A stretch of DNA of 52,275 nucleotides from the NCBI GenBank assembly GCA_045586225.1, contig JAZMZX010000127.1, positions 1 through 52,275 of the forward strand, in the 5' to 3' direction. Origin of the DNA: Eubacteriales bacterium (GTDB taxonomy: Bacteria; Bacillota; Clostridia; Oscillospirales; CAG-272). Of this stretch, positions 1 to 52,275 are shown piece after piece. Each line of letters opens with the position of its first letter. Position 1 is the stretch's first letter. Position numbers and translations under genes: made by a program. The notes beneath the pieces are model-generated. The model made no database searches, was not told the DNA's origin, and saw nothing but the letters and a program-made list of their open reading frames with translations.

Positions 1-760
1 CACCGGTACCGGCACCGCAGCCGGCTCCGAAACCGAAAAGGAATCCGAAAAGGACACCGAGACCGAAAAAGACACCGAAACCGAAAAGGACACCGAGACC
101 GAAGAAGCTGGCGGCGAAGACGCAGGCGAAATCGAGCGCAATGAGTTCCCCTATGAAGGCGAAGTTATTCCCGGTTCTGTAGACTACGATTGGGGCGCAC
201 CCACCGCTGACGCTGTATTCTTCCCCATCGATGTTGACCACGTTATCCACGACGGTAAGGGTACCTGGAGCAATGCTACCACCACTCTTCCCCAGATGGC
301 ATTCGACAACGACTACACCACCTGCTACGACTGTGACGAAGCTTGCGGCTCCGCGAACAGCGAAGACATGAACGTTGGTATCGTTCTCGAAAACTGGGAC
401 AACGACACCACCAAGACCGGTTACGTTGGCGCATGGATCGAAGAAGGCGTTGTTCTCGAGCAGATCCGCTTCTTCCCCAGATCCGCTAACCTCGGCCGTG
501 AGACCGGTGCTACCATCCAGGCATCCGTTGACGGCACTGAATGGGTTACCCTCGTAACCATCACCGAGCTTGAATGGGCAGGCGGCGACTATGAATTCTA
601 TGACATCGAAGACGAGACCGTATACCACTACGTTCGTTTCGTTTCCCGTGACCTCGCAGCATACCAGCAGTATGTAGACGAGACTGCTACCGAAGCTACC
701 GATTTCCGTGGCTACTGCAATGTTGCAGAGCTTGAGATCTGGGGCTACCCTGCAAAATAA
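1..760 (+). CDS. Secreted discoidin (F5/8 type C)-like domain protein, 5' end cut by the window edge (codons start at nt 2)
   Basis: The frame is open from nt 2 (TGTGTAAGSETEKESEKDTETEKD...) into the listed ORF 296..760. It is clearly paralogous to the next gene: acidic TETEKD repeat, NEFPYEG, GYVGAWIEEGVVLEQIRF and the C-terminal CNVAELEIWGYPAK. A hairpin plus T-run follows. Confidence 0.7.
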   Translation, partial: TGTGTAAGSETEKESEKDTETEKDTETEKDTETEEAGGEDAGEIERNEFPYEGEVIPGSVDYDWGAPTADAVFFPIDVDHVIHDGKGTWSNATTTLPQMAFDNDYTTCYDCDEACGSANSEDMNVGIVLENWDNDTTKTGYVGAWIEEGVVLEQIRFFPRSANLGRETGATIQASVDGTEWVTLVTITELEWAGGDYEFYDIEDETVYHYVRFVSRDLAAYQQYVDETATEATDFRGYCNVAELEIWGYPAK

Positions 761-770
761 TCTTGCTCAC

Positions 771-799
771 AAAAAGCACCGCATTGCGGTGCTTTTTTT
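771..799 (+). terminator. Rho-independent terminator
   Basis: Stem gcaccgc (776-782) pairs with gcggtgc (786-792), followed by a T-run at 793-799. Confidence 0.8.
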
Positions 800-906
800 G
801 TTTTTCAAGTTGTAATAGACAAATATTGACCACCTATTGACAAAAGTTTCGCTTTGGTGTATATTAAGTGATGCATAATTCTATTTCATTTAAGGAGAAT
901 GAGAAA

Positions 907-1764
907 ATGAAAAAATTACTCGCTATCCTTCTTGCTATCGCATGCATGTTCTCCATGCTTCTCATGACCGCTTGCGGTGATGATACTGACGAGGGCGAAG
1001 GCACCGGTACCGGCACCGCAGCCGGCTCCGAATCCGAAAAGGAATCCGAAAAGGACACCGAGACCGAAAAAGACACCGAAACCGAAAAAGACACCGAATC
1101 CGACAACGCAGACGAAGGCGGCGAAGACGCAGGCGAACTCGAGCGCAACGAATTCCCCTATGAGGGCGATGTAGTTCCCGGCTCTATCGACTGGGACTGG
1201 GGCGCACCCACTGCTGACGCTGTATACTTCTCTATCGATGCTGATCATGTTATCCACGACGGTAAGGGTACTTGGTCCAACACCGCTTCCTGCACTCCTA
1301 ACTATGTATTCGATAACGACATCGAGACATTCTACGACTGCGATGAAAAGTGCGAATCCGTTAACGACGAAGCTATGAACGTTGGTATCGCAGGCGATTG
1401 GGACGGCATCACCGACGGTACCGCTACCGGTTACGTTGGCGCATGGATCGAAGAAGGCGTTGTTCTTGAGCAGATCCGTTTCTACACCCGTTCCGGTTGG
1501 GTTGCACGTGCTATCGGCTGCAAATTCCAGGCATCCGTAGACGGTGAAACTTGGGTAGACCTCCACACCATCACTGAGCTCGCTTACGAAGGCGGCGACT
1601 ATGAAATGGTTGACATCGAAGACGACACCGTATACTACTACGTTCGCTTCCTCTCCCGTACTCCCGAAACATTCGAAGAAGTTAAGGATCTCACCACCGA
1701 CACTGAATACTACTCTTACTGCAACATCGCTGAGTTCGAGATCTGGGGTACTCCCGCTAAATAA
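907..1764 (+). CDS. Probable lipoprotein with acidic repeat linker and discoidin (F5/8 type C)-like domain
   Basis: ORF 868..1764 trimmed to ATG 907, with AAGGAG at 892-897. MKKLLAILLAIACMFSMLLMTAC is a signal peptide with a lipobox-like Cys. It has 18-bp coding repeats (DTETEK) and a C-terminal jelly-roll-like domain ending CNIAEFEIWGTPAK. Confidence 0.75.
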   Translation: MKKLLAILLAIACMFSMLLMTACGDDTDEGEGTGTGTAAGSESEKESEKDTETEKDTETEKDTESDNADEGGEDAGELERNEFPYEGDVVPGSIDWDWGAPTADAVYFSIDADHVIHDGKGTWSNTASCTPNYVFDNDIETFYDCDEKCESVNDEAMNVGIAGDWDGITDGTATGYVGAWIEEGVVLEQIRFYTRSGWVARAIGCKFQASVDGETWVDLHTITELAYEGGDYEMVDIEDDTVYYYVRFLSRTPETFEEVKDLTTDTEYYSYCNIAEFEIWGTPAK

Positions 1765-1796
1765 GATCAGATAACGATCGCTTAGCATAACAGATT

Positions 1797-1827
1797 AAAA
1801 AAGCACCGCTTTTGCGGTGCTTTTTTT
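1797..1827 (+). terminator. Rho-independent terminator
   Basis: gcaccgc (1803-1809) pairs with gcggtgc (1814-1820), followed by T7. It is almost the same hairpin as at 776-792. Confidence 0.8.
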
Positions 1828-1861
1828 GTGCACAAATTTTCAGATACTTTTCCCGTAGAGG

Positions 1862-1890
1862 TTGAAATTTCATTTTATTGGTTGTATAAT
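1862..1890 (+). promoter_or_regulatory. Sigma-70-type promoter for the zinc-ribbon membrane protein gene
   Basis: TTGAAA (1862-1867), 17-nt spacer, TATAAT (1885-1890). Confidence 0.5.
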
Positions 1891-1959
1891 ATAGAAGATC
1901 AAAAATTCTGTCGCTCCGAGGTGCTCCCCGGGCGGCGTACATAAAAAGGAGATCATATC

Positions 1960-2418
1960 ATGGCATTTTGCAAAAACTGCGGCACTCAGATCGACGAACA
2001 GGCTAAGACCTGCCCCGGCTGCGGCACTCCCACAGAAGAGCCCGCTCAGGCAGTTGATCTTACCCAAAAGCTTGCTGCTCTGAACAACACTCCCGACACC
2101 ACCGCCGAATTCGATAAGGAAGACATCGAGAAGAATAAGGTTATGGCTATCCTCGCATACCTCTCCTGGCTCGTTCTCATTCCCCTTTTCGTAGCATCCA
2201 ATTCCAAGTTTGCCCGCTACCACTGCAATCAGGGTATCGTTCTCTGGCTGGCAGGCGTAGTTGCAAGCATCATTGGATTCATCCCCGTTCTCGGCTGGAT
2301 CATCACCCCCATCCTCGGTGTTGTTACCCTTATCCTTTCCGTTCTCGGCATCATCAATGCTGCAACCGGCAAGGCAAAGGAGCTTCCCTTCATCGGCAAG
2401 TACAGAATCATCAAGTAA
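1960..2418 (+). CDS. Zinc-ribbon domain membrane protein (DUF4870-like C-terminal TM region)
   Basis: N-terminal CKNCG...CPGCG zinc ribbon. C-terminal multi-TM segment (AILAYLSWLVLIPLF, YHCNQGIVLWLAG). AAGGAG RBS at 1945-1950. Confidence 0.7.
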   Translation: MAFCKNCGTQIDEQAKTCPGCGTPTEEPAQAVDLTQKLAALNNTPDTTAEFDKEDIEKNKVMAILAYLSWLVLIPLFVASNSKFARYHCNQGIVLWLAGVVASIIGFIPVLGWIITPILGVVTLILSVLGIINAATGKAKELPFIGKYRIIK

Positions 2419-2430
2419 TTTTTGCTTAAC

Positions 2431-2461
2431 AAAAAAAGAGAGTCGGAAGACTCTCTTTTTT
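2431..2461. terminator. Bidirectional rho-independent terminator
   Basis: gagagtc (2438-2444) pairs with gactctc (2449-2455), flanked by an A-run and a T-run. It lies between convergent genes. Confidence 0.7.
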
Positions 2462-2687
2462 ATTTGCCTTTTTCGAAAAGAGGCTCGATAACGCCGTTCC
2501 ACACGGCGGAAACGCCTGCCGCCACCGCGGAAATAAGAACACAGGTGACGGTGTGCGGCAGAAGGTCGGGGTCGGCCGCATCAAGGGAGATGCTGTCGGA
2601 AAGGCTTCCGAGATTCACAAGGGCATAGCCGAGGGCGGCTTCGATAAAGGTCTTCACCGCGCGGGATATAACGTCTTTCTTGTTCAT
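2460..2687 (-). CDS. Putative phage-type holin (small two-TM protein)
   Basis: ORF 2460..2702 trimmed to ATG 2687 (GAGGAGG RBS). The product is 75 aa with two hydrophobic segments (FIEAALGYALVNL and VTCVLISAVAAGVSAVW) and a charged C-terminus. It lies immediately downstream of the endolysin gene. Confidence 0.5.
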   Translation of the reverse strand: MNKKDVISRAVKTFIEAALGYALVNLGSLSDSISLDAADPDLLPHTVTCVLISAVAAGVSAVWNGVIEPLFEKGK

Positions 2688-2698
2688 TTTCCGCCTCC

Positions 2699-3391
2699 TC
2701 ACTGCTTTTCGCTTCGGATGATGTGTGCCCAGCTGTTGCCCCCGAAGATGCCGTCTGCTTTAAGACCGAAAACGGTCTGATAGTCCAAAACGGCGCTTTC
2801 CGTTTTGGCGCCGTAGCTGCCGTCCACGTCAAGTCCTGCGCTTGAAACGGAGTTGAGAAGGCGCTGGAGCAGCGCAACGTCTGCGCCCTTGTCGCCACGG
2901 CGGAGAGTCTTCACCTTCTGCAGGCTGCGCTTGAAGGGAAGGGGTGCGGTGCCGTCAAGATAGGGAAGGGGGTCCACCCAGCTTCCGTTTATCTTCATGC
3001 CGAAATGGAGATGTGCGCCCGTGGAGTTGCCGGTGCTGCCCATGTAACCGATAACGTCGCCGCGGGCAACGGGCGTGCCCTCCTTCACGGTGACGGAGCC
3101 GCGTCTCATGTGAAGATAGCAGGTCTCGATGCCGTTTCCGTGGTTTATATAAACGGCGTTGCCCTCGGAGGGGGTGTCGCCCTCCACGTTGTTTGTGGCT
3201 TTCGTAACTATGCCGGACTCAAATGCCAGGATATAGTCCGTAGCGGCGCCGGAGGCGGAGCCGCCCACAAGGTCGCAGCCCTTGTGAAAGCCCTTTATGC
3301 CGCGGACAGTGCGTTCACCGTAGCCTGAGGTGAGGTAATGATTCCCCTTTTTAAGTACGGGGACGGTACATTTGATGAGTTTTCTTGCCAT
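2699..3391 (-). CDS. M23 peptidase with C-terminal peptidoglycan-binding domain (endolysin-like)
   Basis: HKGCD (HxxxD) and GAHLHF (HxH) M23 zinc motifs. C-terminal PG_binding_1-like repeat (LRRGDKGADVALLQRLL...VDGSYGAKTESAVLDYQ...ADGIFG). No signal peptide. Confidence 0.8.
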   Translation of the reverse strand: MARKLIKCTVPVLKKGNHYLTSGYGERTVRGIKGFHKGCDLVGGSASGAATDYILAFESGIVTKATNNVEGDTPSEGNAVYINHGNGIETCYLHMRRGSVTVKEGTPVARGDVIGYMGSTGNSTGAHLHFGMKINGSWVDPLPYLDGTAPLPFKRSLQKVKTLRRGDKGADVALLQRLLNSVSSAGLDVDGSYGAKTESAVLDYQTVFGLKADGIFGGNSWAHIIRSEKQ

Positions 3392-3404
3392 TCTGAGTTC
3401 CTTT

Positions 3405-3719
3405 CTACTGTGTTTTTCCCGCGTTCATTTCGCTGTCGAGGCGGTTTATGCGCTTGTGCGCCTGCCTGACCGATTCTTCAACCGCGGTCAGTCGGGATAT
3501 GACCTCGGTGTTCATTTTTCGCTGTTCCTTTTGCTCGGATTTTATCTCGTCGGTGTTTGCTTTGATGTAGCCGATCTCGGTGAGAAAGGTGGCATCCTTT
3601 GCCGCATGGGCGCTCACGTCGGCGCGTCCGTTTCGTCGGAAGGCGGAATATCCGAAGATGATGGCGCATAACGTGGATATGACGGATAAAACCGTGAGCG
3701 CTGTTTCTGTGATAGACAT
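3405..3719 (-). CDS. Membrane-anchored coiled-coil protein (candidate lysis accessory protein)
   Basis: ORF 3405..3791 trimmed to ATG 3719. N-terminal TM (ALTVLSVISTLCAIIFGY) followed by a charged heptad-like helix (EIKSEQKEQRKMNTEVISRLTAVEESVRQAHKRINRLDSE). It is the first gene of the three-gene lysis unit. Confidence 0.4.
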   Translation of the reverse strand: MSITETALTVLSVISTLCAIIFGYSAFRRNGRADVSAHAAKDATFLTEIGYIKANTDEIKSEQKEQRKMNTEVISRLTAVEESVRQAHKRINRLDSEMNAGKTQ

Positions 3720-3857
3720 AAGATTGGAAAGTCTAAAGCTCCTTTTTTCTCTTTCTTGAGGCTGTTCTGTGCGAGGACGTAATGATAACACGGATTTTTC
3801 GTCATTTTCGTCAAGTTTGCCTTTTTCAAAAAAAATATTGTGAAGAAAAACATTTTC

Positions 3858-3886
3858 TTGACATATTGAAAACTCGGTGATATACT
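3858..3886 (+). promoter_or_regulatory. Sigma-70-type promoter for tRNA-Pro
   Basis: TTGACA (3858-3863), 17-nt spacer, TATACT (3881-3886). Confidence 0.6.
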
Positions 3887-3929
3887 AATAAGGCTGTCAA
3901 AACGCAGAAAACCAGATGACGGACCATAA

Positions 3930-4003
3930 CGGGGTGTGGCTCAGTTCGGTAGAGCGCTTGGTTCGGGACCAAGAGGTCGCACGTTCAAATCGTGTCACTC
4001 CGA
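3930..4003 (+). tRNA. tRNA-Pro (anticodon CGG), CCA not encoded
   Basis: Hand-folded cloverleaf. Acceptor cggggtg pairs with cactccg. D stem gctc/gagc. Anticodon stem cttgg/ccaag with loop ttCGGga (CGG at 3964-3966). T stem gcacg/cgtgt with loop ttcaaat. Discriminator A. Confidence 0.93.
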
Positions 4004-4006
4004 TAT

Positions 4007-4036
4007 AAAAAAGGATGCGGAAGCATCCTTTTTTTT
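4007..4036 (+). terminator. Rho-independent terminator after tRNA-Pro
   Basis: aggatgc (4012-4018) pairs with gcatcct (4023-4029), followed by a T-run at 4030-4036. Confidence 0.8.
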
Positions 4037-4076
4037 GTTTGTGTTAAAAACCGTGAGCAAATGTTATGTAACCTTC

Positions 4077-4124
4077 GATTTTCACTTGATTTTGATATGT
4101 GATTTTCACTTGATTTTGATATGT
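4077..4124. repeat. Perfect 24-bp tandem duplication (gattttcacttgattttgatatgt x2)
   Basis: 4077-4100 is identical to 4101-4124. It contains four GATTTT hexamers starting at 4077, 4088, 4101 and 4112. Confidence 0.95.
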
Positions 4125-4183
4125 AAGTGATGTACAATTAATATAAATAAGACTCGTCAGCTATGCTGAAAAGGAGAGCTACT

Positions 4184-6622
4184 ATGAATTGGCTTAAAAG
4201 ACCTCTTTGTTTACTTTTCGCCCTTATCCTTTCGCTCAATATCCTGACAGTTGGAGTTTTAGCCGATGATACCTTCATCGATAACGAAAACTGGCGCGAG
4301 ATATCGGCGACGGAAGCTACCACAATGTACAATAACGACAAGTCCTTCGTTGTTATGTATTACCGCAACGGTTGCTTTAACAGCAGCCTGCGCAAGGTGA
4401 TGATCGACGAATGGATGACCACCTACGATACCGTTATTTACGGTGTCGACGTGGACGCGTATTCCATACCTTACTGGGTATGGGATGCCCTCGGAGAGGC
4501 TACAAGCGTAACTCTTCCCGTTATCTGCATCGTTGAAAACGGCGTTGCCTCCGCTTATTCCGGCGCGGACAGCATGCGCACCATTCAGAAGCGCTTCTCC
4601 GAATATCTCGGAGTATACGATGATGCAGTCATCTCCTTCGACGTTATAAACGAAACCGTATACGACGCATACGCCGTCAGCGGCAACGATGTTGAAAAAT
4701 ATCGTCCCGATCCTGCATATCTGGAGGATGAGCTTTACAATGCCGCACAAAGCATCGTCAGCGGCTGCACCACAGATGCGCAAAAGCTCAAGGCTATCTA
4801 CAATTGGGTCACCGAGAATATATACTATAACTACGGAATGCTCGACGGAAGCTACACGAGAAAGGTTTCCGCATACGAGACGTACAGCAGCAGAAACTCC
4901 GTTTGCGAGGGCTATGCAAATCTGACGGCGGCATTCTGCCACGCAGTGGGCATCCCCTGCCGCGTTGTGGTAGGCTTTGCCACCGGCGTTGGTGCCAGCG
5001 AAACGGTACCCGCTGTATGGGCGCGCTATAAGCAGTACTGCTCCGATAAGAATCTTACCTCCTTCACCAATGACATAATACCCTATGCAAATCACGCGTG
5101 GAACGAGGCGTTCATCAACGGCAGATGGGTCATCCTCGACACCACCTGGGGCTCCAACAACGATTACTACCCCGATTCCTACGGCAGGATCACAGGCGTT
5201 CGTAACGACGATTATTACGATCCCGACCTTGAATGGTTCTCCGAGACCCACCTTTTCTGGGGTACCTTCCGCCCCGCTCCCAGCGGCTCATCCTCTTCTG
5301 AAGAAGAGGTGCCCTCCGGCTCCGTATCTTACTATTACAGCGAAGCCGGAACTACCCTGAGATTCTCTTTTGGCGCTGCTGACCGCGTTTCCTACACCTG
5401 GTATTATAAGGATTTCGGCGCATCCAAATTCGTGAAGGCTTCCACAGAATCCACTTATTCGTTTGAATTGACCGAGGCAACCTCCGGACGTCAGTTTTAC
5501 TGCATCGCTACCACAAGTGAGGGCGAAAGCGTGAGCAGCGTTGTTATCGAAGCCCGCGTGGAGCTTGAGATCACGAAGGAGCCCACAGGCTCTTACGTGT
5601 CGCAGGGAGCAGTTGCCAAGACGACGGTCTCCGCCACCGGCGCAGGCCTCAAATACACCTGGTACATCAAGGATCCCGGTGCTTCAAAGTTCAGCAAATC
5701 CTCCATCACCTCCGCGACATATTCCTTCAAGATGACGGCGGCAAAATCGGGCCGTCAGGTATACTGCGTCATCACCGATAGGCATGGCGAGACCGTTACC
5801 ACTGACGTCGCTACACTTCGCATGAAGGCGACCGTTACCGTCCAGCCCAAGACCGCGTACGCGGCTGAGGGAAGCGTTGCTAAGACAACGGTCACCGCTG
5901 TGGGTGACGGCCTCACCTACACCTGGTACATCAAGGACCCCGGTGCTTCGAAATTCAGCAAGTCCTCCGTTACCTCCGCAACCTATTCCTTCAGAATGTC
6001 GGCGGCAAAATCCGGACGTCAGGCTTACTGCGTTATCAAGGATAAGTACGGCAACTCCGTCACCACGGAAACCGTTTACATGAGATCGAAGGCTGCGATC
6101 ACTACCCAGCCGAAGACAACGTACGCTCAGCTTGGCAAGGTGGCGAAGACGACAGTCACCGCTACCGGTGACGGACTCACCTACACCTGGTACATCAAGA
6201 ATCCCGGTGCGACCAAGTTTACAAAGTCCTCCATTAAATCCTCCACCTATTCTCTCAAGATGACAGAGGATAATGCGGGACGTCAGGTATACTGCATCGT
6301 CAAGGATAAGTACGGCAACACCGTAAAGACGGCAACTGTTGAGCTTCGCCTGAGAGTTACCGTTACAGCACAGCCCACAGCTACTCCTACAGCGATAGGC
6401 AAGGTTGCTAAAACCACCGTTACCGCAGTGGGCGACGGACTTACCTACACCTGGTATATCAAGGACCCCGGCGCTTCCAAGTTCAGCAAATCCTCCATCA
6501 CCTCCGCGACATATTCCTTCAAGATGACGGCGGCAAAATCCGGTCGTCAGGTATACTGCGTTATCAAGGATAAATACGGCTATACCGTGACCACCGCAAC
6601 GGTCACTCTTGCAAAGAAGTAA
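4184..6622 (+). CDS. Secreted transglutaminase-like cysteine protease domain protein with thioredoxin-fold-like N-domain and six Ig-like repeats
   Basis: ORF 4163..6622 trimmed to ATG 4184 (AAGGAGAG RBS). Signal peptide LCLLFALILSLNILTVGVLA. Transglutaminase-core Cys/His/Asp context (NSVCEGYANL, NHAWNEAFINGRWVILDTTWG). C-terminal repeats carry the motif Y(T/K)W(Y)xK...G.Q.YC. Confidence 0.8.
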   Translation: MNWLKRPLCLLFALILSLNILTVGVLADDTFIDNENWREISATEATTMYNNDKSFVVMYYRNGCFNSSLRKVMIDEWMTTYDTVIYGVDVDAYSIPYWVWDALGEATSVTLPVICIVENGVASAYSGADSMRTIQKRFSEYLGVYDDAVISFDVINETVYDAYAVSGNDVEKYRPDPAYLEDELYNAAQSIVSGCTTDAQKLKAIYNWVTENIYYNYGMLDGSYTRKVSAYETYSSRNSVCEGYANLTAAFCHAVGIPCRVVVGFATGVGASETVPAVWARYKQYCSDKNLTSFTNDIIPYANHAWNEAFINGRWVILDTTWGSNNDYYPDSYGRITGVRNDDYYDPDLEWFSETHLFWGTFRPAPSGSSSSEEEVPSGSVSYYYSEAGTTLRFSFGAADRVSYTWYYKDFGASKFVKASTESTYSFELTEATSGRQFYCIATTSEGESVSSVVIEARVELEITKEPTGSYVSQGAVAKTTVSATGAGLKYTWYIKDPGASKFSKSSITSATYSFKMTAAKSGRQVYCVITDRHGETVTTDVATLRMKATVTVQPKTAYAAEGSVAKTTVTAVGDGLTYTWYIKDPGASKFSKSSVTSATYSFRMSAAKSGRQAYCVIKDKYGNSVTTETVYMRSKAAITTQPKTTYAQLGKVAKTTVTATGDGLTYTWYIKNPGATKFTKSSIKSSTYSLKMTEDNAGRQVYCIVKDKYGNTVKTATVELRLRVTVTAQPTATPTAIGKVAKTTVTAVGDGLTYTWYIKDPGASKFSKSSITSATYSFKMTAAKSGRQVYCVIKDKYGYTVTTATVTLAKK
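5330..6619 (+). repeat. Six tandem ~88-aa (~264-bp) coding repeats (Ig-like modules)
   Basis: The repeated block is ..KTTVTA.GDGLTYTWYIKDPGASKFSKSS.TSATYSF.M.AAKSGRQ.YCVIKDKYG..V.T. The first copy is divergent. Copies 2 and 6 share a 62-bp identical stretch (5687-5748 = 6479-6540). Confidence 0.85.
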
Positions 6623-6651
6623 GCGAGACTGAATAACCTCATAACAGACAT

Positions 6652-6689
6652 GGCGCGATGCTGCAAACGGCATCGCGCCGATTCTTTTT
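6652..6689 (+). terminator. Rho-independent terminator
   Basis: ggcgcgatgc (6652-6661) pairs with gcatcgcgcc (6670-6679), followed by gattcttttt. Confidence 0.7.
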
Positions 6690-6752
6690 CGGAGAAGGTA
6701 AATCAATAATTTGCGAACATTTATTTACAGCTGTCATTTAGCGCTAAAGGAC

Positions 6753-6781
6753 TTGAAAAATAAACGCGAATGAAGTATAAT
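6753..6781 (+). promoter_or_regulatory. Sigma-70-type promoter of the glycan operon
   Basis: TTGAAA (6753-6758), 17-nt spacer, TATAAT (6776-6781). It lies about 95 nt upstream of ATG 6876. Confidence 0.55.
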
Positions 6782-6875
6782 GCACATAGTATTATTGTTA
6801 TAATGATATAATTGCGCGAACTGCGGCCATAAGGCTGTTTTTCGACTAAAAATATATGTAAATGCAGGTTGTAAT

Positions 6876-8111
6876 ATGGAAATTAAGCCTTTAGAGAAAA
6901 AAGTGTGGCTTTCTTCGCCCACAATGCACGGCGAAGAGCTTATGTACGTGAAAGAAGCATACGAAACCAACTGGATGTCCACGGTTGGCAAGAATATTAA
7001 CGAGGTTGAGCGCATGGCGGCAGAGAAGATAGGCTGCAAATATGCAGTTGCTCTTTCCGCAGGCACCGCAGCCCTTCATATGGCTGTGAAGCTCGCGGGC
7101 GTGAAGCCCGGCGACCGCGTGTTCTCCTCGGATATGACCTTTGCGGCAACGGTGAACCCCGTTCTGTACGAGGGCGGCGTGCCCGTTTTCATCGACAGTG
7201 AAAGAGATACCTGGAATATGGACCCTGAGGCTCTGAAGCTGGCCTTTGAGCTTTATCCCGACGTTAAGGTCGTTGTCGTTGCAAACCTTTACGGCGTTCC
7301 CGCAAAGCTTGACGAGATCCGTGCCATCTGTGACGAGCACGGTGCTGTCCTCATTGAGGACGCGGCAGAATCCATGGGCGCCACCTATAAGGGCGTTGAA
7401 ACGGGCACCTTCGGTACCTATAACGCCATCTCCTTCAACGGAAACAAGATCATCACCGGTTCTTCCGGCGGTATGCTTCTCACCGACAGTCTTGAGGCTG
7501 CAAATAAGGTGCGCAAGTGGTCCACGCAGAGCCGTGAAAACGCTCCCTGGTATCAGCACGAGGAGGTTGGCTACAACTATCGCATGAGCAACGTTATCGC
7601 AGGCGTTGTAAGAGGTCAGTTCCCCCATCTTGATGAGCACATCGCTCAGAAAAAGGCTATATATATGCGATATAAGGAAGCCCTCAGCGACCTTCCCGTT
7701 TCCCTTAACCCCTACGATGAGAGCATCATGGAGCCGAACTTCTGGCTTTCCTGCCTCCTGATCGATGAGGAGGCTATGTGCCGTCAGGTCCGCGATGACA
7801 GCGAGGCTCTTTACGTTAAGGAGCCCGGAAAAACGTGCCCCACGGAGATCCTCGAGAAGATCGCCGCTGTGAACGCAGAGGGCCGCCCCATCTGGAAGCC
7901 TATGCACATGCAGCCTATCTACCGCATGAACGGATACGTTACCGTGGACGGAAACGGACGCGGCAGAACGAACGCATACATCAACGAGGGCAAGACGAGC
8001 GACGTCGGCGCGGATATTTTCCACCGCGGACTCTGCCTGCCCAGCGACAATAAAATGACTCCCGAGGAGCAGGACGTTATCATTGCGGCTATCAGAAGCT
8101 GCTTTGAGTGA
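6876..8111 (+). CDS. DegT/DnrJ/EryC1/StrS-family PLP-dependent sugar aminotransferase (EpsN/PglE-like)
   Basis: WLSSPTMHGEELMYVKEAYETNW, ALSAGTAALHMA and the PLP-Lys context AISFNGNKIITGSSGGMLL. Its length and architecture are typical of nucleotide-sugar 4-aminotransferases. Confidence 0.85.
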   Translation: MEIKPLEKKVWLSSPTMHGEELMYVKEAYETNWMSTVGKNINEVERMAAEKIGCKYAVALSAGTAALHMAVKLAGVKPGDRVFSSDMTFAATVNPVLYEGGVPVFIDSERDTWNMDPEALKLAFELYPDVKVVVVANLYGVPAKLDEIRAICDEHGAVLIEDAAESMGATYKGVETGTFGTYNAISFNGNKIITGSSGGMLLTDSLEAANKVRKWSTQSRENAPWYQHEEVGYNYRMSNVIAGVVRGQFPHLDEHIAQKKAIYMRYKEALSDLPVSLNPYDESIMEPNFWLSCLLIDEEAMCRQVRDDSEALYVKEPGKTCPTEILEKIAAVNAEGRPIWKPMHMQPIYRMNGYVTVDGNGRGRTNAYINEGKTSDVGADIFHRGLCLPSDNKMTPEEQDVIIAAIRSCFE

Positions 8112-8163
8112 TAAGCTCCGGCGGCGAGCGAACATTTCGTGAACGAATATTTCGGAGGATAAT

Positions 8164-8835
8164 ATGGAATCCAATAAGCGCAAAGGCTCCCGCGGCATCT
8201 ACGCCCGCTTTTTTAAGAGACTTTTTGATATAATACTTTCCGCAACGGTGCTTCTCACCTTCAGCTGGCTTTATCTCATTCTTATGATAATCGTCCGCAT
8301 CAAGATGGGCTCTCCCGTGTTCTACGGCTCCTTCCGCATCGGAAAGGACGAAAAGCCCTATAAGAATTATAAATTCAGAAGCATGACAAACGAGACCGAC
8401 GAAAACGGCGTGCTTCTTCCTTCCGCAAAGAGACTGACCAAATTCGGCAGACTCCTTCGCAGCACCAGCCTGGATGAGATACCCGCTATCTGGAACATTC
8501 TTAAGGGCGACCTGAGCTTCGTAGGCCCCCGTCCCATGCCCACAAAATACCTGCCTTATTTCCGCGAGGAAGAGCGCGCACGCCACGATATCCGTCCCGG
8601 TCTCACAGGCTGGGCGCAGGTAAACGGCAGAAACGCTATCTCCTGGGACGATAAGTTCAAGTATGACGTTGAATACGTTGAAAACGTGTCCCTTTTGTTT
8701 GATATCAAGGTCCTTTGCCTGACGGTAGTCAAGGTGCTCAAGCGCAGCGATATCATTCAGGACGACCAGCAGACGGCAAGCTTACATATCGTGAGAGCTG
8801 ATATGGTGAAAAACGAGGAAGAGGCGAAGGGCTGA
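8164..8835 (+). CDS. Small monotopic phosphoglycosyl (undecaprenyl-phosphate sugar) transferase, PglC/EpsL/WbaP-C-terminal type
   Basis: FKRLFDIILS...LILMIIVRIKMGSPVFY, YKFRSM and LDEIPAIWNILKGDLSFVGPRP are the hallmark bacterial sugar transferase motifs. Confidence 0.88.
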   Translation: MESNKRKGSRGIYARFFKRLFDIILSATVLLTFSWLYLILMIIVRIKMGSPVFYGSFRIGKDEKPYKNYKFRSMTNETDENGVLLPSAKRLTKFGRLLRSTSLDEIPAIWNILKGDLSFVGPRPMPTKYLPYFREEERARHDIRPGLTGWAQVNGRNAISWDDKFKYDVEYVENVSLLFDIKVLCLTVVKVLKRSDIIQDDQQTASLHIVRADMVKNEEEAKG

Positions 8836-8915
8836 TACCGGCCATAGGTGCCGCTGCGCACCGTTATCGCGGGGGAAGGATACCCCCGACAAAGACTGCC
8901 TTTTCAGAGGTTTAT

Positions 8916-9974
8916 ATGACACCCAGCGAAAAAGAGAAAAAAGAAATAGGAAGTGAATACTGGCTCACGGACAGCACCGAAGAGAGAGCCCCTGTTTGGG
9001 AGCGCTTTTCGGATGGGGAGCTTTTCGCCGAAAAGGAGTTTTACGTTTCCGGACGCTCCGCCCTTCACGGCATCATTTCCGATGTAAAAAAGGAGAGGGA
9101 ATGCAGGACCGCTTATCTGCCGTCCTACTGCTGCGATTCCATGGTGGCGCCCTTTCTTGACCACGGCATGACCGTGGAATTCTACAGCGTTATTCCCGAC
9201 AGCGGGATATGTTCGGTGATAGACGAACGTAAAAAATGCGACGTCGTGCTCACCGTTGACTATTTCGGATACGGCAGCGAAAGGTGCCCTCTGCCCGAGG
9301 CGGTCCACATACACGACGTGACCCATTCGCTTTTGTCCGGCTCTTGCCGCAACGACGCAGATTATATTTTCGGCAGTCTTCGAAAATGGGGAGCCGTTGC
9401 GGGAGCGGGCTTTGCCGCGAAGAGAAAGGGAAGCTTCCTCGTGCATCCCGAAAGAGGAGAGCACAGGGCGTTTCTTGAGCTTCGCCGCCGCGGCTACAGC
9501 CTGAAGGCTGATTACATCCTTAAGGGAGAGGGCGAGAAGTCTCCTTTCCTCGACGCTTTTTCAAGTGCGGAGGAGCTTTTGGATGAAGATTACGCAGGAT
9601 ACGCAGCCGACGCCGATTCGCTTCTGCAGGCGGAGGAGATCGGTGCCTGTGCCGAAAAAAGAAGAGAAAACGCAAAAAGACTGCTGGCGGCTCTTGGGAA
9701 TCTCCGATGTGTCACTCCCATATACGGGGAGGTGGGCGAGGAGTGCGTGCCTCTTTTCGTGCCCGTGCTTGTGAAGGACGGAAAAAGAGACGCGCTGCGG
9801 TCGTTCCTTATCAAAAACCGCGTGTACTGTCCCGTTCATTGGCCGCGCCACAGCGGGCTTGGCGGCGAGCTTTACGAAAATGAGCTGTCCCTTATCTGCG
9901 ACCAGCGCTACGGACCCGACGATATGGACAGGACTGCGGAGCTGATCACCGAATTTGAGGAAAGGTTTTGTTAA
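8916..9974 (+). CDS. Divergent DegT-like PLP-fold enzyme (second aminotransferase/dehydratase-like protein)
   Basis: GRSALHGIISD..., AYLPSYCCDSMVAPFLDHGMTVEFY and a candidate Schiff-base Lys in IFGSLRKWGAVAGAGF parallel the layout of the 6876 gene. Similarity is weak, so function is uncertain. Confidence 0.5.
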   Translation: MTPSEKEKKEIGSEYWLTDSTEERAPVWERFSDGELFAEKEFYVSGRSALHGIISDVKKERECRTAYLPSYCCDSMVAPFLDHGMTVEFYSVIPDSGICSVIDERKKCDVVLTVDYFGYGSERCPLPEAVHIHDVTHSLLSGSCRNDADYIFGSLRKWGAVAGAGFAAKRKGSFLVHPERGEHRAFLELRRRGYSLKADYILKGEGEKSPFLDAFSSAEELLDEDYAGYAADADSLLQAEEIGACAEKRRENAKRLLAALGNLRCVTPIYGEVGEECVPLFVPVLVKDGKRDALRSFLIKNRVYCPVHWPRHSGLGGELYENELSLICDQRYGPDDMDRTAELITEFEERFC

Positions 9975-9980
9975 ACTGAA

Positions 9981-10988
9981 ATGAAAGAAGATATAAGAGC
10001 GCTTCCCGACGTTTATTTTGCCCGCGCATACTGCGAGCTTTATGAATCCATCGAGAAGGGCACTGTGAATAAATTTGAATATGCCGATGAAAACGGCGCG
10101 GCGTCGAACATTTTTATGAAGCGCCCCGTGCCTTACACCGTCGACGGAGAGCAGTATTACGATATCGTCACCCCCTACGGCTACGGCGGCCCCGTCGTTA
10201 CCGAGGCAAAGGACAAGGAAGCCCTGCTTGAGGGCTACTGGCGCGCATGGACAGAATACTGCGAAAAGGAAAGGATCGTTTGCGAGTTCGTTCGCTTCCA
10301 CCCCCTCCTTCGCAACGACGTTGATTTCGGCAGCCGCTACAATGCCGTTAAAAACCGCCACACCCTGGCTATCGAGCTGACGGAGGACTTTTTCGCAACG
10401 CAGTTTTCCTCCAAGTGCCGCAACACTATACGCAAGGCGGAAAAGCTCGGCGTTACTTACGAGATAGACGAGGCCTGCGATTCCATCGAGACCTTCGCGG
10501 AAATATATTACAAAACGATGGCGAAGGATAATGCCGACGATTATTATTTCTTCGCTCTCGACTATTTTCTCAAAATGAGAGAGGAGCTTGCGGGAAGCCT
10601 CGTGCTTATAAACGCAAAGCTTGAAGGGAAGACAATTGCTTCCTCCCTCTTTATGCTGTCGGAGGAGTTCATGCACTATCACCTTTCGGCAACAGACCCC
10701 GAATACTACACCTACGCCGCAAACAACCTTGTTTTGAAGGTGGCGGCTGAGTGGGGATGCACCCACGGCAAAAAGTGGCTTCACCTTGGCGGCGGACTTT
10801 CCTCAAGTGAGGAGGATTCGCTCTTCAAGTTCAAGCGCTCCTTCGCAAGAGAAGACAGAAATCTCAAGGAATTCTGGCTCGGCAAAGCCCTCTACAATAA
10901 GGAAGTATACGATAAGCTCGTAGACATCCGCCGCGCAGAAGGCAACTTCGACGAGGAATCCGGCTTTTTCCCTAAATACCGCATATAA
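9981..10988 (+). CDS. FemAB-like / GNAT-fold (Acetyltransf_6-type) aminoacyl- or acyl-transferase
   Basis: YYDIVTPYGYGGP, EFVRFHPLL, MHYHLSATDPEY and FKFKRSF resemble the FemX/FemAB/MurM-related proteins found in polysaccharide loci. Confidence 0.6.
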   Translation: MKEDIRALPDVYFARAYCELYESIEKGTVNKFEYADENGAASNIFMKRPVPYTVDGEQYYDIVTPYGYGGPVVTEAKDKEALLEGYWRAWTEYCEKERIVCEFVRFHPLLRNDVDFGSRYNAVKNRHTLAIELTEDFFATQFSSKCRNTIRKAEKLGVTYEIDEACDSIETFAEIYYKTMAKDNADDYYFFALDYFLKMREELAGSLVLINAKLEGKTIASSLFMLSEEFMHYHLSATDPEYYTYAANNLVLKVAAEWGCTHGKKWLHLGGGLSSSEEDSLFKFKRSFAREDRNLKEFWLGKALYNKEVYDKLVDIRRAEGNFDEESGFFPKYRI

Positions 10989-11020
10989 AAGTAACACACG
11001 TTAAAGGAGATAAGTTTTCT

Positions 11021-12295
11021 ATGTCAAAAGAGAAAAACTTGCCCGTAATATTGACTGACGACTCTCCGATCAAGATGCTTTTAGATAAGATTTTTGCTGC
11101 CATTCTGGCGCTTTGCCCCATCCTCCAGCATTATGACTGCATCATCAAGGATGCGGGAACGGTTTTCATGGCCGTTGCCTTCTGCTATTTTGGTATTCAA
11201 CTCCTGAGGGCAAAAAGGTGGCACTTCGGTATCGTGCTTCCGCTCGTGGCGATGAGCCTTTACGAAATAGTGAATCATGGAACGGGAGTTATGGAGATCG
11301 CCCGTGAAGCACTTCTTATCGGATATTTTGTTGCCGCTGCAAGCGGAGTCGTCAATTTCAAGTATTATGTGAAGGCTGCAACTTGCGTTGCCTTTTCCGC
11401 AGGCGCGCTTCTGGTGGTGCAGTACGTGTGCTACTACGCACTCGGATTCCATCTGCAGCTTGTGAACACCGCGTGGCTTGACAGCGGTGCAGAGCAGTGG
11501 GTGCTGCTTGCCGAAACGGGTCGCATCAGCGTGACTGGAAAGCCTATGAGCTTTTACAGACCCTCGGCCTTTTTCCTTGAGCCGTCTCACCTGACGCTTT
11601 ACACCTTCCCGCTGCTTGGACTGTCGGTCCTTTCCCCGAAAATGGACTTGAAGCGCATTATCGTCGCTTCCGTTCTTAGCCTCAGCATTATACTTTCAAC
11701 GTCCGGAATGGGAATTGCTATCGTGTTTGGCTTCTGGGGTCTTTACCTTGTGAGACATCTTATGGGAGACGGTGATCTCCGCCGGCGTATCAAAACCCTG
11801 TTCCGCCCGAAAAACCTTGTCTGGATATTTGGGCTGATCCTCATCTTCGGCGGGCTTTATGCATTCTTTGAGCCCTTCCGAATGAGCGTGAACCGTATCT
11901 TTTCCTCTGCAAACGGCAAAAATGCCATCGAGGGACGTATGGGCACGGGAATTTCCGCCATCAAATCGCTTTCAGGTGTGGAATTCTGGCTCGGCAAATC
12001 CGATTGGGGCAACGTACATAAGTGGAACATGGCAGGCTTCTTCTATACGTTCTACACTCAGGGCTTCATCGGTGTGCTCCTTTCCTTCGGATTCTACGTT
12101 TACACGCTTATCAAAACGAAGGATGCTTATTTCTGGCTGGCATTTATCGTTATAGGTCTTTCCCTGATCACTATCCACACGCATGCAGCATTTTATATGA
12201 TGTACTACGTGATGATCATGCTCGGCGGCCACGATCTGACGAAGGATAAGCTTTACATTCCGAATTTCTTCATCCGGAAGAAGGCGGATCAGTGA
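11021..12295 (+). CDS. Polytopic membrane protein, putative Wzy-type repeat-unit polymerase / O-antigen-ligase-like
   Basis: About 10-12 predicted TM segments, no soluble domain, and a position between modifying enzymes and the flippase. The assignment rests on context and topology only. Confidence 0.5.
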   Translation: MSKEKNLPVILTDDSPIKMLLDKIFAAILALCPILQHYDCIIKDAGTVFMAVAFCYFGIQLLRAKRWHFGIVLPLVAMSLYEIVNHGTGVMEIAREALLIGYFVAAASGVVNFKYYVKAATCVAFSAGALLVVQYVCYYALGFHLQLVNTAWLDSGAEQWVLLAETGRISVTGKPMSFYRPSAFFLEPSHLTLYTFPLLGLSVLSPKMDLKRIIVASVLSLSIILSTSGMGIAIVFGFWGLYLVRHLMGDGDLRRRIKTLFRPKNLVWIFGLILIFGGLYAFFEPFRMSVNRIFSSANGKNAIEGRMGTGISAIKSLSGVEFWLGKSDWGNVHKWNMAGFFYTFYTQGFIGVLLSFGFYVYTLIKTKDAYFWLAFIVIGLSLITIHTHAAFYMMYYVMIMLGGHDLTKDKLYIPNFFIRKKADQ

Positions 12296-12321
12296 CCGAC
12301 TTGCTTTCTTGAGGTATTATA

Positions 12322-13770
12322 ATGGATTCAAATCAGAAAAGAGGCAGCACGGGTCTTGCGCTGAAGGCGGGATTCTGGTACGTGGTCAGCAATTTCCTCG
12401 TGCGTGCCATGGGCTTTTTGACGACTCCCATATTCTCGCGCCTTATGAGCAAGGCGGATTACGGCGAGTTTTCAAACTATGCGAGCTGGCAGGCTATGCT
12501 TATCATCATAACCGGTGCCGAGCTTCACTCAACGCTCGCAAGAGCATATTACGATTTCAAGGAAGATTACGATAAATATATATCCACGGTAACAGCGGCA
12601 AGCTGCGGCATCACGTCGGTGGTATACATCTTCTTCCTGCTTTCGCGAGGCTGGATATACAGTATCGTTTCTATCCCCGAAAGATTCGTGCACGTTCTGT
12701 TTTTCACGCTTATGTTCCAGGCCTGCAAGTCAATTTATCTTGCAAGGGAAAGAACGTACTACAGATATAAGTCCGTTGCCGTTATTTCGGTGTTCAATCT
12801 TCTCATTCCCACGCTCATATCGGTTTTCCTCGTTATGTTCGTGGAGGAGACACAGAGGCTGGGAGCCCGTATATACGGCTTCTACCTTCCCTCAGCCGTT
12901 ATAGGACTTGGCTGCGCCCTGCTCATGCTGATGAGGGGCAGGTCATTTGAGCTGAAATACTGCAAATACGCATTCAGGCTTTCGATTCCCCTTCTGGTGC
13001 ACTATTTCACAGCGCACCTTCTCACCTCCACCAACACTATCGTGACAAAGAACGTGCTTGGCGCGGAAGCGGTTTCCGTTGTGAGCCTTGCCTCCAGCGC
13101 AAATCACATCCTCACGATACTTCTCACGTCTCTGTCCGGTGCTGTCACTACCTGGCTTATGGACAATATGGAGCAGGGAAACGTGAAGGCCACAAGACGC
13201 GGCACGCTTTTCTACGTTGGCGGCATATCTCTCGTTGCTGTGGGCGTTATCCTTCTTTCACCTGAGGTCGTGTGGATACTGGGCGGCAAGGCCTATGCAT
13301 CCTCAACGGCGCTTATGCCCGGAATGGTCGTGTCGGCGCTTATCCAGTCTGTGACGACCATATACACCATTATGCTGACATATCAGAAGAGAGTGGTAAA
13401 GACCGCGCTCTACACCACGGTGGTTGCTGTTATCTGTATTCTGGCAAAGGTCTTCCTGCTTCCCGTGTACGGTGTTATGGTGCTCCCCTTTATCAATATG
13501 GCATGCTTCGCCATCCTTTATTTCGTGAACTATATCCTTGTCCGCAGAAGCGGATGCGGAAAGTACGTGAACTTCAAGGGCATCACGGCGATACTGCTTA
13601 TCATCTGCTTCGTTATGGCGGGCAGCTATTATCTCTATGAGCATACCGTTATCAGGTATGCCGTTATCGCGGCTATGGCGGTGGTGGCGCTTACCATTAT
13701 GTATAAATACCGTGCCGTCATCATCAAGCTCGTTAAATCAAAATTCAAAAAGAAAAAAACTAACGTTTAA
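12322..13770 (+). CDS. Wzx-type oligosaccharide flippase (MOP/polysaccharide biosynthesis protein family)
   Basis: Typical N-terminus (AGFWYVVSNFLVRAMGFLTTPIFSRLMSKADYGEF), about 12-14 TMs and 482 aa. Confidence 0.8.
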   Translation: MDSNQKRGSTGLALKAGFWYVVSNFLVRAMGFLTTPIFSRLMSKADYGEFSNYASWQAMLIIITGAELHSTLARAYYDFKEDYDKYISTVTAASCGITSVVYIFFLLSRGWIYSIVSIPERFVHVLFFTLMFQACKSIYLARERTYYRYKSVAVISVFNLLIPTLISVFLVMFVEETQRLGARIYGFYLPSAVIGLGCALLMLMRGRSFELKYCKYAFRLSIPLLVHYFTAHLLTSTNTIVTKNVLGAEAVSVVSLASSANHILTILLTSLSGAVTTWLMDNMEQGNVKATRRGTLFYVGGISLVAVGVILLSPEVVWILGGKAYASSTALMPGMVVSALIQSVTTIYTIMLTYQKRVVKTALYTTVVAVICILAKVFLLPVYGVMVLPFINMACFAILYFVNYILVRRSGCGKYVNFKGITAILLIICFVMAGSYYLYEHTVIRYAVIAAMAVVALTIMYKYRAVIIKLVKSKFKKKKTNV

Positions 13771-13787
13771 TATACGGAGGAATTATT

Positions 13788-14021
13788 ATGTCTATCAAAG
13801 AACAGGTCAACAGCATTCTTAAAGCAATAAAGCCCACGAAGGATCTTTCCTCGGTCGAGGATATTATCGAGGGCGGCTATCTCGATTCCTTTGAGCTTAT
13901 GGCTCTTATCGCTCAGCTGGGCGAGGAATTTTCCGTTGAGATCGGCGTGGATGAGATCGTTCCCGAGAACTTCAATTCCGTTGACGCCATTGCAGCCATG
14001 ATCGAAAACCTCAAGGGCTGA
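13788..14021 (+). CDS. Acyl/aminoacyl carrier protein (DltC-like)
   Basis: 77 aa. IEGGYLDSFELMALIAQLGEEF contains the phosphopantetheine Ser in an LDSF context as in D-alanyl carrier proteins. GGAGG RBS. Confidence 0.75.
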   Translation: MSIKEQVNSILKAIKPTKDLSSVEDIIEGGYLDSFELMALIAQLGEEFSVEIGVDEIVPENFNSVDAIAAMIENLKG

Positions 14022-14045
14022 GCCGAATAAAGGAGAATCCGAAAA

Positions 14046-14609
14046 ATGAGAGCTGACAGACTTTATCACAGCGTCCGCCTTTTGCTCCTGAGAAGACCTG
14101 CAAAAAGAGCGGCATATCTGAAAAAGCACGACATCCTCGGCGCTATCGGTGATAACTGCAAATGGGGCCCCTGGCTCCTTCCCCTTTACCCCAAGCTTAT
14201 CAAGCTGGGCAATAACGTTCACGTTCACAAAACGGCGAAGCTGGTCACTCACGATATGCTCAACAGCTTTCTGAAGACCCGTAACCCTAACGATGACTTT
14301 GGCTACAGAGAAAAGCTTGGCTGCATTGAGCTTATGGATAACGTTTACATCTCCATGAACGTTACCGTTATGAACGATGTGCGCATCAATAAGGACTGCA
14401 TTATCTCTGCGGGAAGCGTCGTTACCTCTGACATCCCCGAGAATTCCGTTGCTTCCGGTATCCCCGCGAAGCCTACCGGCAGATTCGATATGTTTCTTGC
14501 CCTCAGAAGAATGAGCAAGGGCCAGCGCGTTACCTTCAAAAATCAGGAACTGCCCGACGAGCTTGCTGAGGAGGAATGGTCCCGCTTTGCAAAGCGCCGT
14601 GATAAATAA
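14046..14609 (+). CDS. Left-handed beta-helix (hexapeptide-repeat) acyl/acetyltransferase
   Basis: Imperfect hexapeptide turns (IKLGNNVHVHKTAKL, IELMDNVYISMNVTVMNDVRINKDCIISAGSVVTSDIPENSVASGIPAK). Confidence 0.75.
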   Translation: MRADRLYHSVRLLLLRRPAKRAAYLKKHDILGAIGDNCKWGPWLLPLYPKLIKLGNNVHVHKTAKLVTHDMLNSFLKTRNPNDDFGYREKLGCIELMDNVYISMNVTVMNDVRINKDCIISAGSVVTSDIPENSVASGIPAKPTGRFDMFLALRRMSKGQRVTFKNQELPDELAEEEWSRFAKRRDK

Positions 14610-14636
14610 GCTCTTTTCGGAGGAATTAAGATCATT

Positions 14637-16088
14637 ATGCGTTCTATAGTAAAAAGCATCTACGATCACAGTATCAATTATCCCGATAAAAAGGCCATAA
14701 TCGCCCTCGACACCACGGTGGACTATAAGACACTTTGGCCGATGGTGAAGGGAATGGCAAAGCTTTTGCTCGACCGCGGCCTGAAAAAGGGCGACAGAGT
14801 TATCCTCGAGGCAAATCACACCGTTGAATTCCTCGTTATGTGCTATGGCATCCATCTTGCGGGCGGCGTTCACGTTCCCGTTGAATTCAATGCTCCCAAG
14901 GAACGCGTTTCCGATATAAGCCGCGAGATCGAGCCTTCCATGGTGTTCACCGGCGAGCATCCCCTGGAGGCTTTCGGCATCACCCTTGAAGGACTTTTGA
15001 GCGTTGAATGCGGCGAGCCTGAATTTCCTACGGAGGATATGCTTCAGGAGATCCTTTTCACAACGGGTACCACCGGTAAGTCCAAGGGCGTTATGATAAC
15101 GCACTACGGACAGATGAACATGTGCGAATCCCAGAACGCGGTGCTCAACTACAGCGTCGACAACGTGTGGCTAATTCCCACGCCCATGAACCACGCAGCA
15201 GGTCTCCGCAAGACCCATATGTCTATGGTCCGCGGCAGCACTGTCCTGCTTATGAACGGCTTTACGAATCTCAAGCTTTTCTTTGCGAACATCAGAGATC
15301 ACGGTGTGACGTCCATATACCTGCCTCCGGCAGGCGTGCACTACATTCTTATGCTCGCCTCCAAGGAGCTTGCAAAGTACGACGGTCAGCTGGATTTCCT
15401 TTATTCAAGCTCCTCGGCGCTTCCCGGCGGAGACAAGGAAAAGCTGATATCTCTGCTCCCCTCCGTGCGTAAATTCGATGCATACGGCGGCTCCGAGGTA
15501 GGAGCTGTATGCTATATTGACTATAATTCTGTGACCGGAAACACCAAGTGTGTAGGCAAGGCAAACCCCGGTGTGGATATCTTCATTGTGGACGAACATT
15601 ACAACAAGATCGACGCAACCCCCGAGAATCCCGGCATTATCGCGATAAAGAGCAACACCGTTACCGCGGGCTACTGGAACGAGCCTGAAATGACGGCGAA
15701 CACCATCCGCGACGGCATCATCTATATGACGGACCTGGGCTATATCGAGGACGGATATCTCTATCTCGTAGGCCGCCGCGACGACGTTATAAACGTGGGC
15801 GGTCTGAAGATCGCTCCCACAGAGGTGGAGGATATCGCCCTCCGTCATCCTATGGTGAACGAATGCGTCTGCATCCCTTACGAGGATAAAATATACGGCA
15901 GAGTGGTGAAAATGCTCGTGACCCTGAACGATGGCTACGAGCTTGATCCCGAGGCTCTCGCAGATTATCTCGGTGAGAATCTGGAGGCTTATAAGATCCC
16001 CAAGTATATCGAAAGAGTGGATTCTATCCCGCGCACCTTTAACGGAAAGATAGACCGCAAAAAGATAATTGCAGAGCAGCAGAAATAA
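14637..16088 (+). CDS. Adenylate-forming enzyme (AMP-dependent ligase, DltA/acyl-carrier-protein ligase-like)
   Basis: AMP-binding core motifs FTTGTTGKSKGVMITH, YGGSEVG, GYLYLVGRRDDVINVGGLKIAPTEVE and the C-terminal GKIDRKK. Confidence 0.85.
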   Translation: MRSIVKSIYDHSINYPDKKAIIALDTTVDYKTLWPMVKGMAKLLLDRGLKKGDRVILEANHTVEFLVMCYGIHLAGGVHVPVEFNAPKERVSDISREIEPSMVFTGEHPLEAFGITLEGLLSVECGEPEFPTEDMLQEILFTTGTTGKSKGVMITHYGQMNMCESQNAVLNYSVDNVWLIPTPMNHAAGLRKTHMSMVRGSTVLLMNGFTNLKLFFANIRDHGVTSIYLPPAGVHYILMLASKELAKYDGQLDFLYSSSSALPGGDKEKLISLLPSVRKFDAYGGSEVGAVCYIDYNSVTGNTKCVGKANPGVDIFIVDEHYNKIDATPENPGIIAIKSNTVTAGYWNEPEMTANTIRDGIIYMTDLGYIEDGYLYLVGRRDDVINVGGLKIAPTEVEDIALRHPMVNECVCIPYEDKIYGRVVKMLVTLNDGYELDPEALADYLGENLEAYKIPKYIERVDSIPRTFNGKIDRKKIIAEQQK

Positions 16089-16091
16089 GCG

Positions 16092-16125
16092 AAAAAAAGC
16101 ACCCCTTTACGGGGTGCTTTTTTTG
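16092..16125. terminator. Bidirectional rho-independent terminator
   Basis: agcacccc (16098-16105) pairs with ggggtgct (16111-16118), with an A-run before and a T-run after. It lies between convergent genes. Confidence 0.85.
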
Positions 16126-16126
16126 A

Positions 16127-17032
16127 TTATTCTTCGATTCTCTGCAAAAGCTTTGCCGCATATTCGGCATATTCGGAAACGAATTGACCGCGGCGGCGCA
16201 CGATGGCGGGGCGGCGGAGATAATGGTCGTTTTCAAGCCTGAAAACGGTGATGTTTTCGTCGAAGGTCTCGTTGCTCACAAACTGCAGCGGCAGAAGCGT
16301 GGCGCCGATGCCGGTGTTTGCCATAGCCCACGCGGTGGCAACTCCCACCACCTCCATAACGACGTTGGGCGTGAAGTCTGCGGCGGTGCAGAGCTTGTCG
16401 AGAAGCTGACGCATCTCCTGATTATGTCCCACCGCGATGAAGGGAAGATCTTTGCAGTCTCTTATATCGATAGAGGAACCGTCTTTGCGGCTGCTTTCGG
16501 GGATAAGGTCAAGAAGCTGATTCGGCACTGCAAGCACGATGGTGTCGGGCTCGAGAGGGGTAACCTCCAGAAGGGATTCGTCAACGGGCAGATTCACGAT
16601 GGCAAAATCGTATTTGCCCTCAGCCGCCTCGCGGCGAAGATTGTCGCTTCCCGTTTCGTGGAGGCATATCTGAATGCCGGGATACCTTTGCCTCAGCTTT
16701 TTCACAACGTCGGTGACGAGATAAAGGCTTCGGAAGGGGGATATGCCGATAACGAGACGGCCCGCCTCGCCGGAGCGATATTTATCCATTGAGCGCATAA
16801 GCTGGTCTTCCTTATATAAAAGCTCCTGAGCCTCGCGAACAAAGTGCTCGCCTGCGGGAGTCATTCTCAGCGGATTTGAGTTTCTGTCGAAGAGCTTAAC
16901 GCCGAGCTCGTGCTCAAGATTCAATATTTGCTTGCTCAGCGCAGGCTGAGTGATGTTGAGCTTTTCCGCAACCTGCGAAAAATTGCGCACCTGCGAGAGC
17001 AGGATCACGTACTGAAACTGTCGGGAATTCAA
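16127..17032 (-). CDS. LysR-family transcriptional regulator
   Basis: N-terminal wHTH (FQYVILLSQVRNFSQVAEKLNITQPALSKQILNLEHELGVKLFDR) and a C-terminal substrate-binding fold. TTG start with a GGAG RBS. Confidence 0.9.
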   Translation of the reverse strand: MNSRQFQYVILLSQVRNFSQVAEKLNITQPALSKQILNLEHELGVKLFDRNSNPLRMTPAGEHFVREAQELLYKEDQLMRSMDKYRSGEAGRLVIGISPFRSLYLVTDVVKKLRQRYPGIQICLHETGSDNLRREAAEGKYDFAIVNLPVDESLLEVTPLEPDTIVLAVPNQLLDLIPESSRKDGSSIDIRDCKDLPFIAVGHNQEMRQLLDKLCTAADFTPNVVMEVVGVATAWAMANTGIGATLLPLQFVSNETFDENITVFRLENDHYLRRPAIVRRRGQFVSEYAEYAAKLLQRIEE

Positions 17033-17124
17033 ACTATATACTCCTGAAAATTAATTACTTATATTAGCATACAATCAGCCCTGAAAAAATGCAAGAGTTT
17101 GTGAAAAAATATTTGTTCTCACGG

Positions 17125-17152
17125 TTGACAAATAAAATTTATCTGCTATAAT
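17125..17152 (+). promoter_or_regulatory. Sigma-70-type promoter of the DctM-like permease gene
   Basis: TTGACA (17125-17130), 16-nt spacer, TATAAT (17147-17152). It is divergent from the LysR gene. Confidence 0.55.
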
Positions 17153-17210
17153 ATAACCTGTTGGTGATGAAATCTATAACCAAACGGAAATGATACAGAA
17201 GGAGATAAAT

Positions 17211-18569
17211 ATGCCTACTTCACTTATATATCTCGGCATTATGCTTGCGGTGATCGTTATATGGTTCGTGCTTATGAAGCGCCCGGTCTATGAGGCGGTT
17301 TTCATCAGCTTTGTGCTTCTCCTGGCAATAACGAACACCTGGGAAAATGCCTGGGGCTACATAATGGACGGACTTTCCACGTCGCTTCTTTATTCTATGG
17401 TGGCATTTGTTGCAATGTCTATCCTGCTCACGAAAACGAAGATAATCGACAGCTGCATTGCCGTTATTCTTTCTCTTATCGGCCGCATTACAGGCGGCGC
17501 GGGCTACACTGCCGTTATTGCAAGCGCATTCATGGGTGCACTTTCCGGCTCCGGTCCCGGTAACGTTATGGCCACCGGTGCCATCACTATCCCCGCAATG
17601 AAGCGCTCCGGATTCCCCGCTCATCTTGCTGCAAACATCGAAAGCAACGCAAGCTACATGGGCAATATGATCCCTCCTTCCTCAAATATAGTTGCCGCTC
17701 TCGGCGCATTCACCGCTCTTTATCCGACGGTTAATATGACCACCGGTCAGTTCTGGATCATCCTTTGGGGCATTGCTCTCTGGTTCGTTCTTCAGAGAGT
17801 GACAATGGTGTGGGCGTTCTGCAAATATTATAAGGTAAAGCCCATGTCCAAGGAAGAGCTTCCCGATCTGAAGGAGACCCTTAAGGCAGGCTGGCAGGGA
17901 CTTCTTCTCCCCGTTATCATTCTTTTGCCCTTCCTTCTCGATTATCTCTTCAAGGATAATTTCTTCACCGACCGTCTCGGTGCCACCGGCGCGAAGTATC
18001 TTTCCTCCTCGCTTCTCCTCTTTATCGGAGGCCTTGCATCTATCTACACCTGCCTTATCGCAAAGGATAAAACCAAGGTGACCGTGCCCAAGCTGGCGGA
18101 AATGTTTGCGAAGGGCGTGAAGACCATCGCTCCCTCCATCGGCGTGTGTATCTTCGGATATATGATCGGCTCCCTTTTTGCAGACCTGAACGTTGCTGAG
18201 GAAATGGGCGCTATCATCACCGCCTGGAACTTTGGCAAGCTTGGCACAGTCATTGCCATTTGCCTTATCACCTGCTTTATGGGCATGGTCGTTCCCGGCT
18301 CGTCTCTCGTTGTAATATTCGGACCGGTGTTTATCTCCACCCTTGCGACAGTGGGATGCGATCCGATTCTCGTTGCGGCTATGCTCCCCTGCATCTGCGG
18401 CGTTATGTGCGGCATCACGCCCCCTCTGGGACTTGGTATGTACGCCGGTATGACCCTCGCTGAATCCGATTTCAGCAGCACCTTCAGGAATAATCTCTGG
18501 TGGGTATCAGCACAGTTCATTCTTGAGGTTGTCGTTCTTATGGGATGGCTCCCCATCCTCGGACTCTAA
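17211..18569 (+). CDS. DctM-like TRAP-type large permease family protein
   Basis: ORF trimmed to ATG 17211 (AGGAG RBS). IASAFMGALSGSGPGNVMATGAITIPAMKRSGFP...MGNMIPPSSNIV matches the conserved DctM core. Polytopic. Confidence 0.65.
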   Translation: MPTSLIYLGIMLAVIVIWFVLMKRPVYEAVFISFVLLLAITNTWENAWGYIMDGLSTSLLYSMVAFVAMSILLTKTKIIDSCIAVILSLIGRITGGAGYTAVIASAFMGALSGSGPGNVMATGAITIPAMKRSGFPAHLAANIESNASYMGNMIPPSSNIVAALGAFTALYPTVNMTTGQFWIILWGIALWFVLQRVTMVWAFCKYYKVKPMSKEELPDLKETLKAGWQGLLLPVIILLPFLLDYLFKDNFFTDRLGATGAKYLSSSLLLFIGGLASIYTCLIAKDKTKVTVPKLAEMFAKGVKTIAPSIGVCIFGYMIGSLFADLNVAEEMGAIITAWNFGKLGTVIAICLITCFMGMVVPGSSLVVIFGPVFISTLATVGCDPILVAAMLPCICGVMCGITPPLGLGMYAGMTLAESDFSSTFRNNLWWVSAQFILEVVVLMGWLPILGL

Positions 18570-18581
18570 GGAGGTACAAAA

Positions 18582-18875
18582 ATGAAAGCAATTTGCAATA
18601 AGATCGGTTCCTTTCTGAAGACCGTTTTTGGATACGGCATAATGATCTGCCTTTTTGCCGGCGGAATCACCTTCTTCGGTTACGTGGCAGCACTCATCAT
18701 CGGCGGCGATACTGCGGCTATGATTTGTGAGTTTATCTACAAAACGTTTATTCCTTACGTTGTGAAGACCTCCACCGTTATGGTTATCCTCGGCCTTGTG
18801 GCGATGTACCTTTGCGGAGAGATGGCTCTCACCGCAGACAAGAAGAAAACCTCCAAGCACGCGGGTGAAATGTAA
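18582..18875 (+). CDS. Small three-TM membrane protein, function unknown
   Basis: 97 aa. It starts 12 nt after the permease gene (GGAGG RBS) and is hydrophobic with a Lys-rich tail. Confidence 0.5.
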   Translation: MKAICNKIGSFLKTVFGYGIMICLFAGGITFFGYVAALIIGGDTAAMICEFIYKTFIPYVVKTSTVMVILGLVAMYLCGEMALTADKKKTSKHAGEM

Positions 18876-18880
18876 TAAGG

Positions 18881-18912
18881 ATGCCTTCCCGAAGGGGAAG
18901 GCATTTTTTTTG
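18881..18912 (+). terminator. Rho-independent terminator
   Basis: atgccttccc (18881-18890) pairs with gggaaggcat (18895-18904), followed by T8. Confidence 0.85.
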
Positions 18913-19025
18913 GCATATTTTCGGAAATGCTCGCCAAGGACATATTTTTGTGATATAATGAAGGATAGCAAATAAAAAACAAACTGTCAGAAAACAAACA
19001 GCATTAATTTCAGGAGAAAAACAAA

Positions 19026-19889
19026 ATGAGCAATAAGATACTGATCGCGGCGGACAGCACCTGCGATCTCAATGAAGAGCTGATAGAGCGCTACGGCGTG
19101 AAGATACTTCCTTTGGGCATCAATCTGGGAGATAAGCTTTATATCGATGGCGTTGATATCGACCCTGAGTACATCTATAAGCACTACGAGGAAAAGGGAG
19201 AGCTTCCCAAAACCTCTGCTATAAATATCGGTGAATTCGAGGATTTCTTCCGCGCAGAAACGGAAGCGGGCAACGACGTTGTGTTTTTCACCATAAGCTC
19301 GGAAATGTCCTCCACCTATAAGAACGCGAAGATCGCGGCCGGAGAATTTGATAACGTGTACGTTGTGGACACGAGAAACCTTTCCACCGGAGGTGGCCTC
19401 CTTGTTGTTTCCGCCGGTGAAATGGTGAAGGAGGGCAAGAGCGCCCGCGAGATCGCGGAGGCATGCGAAAAGATCGCGCCCCGTGTGGACGCTTCCTTCG
19501 TTATCGACGATCTTGAATTTCTTTATAAGGGCGGCAGATGCTCCGCACTGGCCGCTTTCGGCGCAAACCTGCTTCAGCTGAAGCCCTGCATCGTCGTGAG
19601 AAACGGAAAAATGACCGTTGGCAAAAAGTATCGCGGCAAATTTGCCATGACGCTGAAAAAATACGTTGCCGATCAGATCGGCGACGCCTCGGATATCGAG
19701 CTTGACAGGATCTTCGTTACACACGCAGGCTGCGACGAGGAGATCTATCAGCAGTGTATTGATTCCGTGAAGGAGCTTGCCTCCTTCGGCGAGGTGCATC
19801 TCACCCGTGCCGGCTGCACGATATCGTCTCACTGCGGCAGAAACACACTTGGCGTTCTTTTCATACGTAAAACGCCTATAACCGACTAA
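19026..19889 (+). CDS. DegV-family fatty-acid-binding protein
   Basis: ILIAADSTCDLNEEL...KILPLGI...DG.D and the typical ~285-aa DegV layout. Confidence 0.9.
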   Translation: MSNKILIAADSTCDLNEELIERYGVKILPLGINLGDKLYIDGVDIDPEYIYKHYEEKGELPKTSAINIGEFEDFFRAETEAGNDVVFFTISSEMSSTYKNAKIAAGEFDNVYVVDTRNLSTGGGLLVVSAGEMVKEGKSAREIAEACEKIAPRVDASFVIDDLEFLYKGGRCSALAAFGANLLQLKPCIVVRNGKMTVGKKYRGKFAMTLKKYVADQIGDASDIELDRIFVTHAGCDEEIYQQCIDSVKELASFGEVHLTRAGCTISSHCGRNTLGVLFIRKTPITD

Positions 19890-19915
19890 ATTATCGACTA
19901 TCGGGAGCAAACGCA

Positions 19916-20641
19916 ATGCATGAGCACCACAGGGACAGAGTGAAGAACAGATTTTTGAGAGAGGGACTCGATGGCTTTGAGCCTCACAACGTTATAGAGT
20001 TTTTGCTCTTCTATTCCATACCCCGACGTGATACAAATGAGATCGCGCACCGCCTTATCGAAAAATACGGAAGCGTGGCGGGCGTCCTTGACGCAGATTA
20101 CGACGATCTTGTGAAAACCGATGGCGTTGGTGCTCATTCCGCATCCCTCATCAAGCTGATACCTCAGCTTACGAGGCGGTATATGACGGAGCTTGCTCTT
20201 GAGGACGGGTGCTTCAACACGGCACAGAAGATCGGTGATTTCCTCGTTGCCAAATATCTTGGCGAAACTATGGAGACTGTGTATATGCTGATGCTTTCAT
20301 CCTCATATAAGCTTATCGGATGCGAGCTTCTCCATCGGGGAAGCGTGAATTCATCGCAGATAACCATGCGTACCCTCATTGAAAATGCCCTTTCCTCCCG
20401 CGCCTCCATGGTGGTGCTCGCCCACAATCATCCCGGCGGGCTCGCTATCCCTTCCTCGGACGATATCAACACCACCCGTCTTATGCACGAGGCTCTGTCC
20501 CTTGTGGACGTAAGGCTTCTTGAGCATTTCGTGGTCGCAGAAGGGAAGTATATGCCCATAATGTCCAGAGCAGGCGCTCTCGGCAGGCTGAATCAGTCGC
20601 TGGGCGAGGCCGAGCTCGACCGATTCTACGGAGAGCTTTGA
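19916..20641 (+). CDS. radC: RadC-family JAB/MPN-domain protein
   Basis: N-terminal HhH-like region (HRDRVKNRFL...) and a C-terminal JAMM motif (VLAHNHPGGLAIPSSDD). Confidence 0.88.
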   Translation: MHEHHRDRVKNRFLREGLDGFEPHNVIEFLLFYSIPRRDTNEIAHRLIEKYGSVAGVLDADYDDLVKTDGVGAHSASLIKLIPQLTRRYMTELALEDGCFNTAQKIGDFLVAKYLGETMETVYMLMLSSSYKLIGCELLHRGSVNSSQITMRTLIENALSSRASMVVLAHNHPGGLAIPSSDDINTTRLMHEALSLVDVRLLEHFVVAEGKYMPIMSRAGALGRLNQSLGEAELDRFYGEL

Positions 20642-20788
20642 AGCAAAACATAAGGCGCTGTTTTTATGACGGCGCCTTTCATATTAAGATTTATTTAAGG
20701 GTATTGACAACGAAGGACGTATGATGTATTATATATGTGTACTAATACAGGTGGTACACTATGAGCTCGAAATGAAAGGAGCTGCACT

Positions 20789-23548
20789 ATGCTTGAAACA
20801 ATAAATCTGACAAAAGTATATAAGCCCAAAAAGGGCGTGCCCGTCACAGCGCTTGACGGAGTTTCTCTGAGGTTTCCCGAGAGGGGAATGGTGTTCCTTC
20901 TGGGTAAATCCGGCTCGGGTAAATCGACCCTTCTGAATCTTTTGGGAGGCCTCGATAAATATGACGACGGCGAAATAATCATAAAGGGCGTGTCCAGCAA
21001 GGACTTCACCCAGACCCGCTTCGACTCATACAGAAACACCTACGTGGGCTTCATTTTCCAGGAGTATAACGTTCTTGAGGAGTTCACCGTGGGCGCGAAT
21101 ATCGCCCTTGCCCTTGAGCTTCAGGGCAAAAAAGCCACAGACGAGGAGATAAACCGTATTCTTCACGAGGTGGACCTTGTGGGCTACGGCTCAAGAAAGC
21201 CCAACGAGCTTTCGGGCGGTCAGCTGCAGAGAGTTGCCATTGCACGCGCCCTTGTGAAGAATCCCGAGATAATCATGGCCGATGAGCCCACCGGCGCCCT
21301 TGACTCCAACACGGGCAAGCAGGTGTTCGACACGCTTAAGAGGCTTTCGGCAAATAAGCTCGTTATCATCGTTTCACACGACAGAGAATACGCAGAGCAC
21401 TATGCGGACCGTATTATCGAGCTTTCCGACGGCAAGGTAAAAAGCGACGTTGAGTATTTTCCCGAGGATAACGGCGTGGAGGAGATAACGTATGCGGGCG
21501 ACGTTGTGACTATCCCCGACGGCTATCACCTGACCGAGGAGGACAGGATCGCCATCAATGAGCATATCGACCGTATCAAAAGCGGAGTGAAGCTCCATTT
21601 TTCGGGGCTGAAAAAGAAGTTCCGCCCCACGGACGAAAGCGATATCCCCGCGCAGGACCCCAAATCCTTTGCTCTCATCAAATCAAAGCTTCCGCTTAAA
21701 TCTGCATTCCGCATAGGCAAAAGCAGCCTGAAATATAAAAAATTCCGCCTTGCCGTAACGATAATGCTTTCCGTTGTGGCATTCACCCTTTTTGCGCTTG
21801 TTGATACCTTCAGCGCATACGATCACATTAAGGTGTGCACGAATTCTCTCGTGGATTCAAGCATATCCTATGCGTCTGTGAGAAAATCCGGCCTCCGCGG
21901 AGAGGGCATGGACAGCTACTGGACCACCTGGGGCTATAAGCTCACACGTGAGGACGTGGCCGAGATCTCGGAGGCCACCGGCGTGAAGCTGCGCGGCGTT
22001 TATAAGCCGGACGAGGATCGCATCGATTTCGAAAGGCACATTGATTACGATCAGTCCCTCTATACCGAAAGCAATTATATGATCCACACCTTCCGTTTAT
22101 CCGGCTTTGCGGAGCTCACCGAAGGGGACATCAATGACCTTGGTTATGAGATCGTTGCAGGCAAGCTTCCAGACGGAGGAAAGGACGAGATCGCTATAAC
22201 GAAGTACGTTTTCGAGACCTTTAAGATCGGCGGCTACAGAAGCGTTTCCGATGAGGGCATCGGCGAGCTTCAGAAGATAAAGGAGCCCTCCGATATGGTG
22301 GGCAAAACACTGGTTATCAGCGAGGTGGAATACACCGTCACCGGCGTTGTGGACACTAAATTCGACCTTTCCAGATACGAGATCCTCACGGAAAGCACCG
22401 AGGGCGACTCTACCTCCGATATGCTCGTTAACTATTTCCTCTATAACGAGCTTGACGCTGCACAGAACTACAGCCTGAATGCAGCGGCTATCGTGGGCGA
22501 GGGAGCGATCGACCGATTCCTTGCCAACGAGCCCGTCACCGTTCCTCTGCGCCAGTCATACTGTAACTTCTATTCCAATTCGACGGCAGGCAATTACTCC
22601 TATATCGACCCGATCCGTATCGGTAAGCTTGCAGACCTGGATCTTTCCACCGTGCTTTGGTGCGACGGAAAGCCCCGCACCGAGCTTCTTGAAAATGAGA
22701 TCATCGTAACAACGGATTGCCTCTATTCCGACTCCTTCTATCTTGAGGGCAGCGAGATCGTGGACGGCGGCATTATCACCGAGGACGGGGAATTCATTGA
22801 ATTTGATTATTCCGTGTTCTTCGATCAGGAGTTCGACGGCTACGCATCCTCTCCCTCTGAGGGGTGGCACGAGATCAGTGGATATAAGGTCGTGGGCATT
22901 GTGAACGTGGCAGAGCATCCCGACACCTCTCCCTCTTCCATATATACCTGTGATGCATTCTACGAGGAAATGACGGCAGGTGCAGACGGTGAATTCGAGT
23001 ATGCCGTTGGCGCTATGCCCGAATCCAGAGCCGAGATCGAAAAGCTGGTGAAATACTGCTACCGCGACGACACGGATATCCGCTTCCCCCTTCAGAATGC
23101 GGTGACGTTTGAGCTGGACACTGTTGACGAGACCCTGAACGCACTTTCTGCCGTGTTCATCTGGATCGGTGTGGGATTTGCGGTGTTTGCATCGGTGATG
23201 CTTGCAAACTTCATCGGCACCAGTATCGCCTATAAGAAGCAGGAGATCGGTATCCTCCGCGCTATCGGCTCCAGAAGCAACGACGTTTTCCGTATATTCT
23301 TCTCCGAAAGCTTTATCATCGCTATGATAAACTTCATTATAACGGCGGTGGCTACCTTCGCCATAACAACGGCGGTGAATATGTACGTCCGCGAGAATAT
23401 CGGACTTCTCATCACGGTGCTCACCTTCGGCATAAGACAGATACTTCTTGTTTTTGCGGTTTCCATTGGCGTTGCGGCTGTTTCCAGCTATCTGCCCGTT
23501 AAGAAGATCGCATCCAAGCGCCCCATCGACGCTATCAGAGACAGATAA
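20789..23548 (+). CDS. Fused ABC transporter ATPase + FtsX/MacB-type permease with large extracytoplasmic domain
   Basis: Walker A GKSGSGKST, signature LSGGQLQRV, Walker B IIMADEPTGALD. TM near aa 320, then about 450 aa of non-hydrophobic sequence, then a C-terminal FtsX-like TM bundle (ILRAIGSRSNDVFRIF...). Confidence 0.88.
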   Translation: MLETINLTKVYKPKKGVPVTALDGVSLRFPERGMVFLLGKSGSGKSTLLNLLGGLDKYDDGEIIIKGVSSKDFTQTRFDSYRNTYVGFIFQEYNVLEEFTVGANIALALELQGKKATDEEINRILHEVDLVGYGSRKPNELSGGQLQRVAIARALVKNPEIIMADEPTGALDSNTGKQVFDTLKRLSANKLVIIVSHDREYAEHYADRIIELSDGKVKSDVEYFPEDNGVEEITYAGDVVTIPDGYHLTEEDRIAINEHIDRIKSGVKLHFSGLKKKFRPTDESDIPAQDPKSFALIKSKLPLKSAFRIGKSSLKYKKFRLAVTIMLSVVAFTLFALVDTFSAYDHIKVCTNSLVDSSISYASVRKSGLRGEGMDSYWTTWGYKLTREDVAEISEATGVKLRGVYKPDEDRIDFERHIDYDQSLYTESNYMIHTFRLSGFAELTEGDINDLGYEIVAGKLPDGGKDEIAITKYVFETFKIGGYRSVSDEGIGELQKIKEPSDMVGKTLVISEVEYTVTGVVDTKFDLSRYEILTESTEGDSTSDMLVNYFLYNELDAAQNYSLNAAAIVGEGAIDRFLANEPVTVPLRQSYCNFYSNSTAGNYSYIDPIRIGKLADLDLSTVLWCDGKPRTELLENEIIVTTDCLYSDSFYLEGSEIVDGGIITEDGEFIEFDYSVFFDQEFDGYASSPSEGWHEISGYKVVGIVNVAEHPDTSPSSIYTCDAFYEEMTAGADGEFEYAVGAMPESRAEIEKLVKYCYRDDTDIRFPLQNAVTFELDTVDETLNALSAVFIWIGVGFAVFASVMLANFIGTSIAYKKQEIGILRAIGSRSNDVFRIFFSESFIIAMINFIITAVATFAITTAVNMYVRENIGLLITVLTFGIRQILLVFAVSIGVAAVSSYLPVKKIASKRPIDAIRDR

Positions 23549-23590
23549 AGCGAAAAATTGCCCGTGAAACGGCATGACCGATGATATTAT

Positions 23591-24739
23591 ATGAAAATAC
23601 TGATAACAACGGATCTTTTCACCACCGAAACAAACGGCGTTGTAACGTCGGTGAAAAATCTATATAACGAATTGAAGCACAAGGGACATGACGTGCGCAT
23701 ACTCACCTTGTCGGATACGGTTCACAGCCATAAGGAAGACGGCGTGTACTATATCCGTTCGATGCCGCTGGGCATCTATCCCGAGGTGAGGATGCCCCTG
23801 TCGTACCGCCACAGGCTCATCAGAGAGCTGATAGAATGGGAGCCCGACGTGATCCACAGTCAGTGTGAATTTTTCAGCTTTCAATATGCGAAGCGTATTT
23901 CAAGGCTGACGGGCGCCCCCATTGTGCACACGTATCACACACTCTACGAGCAGTACGTGACCTATATTATGCCCAGCCGCCGTATCGGAAAGCACGTTGT
24001 GCGCATATTCTCGAAAAAGCGGCTCAAGAGAGTGGATAAGGTCATAGCGCCCACCCGTAAGGTGGAAAACGCGCTCAGGGGATATAAGCTGAAAAACGAC
24101 GTTTGCATTATTCCCAGCGGTATTTCTCTGGAGCAGCATAAAATGCGCATCACGGAGGAAGAACGCAGGGCAAAACGAAACGCCATCGGTATCTCCGACG
24201 ATAAAACGGTGCTTATCAATCTCGGAAGGCTTGGCACGGAGAAAAATCTTTCTGAAATCGTGAAGATGTTCGCAAAGGCACACAGCATAAACGATAAGCT
24301 GATGCTTCTGATCGTCGGCGACGGACCTGCCAGGTCTCAGCTTGAAAAAGAGGCGGAAAGCCTGGAGATATCCGATTCCGTTATTTTCACCGGAATGGTG
24401 TCGCCGGAGGAGGTGCATGAGTATTATCAGCTTGGAGACGTTTTTGTCAGCGCTTCCACAAGCGAGACTCAGGGGCTCACCTATATCGAGGCTGCCGCCA
24501 ACGGTCTGCCGCTTATCTGCAGGAAGGACCCCTGCCTTGAAGAGGTGCTGAAGCACGGTAAAAACGGCTTTGAATACACCTCCGAGGAGGAATTCCTCAG
24601 CGCTATCGCAACCGCACTCAGCGATCCCCAGTGGACTGTGATGGCAGGCAGGATCAGCGAGGAGATATCCTCATCCTTCGATAAAGCGAATTTCTGCGAT
24701 TCTGTGGAGGCGGTATACAGATCGGTGCCTCGGAAATAA
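23591..24739 (+). CDS. GT4-family (GT-B) glycosyltransferase, glycolipid-synthase-like
   Basis: N-terminal MKILITTDLF...NGV and an E-x7-E motif (ETQGLTYIEAAANGLP). Confidence 0.8.
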   Translation: MKILITTDLFTTETNGVVTSVKNLYNELKHKGHDVRILTLSDTVHSHKEDGVYYIRSMPLGIYPEVRMPLSYRHRLIRELIEWEPDVIHSQCEFFSFQYAKRISRLTGAPIVHTYHTLYEQYVTYIMPSRRIGKHVVRIFSKKRLKRVDKVIAPTRKVENALRGYKLKNDVCIIPSGISLEQHKMRITEEERRAKRNAIGISDDKTVLINLGRLGTEKNLSEIVKMFAKAHSINDKLMLLIVGDGPARSQLEKEAESLEISDSVIFTGMVSPEEVHEYYQLGDVFVSASTSETQGLTYIEAAANGLPLICRKDPCLEEVLKHGKNGFEYTSEEEFLSAIATALSDPQWTVMAGRISEEISSSFDKANFCDSVEAVYRSVPRK

Positions 24740-24919
24740 AAAGCACGGCGTACGAAGCTTCCCGTAAGAAAGTGATAAAGAATCGGCAGAGAAGTTGTTT
24801 TCTCTGCCGATCTGTGTTATAATGGGTTTGACGTATAGCCGGTGCGCCTTCGGGTGCGATGCCGGAACGATAAACTTGAATTTGCCGAGGCGATAAAAGT
24901 GAAATATCACAGGAAAAAA

Positions 24920-25123
24920 ATGATAGTGCCGATATTGGTCACTGTCGTTATCGTATTATATTACGTTGTTTACTTTGGCTTTTTGATCTCACTGTTCGAT
25001 ACGGTGTGGAAATATGCTTTCGGCATTCTTCCGCTGGCGCTTTCGGCAGTAATGATCAAGGTTTGTATAGAAAGAATAAATGAGATCAGGAGAGGTGAAG
25101 AGGATGATCTTAGTAAATACTGA
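24920..25123 (+). CDS. Small two-TM membrane protein
   Basis: ORF 24842..25123 trimmed to ATG 24920 (MIVPILVTVVIVLYYVVYFGF...). It overlaps the next gene by 20 nt. Confidence 0.45.
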   Translation: MIVPILVTVVIVLYYVVYFGFLISLFDTVWKYAFGILPLALSAVMIKVCIERINEIRRGEEDDLSKY

Positions 25124-25421
25124 TTACATCAGCGGAAAAGAGCTGGAGACCCTTACGCTTGTAAAGGGCAGCACGATTCAGTCAAAGCATATCGGAAAGG
25201 ATATCGCACAAAGCTTCAAGACTCTGGTGGGCGGAGAGCTGAAAGCCTACAACGAAATGATGAACGAAGCAAGAGCTCTTGCCACCAAGAGAATGGTGGA
25301 GGAAGCGCAAGCGCTGGGCGCGGATGCCGTCGTGAACATTCGTTATGCCTCCTCTGCTATTATGCAGGGCGCCGCAGAGGTCATCGTTTACGGTACCGCG
25401 GTCAAATTTGTAAGTAAGTAA
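25104..25421 (+). CDS. YbjQ/UPF0145-family protein
   Basis: ORF trimmed to ATG 25104 (GAGG upstream). MILVNTDYISGKE...VKGSTIQSKHIGKDI...GGE...Y..M..EAR..A..RM.EEA..LGADAVVNIRY is the classic YbjQ pattern. 105 aa. Confidence 0.85.
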   Translation: MILVNTDYISGKELETLTLVKGSTIQSKHIGKDIAQSFKTLVGGELKAYNEMMNEARALATKRMVEEAQALGADAVVNIRYASSAIMQGAAEVIVYGTAVKFVSK

Positions 25422-25450
25422 GCCATTCCCATATACCGAGAATAAACGAA

Positions 25451-25486
25451 CCCCGACGGAGAAAGCTCCGTCGGGGCTGCTTTTTT
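25451..25486. terminator. Rho-independent terminator between convergent genes
   Basis: ccccgacggag (25451-25461) pairs with ctccgtcgggg (25466-25476), followed by a T-run. Confidence 0.8.
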
Positions 25487-25525
25487 ATAACGGGTAATCA
25501 TCCAAATGAGAAGTCACGCCACCGT

Positions 25526-26260
25526 TTATACGGCGAAGCCGCCATCCACAGAAAGGACCTGCCCCGTGATAAATGAGGCTTTTTCGGAGGCGAGGAAAAG
25601 GATGGCGTCTGCCACCTCATAAGGCTCGCCGATGCGGCAAAGAGGAGTTTCCTCTGCCAGGGCAGCCACGTCCTCATCGCTGAGGCGGGAGTTCATTTCC
25701 GTGTTTATCACACCCGGGGCAACGCAGTTAACACGGATGCCCGAGGGGCCAAGCTCCTTTGCGAGAGCCTTCGTCAGCCCGATAACGCCTGCCTTTGCCG
25801 CGGAATAAACAGCTTCGCAGGAGGCGCCCGTGATGCCCCACATGGATGAAACGTTTATGATGGCGCCGGCGTGCGCCTTCACCATAAGGGAGGCTGCGGC
25901 GCGGCAGCAGTTGAAGGTGCCGTCCATGTCAACGGACATGATAAAGCGGTATTTTTCGTCGCTGACGTCGGTGAGAAGGTCGAAGCCTGCAACACCTGCG
26001 TTATTAATAAGCACGTCCACACCGCCGAATTTTTCGGCAGCAAAGGCCATGAGCGCATCGGCATCGTTGCTGCGGGATACGTCGGCGCAGAAGGGAAGCG
26101 CGCTTGCGCCCTCGGCGGAAAGCGCCTCCGCAAGGGCAACCGCCTCCTTTTCGGAGCTCTTATAGTTTATGATAACATTGTAGCCTGCGCGGGCAAAAGC
26201 GGCAGACACAGCGGCACCGATACCGCGTGCACCGCCTGTGACGACAGCGGTCTTTTTCAT
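25526..26260 (-). CDS. SDR-family oxidoreductase (FabG-like)
   Basis: TGGARGIG cofactor motif, NNAG and catalytic YSAAK. Start moved to ATG 26260 (GGAG RBS). Confidence 0.88.
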   Translation of the reverse strand: MKKTAVVTGGARGIGAAVSAAFARAGYNVIINYKSSEKEAVALAEALSAEGASALPFCADVSRSNDADALMAFAAEKFGGVDVLINNAGVAGFDLLTDVSDEKYRFIMSVDMDGTFNCCRAAASLMVKAHAGAIINVSSMWGITGASCEAVYSAAKAGVIGLTKALAKELGPSGIRVNCVAPGVINTEMNSRLSDEDVAALAEETPLCRIGEPYEVADAILFLASEKASFITGQVLSVDGGFAV

Positions 26261-26396
26261 GATATTCTCCATTTCGTGATGTCAGTTATAATATATCACA
26301 CTTTTCGGGGAAAATAAAGCCCTAAGTGCAAACGGCTTGTTTTGCCGTGGCTGATATGATATACTGAAGCTGTGATTTTCCTTTGGGAGGCTGAAT

Positions 26397-27020
26397 ATGA
26401 ACGACAAAGATAAGCTTCATTCCGGCGAGATATACTACCCCTCCGGAGATGAAATAATGAAGGAGCAGCTTGCCTGCCTTGAGCTTTTATACGATTATAA
26501 TGCCACCCGCCCCTTCGAGCAGGAGAAGCGGCAGGAGCTGATGAAAGGTATGTTTGCGGAGGTGGGGGAAAACTGCTATATCGAGCCGCCTCTTCGCAGC
26601 AACTGGGGCGGACATCACGTTCACCTCGGCGATAACGTTTATGCCAATTTTAATCTGACTCTTGTGGACGATACCCACATACGCATCGGCTCATATACGA
26701 TGATAGCCCCCAACGTTACGATAGCCACGGCGGGGCACCCTATCCTACCCGGGCTGAGGCGGAAGGGATATCAGTATAATATGCCCGTCACCATTGGTGA
26801 AAACTGCTGGATAGGCGCAGGCGCCGTTATACTGCCGGGTGTCACCGTGGGGGATAATACCGTCATCGGTGCGGGAAGCGTCGTCACCCGCGATATACCT
26901 GCCAACGTGGTTGCCGTCGGCAATCCCTGCCGCGTGGTGCGCGAGATAAGCGAGCACGACAGAGAATACTATTTCAGGGACAAAAAAGTGCCCCTTGAGC
27001 TTTTGGCTGAAGAAAAATAA
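26397..27020 (+). CDS. Maltose/galactoside O-acetyltransferase family (hexapeptide) protein
   Basis: Mac-type N-terminus (SGEIYYPSGDEIMKEQLACLELLYDYN) and hexapeptide repeats (IGENCWIGAGAVILPGVTVGDNTVIGAGSVV). Confidence 0.85.
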   Translation: MNDKDKLHSGEIYYPSGDEIMKEQLACLELLYDYNATRPFEQEKRQELMKGMFAEVGENCYIEPPLRSNWGGHHVHLGDNVYANFNLTLVDDTHIRIGSYTMIAPNVTIATAGHPILPGLRRKGYQYNMPVTIGENCWIGAGAVILPGVTVGDNTVIGAGSVVTRDIPANVVAVGNPCRVVREISEHDREYYFRDKKVPLELLAEEK

Positions 27021-27106
27021 GATTTTTCAAAAAATCCTCCGACGTAAGGGGTTGCTCGTTACGCAGGGTAACGTGATATCATTGTGCCGTAAGGAGGTGA
27101 AATGCT

Positions 27107-27829
27107 ATGTCAAAATACACAACGGGAGAGATTGCATCCCTTTGCGGCGTTTCCGTCAGGACGGTGCAGTATTACGACACGAGAGGGATACTTATCCCCA
27201 GTGAGCTCACCGAGGGCGGCCGTCGCCTCTATTCGGAGGCGGACCTTTCGCGGATGAAGATCATCTGCTTTCTGCGCGAGCTGGACGTTTCCATAAACTC
27301 CATTTCGGAGTTGCTCCGTGAGCCTCACCCCGAAAACGTGCTTGCGCTTCTCGTGGAGCGGCAAAGCGCTCTTTTGCGTAAGGAGATAGCGGACAAAAAG
27401 GAAAAGCTAAGGCGCATAGAGGAGCTGTCGCGTGCTATCGGCGGCATTGAAAATTTCTCCGTTGAATCCATTGGAGACGTAGCAAATATAATGGAAAACA
27501 AAAAGAAACTGCGAAAAATGAGGCTGAGAATGCTGGTTGTGGGAATTTGCGCCGAGGCTGTCGAGATCGGCAGCTTTATATATTCCCTTATAACGGGCAT
27601 CTGGTGGCCGTTTGTTCTGGGGATTATCCTTGTGGTTTTGGCAAGCTTCTGGATCCTCGGGCACTATTACAAAAACGTATCCTATATTTGCCCCCAGTGC
27701 CACGGTGTGTTCGTGCCTCGCATGGGAGAAATGATCTTTGCAGGGCACACGCTCACAACAAGAAAGCTCACCTGCTCCCATTGCGGTCACCGCGGATATT
27801 GCGTGGAGACCGCACGAAACGAAAAATAA
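27107..27829 (+). CDS. MerR-family regulator fused to two TM helices and a C-terminal zinc ribbon
   Basis: MerR HTH (YTTGEIASLCGVSVRTVQYYDTRGIL), a coiled coil, TMs (LRMLVVGICAEAVEIGSFIY and WWPFVLGIILVVLASFWILG), then CPQC...CSHC. Confidence 0.8.
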   Translation: MSKYTTGEIASLCGVSVRTVQYYDTRGILIPSELTEGGRRLYSEADLSRMKIICFLRELDVSINSISELLREPHPENVLALLVERQSALLRKEIADKKEKLRRIEELSRAIGGIENFSVESIGDVANIMENKKKLRKMRLRMLVVGICAEAVEIGSFIYSLITGIWWPFVLGIILVVLASFWILGHYYKNVSYICPQCHGVFVPRMGEMIFAGHTLTTRKLTCSHCGHRGYCVETARNEK

Positions 27830-27957
27830 GTGAAAACCCGATGCTTAGCATCGGGTTTTCTTGTTATACCTCCGAGGGTGATTGACACTTTTTCGAATAT
27901 AGGTTATAATGTTTAGGTGATAAAATATAAAACACACTATAAGAGGTTTACATAGAT

Positions 27958-28971
27958 ATGAAAAGAATAAGCGTTTTGGGCGCCGGCACCTGGGGCATGG
28001 CGCTTGCAACGATGCTTTCCGAAAAAGGACTCCCGGTGACGGTTTGGTCGAAGATCGAAAAGGAGGTTCGTGACCTTAGCAGCACCCGCCTTCACCCCAA
28101 TCTTCCCGGAATGACGGTTCCCGAAAGCGTTTCTTTTACAACAGATATAAAGGAGGCGGTGTCCTCCGCCGATATCGTTGTTTTTGCCGTTCCTTCCGTT
28201 TTTGTAAGAAGCACGGCAAAGGAAGCCGCGCCTTATATTAAGGATACGCACGTTATCGTGGATGTGGCGAAGGGCATCGAATCGGACACTCTTCTCACCA
28301 TGACGGGCATCATTGCCGACGAGATAAAGAACGAAAATGTGAAGCTGGTGGCGCTTTCCGGCCCCACTCACGCAGAAGAGGTGGCACTGGGACTGCCCAC
28401 CACCATCGTTTCCGCCAGCGACGACAGCGATGCGGCTGAATTGGTGCAGGAGGTGTTTACCTCTCCCTGTATGCGCGTGTACACGAATGAGGACGTGCTG
28501 GGCGTTGAGCTTTGCGGCGCGATGAAGAATATCATTGCCCTTGCGGCAGGTGTTTCCGCAGGGCTTGGCTATGGCGACAACGCAAAGGCCGCCATCATAA
28601 CGAGAGGTATCGTTGAGATAGCCCGTCTCGGTGCCGCGATGGGCTGCAGAGAGCAGACCTTCGGCGGTCTTGCGGGAATAGGAGACCTTATCGTTACCGC
28701 CACAAGCGTACACAGCAGAAACAACCGCTGCGGCATGCTCATCGGCAAGGGGGTTGCTCCCGCAGATGCGGTAAAGCAGGTTGGAATGGTGGTGGAAGGT
28801 ATCAATGCGCTTCCTGCCGCTATCCGTCTTGCGGAGATACACGGTGTGGATATGCCCATCGTTGAGGCGATAAACGCCGTTGTGAACGGCGGCGCCGACC
28901 CGAAGCAAACAGTGCGCGAGCTTATGCAGCGCGATAAAAAGCCCGAGCTTGCAAGCTCATCGTTATCATAA
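27958..28971 (+). CDS. gpsA: NAD(P)H-dependent glycerol-3-phosphate dehydrogenase
   Basis: ISVLGAGTWGMALA Rossmann start, GPTHAEEV, KNIIALAAG and GDLIVTATS..SRN are the canonical GpsA motifs. Confidence 0.93.
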   Translation: MKRISVLGAGTWGMALATMLSEKGLPVTVWSKIEKEVRDLSSTRLHPNLPGMTVPESVSFTTDIKEAVSSADIVVFAVPSVFVRSTAKEAAPYIKDTHVIVDVAKGIESDTLLTMTGIIADEIKNENVKLVALSGPTHAEEVALGLPTTIVSASDDSDAAELVQEVFTSPCMRVYTNEDVLGVELCGAMKNIIALAAGVSAGLGYGDNAKAAIITRGIVEIARLGAAMGCREQTFGGLAGIGDLIVTATSVHSRNNRCGMLIGKGVAPADAVKQVGMVVEGINALPAAIRLAEIHGVDMPIVEAINAVVNGGADPKQTVRELMQRDKKPELASSSLS

Positions 28972-28977
28972 AGAAAA

Positions 28978-29006
28978 CTGCCCGACAGTGAGTCGGGCAG
29001 CTTTTA
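28978..29006. terminator. Bidirectional terminator
   Basis: ctgcccgac (28978-28986) pairs with gtcgggcag (28992-29000). It lies between convergent genes. Confidence 0.7.
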
Positions 29007-29534
29007 TTTCTGAAGCTCTTTTAAAAATTCGTTGACCTGACGGCGGTTTTGAAAAACGATAACGCGTTTTCCTTCGGCGCGGGCCTTTTCCGCCGCCGCC
29101 ACCAGCTTCGGGCGCTGATCGCGCCTGAAATTCCATATCCAGACGATAAATTCAAGGTCGAATCTTTCAGGGCAGCCATCGCCCATATCGGAGCGGACGC
29201 GGCCGAAATTTTTGATTATACGCGAAAAAACGCCACGGATGCAGGCAAAGGTGGAGAAATCCAGCCATATAACGGTGCTTGAAACGTCCACGCGATCGGG
29301 GAGCGTGCGGGAATAGTTGCCGTCGATGATGAAGCTTTCGCGGCGGTACCACTCGGCGCATATGGCGTCGAATTCATCCCTTTCACGGGTGACCCAGCCG
29401 GGAAGCCAGAATATCTTATCGAGATGGAGTACGTCTATGCCCACAGCAGCGCCCAGAATGTCCGAAAGATAGCTTTTTCCGGAGCCTCCGCAGCCGATGA
29501 TGCATATGCGGCGGCCAAGATCTTCTTTTGTCAT
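29004..29534 (-). CDS. P-loop NTPase/kinase of the topology-modulation (FlaR-like, adenylate-kinase-fold) family
   Basis: Walker A IIGCGGSGKS plus the family pattern LHLDKIFW.PGW...R.EF. Start placed at ATG 29534 (GGAGG RBS). Confidence 0.7.
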   Translation of the reverse strand: MTKEDLGRRICIIGCGGSGKSYLSDILGAAVGIDVLHLDKIFWLPGWVTRERDEFDAICAEWYRRESFIIDGNYSRTLPDRVDVSSTVIWLDFSTFACIRGVFSRIIKNFGRVRSDMGDGCPERFDLEFIVWIWNFRRDQRPKLVAAAEKARAEGKRVIVFQNRRQVNEFLKELQK

Positions 29535-29549
29535 AAGCGCCTCCATCTT

Positions 29550-30494
29550 TCAGCGCACGATGCCTTCGCCGTCGAAAAGGGGCACGAAGCTTTCGGCAAC
29601 GGTGCCGGATTCCTGAACAAAGCCGTTTCTGATGCCCATGCGGCGTGCAAAGCCCACCACCTTTTCGTATTCCGCGTCTGTGATGCTGCGGTTGAGCTCG
29701 TACGGGAGCCCGGGATGGGGGAGAGGAGTGTACTGATTCATAATGCTGATGTATATATTATGCTTGAAGTGACTGAAGAGGTAGGCAATGACCTCGCGGC
29801 TGTCGTCGGTGCAGGTGGGGAGGATGAGGTGGCGCACGATAACGCCCTTTTTCATCATGCCCTCCTCGGTCATGTCGCCGTTCTGCGCGAAAACGGGCTC
29901 GCCAACCTGGCGGAACATTTCGTGCACCGCAAGGGAGGCTACGTCAAAATAGTCTTTTACGCCGGAATACTTTAAGGAAAGCTCGGGCGACACGTATTTG
30001 AAGTCGGGGAGGTAAACGTCGACAAGACCGTCCAGCATGCGGAGCGATTCTATGGATTCGTATCCGCCGGAGTTATACACAACGGGGATAACGAGCCCGT
30101 GCGTGCGCGCCCGTTCAAGGGCGCTGACAACGTGAGGAATATAGTGCGTCGGCGTAACGAGATTTATATTGTTTGCGTGCTTTTCATCCTGAAGCTCCAG
30201 AAAAACGTCGGCAAGCCGCTTCTGGGAAAGGGGAAAGCCGATCCTTTCGTGGGATATTGAGCGGTTCTGGCAGAAAACGCATCTGAGCGGACATCCGCTG
30301 AAAAACACGGTGCCGGAGCCTCGTGTGCCCGAAATGCAGGGCTCCTCCCAGAAGTGAAGGGCGGCGCGTGCGGCGTACACGTCTGCGGGCATTCCGCAAA
30401 CGCCCGTTTTGCCTGCCGTTCTGTCAACGCGGCACTTTCGGGGGCAAAGCTCGCAGCTGCGATACGGATCGTATATGTTGTAAGACGGTTGCAT
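29550..30494 (-). CDS. Radical SAM protein, PflX-type (pyruvate formate-lyase-activase-like)
   Basis: CPLRCVFCQN (CxxxCxxC) plus an extra N-terminal Cys cluster (CELCPRKC...GVCG). About 314 aa, as in COG1313-type proteins. Confidence 0.8.
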   Translation of the reverse strand: MQPSYNIYDPYRSCELCPRKCRVDRTAGKTGVCGMPADVYAARAALHFWEEPCISGTRGSGTVFFSGCPLRCVFCQNRSISHERIGFPLSQKRLADVFLELQDEKHANNINLVTPTHYIPHVVSALERARTHGLVIPVVYNSGGYESIESLRMLDGLVDVYLPDFKYVSPELSLKYSGVKDYFDVASLAVHEMFRQVGEPVFAQNGDMTEEGMMKKGVIVRHLILPTCTDDSREVIAYLFSHFKHNIYISIMNQYTPLPHPGLPYELNRSITDAEYEKVVGFARRMGIRNGFVQESGTVAESFVPLFDGEGIVR

Positions 30495-30720
30495 AAAATC
30501 ATCCTTCGATAAACTGCAAATGTAGAAAACTGTCGTTTTATGGACAGTTACTATTATAGCACCTATCTTTTTGCTATGGCAATACGTTTTTCACGGAATA
30601 ATAGCATTATTTTTTATGATTTTCACATTGTTCAAAAATAACGGTTGATTAAACAGCATAATTATTATATAATACTATGGATAATTACAGTAAAACAGAT
30701 TTGATATATTGAGGTTTGAT

Positions 30721-31842
30721 ATGCGTAAATTACGTAAGACTACGGAAGGAATGCCGCTTTGGCTCAAGCGCACGCTTATTATTGCCGTCTGCGTCGTTAT
30801 CTTCCTCGGCATCGCCGCCGGCACAGTGCTCGCAATTGCACATTCCATACTGAACAGGATCCCCAAGCTGGATGAAGAAACGATAGATATCATCCCGCCC
30901 TCCAATGAATTTTTCGAAACGGACGATATCGAAGATTATTTTCCCACCCCCGAAACAGACGAAGAGGGAAACACACTTCCCCCGGAAACGGAAATAGACG
31001 AGGAAGGTAACGTAGTGACAGTGCCGCCCACCACGACGGCTCCCGAGGTAAAGCCCGAGGACATCGTTATCGAAACCGTTGAGCCGATCAACACCGACGG
31101 ACTTGTCAATATCCTTCTGGTTGGTCAGGATAAGCGCGAGGGTCAGGGCAGACAAAGATCCGACACAATGATCCTTGTGAGCATCAACCCCAAAACCAAG
31201 GAAGTGTCGCTCGTATCCTTCCTGCGCGATCTGTACGTGAAGATCCCCGGCGGATATTCCGACAACAGACTTAACGTTGCATACGTTTACGGCGGCTTCA
31301 AGCTTCTGAACGATACCCTTTACACAAACTTCGGCGTGAGAGCGGACTACAATATTGAGGTCGATTTCAATGCTTTCGTGAAGATCATAAATAAGGTTGG
31401 CGGTGTCACCATTTCACTCACCGAGAAGGAAGTGAAATATATGAAGGACGACAGCCTCGTTGTGGGTGAGAATAAGCTCACGGGAAGCCAGGCTCTGAAG
31501 TACGTAAGGATCCGTAAGATCGACTCCGACTTCAAGAGAACGGACAGACAGCGCAAGGTGCTTCTTGCCATATTCGATGAGCTGAAGAAAAAGCCCGTTG
31601 ACGCAGTGTTTGCCCTCATTAACGACGTGTTCCCCCTGCTCACCACGGATATGTCAAACTCCAAGATACTCAGCCTGGCAACGTCTCTTGTGCCGTCTAT
31701 GAGCTCAATGAAAATAGAGTCACATTCGCTGCCTGCCAAGGGCACGTACTATGCCGCCACCATCAGAAAGATGCAGGTGCTGGTACCCGACACCAATAAG
31801 GTGAGAAATCTTCTTGTGAAGGAGTATTTACCCCTCTCATAA
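30721..31842 (+). CDS. LCP (LytR-CpsA-Psr) family glycopolymer transferase
   Basis: ORF trimmed to ATG 30721. N-terminal TM, acidic Pro/Thr/Glu linker, LCP core (LLVGQDKREG, RSDTMILVSINP, VSLVSFLRDLYVKIPG, NRLNVAYVYGG). Confidence 0.88.
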   Translation: MRKLRKTTEGMPLWLKRTLIIAVCVVIFLGIAAGTVLAIAHSILNRIPKLDEETIDIIPPSNEFFETDDIEDYFPTPETDEEGNTLPPETEIDEEGNVVTVPPTTTAPEVKPEDIVIETVEPINTDGLVNILLVGQDKREGQGRQRSDTMILVSINPKTKEVSLVSFLRDLYVKIPGGYSDNRLNVAYVYGGFKLLNDTLYTNFGVRADYNIEVDFNAFVKIINKVGGVTISLTEKEVKYMKDDSLVVGENKLTGSQALKYVRIRKIDSDFKRTDRQRKVLLAIFDELKKKPVDAVFALINDVFPLLTTDMSNSKILSLATSLVPSMSSMKIESHSLPAKGTYYAATIRKMQVLVPDTNKVRNLLVKEYLPLS

Positions 31843-31881
31843 AAAACAAAACCGATACGGTATTCCGTATCGGTTTTTTAT
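31843..31881. terminator. Bidirectional rho-independent terminator
   Basis: aaccgatacgg (31851-31861) pairs with ccgtatcggtt (31866-31876), flanked by an A-run and a T-run. Confidence 0.85.
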
Positions 31882-32180
31882 TTTTCGGGCACGTATCGGT
31901 ATTTGTCAAGGTCCACGGTGTAGCTGTTTACCTCCACTCCGTCGGCGAGAAGACGGCGCTTCTGCTCCTCGATGCCTCCGAATGCGTAGGCGCGGGAAAG
32001 CCTTCCGCGGCTGTTCACAACGCGGTAACAGGGGTATTTGTCGCCGTCGGGATTCACGTGCAGCACGTTGCCAACGGTGCGGGCGAGATTCTTGTTTCCC
32101 AGGTGAAGCGCGATGTCGCCGTAGGTGACGACCCGCCCACGCGGGATGGCCATCAGAAATTCGTATACCTGTTCCTTCAT
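31878..32180 (-). CDS. MGMT-family (methylated-DNA-protein-cysteine methyltransferase DNA-binding domain) protein
   Basis: ORF 31878..32408 trimmed to ATG 32180 (AAGGAG RBS). 100 aa. IPRGRVVTYGDIA...NLARTVGNVL...PCYRVVNSRG. Confidence 0.8.
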   Translation of the reverse strand: MKEQVYEFLMAIPRGRVVTYGDIALHLGNKNLARTVGNVLHVNPDGDKYPCYRVVNSRGRLSRAYAFGGIEEQKRRLLADGVEVNSYTVDLDKYRYVPEK

Positions 32181-32277
32181 TCTTTCGCTCCTTTTCGATA
32201 TCTCTTGTATTATACACCCTTGGCGGCAAAAATTCAACCCGGCATGTAAAAGGGATCCTTTCGGGTCCCTTTTTTGC

Positions 32278-34896
32278 TTACTGATTCGTGAGGCTTTCCT
32301 TGAAGGCGTTATATTCCTCAAGCGTTCCGCAATAGGTGAAGAACTGATGGGTGCCCATAAGATAATCGCCGCCGTTTTGCGTGAGCAGCTTATAATCTCT
32401 TCTGGCAATGTAGTTTTCCTCCGTCAGCTTCATTTCGTCGTAGCGCCAATGATTGCCAACGTGCAGGGGCATCATCTTATCGCCGCCGTCGATAACGGTG
32501 TACTCGGAAAGGACCGCGTCGGAATCAAGGTGCTTGCCCCAGGTGCATTTGTGGCGCACGATGCCGACACCGGGCGCAAACCAGTATTCCTTCTGCCCCG
32601 ACTCGGGGTTATTGTAAAAATAGTGGAAATAGTCGTCGTGGTTGCCCTCCACCTCGTAGTCGATAAGGAGATGGACGGTGTTTTCAAAGGTGCCTGCAGG
32701 GGTAACGACGGTGCCGCCGTCGGTGACGGTGTGCCGCATGGGCTGACCGTACAGCTCGCCCTCGTAGACGTAGCCCGGCTTCCATTCGTCCTTCCAAAGC
32801 GAGCCGCCAAGCCATTCAAGATAGGAGAATATCTTCACGCCGAAAATGCGGTTTTCTTCGCTTCTCGTGCCGAAGGGACCTGCGGAAAGCATCGGATATT
32901 CAGTTCCGTACAAAAGGAGCAAGCCGTCAGCCTCCTTGACGGTATCGGTGGCGATGCCCGTAGGACAAACGCGCCACTTCTCCTTTTGACATTCGATCCT
33001 CTCTTCAAGGACTTCAAGAAAGTAAAGGGCGGTGGCAACGTGGTTTGCACCGGAGGCGTTTTTGGCAATGGTGCGGAGCACGTCTGCCGCTTCCTCGAAT
33101 TTTTCAACCTCACAAAGCTCGCTTGCCTTGCGGAACAGAGTGGTGGGGGAGTCCGCGTCAACGTAGTCAGCTGCAAGGGCGGTGTAGTTCAGCGCCGAAA
33201 GGATAACGATCTCTTCGTCACCGACCTTTTCAAGATGCTCGATAACGTATTCGTTTCGCTCGAAAAGTCCCACGTGGCAGTCGGGCGTCACGTATGACCA
33301 GCTGTTGCCGAGAGCGATGGGGAGCCACCCCTCGCCTCCCTTTATTTCGTAGGCGGAAAGCACCTTTTCCTCTTCCTTGGTATAGGTCGTTTCCTTCACA
33401 AGGCCAACGCCGCGGCAGTACCATACGTGGCTGGAGTCTTCTCCATCCCGCGCAAGCTCAATGTGAAGGCAGTTTTCAAAGGTGCCCGCAGGGGTGACGA
33501 CAGTTTCGTCGGTTGCGATCACGCGGCGAATGCCGTCACCGCCGCGGCGGAGAGAGAGCTTTTCCTCGGCACCGGCCTCGATAGGCACGGAAGCGGGGAA
33601 GAAATTTGAGTCGAAAGCAGAGCTTGCCCTATGGAATATACAGTTCATGTAAGTGTCGAGCTCGCTGACTGCGTAATTGCAGCCCGGCTGAGATAAGTAG
33701 CGGAGATTGCCGTCCTTTTTTACCCAGCCCTCGCCCGTGACGAGGAGACACTTTTGCGCGTTATCGTCGAGGGCGCAGTCGATAGCCTTGAGCCCTGCCA
33801 AAACGGCACCGTAGGTTGCGGCGACATAGTCTCCCTTAAGACTTTTGCACTTTTCATATTCCGCCTTTGCAAGCGAAAGACACTCTTTTGTTGCCTCGGG
33901 GTTTTCCTTGATCCCCGTAAAGCTGAAGCTGTACGCCATCCAGAAATAGTGGCGTCCAAGCTCGGCGTGCTTTTCGTCGCTTTCGGGATAAGCGGAAAGC
34001 TCGGGGATGATGCGGTCACGGGTATAGTTATATCTGTTTTCGGGGGAATTCCACGCCCAGAACTTATCGCACATATCCATAAGCAGGTCGGATGCCTTCT
34101 TAACGTCGCCGAATTTGCGGTAAACGGCAAGCGCCTCCTCGCAATATTTCGTGTCAACGTCTGAGGCGATCTTTGCGCTTTTCACGGAATATTCCTTCAC
34201 GTCGTCGGAGCTTGAAAGATTCTGTATAAGCTCCTTCACGTTTTCATATGCCGAGTCAAAGCCAACGGTGCCGTATGTTTTCGTGTAGTTTTCAAGGTCG
34301 CGGATCTTGGTTGCCAGCGCTTCCGCAAAGGAATCGGGCAGGGTAGTTTTGTTTTCAGTCATTCTGATATCACCTCGCAGCTTTATTCTTGCGTCGTGTA
34401 TCCTGCGCTTAACGGTGCCGAGGGGCGCACCCGTGGCAGTTGATATCTCTGCCATGGAGAGTCCTTCGAGAAAATAAAGGACGGCAGTTTCCCTTACGGC
34501 GGGAGAAAGTGCGTCGAATCGTGCGTGAAGCTCCGTCATCGTTTCCTTTGCAACGAAAAGGGATTCGGGAGTCCGCTTGTCGGCGCGGCGCTCAAGGGTG
34601 TCGTAGGGCTCGGTCTTTCGTGTGCGCGCAAGTGCGTTCACGGTCTTATTGCGGAGGATCCTTGAAAGCCAGCCTTCGATCTTTTCGGGATCGCGAAGCT
34701 CGTATAAGTGCAGGTAGCCGTCGATGAAGGTCTCCTGAACGAGATCCTCTGCAACAGTTGCGTTTCCGCACAGTATCAAGGCGGTGCGGTACAGCCTTTG
34801 CATATACGCCGTAACGATAACGGTGTAGGCGTCGGGATTGCCGTGAAGTGTGCCTTCAATGGCAAGCGAAATTTTTTGAAGTTCGTGAGGCTCCAT
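32278..34896 (-). CDS. ECF-type sigma-70 factor fused to a ~700-aa non-membrane C-terminal extension
   Basis: Region 2 (AEDLVQETFIDGYLHL) and region 4.2 (LSMAEISTATGAPLGTVKRRIHDARIKLR) lie within aa 1-175. No hydrophobic TM follows. The extension contains an internal duplication (VVTPAGTFENCLHIE at aa 466-480 and VVTPAGTFENTVHLL at aa 729-743). AGGAGG RBS. Confidence 0.85.
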   Translation of the reverse strand: MEPHELQKISLAIEGTLHGNPDAYTVIVTAYMQRLYRTALILCGNATVAEDLVQETFIDGYLHLYELRDPEKIEGWLSRILRNKTVNALARTRKTEPYDTLERRADKRTPESLFVAKETMTELHARFDALSPAVRETAVLYFLEGLSMAEISTATGAPLGTVKRRIHDARIKLRGDIRMTENKTTLPDSFAEALATKIRDLENYTKTYGTVGFDSAYENVKELIQNLSSSDDVKEYSVKSAKIASDVDTKYCEEALAVYRKFGDVKKASDLLMDMCDKFWAWNSPENRYNYTRDRIIPELSAYPESDEKHAELGRHYFWMAYSFSFTGIKENPEATKECLSLAKAEYEKCKSLKGDYVAATYGAVLAGLKAIDCALDDNAQKCLLVTGEGWVKKDGNLRYLSQPGCNYAVSELDTYMNCIFHRASSAFDSNFFPASVPIEAGAEEKLSLRRGGDGIRRVIATDETVVTPAGTFENCLHIELARDGEDSSHVWYCRGVGLVKETTYTKEEEKVLSAYEIKGGEGWLPIALGNSWSYVTPDCHVGLFERNEYVIEHLEKVGDEEIVILSALNYTALAADYVDADSPTTLFRKASELCEVEKFEEAADVLRTIAKNASGANHVATALYFLEVLEERIECQKEKWRVCPTGIATDTVKEADGLLLLYGTEYPMLSAGPFGTRSEENRIFGVKIFSYLEWLGGSLWKDEWKPGYVYEGELYGQPMRHTVTDGGTVVTPAGTFENTVHLLIDYEVEGNHDDYFHYFYNNPESGQKEYWFAPGVGIVRHKCTWGKHLDSDAVLSEYTVIDGGDKMMPLHVGNHWRYDEMKLTEENYIARRDYKLLTQNGGDYLMGTHQFFTYCGTLEEYNAFKESLTNQ

Positions 34897-35021
34897 TCGG
34901 GTCCTCCTTTCTTTTGCGATAGTGAATCGGCCGATTCATATATTAAGACACGGAAAAAAGCCGAAAGGTTCGGTGAAAAAGCGAAATTTCAAAAAAAGTC
35001 CGATCGGGATCGGACTTTTTC

Positions 35022-35720
35022 TTATTTTTTTGCGATGAGGGCGTCGATATAGTCAAGGGCTTCGTCGATGGCGGGGAAGCTGCGGCTGACTTTTTCGGGA
35101 TACCTATAATTGATGCCGACGGAGATGCCTGCAACGCTGAACATAGGCCCGTCGTTTATGCCGTCGCCAACGGCTACGACTTCATCAGTGGAAATTGAAA
35201 GCATCCGGCAAAGCTCGGTGAGCCCTGCGCCCTTGTCGATTCCTACGGGTACGATATCGTAGCAGTCGCACTGAGGATATATCACCACGTCGCGGATCGA
35301 GTCCTCGTTTTCTCTGAGAAAATCGGCAATGGTGTCGGCATCTTCGTCAGAACTGAAAAAGGGGGTCAGTGCCACGCGGTTGGGCTGATACCAAAGGTGG
35401 GGGAGCTTTTCTTCAAGTCCGCGGCGCACAAAGGCGATGGTCTTTTTTGCCGCATCGCTGGAGGGAAGCGTCACGGACACCTTCGGCGGAAGTTCAACGC
35501 CGAATTCAATGGCAGCTCCGTTTTCGCCAATCAGGATAGTGTCGGGCAGCGCCGCCTGACGGCAAAGTCCGCAAAGATAGTAGGTGGGCTTGCCCGATGC
35601 AATGGCGATGCGTATGCCAGAGGCGGAAAGCAAACGCAAACGGGACGCGGTGCTTTCCGATATAGGCTTGCCGAGAGGGGCAAGGGTGCTGTCAAGGTCG
35701 AATACGATCAGTTTTATCAT
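35022..35720 (-). CDS. HAD-superfamily (Cof-type) phosphatase
   Basis: ORF trimmed to ATG 35720, which overlaps the upstream stop as ATGA. FDLDSTL (DxD), SGK and GDGINDGPMF motifs. Confidence 0.85.
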   Translation of the reverse strand: MIKLIVFDLDSTLAPLGKPISESTASRLRLLSASGIRIAIASGKPTYYLCGLCRQAALPDTILIGENGAAIEFGVELPPKVSVTLPSSDAAKKTIAFVRRGLEEKLPHLWYQPNRVALTPFFSSDEDADTIADFLRENEDSIRDVVIYPQCDCYDIVPVGIDKGAGLTELCRMLSISTDEVVAVGDGINDGPMFSVAGISVGINYRYPEKVSRSFPAIDEALDYIDALIAKK

Positions 35721-36598
35721 AGGTTTTTGCACGTGACGGTCCATGTGTTTTTGTATGTCTCGCCCGGGGCGAGGGCAATAAGGTCGGGCTTCTTTTCGAA
35801 AACGGTGACCTCTCCGTCGTGGGAGGGAAGGGAGCACCAGGGCTCGATACAAACGTAGGGGGCATCGGTGCGTGGCATATGCCATATGCCCAGATACTGC
35901 ATCCCGGGGAAGGAAACGGTGATGCTGTGCCCGTCGCCGTCTGCTTCAAGGGTCACACTGCGGTCCATATTGCGAAGGACGATGGCATCATCGTCGAAAA
36001 GGCTGTGGGAAAGGGGGAGGGTGTCACCGCCTTCAAGGGGGAAGGGGGTGAAGGTGCCGTCCGTGAAGCAGTCGGCGGTGAATCCCACTCTTTCGGGGGA
36101 GCACTTTTCAGAAAAACGGAGGCGGTAGCTGTCAAAGGTCTTGCCCTCCTTCAGGGGGACGTTGAAGCCGGGGTGTCCGCCAAGCCCGAAATACATTGCT
36201 TTGCCGTCGCGGTTTTCCACCTCATAGGTAACGGCGAGAGTGTCGCCGCAGAGCTCATAGCGCACGCGGAAGAGAAAATCCCGCGGGTATTCGGCGCGTG
36301 TGTCAGCATCGGAGGTGAGCACCAGCGAAAGGGACGAGTCCCCATGCATCTCCGTTTCAAAGCGGCGGTAAGGGGCGATGCCGTGTATCTTCATTTCGCA
36401 GGTCTCCCCGTCAAGGGAATACTTCCCGCCGAAAAGGCGGGCAACGAAGGGGAAGATATTGAGAGCGCGGTCGCTCCAATAGGCAGGGTCTCCCTGCCAC
36501 AGATATTCGGTGCCGTCGGCACCGAGTATGGAATAAAGCTCCGCTCCGTCCTCGGAAACGGTAACGGTGAGAAGCCGGTTTTTTATTGTTTTCAGCAT
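35717..36598 (-). CDS. Aldose 1-epimerase (galactose mutarotase-like) family protein
   Basis: ORF trimmed to ATG 36598 (AAGGAGAG RBS). LWQGDPAYW..RALNIFPFV.R, IHG and GGHPGFN are mutarotase-like fold motifs. Confidence 0.75.
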   Translation of the reverse strand: MLKTIKNRLLTVTVSEDGAELYSILGADGTEYLWQGDPAYWSDRALNIFPFVARLFGGKYSLDGETCEMKIHGIAPYRRFETEMHGDSSLSLVLTSDADTRAEYPRDFLFRVRYELCGDTLAVTYEVENRDGKAMYFGLGGHPGFNVPLKEGKTFDSYRLRFSEKCSPERVGFTADCFTDGTFTPFPLEGGDTLPLSHSLFDDDAIVLRNMDRSVTLEADGDGHSITVSFPGMQYLGIWHMPRTDAPYVCIEPWCSLPSHDGEVTVFEKKPDLIALAPGETYKNTWTVTCKNL

Positions 36599-36608
36599 TG
36601 TTCTCTCC

Positions 36609-37505
36609 TTAGTCGATGCTCTCGAAAAGAATTCCGTCGCGCTCGGTGAAGGATACTTCACCGATGACGACACGTCTGTTTCCGCTGGGCTTTTCGGGGT
36701 CTGTCTGCACGTGGAAGGACGTCATAAGCCTGCCGTCTGCGGCGCGGAAAAACGAGTTGTGGCCTGCGCCGAAAAGCTCACCGCGTGATCGGAGCACCGG
36801 GTTTGCCGCATCCTCCTTGGTGAAGGGACCGAAGGGAGAGTCGGCGGTGGCGATGCAGATGGAATAATCGTTTGAGGCATAAAAGTTGGCGGAATAGTTC
36901 ATCACTATCCGTCCGTCGCGCTCGATAAGGGTGGGACCCTCATTCCAGATGAAGTTTCCGTCAAGGGAAAGCAGCTCCCACGGACGGGTGGGTGTGGAAA
37001 TAAGAACGTGCTCTCCGACGGTGCGTGTCAGCGTTTCGTCGAGACGAACGCAGTAAAGCTGGCTCACGTGAATGCCTTCGATGACGTTTTCGCTGCAGTC
37101 GCGGGCATAGTAAAGGTAGTTTTCGCCTTTATAGGTGAGAAGGGAGCCGTCGATGGCGGCGTAGCCAAGATCGAACATGGGCTCGTTTTTCACGTCAACG
37201 AAGGGGCCGAGCGGCGAATCGCTGACGGCGACGCCAATGCGTAGGCTGCCGTTTTTCTTCATGCGTCCCGAATAGTGCATGATAAATCTTCCGCCGCAGC
37301 AAACGACCTCAGGCGCCCAGAAGCTGCCGCCGGCCCAGTGACCTTCGTCTGCGTAAAAGCAAAGACGGGGCTCGCTCCAGCTACATAGGTCACCGCTTTC
37401 CCAAACACGGAAGCCGCGCCCGTGGCTGGTGGCATAGCAGTAGTATCTTCCGCCGTGCAGGAGTATCTGCGGGTCTCCTATGCCGGTGATGTTCGTAACG
37501 GTCAT
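36609..37505 (-). CDS. Glycoside hydrolase family 43 (beta-xylosidase/alpha-L-arabinofuranosidase-like)
   Basis: GDPQILLHGGRYYCYAT (catalytic Asp region), FWAPEV and a five-bladed-propeller-size protein (298 aa). No signal peptide. Confidence 0.8.
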   Translation of the reverse strand: MTVTNITGIGDPQILLHGGRYYCYATSHGRGFRVWESGDLCSWSEPRLCFYADEGHWAGGSFWAPEVVCCGGRFIMHYSGRMKKNGSLRIGVAVSDSPLGPFVDVKNEPMFDLGYAAIDGSLLTYKGENYLYYARDCSENVIEGIHVSQLYCVRLDETLTRTVGEHVLISTPTRPWELLSLDGNFIWNEGPTLIERDGRIVMNYSANFYASNDYSICIATADSPFGPFTKEDAANPVLRSRGELFGAGHNSFFRAADGRLMTSFHVQTDPEKPSGNRRVVIGEVSFTERDGILFESID

Positions 37506-37526
37506 GATGTGATCCTCTTTTGGGCT

Positions 37527-38606
37527 TTATACAGTCACAATGTTGTCCGGGTCGCGGTCAAATGCGGAAAGCGCATCGTTATCGAAGGGGATCACGATTA
37601 TCTTGCTTCCGTGTTCGTCGCCGCCCAGATCATTTTCCTTTGGAACGTCGATGGCGGAAAGGGTGAGGGCGATAATGCGACCCTCCTCCATGTAAACGAA
37701 GGGGCGCTCAAGCTTGTTCCAGTGGTTCACGGTGCCGTCCCCGTAGCGGATGTAGTCGCCGTCGGGGGTGTAGGCGGCGCCCTTGTGCATGCGCCAGCCG
37801 TCGATGCCGTTGTCGCTTGTCATGTAGTATGCGCGTCTTTCATCCCAGCGGTTTGCGATGCAGTGGTAGCGTCCGTCGGAATACCACATAACGGGGTCTT
37901 CAACGTCGCGCTTGCCTGCAAGCCCGGGCATAATGCTCCAGAGATTCTCAACTCTCGTGTACCAGGGACCGCATATCTTTTTCGCGGTGGCGATGTCGCC
38001 GTGGCGGTTGTATGCGATGTAGCCTCCGCCGACGGCGGGAAGGATGCCCACGTTTGAGAGGCTGAAGGCACCGCGCGTGCCTTCGCCGGCCTCGATCTTC
38101 ATCTGTCCTGTGAACTGCCAGGGACCCGTGAGCTTTTCCGCAAGGAAAATGCCGCCCTTCAGCTCTTTCACAAAGGTGTCGCCGAGCACGAGACCGTATT
38201 TCATTTTCTTGCCGTCAAGATATTCGCCATCGTTCAGCACGAAGGGGAAAACGTTGTGGCCGTAGCCCTCGTGAAAGTCGGGATAAAGGAGCCCCTTGTC
38301 CTCGTAGGGGCCGTAAAGACTGTCGCTGACGGCCAGTATTGCCTTTGAGCGGGACCAGCCGCGGTGGCCTGCGCTTTCGTCCCAGCGGGAAGCAAACATG
38401 TAGAACTTGCCGTCTTCCTTGAAAACGGCGCCGTCCCAGTAGCAGTATCTTTCGCCTTCGGCGTCGGGACAGCCGATATAGCGGTCCTCAAGGCCGTTGT
38501 CAGGGTCACGCCTGCCAACAGTGGGAGCGCCCCAGCAATGGGAGGAAAGCTCACCTACGAGAGGGGTGGTCCTGAAGCAATCCATAAACTGTGTGATCTT
38601 TTTCAT
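37527..38606 (-). CDS. Putative beta-propeller glycoside hydrolase (GH43/GH117-like), family uncertain
   Basis: ORF trimmed to ATG 38606. Repeated W/Y-rich blades (YCYWDGAVFKEDGKFYMFASRWD, DPVMWYSDGRYHCIANRWD, RPFVYMEEGRIIALTLS). Adjacent to the GH43 gene. Confidence 0.45.
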   Translation of the reverse strand: MKKITQFMDCFRTTPLVGELSSHCWGAPTVGRRDPDNGLEDRYIGCPDAEGERYCYWDGAVFKEDGKFYMFASRWDESAGHRGWSRSKAILAVSDSLYGPYEDKGLLYPDFHEGYGHNVFPFVLNDGEYLDGKKMKYGLVLGDTFVKELKGGIFLAEKLTGPWQFTGQMKIEAGEGTRGAFSLSNVGILPAVGGGYIAYNRHGDIATAKKICGPWYTRVENLWSIMPGLAGKRDVEDPVMWYSDGRYHCIANRWDERRAYYMTSDNGIDGWRMHKGAAYTPDGDYIRYGDGTVNHWNKLERPFVYMEEGRIIALTLSAIDVPKENDLGGDEHGSKIIVIPFDNDALSAFDRDPDNIVTV

Positions 38607-38644
38607 GTCTTTTGTCCTTTCGTTTTTTGGCTTGTGTGACGTGC

Positions 38645-39940
38645 TTATTTTAACGATTCTTTTAACGTGAGCTTTGCGATGCACTCGCAGTGCCCCGTGC
38701 GGGGAAACATATCCACGGGGGTGACCCTTTCGATGGAGTATTTTTCCGAGAGCACCTTCAGGTCGCGCGCGAGGGTGGCAGGGTCGCAGGAAATGTAAAC
38801 GAGGCGCGGTGGCATTGTTTTTATAAGGTGTGCGATGAGCCTTTTATCGCAGCCCGCACGGGGCGGGTCCACGATAACGCAGTCTGCACCCGAATCGTAC
38901 GTGGCGGCATCGCCGCATACGAAATCGGCATCGATGCCGTTTGCCCTTGCGTTTTCCTTTGCATCCTCAATAGCGGACGCAACTATTTCTATTCCCGAAA
39001 GGGAAGCCTTGACTCTTGAATTTTTGATAACGGAAATTCCGATGGTGCCCGTGCCGCAGTAGAGGTCGGCAACGGTGTCCCCGTCCTTCAGCTCGGCATA
39101 GTCGCGGGCGAGGGTGTAGAGTATCTCGGCGCCGCCGTGATTCACCTGATAAAATGCATCCGGGGAAATGAGAAAATCACAGCCCGTAAGGCGGTCACGG
39201 ATGCGTTTGTCGCCCCAAACGAGAGTGTATCTGCCTCGGGGAGAGCCCTTTTTCTGAAGGCAAAAATAAACGCTTCCGATTTTGTCAAAGGTGCCCGTGA
39301 GTGCTTCTGCCGCCGCTGCCGCAAAGCCTTTGTCGTCCTCGGCATCCGACATGAATATCACCATCACGCCGTAGGTGGCGAGGCGGATGCAGAGATGGTG
39401 GAGCCCCGCGGGGCGAAGCTTCTTCGCAAGGCGGGAGACCTCTGAAATAATTTCGTTTGTCAGTTCATCGTGGAGCCTGCAGCGGAATTGAGGGATGATA
39501 TCGTGTGAGTTCTTTTTATAGTATCCAACGTCACCGTACCCGGAAACGGGCACCGTGACCTTCGTGCGCACCGCATCCTCGCCTGCCGAGCGTATGGGGC
39601 TTATCTCTGCCTTGAGCCCCGCGCGCCTGAAAAGAGACCTGACGTGCTCCTCCTTCACGGAAAGCTCATGCTCATAGGAAACGTGGCGGAAGGTGCAGCC
39701 TCCGCACTCCTCCGAAAATGCGGAGCAGTCCGGCGCGGTCCTGTGTGGGGAAGGGGAGATGAGCCTGCTTATACTGCAAAGACTGTAGGAAGCGAGCCTT
39801 TTTTCGAGCACGGCATCGCATACGTCGCCAAAGACGGCACCGTCAACGAAAACGGTGCGTCCGTCGCCGTCGCGGGCGACGCCCGCCCCGAGATTGGTGG
39901 TTTCCGTTATATTGATATCGTGTAAGATTATCTTGTCCAT
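38645..39940 (-). CDS. rlmD: 23S rRNA (uracil-C5)-methyltransferase, RumA/RlmD family
   Basis: N-terminal TRAM-like domain, Fe-S Cys cluster (C..F.EECGGCTFRH), SAM-MTase motifs (DLYCGTGTIG, DPPRAG, VYISCDPATLARD). Confidence 0.88.
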   Translation of the reverse strand: MDKIILHDINITETTNLGAGVARDGDGRTVFVDGAVFGDVCDAVLEKRLASYSLCSISRLISPSPHRTAPDCSAFSEECGGCTFRHVSYEHELSVKEEHVRSLFRRAGLKAEISPIRSAGEDAVRTKVTVPVSGYGDVGYYKKNSHDIIPQFRCRLHDELTNEIISEVSRLAKKLRPAGLHHLCIRLATYGVMVIFMSDAEDDKGFAAAAAEALTGTFDKIGSVYFCLQKKGSPRGRYTLVWGDKRIRDRLTGCDFLISPDAFYQVNHGGAEILYTLARDYAELKDGDTVADLYCGTGTIGISVIKNSRVKASLSGIEIVASAIEDAKENARANGIDADFVCGDAATYDSGADCVIVDPPRAGCDKRLIAHLIKTMPPRLVYISCDPATLARDLKVLSEKYSIERVTPVDMFPRTGHCECIAKLTLKESLK

Positions 39941-40086
39941 GGCGGGGATACCTCCGGAGGAAAACGTAGGCTTTCCGAATGTAAAAATAATATTAATAAA
40001 ACCGTCCGTTGTTGCAAAAATTGCGGTCGGGATATATAATAAAATAGTGTATTTTCAATTACGATTATATAATAAGCTATGATATA

Positions 40087-41205
40087 ATGTCAAGCGGAGA
40101 GGGGGAGCAGATGGATAAGGAAAACGTTCTTTCAAATGAAAATACCGACGTGGACCGTCCCGAAGCGGATGCCCCCGAAGCCGAGACCGAGATGGCTGAC
40201 GAGGCCTTTTCTGCCCCCTGCGAGGAGAATCGTTCTCCCGTTGATTTTCTTTTTGACGGCAAGGGCGAAAGCGGCCTTTTCATCGATTCCGTGGCTGCTA
40301 TCACAGCCGACGAAATGGGCGGCGTCCTTGCGAAAAGACGCTTTTCCGTCAGCACCTTCGTGAGTTATCTTTTCGAAAAGCTGGTGCTGCTTTTGGCTGT
40401 GGGTGTGTTTCTTTACTGCACAGCCGAGCTTGTGGTGATCTTCACCGAGCAGTATTCGGGAGATAAATACTACGAGGAGCTTCTCGACGGATACACGAAT
40501 ATTCTGGATTCGAGCAATTTCGGTGCACTCACACTGCAAAAAATGAATCCTGCCGAAGCCTTCGTTGCGGGAGTTTCCCAGCCCGATAACGGCATCATCG
40601 TTGAAATGGAGCAGTACGACCAGGAGGTCGAGCTGATGAAGGCGAAGATATCTGCGCTTATGCACACCTATCCCGACGTGTACGCCTATATCGTTATAGA
40701 GGATACCGTTATCGATTATCCCGTTGTGCGTGGTGAGGACAACGATTTTTATCTCAATCACGCGTTCACAGGGGAGCCTATGTCCATCGGCTCGGTGTTT
40801 GCCGACTACAGGTCCAAGGACTATATCCTCGACAATTATAATACCGTGTTCTACGCTCACAACAGCTCCACCGGCAAAATGTTTGCAGATATAATGAAAT
40901 TTGCCCAGAGCGAGGAGTTTTTCAACACCCATAATATCTACGTTTATACCTCCACGGGCAAATACGTGTTCGAGCCCTTCAACCTTGCGATATTCAGGTC
41001 TGATTATCAGTATTTCAGAACGGGCTTTTCAAGCGGCGCCGGCTTCGTTGCATTCGCAAACGAGATGCAGTCTCAGTCCATGTACTCGAAGCGCACCACC
41101 TTCACCGAAAACGACCGCATAATCACCCTTTCCACATGCACCAAGCTTGGCATCAAGAATCTTCGCTATTGCCTGCAGGGAAAGCTTATCGAGGTGACGG
41201 AATGA
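40087..41205 (+). CDS. srtB: Class B sortase with long acidic N-terminal cytoplasmic tail
   Basis: DYPVVRGEDNDFYLNH, YAHN (catalytic His), TLSTC (catalytic Cys) and a downstream Arg (NLRYCLQGKL). The TM starts about 95 aa from the listed start. An alternative start at ATG 40111 is possible. Confidence 0.82.
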   Translation: MSSGEGEQMDKENVLSNENTDVDRPEADAPEAETEMADEAFSAPCEENRSPVDFLFDGKGESGLFIDSVAAITADEMGGVLAKRRFSVSTFVSYLFEKLVLLLAVGVFLYCTAELVVIFTEQYSGDKYYEELLDGYTNILDSSNFGALTLQKMNPAEAFVAGVSQPDNGIIVEMEQYDQEVELMKAKISALMHTYPDVYAYIVIEDTVIDYPVVRGEDNDFYLNHAFTGEPMSIGSVFADYRSKDYILDNYNTVFYAHNSSTGKMFADIMKFAQSEEFFNTHNIYVYTSTGKYVFEPFNLAIFRSDYQYFRTGFSSGAGFVAFANEMQSQSMYSKRTTFTENDRIITLSTCTKLGIKNLRYCLQGKLIEVTE

Positions 41206-42056
41206 TAAACGGAATTTTTACCTGTCCTCTTTGCGGCAGCAGCCTCACCCTTGAAGGAGGTGTGTTTTCCTGCATGGACGGCCACAGATTCGACCTTTCA
41301 AGCGCAGGCTACGTTAATCTTCTGCGCCCGGGCAAGCTCAGAAACAGAAGCTCCGGCGACGATAAGGGAATGGTGACGGCAAGGACCCGATTCCTTTCCG
41401 CAGATTACTATAAGCCCAATCGCGATGCGATAATCGACGCGATACGCGAGCTTTTACCCAACGGCGGCACGGTCCTCGACGCAGGCTGCGGCGAGGGCTA
41501 CTACACAAACGGCATCGCACGGGAGCTTCCGGGCGTTAACGTTATCGGAATCGATGCCTCCAAGCACGCAACGGAGGCGGCAGCGAAGTCTGCACGCAGA
41601 ATGGGCGTTGCCGAAAGGACCGCGTATGCAACAGCATCCCTTGCGGCGATGCCGATACCCGATAAAAGCGTTGACCTTATCCTTTCGTTTTTCTCCCCCT
41701 GTGACTATAACGAGTTTGCGCGGGTGCTGAAGGAGGGCGGAAGGGTGCTTATCGGCTCTGCGGGAAAGGACCACCTTCACGAGCTGAAGGAGGTGCTTTA
41801 CGGAGAGGGCAACGTGCGCGATAATGAAAAATTCCTTCACGGGGAGCGCGCCGCAGGCAGCGGACTTACCTTTGCATCCGAGAAAACGGTCAGATACCAA
41901 AGCCGCATCCTTGGCGGCGAGCATATAAACGCGCTGTTCTCTATGACTCCCTACTATTGGCGCACGCCGAGAGCGGGAGCTGAAGCACTGGCTCTTCTGC
42001 AAGAGCTCACAGTCACCGTTGAGGTGGACCTTACGGTGCTTACTCTGTCACACTGA
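41202..42056 (+). CDS. rlmA: 23S rRNA (guanine-N1)-methyltransferase RlmA family
   Basis: ORF trimmed to ATG 41202 (ATGA overlap with the srtB stop). Zn ribbon CPLC...CMDGH.FD.S..GYVNLL and SAM motif VLDAGCGEGYY. Confidence 0.85.
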   Translation: MINGIFTCPLCGSSLTLEGGVFSCMDGHRFDLSSAGYVNLLRPGKLRNRSSGDDKGMVTARTRFLSADYYKPNRDAIIDAIRELLPNGGTVLDAGCGEGYYTNGIARELPGVNVIGIDASKHATEAAAKSARRMGVAERTAYATASLAAMPIPDKSVDLILSFFSPCDYNEFARVLKEGGRVLIGSAGKDHLHELKEVLYGEGNVRDNEKFLHGERAAGSGLTFASEKTVRYQSRILGGEHINALFSMTPYYWRTPRAGAEALALLQELTVTVEVDLTVLTLSH

Positions 42057-42088
42057 CGTGATACATCTTTTACTTAAACGGAGCAAAA

Positions 42089-42808
42089 ATGAAACTTTCC
42101 TTATGCATTCCAATGTACAATGAATCGGGCATCGCCGAGGAGGCGGTGAAAACCTATACGGAGGCTCTCGACGTGATCGTGCCCGAGGATTACGAGATTA
42201 TATTCTGCGACGACGGCTCCCGCGACGGCTGTGCCGACATCGTCCGCGGTCTTGAGCATCCCCGTGTGCGCGTTGTGGGATACGGTGAAAACCGAGGCAA
42301 GGGCTGCGCCGTCAGAACGGCGGTGCTTGCGGCGCGCGGAGATATTGTGCTTTATACCGATTGCGATAACGCATACGGCACGGACAAGATCCGTGAGGCT
42401 GTCTGTAAGCTCGATGAAATGCCCGATACCGACGTGCTCATCGGCTCGAGAAATGCAGATAAAAGCGGCTACGAGGGCTACACCCTCATGCGTAAGCTTG
42501 CATCAAAGACCTATATCGTTATTCTGAAGCTGGCGGCAGGTCTGCGCCACAGCGATTCTCAGTGCGGCTTTAAGGCAATGAGAAGGGAAGCGGCTCACGA
42601 TATTTTCAGCAGATGCAGGACAGACCGCTTTGCCTTTGATATCGAGGTGCTGCTCTATGCGGACAAGCTTGGCTACCGTGTTTCGGAGCTTCCCGTGAAG
42701 ATCATAAATCACAGAGAAGCGGAATCCAAGGTGCACATTGTGAAGGATACGGCCCGTATGCTTCGCGACCTGAGAGTCATCAAAAAAAGAATGAAATCGG
42801 AAAAGTAA
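42089..42808 (+). CDS. GT2-family glycosyltransferase (polyprenyl-phosphate hexosyltransferase-like)
   Basis: LSLCIPMYNE, DDGSRDG, YTDCD and the QCGFK motif typical of Dpg/ArnC-like GT2 enzymes. Confidence 0.82.
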   Translation: MKLSLCIPMYNESGIAEEAVKTYTEALDVIVPEDYEIIFCDDGSRDGCADIVRGLEHPRVRVVGYGENRGKGCAVRTAVLAARGDIVLYTDCDNAYGTDKIREAVCKLDEMPDTDVLIGSRNADKSGYEGYTLMRKLASKTYIVILKLAAGLRHSDSQCGFKAMRREAAHDIFSRCRTDRFAFDIEVLLYADKLGYRVSELPVKIINHREAESKVHIVKDTARMLRDLRVIKKRMKSEK

Positions 42809-42809
42809 A

Positions 42810-42840
42810 GAACGGAGGGGATACCCTCCGTTCTCTTTTT
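42810..42840 (+). terminator. Rho-independent terminator
   Basis: gaacggaggg (42810-42819) pairs with ccctccgttc (42824-42833), followed by tcttttt. Confidence 0.85.
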
Positions 42841-42896
42841 GTGCAAAATTGTCGGTATGCGCAGAATTAATCCACACGTATTGGTGAATCGGAATA

Positions 42897-42925
42897 TTGA
42901 CGGGGAGATGCCTCGTGTATATAAT
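42897..42925 (+). promoter_or_regulatory. Sigma-70-type promoter of the mrp-like operon
   Basis: TTGACG (42897-42902), 17-nt spacer, TATAAT (42920-42925). Confidence 0.6.
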
Positions 42926-42948
42926 AAATATGATGAAAAAATATGTCG

Positions 42949-42970
42949 AAAAAATGCACGTGCATTTTTT
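42949..42970. promoter_or_regulatory. Perfect 22-bp palindrome (candidate operator) between promoter and mrpE start
   Basis: aaaaaatgcac|gtgcatttttt. It is self-complementary with no loop. Confidence 0.5.
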
Positions 42971-42984
42971 GATCGGGAGATATT

Positions 42985-43461
42985 ATGTTATTGATTTTGT
43001 TTATTTTCTGGCTTATCCTGTCCTGCAAAATAACTCTTGAGATAGTGGTTTTCGGTATGCTTATCACAGCTGCCGTGGTGGTGTTTTCTTTCACCTATCT
43101 CGGCTGGACGTGGAAGCGCGAGCTTCTCGTTTATAAGCTCATACCGCTGGCTGCGGCGTACGTTGCAGTGCTGGAATATGAGATACTCAAGGCGAATTTT
43201 GCAGTGATACCCTATATTTTCGGAAAGAAGAAGCCCGACGGAGTGGTGGTCACCTTTGAATCCGGGCTTAAAAGCCAGGTGGCAAATGCGGTGCTGGCTA
43301 ACAGCATCACAATGACACCGGGCACCATAACCCTTAAAAACAAGGGCGACGGCTTCACGGTCCACTGTCTGCACGGGGATATGGCGGAGGGAATGGAAAG
43401 CTCCGTTTTCGTGAAGCTTCTTTCCAGAATGGAATCACAGCTTGAAGGAGGCAAAGGATGA
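42985..43461 (+). CDS. mrpE: Mrp/Mnh cation:proton antiporter subunit E
   Basis: 158 aa with two N-terminal TMs and NSITMTPGT, the family SITLTPGT-type motif. Confidence 0.85.
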   Translation: MLLILFIFWLILSCKITLEIVVFGMLITAAVVVFSFTYLGWTWKRELLVYKLIPLAAAYVAVLEYEILKANFAVIPYIFGKKKPDGVVVTFESGLKSQVANAVLANSITMTPGTITLKNKGDGFTVHCLHGDMAEGMESSVFVKLLSRMESQLEGGKG

Positions 43462-43748
43462 CACCTGACGTTGCTTACAAATATCTTTTTATGTTTACCC
43501 TGATATTTTTGTCGCTCTATGCCGCTGTGGGTATATACAGAGGCTGCAGAGGTCCCGAGGTGTGCGACCGCGTGCTTGGCGTTAATATGATCGGCAGTGC
43601 CGTGATCTCCTCTATGCTCACGCTGACAGCCCTTCTTGATGAGGCTTATCTTGCAGATATCGCCGTGATCTATGCCCTTGTGAATTTCCTTTCCGTTATC
43701 ATTCTCAGAAGAGTGTACGGCAAGAGCGGGAAAGGAGACGGCAAATGA
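43458..43748 (+). CDS. mrpF: Mrp/Mnh antiporter subunit F
   Basis: 96 aa, 3 TMs (RGPEVCDRVLGVNMIGS...). ATGA-coupled to mrpE. Confidence 0.8.
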   Translation: MTPDVAYKYLFMFTLIFLSLYAAVGIYRGCRGPEVCDRVLGVNMIGSAVISSMLTLTALLDEAYLADIAVIYALVNFLSVIILRRVYGKSGKGDGK

Positions 43749-44104
43749 TAGGCGAATGGATATGCTTTGGGATCAGCGCCGCTTTCACTCTGGTGGGTGT
43801 GCTTGCGTTCTTTTCTGCTGCGATCGGTGTGGGACGCTTCAAATTCTGCCTTAACAGACTTCACGCCGCCGCCGTGGCAGACACCATCGGCGTTACCTGC
43901 GTGGCCCTTTCCGCGATCGTATACGCAGGACTTGAGTTCGTTTCCTTGAAGGAGCTTATGGTCCTTTTGATAATGATGCTCACCTCACCCGTTTCCACAC
44001 ATCTTCTCGCAGAGCTTGAATATACCGTCAGCGACAGTCTTGACGATAACTGCAGAGTGGAAGATGAGGAAAAAGCCGAGGCGGCGAAAGAGAAGGAGGA
44101 ATGA
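43745..44104 (+). CDS. mrpG: Mrp/Mnh antiporter subunit G
   Basis: 119 aa. FFSAAIGVGRF..CLNRLHAAAVADTIG is the typical MnhG N-terminus. ATGA-coupled to mrpF. Confidence 0.8.
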   Translation: MIGEWICFGISAAFTLVGVLAFFSAAIGVGRFKFCLNRLHAAAVADTIGVTCVALSAIVYAGLEFVSLKELMVLLIMMLTSPVSTHLLAELEYTVSDSLDDNCRVEDEEKAEAAKEKEE

Positions 44105-44105
44105 C

Positions 44106-44393
44106 ATGGAGCTTGTTGAAATAGCAAAGATAGTTCTTCTTCTAATGCTGGTGGTCACAGCCGTGTGCGCGGCATTTATCAAGCGCACTCTTCATGCCGT
44201 GATCGTGTTCACCGGCTATAGCCTTATAATGGCCATACTCTGGGTGCTCATGGAGTCCCCCGACCTGGCTGTAACGGAAGCTGCCGTAGGCGCGGGCGTT
44301 TCCGGCGTCCTTTTCTATATGGCGCTTCACAAGATCGGTCGAATGGAGGCTGAAAACAAAAGTGAAAAACAGAATAACGAAACTGAAAAATAA
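44106..44393 (+). CDS. DUF4040 / MbhD-like small membrane subunit (equivalent to the MrpA C-terminal segment)
   Basis: ORF 44016..44393 trimmed to ATG 44106 (AAGGAGG RBS). Conserved SPDLAVTEAAVGAGVSGVLF motif. Confidence 0.75.
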   Translation: MELVEIAKIVLLLMLVVTAVCAAFIKRTLHAVIVFTGYSLIMAILWVLMESPDLAVTEAAVGAGVSGVLFYMALHKIGRMEAENKSEKQNNETEK

Positions 44394-45249
44394 AATATCC
44401 CTTTGGGTGGACGGCGAATACGACCTTGACACCATTGAAGAGCTTCCCGACCACACCGACACCGAGGTCAAGCACCGCGAGATCGTGCTTGGCGAGCTGA
44501 AGCACCGCCGCCTCATCCACGTGGCATACGTGGTGATGGCAGTGTTCTGCCTCGTTTGCATGGCGACCCTGCTGCTTTGCACCATCGACGGTATGCCGAG
44601 ATTCGGCGAATCCTCGGAGCATATGGATATGGTCACCTACGAATACCTTGCAAACGGCATGGAATACACGGGTGCCGTGAATATCGTTGCGGGCATCATT
44701 CTCGAATATCGCGCATTCGACACTCTCGGTGAATCCTTCGTGCTTTTCTGCGCACTCACCTGCGTGCTTTCGCTGCTTTGGGCGGATCGCTCCGAAAAGA
44801 ACGAAAATGCAGGCTCTGATATTTTCGATCTGACAGGGGACCCCATCCTGAGAAAGACCGTTATCGCCATCGTTCCCCTTATCCTTGTGTTCGGCATTTA
44901 TATGCTTCTGAACGGTCACATCTCTCCCGGCGGAGGATTCTCCGGCGGAGCCGTTATCGGAGCTGCCGTGATACTTCTTTCCTCCGCATACGGCGAAAAC
45001 GTTGCCGGAAGCTTTCTCTCCGAGAAGAGATTCAAAACGGTGACCTTTATCGCACTTTCCTTCTACTGCCTTTCCAAGAGCTATAGCTTCTATACCGGTG
45101 CAAACGGCATTGAAAGCTTTATCGGAAACGGCACTCCCGGCAACATTCTCTCGGCGGGACTTATCCTCCCTCTTAATATCGCTGTTGGAATGGTCGTTGC
45201 CTCTACTATGTACGGCATCTACCGCATGATCGGCTGGAGGCGTTTTTAA
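44362..45249 (+). CDS. mrpB: Mrp/Mnh antiporter subunit B (MbhE/F-like)
   Basis: VNIVAGIILEYRAFDTLGE and GHISPGGGFSGGAV motifs. The GTG start at 44362 overlaps the previous gene by 32 nt, so the start is uncertain (alternative GTG at 44407). Confidence 0.75.
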   Translation: MKNRITKLKNKISLWVDGEYDLDTIEELPDHTDTEVKHREIVLGELKHRRLIHVAYVVMAVFCLVCMATLLLCTIDGMPRFGESSEHMDMVTYEYLANGMEYTGAVNIVAGIILEYRAFDTLGESFVLFCALTCVLSLLWADRSEKNENAGSDIFDLTGDPILRKTVIAIVPLILVFGIYMLLNGHISPGGGFSGGAVIGAAVILLSSAYGENVAGSFLSEKRFKTVTFIALSFYCLSKSYSFYTGANGIESFIGNGTPGNILSAGLILPLNIAVGMVVASTMYGIYRMIGWRRF

Positions 45250-45626
45250 TGAACAACCTGCTTTATAACTACGAAGAAGCCGTTGCGCTTATACTTTTCT
45301 GCATCGGCTTTATGATGCTCCTTTTCGGACGCAACATCATAAGAAAGCTCATCGGAATGAACATTATGGACACGGGGATATACCTTTTCCTTGCATCCCT
45401 CGGCTATATCTACGGCGGTAAGCCTCCCATAATCGAAAACGGTGACACAAACCCCCTCACCTATATCAATCCCGTTCCCTCGGCGCTTGTACTGACGGGC
45501 ATCGTCGTTTCCGTCAGCGTCACGGCGGTGATGCTGTCCCTTTCCGTGCGCCTTTACGAGCGCTATCACACGCTGAATCTGGATGAGATATACGTTATGG
45601 CGAGAGAAAGGCGAGAACACAGATGA
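45249..45626 (+). CDS. mrpC: Mrp/Mnh antiporter subunit C (NuoK-like)
   Basis: 125 aa, 3 TMs. LIGMNIMDTGIYLFLAS and LTGIVVSVSVTAV. TAATG junction with mrpB. Confidence 0.82.
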   Translation: MNNLLYNYEEAVALILFCIGFMMLLFGRNIIRKLIGMNIMDTGIYLFLASLGYIYGGKPPIIENGDTNPLTYINPVPSALVLTGIVVSVSVTAVMLSLSVRLYERYHTLNLDEIYVMARERREHR

Positions 45627-47155
45627 TGGATTTTGTTTGTAATTTCCCGTTCTTTTCGGTGGTGATTTGCCTTTTTGCGGCTGTCACCTGCTCCATCCTC
45701 AAGCCCCGCGCGGCACGCGTGCTGACTATCGCGGTGGAGGTGGCTCTCGTGGTCATGTCGAGTGCGGTGTTCCTTTACACAAAGGAGCTTGGCACGTATT
45801 TCACCTACAATATGGGGCATTTCGATGCTCCCTGGGTCAATCAGCTCCGCGCAGGCGTTGCTGAATCTGTGGCGGCGATAATGTTTTCCGCCGTGCTGCT
45901 TCTTTCTCACATCGGCGGCGTCAGATATATCATTTCCGACGTTACCGAGCAGAAGCAGAATCTTTATTGCCTTCTTTTGAATCTTATCGGCGCGGCGCTT
46001 ATGGCCCTCGCCTACACGAACGACCTTTTTACAGGCTACGTTTTCCTTGAGATAATGACCCTTGCATCCTGCGGGCTTCTCATTATCAGAAAGTCCGGAC
46101 GTACAGCGCTTGCCGCAACCAGATATATGATCCTGAATCTTCTGGGATCGGGTCTTTTCCTTTTGGGTATCACGCTTTTCTACGGCATCACCGGCCATCT
46201 TCTCATGGAGTATATCGGTGACCGCACCGCCATACTCGACGCAACGGGCGAATATTCGCTCCCTCTCACGGTTACCGTTGGCCTCGTTTGCGCAGGCCTC
46301 GGTATCAAGGCCGGTCTTTTCCCCTTCCACACCTGGATGCCCGACACCTACGGCTGCGCAACTCCCGCATCCTCCGCCGTGCTCTCCGGCATCGTTTCCA
46401 AGGGCTATATCTTTCTTCTCATAAAGATAATGTATCGCGTTGTGGGTCTCGAAACAGAGGCGCTTGTTACCGCGCGGCATATCCTTCTGATCTTCGGACT
46501 TTTCGGAATGATATTCGGCTCATTCTCCGCTATGCATTCCCGTCACCTGAACAGAATGATAGCATATTCCTCTGCCGCTCAGATAGGATATATCTTCGTC
46601 GGTATAGGACTTGGAGGTGAGGCGGGCTTCATGGCGGCGCTTTTTCAGATGTTCGCTCATTCCTTCACCAAGCCGCTGCTCTTCCTTTCGGGTGCAAGGC
46701 TTTCTGAGGTCTCCGACGATAATCTCGTGTTCCACGACCTGCAGGGCTCTGCCCATAATCACAGGCTTGCGGGAATTATGTTTACGGTCGCGGCACTTTC
46801 GATGACGGGCGTGCCCTCCCTTGCGGGCTTCACGGCAAAGCTCTATTTCGCAGTTGCATCAACGGAGCACCGCGGCATCGTTGAGATAGTGGTGCTGACC
46901 GCCCTTGCCGTAAGCACGCTGCTCAATGCTCTTTATTTCATACGTACGGTTATCCGTATATACACCCCCACGACTCACGGTGCCATCTATCACGAAGAAG
47001 CTGCCGTCAGCGCGCCTCTTGAGGTGGTGCATCCCAAGCGTGACGTTGGACTTCTTGTTTCTTCTCTCGGATTCGTTTTCGTGATGTTTTATCTGGGGCT
47101 TAATGCACAGCCCATAGCGGATATCCTCACGATGGGACTTTCAATGTTTTCTTGA
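45623..47155 (+). CDS. mrpD: Antiporter-like subunit 1 (MrpD/NuoM/NuoN superfamily)
   Basis: 510 aa, polytopic. GLGIKAGLFPFHTWMPDTY...SGIVSKGYIF core. ATGA-coupled to mrpC. Confidence 0.82.
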   Translation: MMDFVCNFPFFSVVICLFAAVTCSILKPRAARVLTIAVEVALVVMSSAVFLYTKELGTYFTYNMGHFDAPWVNQLRAGVAESVAAIMFSAVLLLSHIGGVRYIISDVTEQKQNLYCLLLNLIGAALMALAYTNDLFTGYVFLEIMTLASCGLLIIRKSGRTALAATRYMILNLLGSGLFLLGITLFYGITGHLLMEYIGDRTAILDATGEYSLPLTVTVGLVCAGLGIKAGLFPFHTWMPDTYGCATPASSAVLSGIVSKGYIFLLIKIMYRVVGLETEALVTARHILLIFGLFGMIFGSFSAMHSRHLNRMIAYSSAAQIGYIFVGIGLGGEAGFMAALFQMFAHSFTKPLLFLSGARLSEVSDDNLVFHDLQGSAHNHRLAGIMFTVAALSMTGVPSLAGFTAKLYFAVASTEHRGIVEIVVLTALAVSTLLNALYFIRTVIRIYTPTTHGAIYHEEAAVSAPLEVVHPKRDVGLLVSSLGFVFVMFYLGLNAQPIADILTMGLSMFS

Positions 47156-47178
47156 TCAATCGGAAAGGAATTTGAATC

Positions 47179-48615
47179 ATGATAATTATTCCGATACTTT
47201 TTGCAGCCCTGGCAGGCGCACTTTTGCCGCTTTTCAGGCTGAACGATATATCCCGCCGCGTTTACGTTTCAGCGGCCACCGCCATCACCTGCGCTGTCAC
47301 CGTGCTTTTCATGGTGAAGGGCGGGGAATGGACTCTTTTCTCAATGGCGGAGGGACTCCACGTTTCCTATGCCGTTGACGGTATGGCAAAGGTGTTTGCC
47401 TCCGTGTTTATGACAGCATGGGTCCTCGTTATGGTGTATGCTTTCACTTATATCAAGCACGAAGGCCACGACGACAGATTCTTCGCATTCTATCTTATTT
47501 CTCTGGGAGCGCTCATCTCCCTTTGCTTCTCGTCCAATCTTGTGACGATGTATCTTTCCTTTGAGCTTATCACCCTCATGTCAATGCCTCTTGTTCTCCA
47601 TTCGGGAACGAAGGAGGCTATCTCCGCTGCGCTGAAGTATCTCTTCTATTCCGTTGCCGGCGGATTTATGGGGCTTTTCGGAATTTTCTTCATCCACGCG
47701 GCAACCGGCGGCAGCTTCGTTGCCGGCGGCGCTCCTCTCACCGACAGCAAGTGGCTTCCCATCGCAGTTTTCGTTGCCATTCTGGGCTTCGGTACGAAGG
47801 CGGGCATGTATCCCATGCACGGCTGGCTTCCCACGGCACACCCCGTGGCACCGGCGCCTGCATCTGCGGTGCTTTCCGCGATTATTGCAAAGGCGGGCGT
47901 TGTTGCCGTTGTGCGTATCGTGTTCTGGTCTGTGGGCGCGGACTATATCCGCGGCACGTGGGTGGCCGACGCGTGGCTCATCCTCGCTATGATAACGGTT
48001 GTTATGGGCTCCACCATGGCATACCGTGAAAAGGTGCTGAAAAAGAGGCTGGCATATTCCACCGTCAGCAACGTTTCCTATATAATGCTTGGCCTGGCAA
48101 CACTCACGTCGGTAGGTGTCACCGGTGCATTCCTCCACGTGATCGCTCACGCATTTGCCAAGAATGCTCTCTTCCTTGCGGCAGGCGCTATCATCTATAA
48201 AACGGGACGCACAAACGTAAGCCAGCTTTCCGGTATCGGCAGACGTATGCCCCTGACGATGGCGTGCTTCACCGTTTCCTCTCTCTCACTTATCGGTATC
48301 CCGCCCCTTATGGGCTTTTTGTCCAAGTGGTCGCTGGCTTTGGGCGGCGCTCAGCTTGAAAGCCCTGCATTCAGCGTGCTTGCACCGCTCACACTCATTG
48401 TTTCCGCCCTTCTCACGGCAGGCTACCTTCTCAAGCCCGTGATCAGCGCCTATTTCCCCGGCAGCGATGCTGTGAAGGACGATGAAGACGTATCCGAGGC
48501 GCCCCTTTCGATGACGGTGCCCATGATCCTGTTCTCCGTTCTTTCTCTTGCGACGGGCCTTTTCGGCGGACAGATAACGTCGGTGATCTCCGATATCATC
48601 GCACCCTTGTTTTAA
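47179..48615 (+). CDS. Antiporter-like subunit 2 (MrpD/NuoM/NuoN superfamily)
   Basis: 478 aa. GFGTKAGMYPMHGWLPTAHPVAPAPASAVLSAIIAKAG core. Confidence 0.82.
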   Translation: MIIIPILFAALAGALLPLFRLNDISRRVYVSAATAITCAVTVLFMVKGGEWTLFSMAEGLHVSYAVDGMAKVFASVFMTAWVLVMVYAFTYIKHEGHDDRFFAFYLISLGALISLCFSSNLVTMYLSFELITLMSMPLVLHSGTKEAISAALKYLFYSVAGGFMGLFGIFFIHAATGGSFVAGGAPLTDSKWLPIAVFVAILGFGTKAGMYPMHGWLPTAHPVAPAPASAVLSAIIAKAGVVAVVRIVFWSVGADYIRGTWVADAWLILAMITVVMGSTMAYREKVLKKRLAYSTVSNVSYIMLGLATLTSVGVTGAFLHVIAHAFAKNALFLAAGAIIYKTGRTNVSQLSGIGRRMPLTMACFTVSSLSLIGIPPLMGFLSKWSLALGGAQLESPAFSVLAPLTLIVSALLTAGYLLKPVISAYFPGSDAVKDDEDVSEAPLSMTVPMILFSVLSLATGLFGGQITSVISDIIAPLF

Positions 48616-48618
48616 GCT

Positions 48619-50091
48619 ATGAACGAACTTTATTTGCTTTTACCGATCATCATCCCCATCGTCGGTGCCACCGTCGTATGGTGCTTCAAGCCCCGCTCCA
48701 CCGTCCTGCGAAACAGCATGGTTTTGTTTATCATGGCGGCAAATGCGGCGGCAACGTGGTTTCTGATACTGAACCGCCCCGAGGGCGAGCTTCGTCTCTT
48801 CTCCTTTGGAAACGAATTCCCCATAATCCTTTCCCTTGACGGATTCGGATCGTTCTTTGCGGCAATGACCTCCACCCTTGCGGTGTTCGTCACCTTCTAT
48901 GCCTTCTTCTATATGAAGGGTGAAAAGCACACCCGCATATTCTATACGTTCCTTATCCTCACCTTTTCCGCAACGGGCGGCATCTCCACGGCAGGAAACC
49001 TCATCACCCTCTATTTCTTCTATGAAATGCTCACCATATCCACCATTCCTCTTGTCATTCACGGCTGCGAGAAAAAGGATATGCATGCAGGCCGCATATA
49101 CGCGGCATACCAGCTGGGAGGCGCGGCGCTTGCATTCGTTGGCATCGTCGTCGTCACCTCAGCCTTTGGCTCCACGGATTTCGTTCTCGGCGGACTCACT
49201 CTTCCCGAGGGAGGCTCACACCTTTTGCTCCACGTGATATTCCTGTTTATGCTCGTTGGATTCGGCGTGAAGGCGTGCCTTTTCCCCTTCTTCGGATGGC
49301 TCCCCGTTGCATCCGTTGCTCCCACTCCCGTCACGGCGCTTCTCCATTCCGTTGCAGTCGTCAAGGCAGGCATCTTCGCAATAATGCGAATGATATATTA
49401 TAATTTCGGCACAGACTGCATCAGCAGCTCCGTTGCAGGCGATATCGGCCTTGTTCTTGCCATTATCACCACGGTTTACGCCGCAGTCCTTGCGGTGCGT
49501 GAGCGCCATTTCAAGCGCAGACTTGCGTATTCCACAGTCAGCAACCTTTCCTATATCCTTATCGGTGTGCTTCTTTACACCGAAGCAGGCTTCGCAGCAG
49601 GTCTTTGCCACATGCTCTTCCATGCATTCATCAAAATGAACGCATTCTTGTGCGCAGGTGCCTTTATGAAGCAAACGGACAAGGCCTACGTCTACGAGCT
49701 TGACGGGATTGGCTACAAGATGCCCGTCACCTTCGTGTGCTACACGGTGTCAGCGCTTGCGCTGACGGGTATCCCCCTCACCTCGGGCTTCGTTTCAAAG
49801 TGGCAGCTGGTGTCTGCCGCCATCGAGGCAAACACCACCCTTTCCGTTATCGGTGCGGCGGCGCTTCTCGTTTCCGCCATGCTCTGCGCGGTCTACTCGC
49901 TCTCTCCTGCAGTGCGTGCCTTCTGGCCCAAGAGAGACGAAAACGGCGCCATCGTGCATCGCGCTGAAGGGAAGGATTCTGTCGGTATGTGCATACCTAT
50001 GGTGATATTCGCCGTCGTGAACGTTGTTCTCGGCTTCTCATCGGGCTATATCGTGGAGCTTTGCTCCAAAATAGCCGGCGGACTTTGCTGA
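48619..50091 (+). CDS. Antiporter-like subunit 3 (MrpA/NuoL-like core motif)
   Basis: 490 aa. GFGVKACLFPFFGWLPVASVAPTPVTALLHSVAVVKAG. Phe replaces the His seen in the three paralogs, and there is an extra His in ALLHS. Confidence 0.8.
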   Translation: MNELYLLLPIIIPIVGATVVWCFKPRSTVLRNSMVLFIMAANAAATWFLILNRPEGELRLFSFGNEFPIILSLDGFGSFFAAMTSTLAVFVTFYAFFYMKGEKHTRIFYTFLILTFSATGGISTAGNLITLYFFYEMLTISTIPLVIHGCEKKDMHAGRIYAAYQLGGAALAFVGIVVVTSAFGSTDFVLGGLTLPEGGSHLLLHVIFLFMLVGFGVKACLFPFFGWLPVASVAPTPVTALLHSVAVVKAGIFAIMRMIYYNFGTDCISSSVAGDIGLVLAIITTVYAAVLAVRERHFKRRLAYSTVSNLSYILIGVLLYTEAGFAAGLCHMLFHAFIKMNAFLCAGAFMKQTDKAYVYELDGIGYKMPVTFVCYTVSALALTGIPLTSGFVSKWQLVSAAIEANTTLSVIGAAALLVSAMLCAVYSLSPAVRAFWPKRDENGAIVHRAEGKDSVGMCIPMVIFAVVNVVLGFSSGYIVELCSKIAGGLC

Positions 50092-50104
50092 AGGAGGGAA
50101 CACT

Positions 50105-52081
50105 GTGAACTATATCCTTCTTATGCTCGTTATATTGCCTGTTTTAGTGTCGGTATTCGTTTACTTCGCAGGCAAAAAGAATCTGAAGCTTGCCTATGCG
50201 GCGGCGTTTGCAACGGCGCTTGTTGAAACTGTCGCATTTGCGGTCCTCTGGCTCCGTGAAGCTTCGCTTTCCATCACTGTCGGCGGCGGTGCCGCTACCT
50301 TTGCGCTGGGGCTGGACGGCTTCCGCTCCCTTTATGCGCTTGTGGCTTCGTTTATGTGGCTTATCACCTCGGCGCTTCTGCCCGAATACTTCGCCCACTA
50401 TAAAAACCGCCCCCGCTTCCTCTTTTTCTATCTGCTGACCTTCGGCGCCACCCTCGGCGTGTTCCTTTCAAAGGACCTTGCAACCACCTTCATCTTCTTT
50501 GAGGTGGTGTCCTTTGCCTCCTTTGTGTGGGTGCTTCACGACGAAACGGAAGCGGCGCTTTCCGCCGCGAAAACGTATCTTGCAACGGCGGTGTTCGGCG
50601 GCATGGTCCTGCTTTTGGGTCTCCTTTTTCTCTATAAGCACACGGGTACCCTCGCACTTGACGAAATATCTTCTGCGGTTGCCGAAATGCCCGACGGAGC
50701 CAAGCTCACCGCAGGACTTTGCCTGCTTTTCGGCTTTGCGGCCAAGGCAGGTATGTTTCCTCTTCACATCTGGCTGCCCAAAGCGCACCCTGCCGCACCT
50801 GCTCCCGCCTCTGCACTTCTTTCCGGAGTGCTCACCAAGGTTGGTGTGTATGGCATCGTTGCCGTAAGCGTCACAATGTTTTATGCAAACGTCGAATGGG
50901 GTAAGATCCTCTTGATATTCGGCGTTATCACGCTCCTTCTCGGTGCGTTTATGGCTCTCGTTTCCGTGAATCTGAAGCGCACGCTTGCCTGCTCATCAAT
51001 GTCGCAGATAGGCTTCATCCTCACGGGAGTTGCCGCCGCATCCATTCTGGGGCATCACAATTCCCACGCGGCAACGGGCGTTATTCTCTATATGCTGAAT
51101 CACTCCATGATGAAGCTGATACTTTTCTCCGCCGCAGGCGTGATGTATATGAACATCCACAAGCTTGACCTTAACGGCATCAAGGGCTGGGGCAGAGGAA
51201 AGCCTATGTTCTGCATCGCATTTTTGCTTGGCGGTCTCGGTCTTGCCGGTATCCCCGGCACGGGCGGCTACATAGCCAAGACCCTCATCCACGAAGCCAT
51301 TCTCGAATGCGTCCATGCGGTGCCCTTCGCAAAGGCAGCGGAGCTGCTCTTCCTTCTGGGCGGCGGATGCACCCTCGCCTATATGACGAAGCTTTTCGTG
51401 ATACTTTTCATTGAAAAGCCCGAAAATGAGGCTCACGGGGCAGAGAAGAAATACATGGATCCCGTTACCTCGGCAGCGCTCATTCTTGCGTGTCTGCCCG
51501 TGCTCTTCACCGGTATCCCCGCCGTGTCGGAGTTCATCGCAAAGAATGCCGCCGCTTTCGCAGGCGGAGAGGTTGCCCTCGGCGTTCACTATTTCCAGTG
51601 GGTGTGCCTGAAGGGAGCCCTCGTCACCGTCACTGTGGGCGCGCTGGTTTATTTCCTCTTTGTCCGCACCGTCACAAGGCGTAAGGGCAAGTATGTGGAT
51701 ATCGTGCCTGCGTGGGCGGAGCTTGAAAAGCTTGTGTACGTGCCGCTTATCAATGCCGTCACCGCACTGATGGGATATATCCTTCGCCTCTTCGGTGAAA
51801 ACGTTATCACAGGCGCCCTTTACCGTTTCGGTAAGGCTGCCCTCATAACGGTGGCACACGCCCTTTCCGATGCACTTGACGCAGTGATATACCTCCTGCG
51901 CCGCACCGTTTTCCGCGCATCCGACGTGAAGCGCAGCGAAAGGCCGAATCCCATCGCGGAGGCATTCCACACAGAGTGGAGCCTTCTTTCCTCAGGCCTC
52001 ACAGACAACTTCTCCTATGCGCTCATCGCAACGGCTGTGGGTGTCTGCGTGATACTTCTTTACCTTATATTTATGTTCTGA
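50105..52081 (+). CDS. Antiporter-like subunit 4, longest paralog (658 aa; MrpA/HyfB/NuoL-M-like, exact class unresolved)
   Basis: GTG start with an AGGAGG RBS. GFAAKAGMFPLHIWLPKAHPAAPAPASALLSGVLTKVG core plus a ~170-aa C-terminal extension with additional TMs. Confidence 0.8.
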   Translation: MNYILLMLVILPVLVSVFVYFAGKKNLKLAYAAAFATALVETVAFAVLWLREASLSITVGGGAATFALGLDGFRSLYALVASFMWLITSALLPEYFAHYKNRPRFLFFYLLTFGATLGVFLSKDLATTFIFFEVVSFASFVWVLHDETEAALSAAKTYLATAVFGGMVLLLGLLFLYKHTGTLALDEISSAVAEMPDGAKLTAGLCLLFGFAAKAGMFPLHIWLPKAHPAAPAPASALLSGVLTKVGVYGIVAVSVTMFYANVEWGKILLIFGVITLLLGAFMALVSVNLKRTLACSSMSQIGFILTGVAAASILGHHNSHAATGVILYMLNHSMMKLILFSAAGVMYMNIHKLDLNGIKGWGRGKPMFCIAFLLGGLGLAGIPGTGGYIAKTLIHEAILECVHAVPFAKAAELLFLLGGGCTLAYMTKLFVILFIEKPENEAHGAEKKYMDPVTSAALILACLPVLFTGIPAVSEFIAKNAAAFAGGEVALGVHYFQWVCLKGALVTVTVGALVYFLFVRTVTRRKGKYVDIVPAWAELEKLVYVPLINAVTALMGYILRLFGENVITGALYRFGKAALITVAHALSDALDAVIYLLRRTVFRASDVKRSERPNPIAEAFHTEWSLLSSGLTDNFSYALIATAVGVCVILLYLIFMF

Positions 52082-52083
52082 CG

Positions 52084-52117
52084 AAAAAACGCTGTGAGCG
52101 ATGCTCACAGCGTTTTA
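52084..52117. terminator. Bidirectional rho-independent terminator ending the mrp-like operon
   Basis: cgctgtgagc (52090-52099) pairs with gctcacagcg (52103-52112), with an A-run before and a T-rich tail after. Confidence 0.8.
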
Positions 52118-52275
52118 TTATTTCAGCTCGTATTTCCATTCGCCGCCGTCACGGTAGTAGTAAAACTCGCTATAGTCGTCGCGAAGGAAAATCTTCAGCA
52201 TATCCTCCATATCGCTTGCCAGAGGCATGGAGGGAAGCGAGTCTATGTCTGCCCAGAAGACCTCGCCCTCCTCGG
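52118..52275 (-). CDS. 3' end of a minus-strand gene (hypothetical; start lies outside the window)
   Basis: Hand translation of the minus strand gives ...EEGEVFWADIDSLPSMPLASDMEDMLKIFLRDDYSEFYYYRDGGEWKYELK, then TAA at 52118-52120. It is not in the ORF track because it has no start in the window. Confidence 0.5.
   Translation of the reverse strand, partial: EEGEVFWADIDSLPSMPLASDMEDMLKIFLRDDYSEFYYYRDGGEWKYELK

Follow-up and report, generated by a model that had tools for sequence, protein, structure and literature searches.

The last three genes of a glycan operon in the window (the whole stretch of 52,275 nucleotides that was analysed) probably encode a system in which a small polar acid is activated, held on a carrier protein and transferred by a left-handed beta-helix (LbH) acyltransferase to a surface sugar unit (rough probability, 0.6). 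The genes for the stand-alone carrier (13788-14021, 77 aa), the LbH acyltransferase (14046-14609, 187 aa) and the ligase (14637-16088, 483 aa), together called the trio, all lie on the plus strand at the coordinates given in the original prediction, and the motifs named there (IEGGYLDSFELMALIAQLGEEF, FTTGTTGKSKGVMITH, GYLYLVGRRDD, and GKIDRKK) were all found. In the proposed mechanism, the 483-aa enzyme would adenylate a carboxylic acid that is small and polar (probably of the hydroxy or dicarboxylic kind, and neither an alpha-amino nor a fatty acid) and would thioesterify it onto the phosphopantetheine arm at Ser33 of the carrier. The LbH enzyme, via His69-Asp70, would then transfer the carrier-bound acyl group to the operon's sugar unit on the cytoplasmic side, ahead of the flipping of the lipid-linked unit by Wzx. 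The sugar unit would be of the 4-amino-4,6-dideoxy-HexNAc type, made by a PglE-like aminotransferase and primed by a PglC-like transferase. The acid or its precursor is probably imported in this genome by the adjacent LysR-controlled DctM permease, and many relatives carry a seven-gene organic-acid module instead or as well. Sequence comparison supports the view that the three genes form one functional unit; we infer the loading of the carrier by the ligase, the use of the acyl-carrier by the LbH enzyme, the identity of the acid, and the acceptor atom.

Glycan operon and the acyl acceptor

The operon comprises 10 genes (6876-16088), of which the trio is the last part. It is preceded by a terminator (6651-6680) and a promoter-like site (6753-6781, plus strand; TTGAAA-17-TATAAT, 11 of 12 matches), and a strong bidirectional intrinsic terminator (16092-16124) with a 14-bp stem between A and T runs ends both the operon and the convergent LysR gene. 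The gaps inside the trio are 24 and 27 nt, and the Wzx gene is 17 nt from the carrier gene. Long antisense ORFs obtained by greedy longest-ORF calling (e.g., 13767-15104, minus strand) were rejected as composition artefacts, since it is the plus-strand genes that match known families and have conserved homologues.

The operon opens with a DegT/PglE/LegC-like sugar aminotransferase of 411 aa (6876-8111, plus strand; PF01041, 7.7e-79), which scored 313 bits on the LegC family TIGR04181, under the cut-off of 420. It also encodes a small PglC-like polyprenyl-phosphate phosphoglycosyl transferase of 223 aa (8164-8835, plus strand; PF02397 Bac_transf, 2.9e-59), a 352-aa protein (8916-9974, plus strand), and a FemAB/GNAT-like transferase of 335 aa (9981-10988, plus strand; PF13480, 3.3e-13; PF02388, 1.4e-11), the last scoring 35.8 bits against a cut-off of 260 on TIGR03019 of the exosortase A/PEP-CTERM set. 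The 352-aa protein matched nothing in Pfam or NCBIfam, and its similarity to the sugar aminotransferase QdtB is weak, though co-linear (E 0.26). It is a conserved partner of the FemAB-like gene, and its homologues adjoin the Fem-like gene in loci L005-L007, L011, L021, L023, L028, and L029. Of the upstream PLP enzymes that had been proposed, the one at 6876-8111 is supported by its family match, and the second, the 352-aa protein, has no significant one. In the description of the operon as a Wzx/Wzy locus, Wzx is confirmed as a Wzx-type flippase of 482 aa (12322-13770, plus strand; PF01943, 1.4e-12; nine hydrophobic segments). At the Wzy position is a polytopic membrane protein of 424 aa (11021-12295, plus strand; at least five hydrophobic segments) that gave no match in the Pfam search; homologues with 34-52% identity hold the same place in 12 loci. 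Homologues of 4,6-dehydratase, ATP-grasp, PrpD, and PglD were not found in the window, so that the dehydratase, which is required for the keto-sugar, and the acid-synthesis module must both come from elsewhere; in L006/L023, L017, and L025, the aminotransferase gene is preceded by one for a PglF/CapD dehydratase.

The LbH acyltransferase matches PF00132 (Hexapep, 2.5e-9), and its His69-Asp70 pair is invariant across two LbH clades. A first AF2 model, based on 26 near-identical homologues, was discarded (pLDDT 49.5), and an alignment including the sister clade gave a model of pLDDT 95 with an LbH acyltransferase fold; an N-terminal two-helix region and a C-terminal helix are particular to the family. 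The GAT/MAT/WcaF-like class is defined by a left-handed beta-helix, a His in (S/T)HD context, and a C-terminal GxPA(K/R) segment, and the protein was assigned to it from the hexapeptide match, the (S/T)HD-type His, and the AF2 fold. It falls outside the PglD/NeuD family (TIGR03570, 46.5 bits against a cut-off of 160.8, over residues 92-142 only). The nearest solved folds in Foldseek were MAT/GAT O-acetyltransferases (TM 0.54-0.6), followed by the N-acyltransferases Pcryo_0619 and AntD (TM about 0.4 for AntD), all with 14-26% identity. N- and O-acyltransferases both occur among the fold matches, at similar TM scores. A second LbH gene in the window (26397-27020) was set aside as an ordinary maltose/galactoside O-acetyltransferase-like gene, with 27% identity to the LbH of the trio and unrelated to the trio.

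Cytoplasmic transfer to an amino sugar had been predicted. Transfer in the cytoplasm from the acyl-carrier to a glycan precursor is the natural reading because the trio belongs to a Wzx-type locus that also encodes a PglE/LegC-like aminotransferase and a PglC-like transferase; the amine as acceptor was not borne out to the same degree, the LbH enzyme being closest to the GAT/MAT O-acetyltransferases, which take acetyl-CoA and modify hydroxyls. In loci such as this one, N-4 is slightly favoured since they contain no other acyltransferase for the amine. A less likely alternative is that the LbH enzyme is an O-acyltransferase that relies on the same loading chemistry and forms an ester with a hydroxyl of the sugar in the nucleotide- or lipid-linked unit. 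The 4-amino group would then be left free or be modified by the FemAB-like enzyme of the window, which could use the amine. Esterification would fit the closest matches in sequence and fold, which are galactoside/maltose O-acetyltransferases, WbbJ, and WcaF, and the (T/S)HD motif, as well as the bona fide PglD/NeuD N-acetyltransferases found beside relatives in L017 and in the sister clade (L025-L027), where they adjoin the LbH gene and score 196 bits. Because of these N-acetyltransferases, the LbH enzyme of L017 and the sister clade may not be the amine acylator, or may not be a carrier user. Esterification is harder to reconcile with the minimal loci L001, L002, L008, and L009, which have the aminotransferase but no other amine acyltransferase, and with the N-acyltransferases Pcryo_0619, AntD, and QdtC, which are also structural or sequence neighbours of the LbH enzyme.

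Carrier protein and its partners across loci

The carrier scored 25.4 bits on PF00550 (PP-binding; 1.7e-5), above the cut-off of 20.8, which places it in the carrier family. Its Ser33, in GGYLDSFEL, aligns with the modified Ser of 6cxt (the Bmp1 carrier), PigG, and DltC, in agreement with the original prediction, and is invariant among 21 carrier homologues, which also have a PENFNS motif in common; the alignment shows it as the predicted phosphopantetheine attachment site. The best solved match was a Bmp1/PigG-type type II carrier, and the best NCBIfam match was DltC (34.9 bits against a cut-off of 68).

As had been expected, the trio is co-conserved. In 22 of 22 distinct loci of the trio clade, at most 1.4 kb separates the carrier gene from the LbH gene; the ligase gene is adjacent in 21 of them, and the order carrier-LbH-ligase is kept in most. 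The loci span Clostridia and Bacteroidales, including two Bacteroidales MAGs with an LbH protein 73% identical to that of the window, and the aminotransferase (present in most loci) and the phosphoglycosyl transferase are co-conserved with the trio. The loader varies more than its partners. In the sister LbH clade (about 38% identity), an ACP gene lies within about 0.7 kb, and the loader there is FkbH (270 bits; cut-off, 147). In L017, the LbH enzyme and carrier are accompanied by a true amino-acid adenylase (322.7 bits on TIGR01733, whose cut-off is 317.4), the only genuine DltA-like partner among the relatives. A carrier gene was found beside the LbH family in every locus seen, over three loader types, and the LbH enzyme and the carrier are the constant partners. 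Given the pairing with ACP and FkbH in the sister clade and with the DltA-like enzyme in L017, the LbH enzyme looks like a carrier-dependent platform with interchangeable loaders. That constancy, together with the family-specific motifs and the invariant Ser of the carrier, makes it unlikely that the 483-aa enzyme is an ordinary acyl-CoA ligase, with the LbH enzyme taking acyl-CoA or acetyl-CoA directly and the carrier dispensable or serving another step, even though homologues are publicly annotated as 'acyl--CoA ligase' and 'acyltransferase' and all solved LbH neighbours bind CoA.

Ligase pocket and supply of the acid

The ligase contains AMP-binding (PF00501, 6e-54) and AMP-binding_C (PF13193, 4.8e-15) domains, a P-loop-like A3 motif (TTGTTGKSKG), and the A10 Lys (in GKIDRKK), which place it in the ANL superfamily as an adenylate-forming acid--carrier-protein ligase. 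Mapped against EntF/EntE, its pocket consists of 235 Ala, 236 Ala, 239 Arg, 240 Lys, 278 Tyr, 299 Tyr, 301 Ser, 322 Ala, 330 Val, 331 Cys, and 517 Lys. The A4 region reads TPMNHAAGLRK, of which PMNHAAGLRK is kept in 117 of 120 homologues; the same conservation applies to the pocket residues Ala235, Ala236, Arg239, Lys240, Tyr278, Tyr299, and Ser301. The DltA-like loading step of the original prediction is not supported, judging by the Ala at the position where the alpha-amino-binding Asp235 (A4 motif FDxS) is expected and by the scores on the DltA model PRK04813 (152 bits against a cut-off of 476) and the amino-acid adenylation model TIGR01733 (162 bits against 317). The best NCBIfam match, at 251 bits, was a fatty-acid-CoA ligase subfamily, below its cut-off, and TIGR03098, the acyl-CoA ligase of the exosortase A/PEP-CTERM-associated set, gave 203 bits against 592. 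By score, the enzyme is therefore a putative acyl-CoA-ligase relative and not DltA-like.

Beyond the operon terminator, a LysR-type regulator gene (16127-17032, minus strand; PF00126, PF03466) is divergent from the gene of a DctM-family permease of 459 aa (17190-18569, plus strand; PF06808, 8.3e-54), a candidate importer of the acid or its precursor with its own promoter-like site (17125-17152, plus strand; TTGACA-16-TATAAT, 12 of 12 matches, extended TG). The permease gene is followed by that of a 97-aa membrane protein (18582-18875, plus strand) without a match in family searches; homologues of 89-102 aa follow DctM in L001, L009, L013, L015, L023, L029, and the GCA_016648615 locus. DctM-type permeases normally require a binding protein, and none was seen at this locus. 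Besides the window, 10 distinct loci have DctM next to the trio, with differing gene orders; the L029 copy belongs to the same operon and follows the ligase and an ATP-grasp gene. The LysR gene is co-located with the trio in eight other loci.

The module found in relatives encodes an MmgE/PrpD protein, an aldo-keto reductase, a TPP decarboxylase (TIGR03297, 383 bits, above cut-off), a 296-aa protein, a PF15617 C-C lyase, and the alpha and beta parts of an Fe-S hydro-lyase. For the MmgE/PrpD protein, the closest matches are IDS epimerase and IRG1/cis-aconitate decarboxylase, not 2-methylcitrate dehydratase, and PDB searches with the PF15617 lyase and the 296-aa protein gave no match. The score of the TPP enzyme is sufficient for the phosphonopyruvate decarboxylase model; a PEP mutase was not seen, however, and the product is not taken to be a phosphonate. 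In L011 and L012, both from Bacteroidales, the module is part of the polysaccharide locus, where it immediately precedes the carrier gene on the same strand. Of the 22 loci, 16 have next to the trio either DctM with the small membrane protein (often also with LysR) or the seven-gene module. Because the trio travels with LysR and DctM and with the organic-acid module, the gene neighbourhoods point to a small polar acid, neither D-alanine nor a fatty acid.

Lipidation, in which a fatty acid would be activated onto the carrier and transferred by the LbH enzyme in the fashion of LpxA/LpxD to give a lipoglycan anchor, is very unlikely. The two top NCBIfam matches of the ligase are long-chain-fatty-acid-CoA ligase subfamilies (251 and 227 bits), LpxA and LpxD are acyl-ACP-dependent LbH enzymes with UDP-sugar acceptors, and the gene of a DegV fatty-acid-binding protein lies 3 kb downstream; yet all such ligase matches are well under their cut-offs, the pocket is lined by Arg, Lys, Tyr, Tyr, and Ser, the conserved neighbours are DctM and C4-C6 acid enzymes rather than fatty-acid genes, and DegV is not kept beside the trio elsewhere. 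Least likely of all is a Dlt-like aminoacylation with D-alanine or glycine on a DltC-like carrier and the LbH enzyme replacing DltB/DltD, which would agree with the best NCBIfam match of the carrier and with the pairing in L017 but conflicts with the Ala at 235 and the Arg/Lys of the pocket, with ligase scores far under the cut-offs that the L017 enzyme passes, and with the organic-acid genes nearby.

With the transfer of a small polar acid retained as the main reading, a broader scheme can be offered tentatively. The LbH family would be a dedicated acyl-carrier-dependent glycan platform whose loaders have been swapped repeatedly (an organic-acid ligase, a DltA-like adenylase, and FkbH for a glyceryl unit), and in the organism of the window an unusual C4-C6 polar acid, placed on a surface glycan, would be scavenged from the gut via the LysR-controlled DctM rather than self-made, with relatives making the same acid by an undescribed seven-gene pathway. 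If this is true, a family of carrier-dependent LbH transferases with swappable loaders would be defined, a handle on an undescribed organic-acid pathway would be gained, and the loader type would predict the acyl group, giving a rule for reading glycan decorations in metagenomes. If the acid is scavenged, surface chemistry would depend on cross-fed gut metabolites.

Relation to known systems

The trio resembles the Dlt system in combining a stand-alone adenylating enzyme with a small carrier having an LDS-type Ser, for the decoration of a cell-envelope polymer. It differs in having no MBOAT or DltD, in a ligase without the amino-binding Asp, and in a soluble LbH enzyme as the transferase, presumably in the cytoplasm. 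The absence of DltB/DltD that had been noted was upheld: no MBOAT occurs among the ORFs of the window with at least four hydrophobic segments (the Wzy-like protein, Wzx, DctM, an FtsX-type ABC protein, and Mrp antiporter subunits), and neither MBOAT nor DltD was found in Pfam-annotated related loci. The AlmEFG system of V. cholerae, in which a DltA/DltC-type pair feeds a cytoplasmic acyltransferase, also works, to our knowledge, without DltB/DltD; however, AlmG belongs to the lipid A acyltransferase family and is not an LbH enzyme, and glycine is transferred to lipid A. With LpxA/LpxD and MAT/GAT the LbH enzyme shares the fold and a catalytic His, but MAT/GAT enzymes use acetyl-CoA as donor. 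AntD of the anthrose pathway of Bacillus (3vbi etc.) is an LbH N-acyltransferase that places a small hydroxy-acyl group on a nucleotide-linked 4-amino-4,6-dideoxy sugar. Its donor is an acyl-CoA, it has no dedicated carrier or ligase, and it is a weaker structural match to the LbH enzyme of the trio.

Closer parallels exist in two O-antigen loci. The wbeK-O (rfbK-O) genes of V. cholerae O1 are tetronate genes, whose predicted function is to attach a small hydroxy acid to a 4-amino-4,6-dideoxy sugar at its 4-amino group. The architecture of carrier, ligase, and LbH is shared with the trio, and this ACP, ligase, and LbH set in the V. cholerae O1 O-antigen locus has already been predicted, with wbeL (WbeL AMP-ligase, 471 aa) required for the O1 antigen (PMC3441752). 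The Vibrio set includes reductase/dehydrogenase genes for tailoring the carrier-bound acid, its sugar is GDP-perosamine, and its export is ABC dependent, whereas the trio operon has a UDP-HexNAc/PglC-type and Wzx context, the acid would come from the permease or a separate seven-gene module, and domain searches found no reductase/dehydrogenase tailoring genes in 6876-16088. In F. psychrophilum, ACP-dependent N-acylation of UDP-Qui2NAc4N by wfpC-G, with the sugar made via PglE/PglF homologues, was predicted (PMC6519341), so that an acyl-ACP is likewise the predicted donor for a bacillosamine-type 4-amino sugar. In that system, ketosynthases and a ketoreductase build the chain on an O-antigen-specific ACP and the transferase is a PglD homologue, whereas in the trio a ready-made acid would be loaded by the ligase and the transferase is a GAT/MAT-like LbH enzyme without the PglD N-terminal domain.

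As regards characterised examples of the cassette, the literature yielded only these V. cholerae and F. psychrophilum predictions, and, with such systems already predicted, the novelty had been overstated. The trio is an uncharacterised variant of a known strategy, and current concepts would not be overturned because the logic parallels that of the tetronate genes in V. cholerae O1. Antigenicity, charge, and recognition by phages and antibodies are shaped by non-acetyl acyl groups on surface sugars, and for most of these groups no enzymes are known. At least 120 cluster representatives share at least 70% identity with the LbH protein, and the cassette is common in gut and rumen Clostridia and has crossed into Bacteroidales.

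The three-gene module and its operon

The carrier protein, hexapeptide (LbH) acyltransferase and adenylate-forming ligase probably constitute a glycan acylation module that is carrier-dependent, widespread, horizontally mobile and as yet uncharacterised. Its ligase is not of the amino-acid type, and a putative acid-supply system is linked to it. No publication on the cassette was found in literature searches. Open reading frames were recovered for all three predicted genes on the + strand, namely the 77-aa carrier (13788-14021; Pfam PP-binding), the 187-aa LbH protein (14046-14609; Pfam Hexapep) and the 483-aa ligase (14637-16088; Pfam AMP-binding and AMP-binding_C). They are separated by 24 and 27 nt, the flippase gene ends 17 nt upstream of the carrier gene, and the trio forms the 3' end of a 10-gene operon (6876-16088) that is preceded by a promoter-like site at 6753-6781 and closed by a strong bidirectional terminator at 16092-16124. 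Upstream of the trio, the operon encodes a DegT/PglE/LegC-like aminotransferase, a small PglC-like phosphoglycosyl transferase, a 352-aa protein, a FemAB/GNAT-like protein, a polytopic protein at the Wzy position, and Wzx, in that order.

The original prediction was borne out as an observation and supported in part as an interpretation. Wzx was confirmed, while the polytopic protein at the Wzy position has no assigned family. Of the upstream pyridoxal-phosphate (PLP) enzymes, the assignment was unconfirmed for the 352-aa protein (8916-9974), which matched no Pfam or NCBIfam model and gave a single weak, co-linear match with QdtB, a sugar aminotransferase (E 0.26). This protein is conserved beside the FemAB-like gene in many loci. 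The predicted lack of an MBOAT protein and DltD held for the window, where all ORFs with ≥4 hydrophobic segments were accounted for by other proteins (Wzy-like, Wzx, DctM, an FtsX-type ABC protein and Mrp antiporter subunits). Apart from the priming enzyme, no glycosyltransferase is encoded in the operon (6876-16088), and no 4,6-dehydratase of the PglF/CapD type in the 52-kb window. An aminotransferase of this type requires a 4-keto sugar, and in the related loci L006/L023, L017 and L025, a dehydratase gene lies immediately upstream of the aminotransferase gene. Long - strand ORFs of 407-445 aa (13767-15104, 6891-8198 and 9561-10784) overlap the + strand genes; they had no family matches and are probably composition artefacts that mislead longest-ORF gene calling.

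Acyltransferase structure and possible acceptor

The AF2 model of the LbH protein, built from an alignment spanning two clades, had a pLDDT of 95. Two N-terminal helices precede an LbH core with a loop behind the invariant His69-Asp70, and two C-terminal helices bear the conserved Trp178 and Phe181. Foldseek ranked maltose/galactoside O-acetyltransferases first (3nz2, 2p2o, 4isx and 1kqa; TM 0.54-0.6), followed by the Pcryo_0619 N-acetyltransferase and the AntD N-acyltransferase, and sequence searches agreed. O-acylation by the LbH protein is a serious rival to transfer onto the amine of the sugar, as originally proposed. The amine is weakened as acceptor by L017 and the sister clade, where a PglD-type enzyme is available for the 4-amino group. 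N-acylation is slightly favoured in the window and in the minimal loci (L001, L002, L008 and L009), as these encode no other acyltransferase for the amine. Membership of the LbH protein itself in the PglD/NeuD family was rejected (46.5 bits, cut-off 160.8).

The sister clade (L025:3942-12398, L026:4516-13219 and L027) has LbH proteins with ~38% identity. Its gene order is CapD dehydratase, aminotransferase, phosphoglycosyl transferase, LbH, a true PglD/NeuD (196 bits), a 68-aa ACP, FkbH (270 bits, cut-off 147), a glyoxalase-like protein, LicD and IspD. FkbH loads glyceryl units in polyketide pathways, and here it would be a glyceryl-ACP loader in a polysaccharide or teichoic-type locus; literature searches found no publication on FkbH in polysaccharide loci. 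A carrier gene lies beside the LbH gene in every family member examined, and the loader is an acid ligase, an amino-acid adenylase or FkbH. This constant carrier with a variable loader is the strongest argument that the LbH protein takes its acyl group from the carrier.

In the proposed mechanism, the acid would be obtained (by import in the window organism), converted to acyl-AMP and loaded as acyl-S-carrier; the LbH protein would then transfer the acyl group to a 4-amino-4,6-dideoxy-HexNAc-type unit at the cytoplasmic face, and Wzx would flip the acylated unit. A second LbH gene in the window (26397-27020, 207 aa) is of the ordinary maltose/galactoside O-acetyltransferase-like type, with 27% identity to the trio LbH protein and no nearby carrier.

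Proposed carrier loading and co-conservation of the trio

Ser33 of the carrier (GGYLDSFEL) aligns with the modified phosphopantetheine Ser of solved type II carriers (the Bmp1 carrier 6cxt, PigG, PltL and DltC), as predicted. All of 21 homologues retain this Ser and have a PENFNS motif in common. Ligase specificity positions were mapped by alignment to E. coli EntF (Ser) and EntE (aryl acid), with sequences from L020. The pocket reads 235 Ala, 236 Ala, 239 Arg, 240 Lys, 278 Tyr, 299 Tyr, 301 Ser, 322 Ala, 330 Val, 331 Cys and 517 Lys. In amino-acid adenylases and DltA, an Asp at the A4 position binds the alpha-amino group; in the EntF/EntE alignment, this Asp is absent from the window ligase. 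Its A4 motif, PMNHAAGLRK, is kept in 117 of 120 homologues among the matches listed and contains a His characteristic of acyl- and aryl-CoA ligases.

The DltA-like loading step of the original prediction was not supported, and Dlt-like aminoacylation is less likely; the pocket residues tell against it, as do the NCBIfam scores for DltA (152 bits, cut-off 476) and the amino-acid adenylation domain (162 bits, cut-off 317). That arrangement exists instead in L017, a Lachnoclostridium MAG locus (7622-13528) where the carrier and LbH protein (56% identity) accompany a true DltA-like amino-acid adenylase with the motif FDFDVSVKD, which passed the amino-acid adenylation model (322.7 bits; DltA 286 bits). 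This locus could perform DltB-independent aminoacylation of a glycan precursor. It also encodes a GNAT protein, a PylC-like ATP-grasp protein and two additional LbH proteins, of which one is a relative of the PglD/NeuD-type enzymes in L018 and L019. Loading of a fatty acid is likewise less likely: the ligase scored 251 bits with a fatty-acid-CoA ligase subfamily (cut-off 476), and both pocket and neighbouring genes speak against it. The basic and polar pocket residues argue for a small polar or anionic acid as the probable substrate.

One genome per species was scanned, giving 19 loci with an LbH relative, and Pfam-annotated contexts were added through exact-protein look-ups. The resulting trio clade comprises 22 distinct loci, window included, with 56-84% LbH identity. 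Co-conservation of the trio was confirmed, with the carrier ≤1.4 kb from the LbH gene in 22/22 loci and the ligase adjacent in 21 (L014 has LbH and carrier without an adjacent ligase), usually in the order carrier-LbH-ligase. Such strict retention of the carrier makes a carrier-independent CoA route less likely. Two of the loci are from Bacteroidales MAGs (LbH 73%, ligase 68-70% identity), showing transfer of the cassette between phyla. In gut and rumen metagenomes, LbH and ligase each have at least 120 cluster representatives with ~70% identity or more, for which public annotation is generic only. In L014 (9231-13615) and L016 (16279-19003), the carrier lies near a ~610-650-aa secreted protein and a 250-281-aa protein; the latter had no match in the family searches run (Pfam not included) and is, in our view, a candidate acyl-ACP thioesterase-like protein.

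Among known systems, AlmEFG has a Dlt-type loading pair that feeds a cytoplasmic acyltransferase, and LpxA/LpxD are LbH enzymes able to use acyl-ACP. Nearest in logic is V. cholerae O1 wbeK-O, whose ACP, ligase (WbeL) and LbH acetyltransferase are predicted to decorate perosamine with tetronate; the O1 antigen requires wbeL (PMC3441752). In F. psychrophilum, a PglD homologue is predicted to acylate UDP-Qui2NAc4N in an ACP-dependent manner (PMC6519341). The likeness to wbeK-O is one of shared architecture, and the trio proteins had no family match with any of these four systems (WbeK/L/O compared by description).

Candidate acid supply and neighbouring genes

Two recurrent gene sets lie downstream of the trio and are inferred to supply the acid. 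The permease set consists of a DctM-family permease and, behind it, a membrane protein of 89-102 aa, often joined by a LysR regulator. Besides the window (16127-18875), 10 other distinct loci have this set, with gene order and orientation varying; in L029, it is in the trio operon, directly behind the ligase and an ATP-grasp gene. The seven-gene module encodes an MmgE/PrpD-family protein, whose closest matches are IDS epimerase and IRG1/cis-aconitate decarboxylase, an aldo-keto reductase, a TPP decarboxylase passing the phosphonopyruvate decarboxylase model (383 bits, cut-off 312.5), an unassigned 296-aa protein, a PF15617 TIM-barrel C-C lyase, and the beta and alpha subunits of an Fe-S hydro-lyase. 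It was located at L021:13176-20088, L011:2655-9699 and L012:2930-9737, and partly in L006/L023, L014, L016 and L013. In the Bacteroidales loci L011 and L012, it lies within the polysaccharide locus, on the same strand and directly upstream of the carrier. Both sets are present in L023 and the GCA_016648615 locus, and 16 of the 22 loci have one or the other no more than 10 kb away; L005, one of the six that do not, stops at the contig edge immediately behind the ligase gene. The window has the permease set and lacks the module, which makes import the likelier source of the acid here. No PEP mutase was seen, and the acid is therefore not termed a phosphonate. The module looks like a previously undescribed organic-acid pathway; this pathway of the relatives and the loader-swapping LbH platform are worth pursuing.

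An ATP-grasp ligase, absent from the window, is frequent in trio loci, either directly behind the ligase (L003, L008, L009, L015 and L029) or beside the 352-aa and Fem-like genes (L005, L006, L011, L021 and L028). Possible functions are addition of an amino acid and amidation of a second carboxylate.

The gene immediately preceding the operon (4163-6622) encodes an 819-aa secreted protein that combines a transglutaminase-like core with roughly five ~90-aa tandem repeats bearing the motif ...TYTWYIKDPGASKFSKSS... Downstream of the trio, a LytR-CpsA-Psr ligase (30709-31842), which could attach the glycan to the wall, and a sortase-domain protein (40087-41205) are encoded. In an 872-aa protein on the - strand (32278-34896), N-terminal ECF sigma-70 regions 2/4 are joined to a long C-terminal portion that includes a DUF3108-like segment. 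The run at 44362-52081 encodes membrane subunits of the Mrp/NADH-quinone-oxidoreductase type, with an MnhB-like protein ahead of four Proton_antipo_M proteins.

Follow-up and report, generated by a model that had tools for sequence, protein, structure and literature searches.

A conserved fusion of an ECF sigma factor to a TPR-like and DUF3108-like extension: a candidate one-component group from uncultured gut and rumen Clostridia

Introduction

ECF sigma factors with a conserved C-terminal extension and no anti-sigma factor are a recognised regulatory class (PMC7826278, PMC8999054). The TPR extension of ECF42 is essential for activity and has been proposed to bind a partner protein (PMC8999054). 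Long extensions are known as well, reaching ~400 aa in ECF48, ECF52 and ECF53 and up to 10 times the size of the sigma part in Planctomycetes (PMC8999054, PMC7671368). Proteins of the DUF3108 family have been described as exported or located in the outer membrane (PMC4364669).

Here we analysed a gene in a 52-kb window (the whole stretch of DNA under study, 52,275 nt) in which an ECF core is joined to a 697-aa extension. A preliminary description had read it as a one-component sigma factor, possibly sensing a glycan, and had taken known extensions to be much shorter, which the lengths cited above contradict.

Results

A sigma core fused to a long soluble extension

The gene and the parts of its 872-aa product were delimited as follows.

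32278..34896, minus strand: whole gene, ECF sigma factor with a 697-aa extension (872 aa plus stop); ORF call, Pfam/NCBIfam and homologue searches
34903..34910, minus strand: ribosome-binding site AAAGGAGG, 7 nt upstream of the ATG start codon
34615..34815, minus strand: sigma region 2, aa 28-94; Pfam PF04542 (Sigma70_r2), E 9.9e-11
34375..34533, minus strand: sigma region 4.2, aa 122-174; Pfam PF08281 (Sigma70_r4_2) and PF04545
34333..34371, minus strand: flexible linker, aa 176-188; low pLDDT, weak conservation
33769..34332, minus strand: 10-helix TPR-like helical-repeat domain, aa 189-376; AF2 model, Foldseek, weak TPR Pfam matches
33175..33759, minus strand: beta module 1, aa 380-574, DUF3108_like; Pfam PF21347, AF2, conservation
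32983..33147, minus strand: three-helix inter-module linker, aa 584-638; AF2 model
32332..32958, minus strand: beta module 2, aa 647-855, paralogue of module 1; self-BLAST E 5e-13, AF2, conservation
32284..32322, minus strand: C-terminal helix, aa 859-871; AF2 model

The assignment of the first 175 residues to an ECF sigma factor was confirmed by profile searches. Besides Sigma70_r2 and Sigma70_r4_2 (the latter matched at aa 122-173), the Pfam Sigma70_ECF match spanned aa 8-176, and NCBIfam TIGR02937 (sigma70-ECF) reached 67.3 bits (cut-off 42.9). No sigma r3 domain was matched in the 872-aa protein by the Pfam/NCBIfam profile search, and the presence of sigma2 and sigma4 without sigma3 or sigma1 places the protein among the ECF (group 4) sigma-70 factors. 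The GTVKRRIHDARIKLR helix of sigma region 4.2 ranked among the best-conserved segments of the protein.

The ~700-aa extension had been described as free of transmembrane segments, and this held for the 872-aa protein as a whole (maximum Kyte-Doolittle 19-mer 1.44) and for each of 41 homologues. The sigma domain occupies the N-terminus of the 872-aa protein, which has no signal peptide, and the fusion protein is predicted to be soluble and cytoplasmic. Self-BLAST aligned aa ~453-535 with aa ~717-819 (103 columns at 35% identity, E 5e-13) and so recovered the proposed internal duplication. VVTPAGTFENC begins at aa 466 and its second copy at aa 730 rather than 729, giving a spacing of 264 aa. The clear duplication was confined to the beta parts: the helical stretch that had been placed before each copy comprises 10 helices ahead of the first but just three ahead of the second.

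A fused family in gut and rumen Clostridia

The first homologue search returned 41 matches with the fused ORF. Species-representative genomes contained 204 matching loci, of which 80 were examined and ~70 were full length with an N-terminal sigma domain. The family resolved into 328 representative clusters at 50% identity, mostly of 830-900 aa, in which the match to the extension begins at residue ~175-195, and nearly all hosts are uncultured gut or rumen Clostridia. Across the group the core carries a conserved extension of more than 50 aa, one of the features of 'one-component' ECFs. A query with the sigma domain alone retrieved truncated members of the family and, beyond these, nothing but stand-alone ECFs sharing ≤34% identity. 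In the main text of the ECF classification 2.0, no long extension of this kind is listed for any Firmicutes group. These proteins are best read as an ECF (group 4) sigma factor group that had not been described before, with uncultured Clostridia of gut and rumen as hosts.

A stand-alone beta-module gene behind the family promoter (locus L052) turned out to be an internal-deletion remnant.

Absence of a conserved partner gene

To describe the genomic context of the family, ORFs within +/-4 kb of 70 loci were clustered. No neighbour family was conserved, with none present in more than 12 of the 70 loci, which argues against an anti-sigma partner encoded nearby. In agreement with the preliminary description, no anti-sigma gene was found near the locus; none was conserved within +/-4 kb of the 70 loci either, and zf-HC2 and other anti-sigma-domain Pfam families had no match in 37 family members. 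The commonest neighbour cluster, HTH-XRE, was rejected as a partner because its matches covered the generic HTH region only, in proteins of varied length and position.

Fold and conservation of the extension

AlphaFold2 was run on the extension, and beta module 1 was also modelled separately. The extension model (pLDDT 88, pTM 0.73) was multidomain and showed, in order, the 10-helix TPR-like domain, beta module 1, the three-helix linker, beta module 2 and the C-terminal helix; beta module 1 by itself reached pLDDT 93.3 and pTM 0.89. For the TPR-like domain, Foldseek gave local matches to alpha-SNAP, the kinesin light chain TPR and RapI with probabilities of 0.9-1.0, and TPR Pfam matches were weak and occurred in 5-7 of the 37 members. 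No PDB structural neighbour at E≤1e-3 was found for the whole extension or for beta module 1 alone, and the Foldseek search against the PDB returned no neighbour of the extension with a known ligand. Low-probability matches to beta-barrels (porins, PR-10/Bet v 1, dirigent) were set aside as fold identity. Some relatives have Pfam-recognisable TPRs, and some carry three beta modules.

The beta module matched Pfam PF21347 (DUF3108_like) at 36.0 bits against a gathering cut-off of 27, and all 37 members scored above the cut-off, with the alignment limited to model positions ~115-197 of 199. The family profile also matched 3fzx_A at E 3.4e-4. The extension, earlier considered impossible to name, can therefore be named in part, as a TPR-like repeat with DUF3108_like modules. 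No SnoaL match at E≤1 was present in the 37 members, and Pfam and Foldseek gave no CBM or lectin-like match in the protein or its family. More distant multi-module relatives have signal peptides, and the YmcC/DUF3108-like beta-barrel fold is otherwise seen in exported proteins.

The beta modules are conserved to the same degree as the sigma domains, and conservation continues across the junction between the two parts. The best-conserved 15-mer of the entire protein sits in beta module 1, which also contains ETVVTPAGTFENCLH with the invariant Cys476. Pairwise distances of sigma and extension were strongly correlated (Mantel r 0.88; permutation maximum 0.13), the extension type tracking the phylogeny of the core. 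Judged by these distances, core and extension co-evolve.

A family-specific promoter and a start-site dyad

The flanks of the gene contain the following elements.

34964..34974, minus strand: -35 element ACCGAACCTTT of a family-specific ECF-type promoter; PWM score 31.0, shuffle maximum 22.8
34942..34951, minus strand: -10 element GTGTCTTAAT; rigid spacing from the -35 element
34923..34938, minus strand: 16-bp perfect dyad TGAATCGGCCGATTCA, about the transcription start
34991..35020, minus strand: hairpin and T-run terminator after the HAD gene, parting the sigma gene from HAD/epimerase/GH43
32247..32275, minus strand: hairpin and T-run, putative terminator directly after the stop codon

The family motif ACC(G/C)AACCTTT-N12-GnGTCT was found with invariant spacing upstream of 63 of 66 family genes. 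It combines an AAC-containing -35 with a GTC/CGT-type -10 upstream of the factor's own gene, as is typical of ECF promoters. In the 52-kb window the PWM scan detected a sole site, 34942-34974, and in 884 kb of loci all but one of the sites scoring ≥17 preceded a family member. The same family upstream regions had served to train the PWM, so 'self' matches follow by construction and the absence of other matches is the only independent evidence. Since the promoter stands ahead of family genes and of almost nothing else in the 884 kb, the sigma factor probably transcribes its own gene in positive autoregulation, going by motif position only. Regulon members were not found in the PWM scans of the 52-kb window and the 884 kb, nor in a strict-motif scan of metagenome contigs, where the 12 matches were about the chance expectation and two of them were self promoters. 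The regulon is located outside the 52-kb window.

With terminators on either side, the downstream one putative, the sigma-fusion gene is predicted to be monocistronic in the window. The MGMT-like gene that follows it has its own sigma70-like promoter at 32209-32237.

Discussion

Built-in control of the sigma factor

The strong constraint on the extension and its co-evolution with the core fit a cis-regulatory sigma factor, in line with the one-component reading first proposed. We consider it moderately likely that the family is a one-component ECF group, defined by a conserved fusion, its own promoter and in-cis gating by the extension. A single ancient fusion would have joined a sigma2-sigma4 core to a ~700-aa cytoplasmic extension, and the sigma factor would drive its own gene in a positive autoregulatory loop. 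The extension would gate sigma activity in cis and so do the work of an anti-sigma factor. By analogy with ECF41, ECF42 and ECF238, the helical domain next to sigma4 may hold or release the core, while the signal bound by the beta modules may be a small molecule or a protein in the cytoplasm.

A more specific version, which we put forward tentatively, is that the family is a new ligand-gated sigma class, in which paired YmcC/DUF3108-like barrels would bind a small molecule and switch the core via the TPR-like domain. The intracellular ligand could be, for example, a gut-derived lipid or metabolite. The dyad would add a second layer of control, at which a repressor or the inactive fusion protein itself might bind, and paralogues with -35/-10 variants (CGAACC, CCAACC, CAAACC) could serve as insulated one-protein channels within one genome.

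Rather doubtful is control of the ECF42 kind, in which the extension would be a protein-interaction platform needed for activity and would respond to a trans-acting protein encoded elsewhere. The resemblance of the helical domain to TPR/helical-repeat adaptors in Foldseek, the recognisable TPRs of some relatives and the ECF42 precedent of an essential TPR extension with a proposed partner (PMC8999054) all speak for it. However, none of the neighbours in the 70 loci is conserved such that it could serve as the partner, and it is the beta modules rather than the TPR-like part that hold the best-conserved elements.

The dyad raises the question of control at the transcriptional level. Perfect palindromes at the fixed position were far more frequent than in shuffled sequences, both at ≥8 bp (62% of loci vs 6.5%) and at ≥10 bp (40% vs 1.6%). 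An RNA hairpin or leader was rejected as their explanation, as the RNA fold was not significant and no Rfam family matched; the idea that the half-sites are inverted copies of the -35 element (GAACC/GGTTC, L007) failed across sub-branches. The dyad suggests an additional trans-acting regulator, which would lie outside the cis-gating model. Regulation might then be mainly transcriptional, with a dimeric repressor on the dyad, autoregulation as an amplifier and an extension that serves localisation, scaffolding or stability instead of regulation. We regard this as unlikely: the dyad sequence varies between species, a sub-branch of ~850 aa lacks it yet retains the same extension, no repressor gene is conserved near the 70 loci, and strong constraint over 700 aa is difficult to account for unless the function of the extension is bound up with the co-evolving sigma core.

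The neighbouring genes were as first described, with an MGMT DNA_binding_1 protein downstream and HAD, aldose epimerase, GH43 and weak GH43 genes (Pfam) upstream, all co-oriented. This arrangement had suggested a glycan-sensing factor controlling the adjacent GH43/mutarotase genes, and the aldose epimerase and HAD genes also found upstream in the closest relative (L001) speak for it as well. The idea is unsupported because the sigma gene is predicted to be monocistronic and a terminator separates the HAD gene from the sigma promoter, and because the HAD/GH43 genes lack the family promoter, with no site near 35000-38700, a stretch that includes the region upstream of 36609..38606 where a motif search had been proposed. 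The adjacency is not conserved, as the family genes of other species lie among unrelated housekeeping genes; the 52-kb window has no second copy of the motif; and a predicted cytoplasmic protein free of CBM or lectin-like matches is a poor candidate, so that we judge this reading very improbable. A relation to ECF122, considered on account of the MGMT neighbour (PMC8999054), was also rejected, as the MGMT-like gene is preceded by a promoter of its own and is not a conserved companion of family members.

An assembly or frameshift artefact that merged the sigma gene with an unrelated gene downstream, for which nothing speaks beyond the unusual length, has a negligible chance of being correct, because continuous fused ORFs recur in ~70 independent species-level assemblies down to ~24% identity, with conservation crossing the junction and core and extension co-evolving, which marks the fusion as genuine.

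The value of ECFs with built-in regulators, for the study of bacterial signalling and as parts for synthetic biology, is that a single protein provides a minimal, orthogonal signal-transduction unit. New here is the extension type, a TPR-like domain with two DUF3108-like beta modules, which places the DUF3108-like domain where a binding or sensing role can be probed. The well-defined candidate cognate promoter can be used directly in reporter assays, and the hosts are abundant uncultured gut and rumen Clostridia in which regulation is almost unexplored. At least 19 ECF groups carry C-terminal extensions, so with the concept already established the advance is incremental, unless the signal or the dyad mechanism proves unusual.

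Comparison with known systems

The nearest parallel is ECF42 (Streptomyces venezuelae Sven_0747, Pseudomonas putida ECF-10), in which a core carries a soluble TPR-type extension, without an anti-sigma factor, and the extension presumably acts on the core in cis (PMC8999054). The ECF42 extension comprises ~200 aa of TPRs only, whereas two DUF3108-like modules follow the TPR-like domain here, for 697 aa in total; ECF42 has a conserved YCII-domain neighbour and this family has no conserved neighbour, which sets it outside ECF42. The hosts also differ, gut Clostridia here as against the cited Streptomyces and Pseudomonas examples.

The SnoaL-like ECF41, ECF56, ECF294, ECF295 and ECF205 (including M. 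tuberculosis SigJ) share the one-component logic without an anti-sigma factor, with a compact and potentially ligand-binding fold attached at the C-terminal side of the core. The present extension has no SnoaL match and is 5-7 times longer than the SnoaL-like extension of about 100-150 aa that characterises ECF41, and the core to which it is fused matches SigW closely (E 2e-35) and SigJ hardly at all (5xe7, E 0.8).

ECF48/52/53 and Planctomycetes ECFs likewise carry very long extensions C-terminal to the core (PMC8999054, PMC7671368), so the length observed here is not unprecedented. ECF48/52/53 carry a fused ZAS zinc-finger anti-sigma domain and 1-2 TM helices, with activation thought to be proteolytic; neither feature is present here. 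The Planctomycetes extensions are heterogeneous, fortuitous captures, in contrast to the one conserved extension of this family, which co-evolves with its core.

The likeness to DUF3108/DUF3108_like proteins (YmcC-fold beta-barrel; PDB 3FZX) lies in the PF21347 and 3fzx_A matches, whose alignments are confined to ~60-80 positions at the C-terminal end of both the Pfam model and the PDB chain, and 3FZX was absent among the best 50 Foldseek matches of beta module 1. The modules here are fused to a sigma factor, lack an export signal and are predicted to be cytoplasmic, whereas DUF3108 proteins are exported or outer-membrane proteins (PMC4364669); with a local sequence match only, the family stands apart from the exported YmcC-fold beta-barrels.

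By sequence, the closest solved core is that of B. subtilis SigW (ECF30; 5wuq, E 2.2e-35), and the family promoter, with AAC, 16 nt and a G-T-rich -10, resembles the TGAAAC-N16-CGTA type in its geometry. SigW itself is a stand-alone protein of ~187 aa under the membrane anti-sigma factor RsiW, whereas the core described here is fused to its extension and shares at most 34% identity with stand-alone ECFs.

Domain organisation of the sigma fusion protein

The sigma fusion gene (32278..34896, minus strand) starts with ATG downstream of a ribosome-binding site (AAAGGAGG) and encodes 872 aa. As in the preliminary description, the product comprises a sigma factor (aa 1-175) and a ~700-aa extension free of transmembrane (TM) segments. 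The former is a standard ECF sigma factor by Pfam (Sigma70_r2, aa 28-94; Sigma70_r4_2, aa 122-173; Sigma70_ECF), and its nearest solved structure is B. subtilis SigW (5wuq, E 2e-35). The NCBIfam superfamily model TIGR02937 scored above cut-off, and none of the specific NCBIfam equivalog models did. A search with the sigma domain only retrieved truncated family members (53-60% identity) and then stand-alone ECFs at no more than 34% identity. No TM-grade hydrophobic stretch was detected in the 697-aa extension (maximum Kyte-Doolittle 19-mer 1.44) or in any of the 41 homologues first retrieved. The extension is internally duplicated (aa ~453-535 versus ~717-819, 35% identity, E 5e-13), with the motifs quoted previously starting at aa 466, as reported, and at aa 730 rather than 729.

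The extension was modelled with confidence by AlphaFold2 from a 39-sequence alignment (mean pLDDT 88, pTM 0.73).

Parts of the extension in the AlphaFold2 model
First part of the extension, ~13 residues: flexible linker
aa 189-376: 10-helix domain
aa 380-574: beta module 1 (modelled alone: pLDDT 93.3, pTM 0.89)
aa 584-638: three helices
aa 647-855: beta module 2
After beta module 2: C-terminal helix

Neither the extension model nor that of beta module 1 had a Foldseek match in the PDB at E<=1e-3, and the sole high-probability local matches (0.9-1.0) were TPR/helical-repeat proteins on the helical domain (alpha-SNAP, kinesin light chain and RapI). Pfam DUF3108_like (PF21347) was matched by all 37 aligned members, DUF3108 also by nine, and the family profile aligned with ~60 residues of PDB 3FZX ('putative exported protein'; E 3.4e-4). 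The putative sensor domain, left unnamed previously, can in part be described as TPR-like and DUF3108_like. DUF3108 proteins are described as outer-membrane or exported beta-barrels of the YmcC fold (PMC4364669). Three distant non-sigma relatives (P0133, P0163 and P0178; 768-1005 aa) have several DUF3108_like modules and N-terminal signal peptides, one of them with an fn3 domain. The beta module is thus also used in exported proteins and is otherwise extracytoplasmic, whereas in the sigma fusion it is part of a cytoplasmic protein. No member matched anti-sigma-domain families (zf-HC2, RskA and the like) or the SnoaL family in Pfam, even at E<=1. The beta modules are conserved to the same degree as sigma2 and sigma4; the most conserved 15-mer of the whole protein (ETVVTPAGTFENCLH) belongs to beta module 1, and Cys476 does not vary in the family.

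We think it rather probable that these proteins form a new group of 'one-component' ECF sigma factors, in which the fused cytoplasmic extension would stand in for an anti-sigma factor and gate the activity of a sigma factor that autoregulates its own gene. The one-component idea had been raised in the preliminary description; it is plausible and has indirect support.

Gene neighbourhood

Clustering of the ORFs up to 4 kb to either side of the sigma gene in 70 non-redundant loci gave no neighbour family present in more than 12 of them. HTH-XRE proteins formed the largest cluster, yet were rejected as a conserved partner, given their generic HTH similarity, lengths of 92-424 aa and varying positions. 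The contexts of individual loci are unrelated (ABC transporter, dnaX/recR, rpoB/C, pheST and others). The neighbourhood thus holds no conserved anti-sigma factor, partner or glycan-utilisation link, in agreement with the earlier remark that no anti-sigma gene lies nearby. ECF42-like control through a partner is on balance unlikely.

At one homologous locus (L003, 11539-13562), a 187-aa canonical short ECF sigma gene and then a gene for a 487-aa single-TM protein lie directly downstream of the fusion; they look like a classical sigma/anti-sigma pair and are unrelated to it. In the window, a 385-aa ORF (37527-38684, minus strand) with a sub-threshold GH43 match (26.2 bits, cut-off 32.2) adjoins a clear GH43 gene (36609-37505) and may encode a divergent 5-bladed propeller glycosidase. 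A single tRNA gene (3930-4003, plus strand) was the only Rfam gathering-threshold match there.

Transcription unit, promoter and start-site palindrome

The genes flanking the sigma gene are, as previously described, those for a HAD phosphatase and an MGMT-family protein (31878-32180, minus strand; ~100 aa, DNA_binding_1 only). Hairpins with T-runs on both sides, and a promoter of its own for the MGMT-like gene, indicate that the sigma gene is monocistronic and insulated from both neighbours. MGMT genes are conserved neighbours of the ECF122 group according to a review (PMC8999054); the adjacency here is not kept across the family, and chance probably explains it.

Features around the sigma gene
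34991-35020: hairpin (12-bp stem) with T-run after the HAD gene, which ends at 35022
34964-34974, minus strand: -35 element
34942-34951, minus strand: -10 element
34923-34938, minus strand: 16-bp dyad (perfect palindrome)
34896, minus strand: ATG, preceded by the ribosome-binding site
After the stop codon at 32278: hairpin with T-run
32209-32237: sigma70-like promoter TTGAAT-17-TATAAT, serving the MGMT-like gene (ATG 32180)

With the family upstream regions aligned at the homologous start codon, 63 of 66 loci share a rigid bipartite element, ACC(G/C)AACCTTT(T)-N11/12-G-n-(G/C)-T-C-T-(T/A)-(A/T), with the sub-branch variants CGAACC...GTGTCT, CCAACC...CACTATA, CAAACC...GCACT and CCCAACC...GCACTTATAGG. 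ECF promoters typically carry AAC at -35 and GTC at -10, and the family element has this geometry. In 884 kb of loci, every position weight matrix (PWM) match scoring at least 17 was directly upstream of a family member, as follows by construction for a matrix trained on these regions, except one at locus L029 (8135, plus strand; score 18.8). This lies just after the sigma gene stop and precedes a membrane ORF of 242 aa that weakly matches NfeD_membrane; it is the sole candidate regulon promoter in the scanned loci. The lack of matches elsewhere marks the motif as highly specific and, at the sequence level, supports putative positive autoregulation of the sigma gene. A strict-motif scan of metagenome contigs gave 12 matches, about the chance expectation, including only two real family promoters and no regulon members.

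The window dyad (TGAATCGGCCGATTCA) lies close to where transcription of the sigma gene would begin. Perfect palindromes of at least 8 bp occurred at this fixed position in 62% of loci (6.5% in shuffles, 13% in a control region), and those of at least 10 bp in 40% (versus 1.6%), with their centres ~36-41 nt downstream of the -35 AAC. They share this position in loci L001, L007-L054 and others, and vary in sequence by lineage (GAATCGGCCGATTC, ACTGCAGT, AACCATGGTT, TAATCGCGATTA, TGCAGCTGCA). An RNA hairpin finds no support: the predicted folding of the window leader does not stand out from that of shuffled sequences (z -0.65), the palindrome does not form a hairpin in the leader's minimum-free-energy structure, no Rfam family matched, and several family palindromes are too short for one. 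The dyad is probably a DNA-level operator, judged from these patterns. Control mainly at transcription via the dyad, with a non-regulatory extension, appears improbable; a ~850-aa sub-branch has no palindrome.

Glycan sensing, proposed earlier from the adjacent GH43/mutarotase cluster, is very unlikely. That context is not conserved, and the suggested scan for an ECF motif upstream of the GH43 genes found no PWM match there or upstream of the HAD or epimerase genes; the only match in the window was the sigma gene's own (34942-34974, minus strand; score 31.0, maximum over 50 shuffled windows 22.8).

Spread and history of the family

A search with the extension only returned 41 proteins, nearly all of 850-885 aa with N-terminal sigma domains. 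An exhaustive HMMER search of representatives (50% identity clusters) gave 328 clusters at E<=1e-3, 58 of them at E<=1e-30; most are 830-900 aa, with the extension match beginning at residue ~175-195. A one-genome-per-species scan matched 204 loci; about 70 of the 80 examined have one continuous ORF (830-1140 aa) aligning from the sigma N-terminus to the C-terminus, so that an artefact, such as the sequencing frameshift considered earlier, can practically be dismissed. Frameshifts seem to split the gene at loci L059, L064 and L077. At another, L052 (5774-6615), a top-scoring family promoter, a dyad and a ribosome-binding site precede only ~40 sigma N-terminal codons; a stop follows, and the final ~200 aa (beta module 2) are encoded in a different frame. 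The locus is a pseudogene or the remnant of an internal deletion.

Family members come nearly all from MAGs of uncultured gut, rumen or faecal Clostridia (labelled Oscillospiraceae, Ruminococcus, Eubacteriales, Acutalibacteraceae, Ca. Apopatosoma and Ca. Coliplasma); the closest relative (93% identity) comes from a MAG recorded as uncultured Lachnospiraceae. Two or more paralogues occur in several MAGs, some on different contigs (e.g., L017/L082, L036/L079 and L046/L081). Locus L004 has tandem fusion paralogues of 852 and 854 aa (8001-10559 and 10812-13376), each with its own family-promoter variant (PWM scores 26.1 and 23.7). Three-module members reach 1044-1129 aa (proteins P0099, P0101, P0116, P0121 and P0134; also loci L063, L080 and L081), and some longer members have Pfam-recognisable TPR_1/TPR_12 repeats between modules. 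Among 64 full-length members, the pairwise divergence of the core closely follows that of the extension (Mantel r 0.88, against at most 0.13 in 500 permutations), which indicates a single ancient fusion, with both parts inherited together since.

Comparison with known ECF groups

The view that known ECF extensions are much shorter is not supported by published work (PMC8999054, PMC7671368). The text of the published ECF classification describes 19 groups with C-terminal extensions, SnoaL, TPR, Cys-rich, DUF1835 and multi-TM types among them, and in the text consulted no Firmicutes group has a TPR-like plus DUF3108-like extension. The proposed one-component sigma factors also differ from Planctomycetes ECFs, whose extensions are described as fortuitously captured (PMC7671368), whereas here core and extension have been co-inherited.
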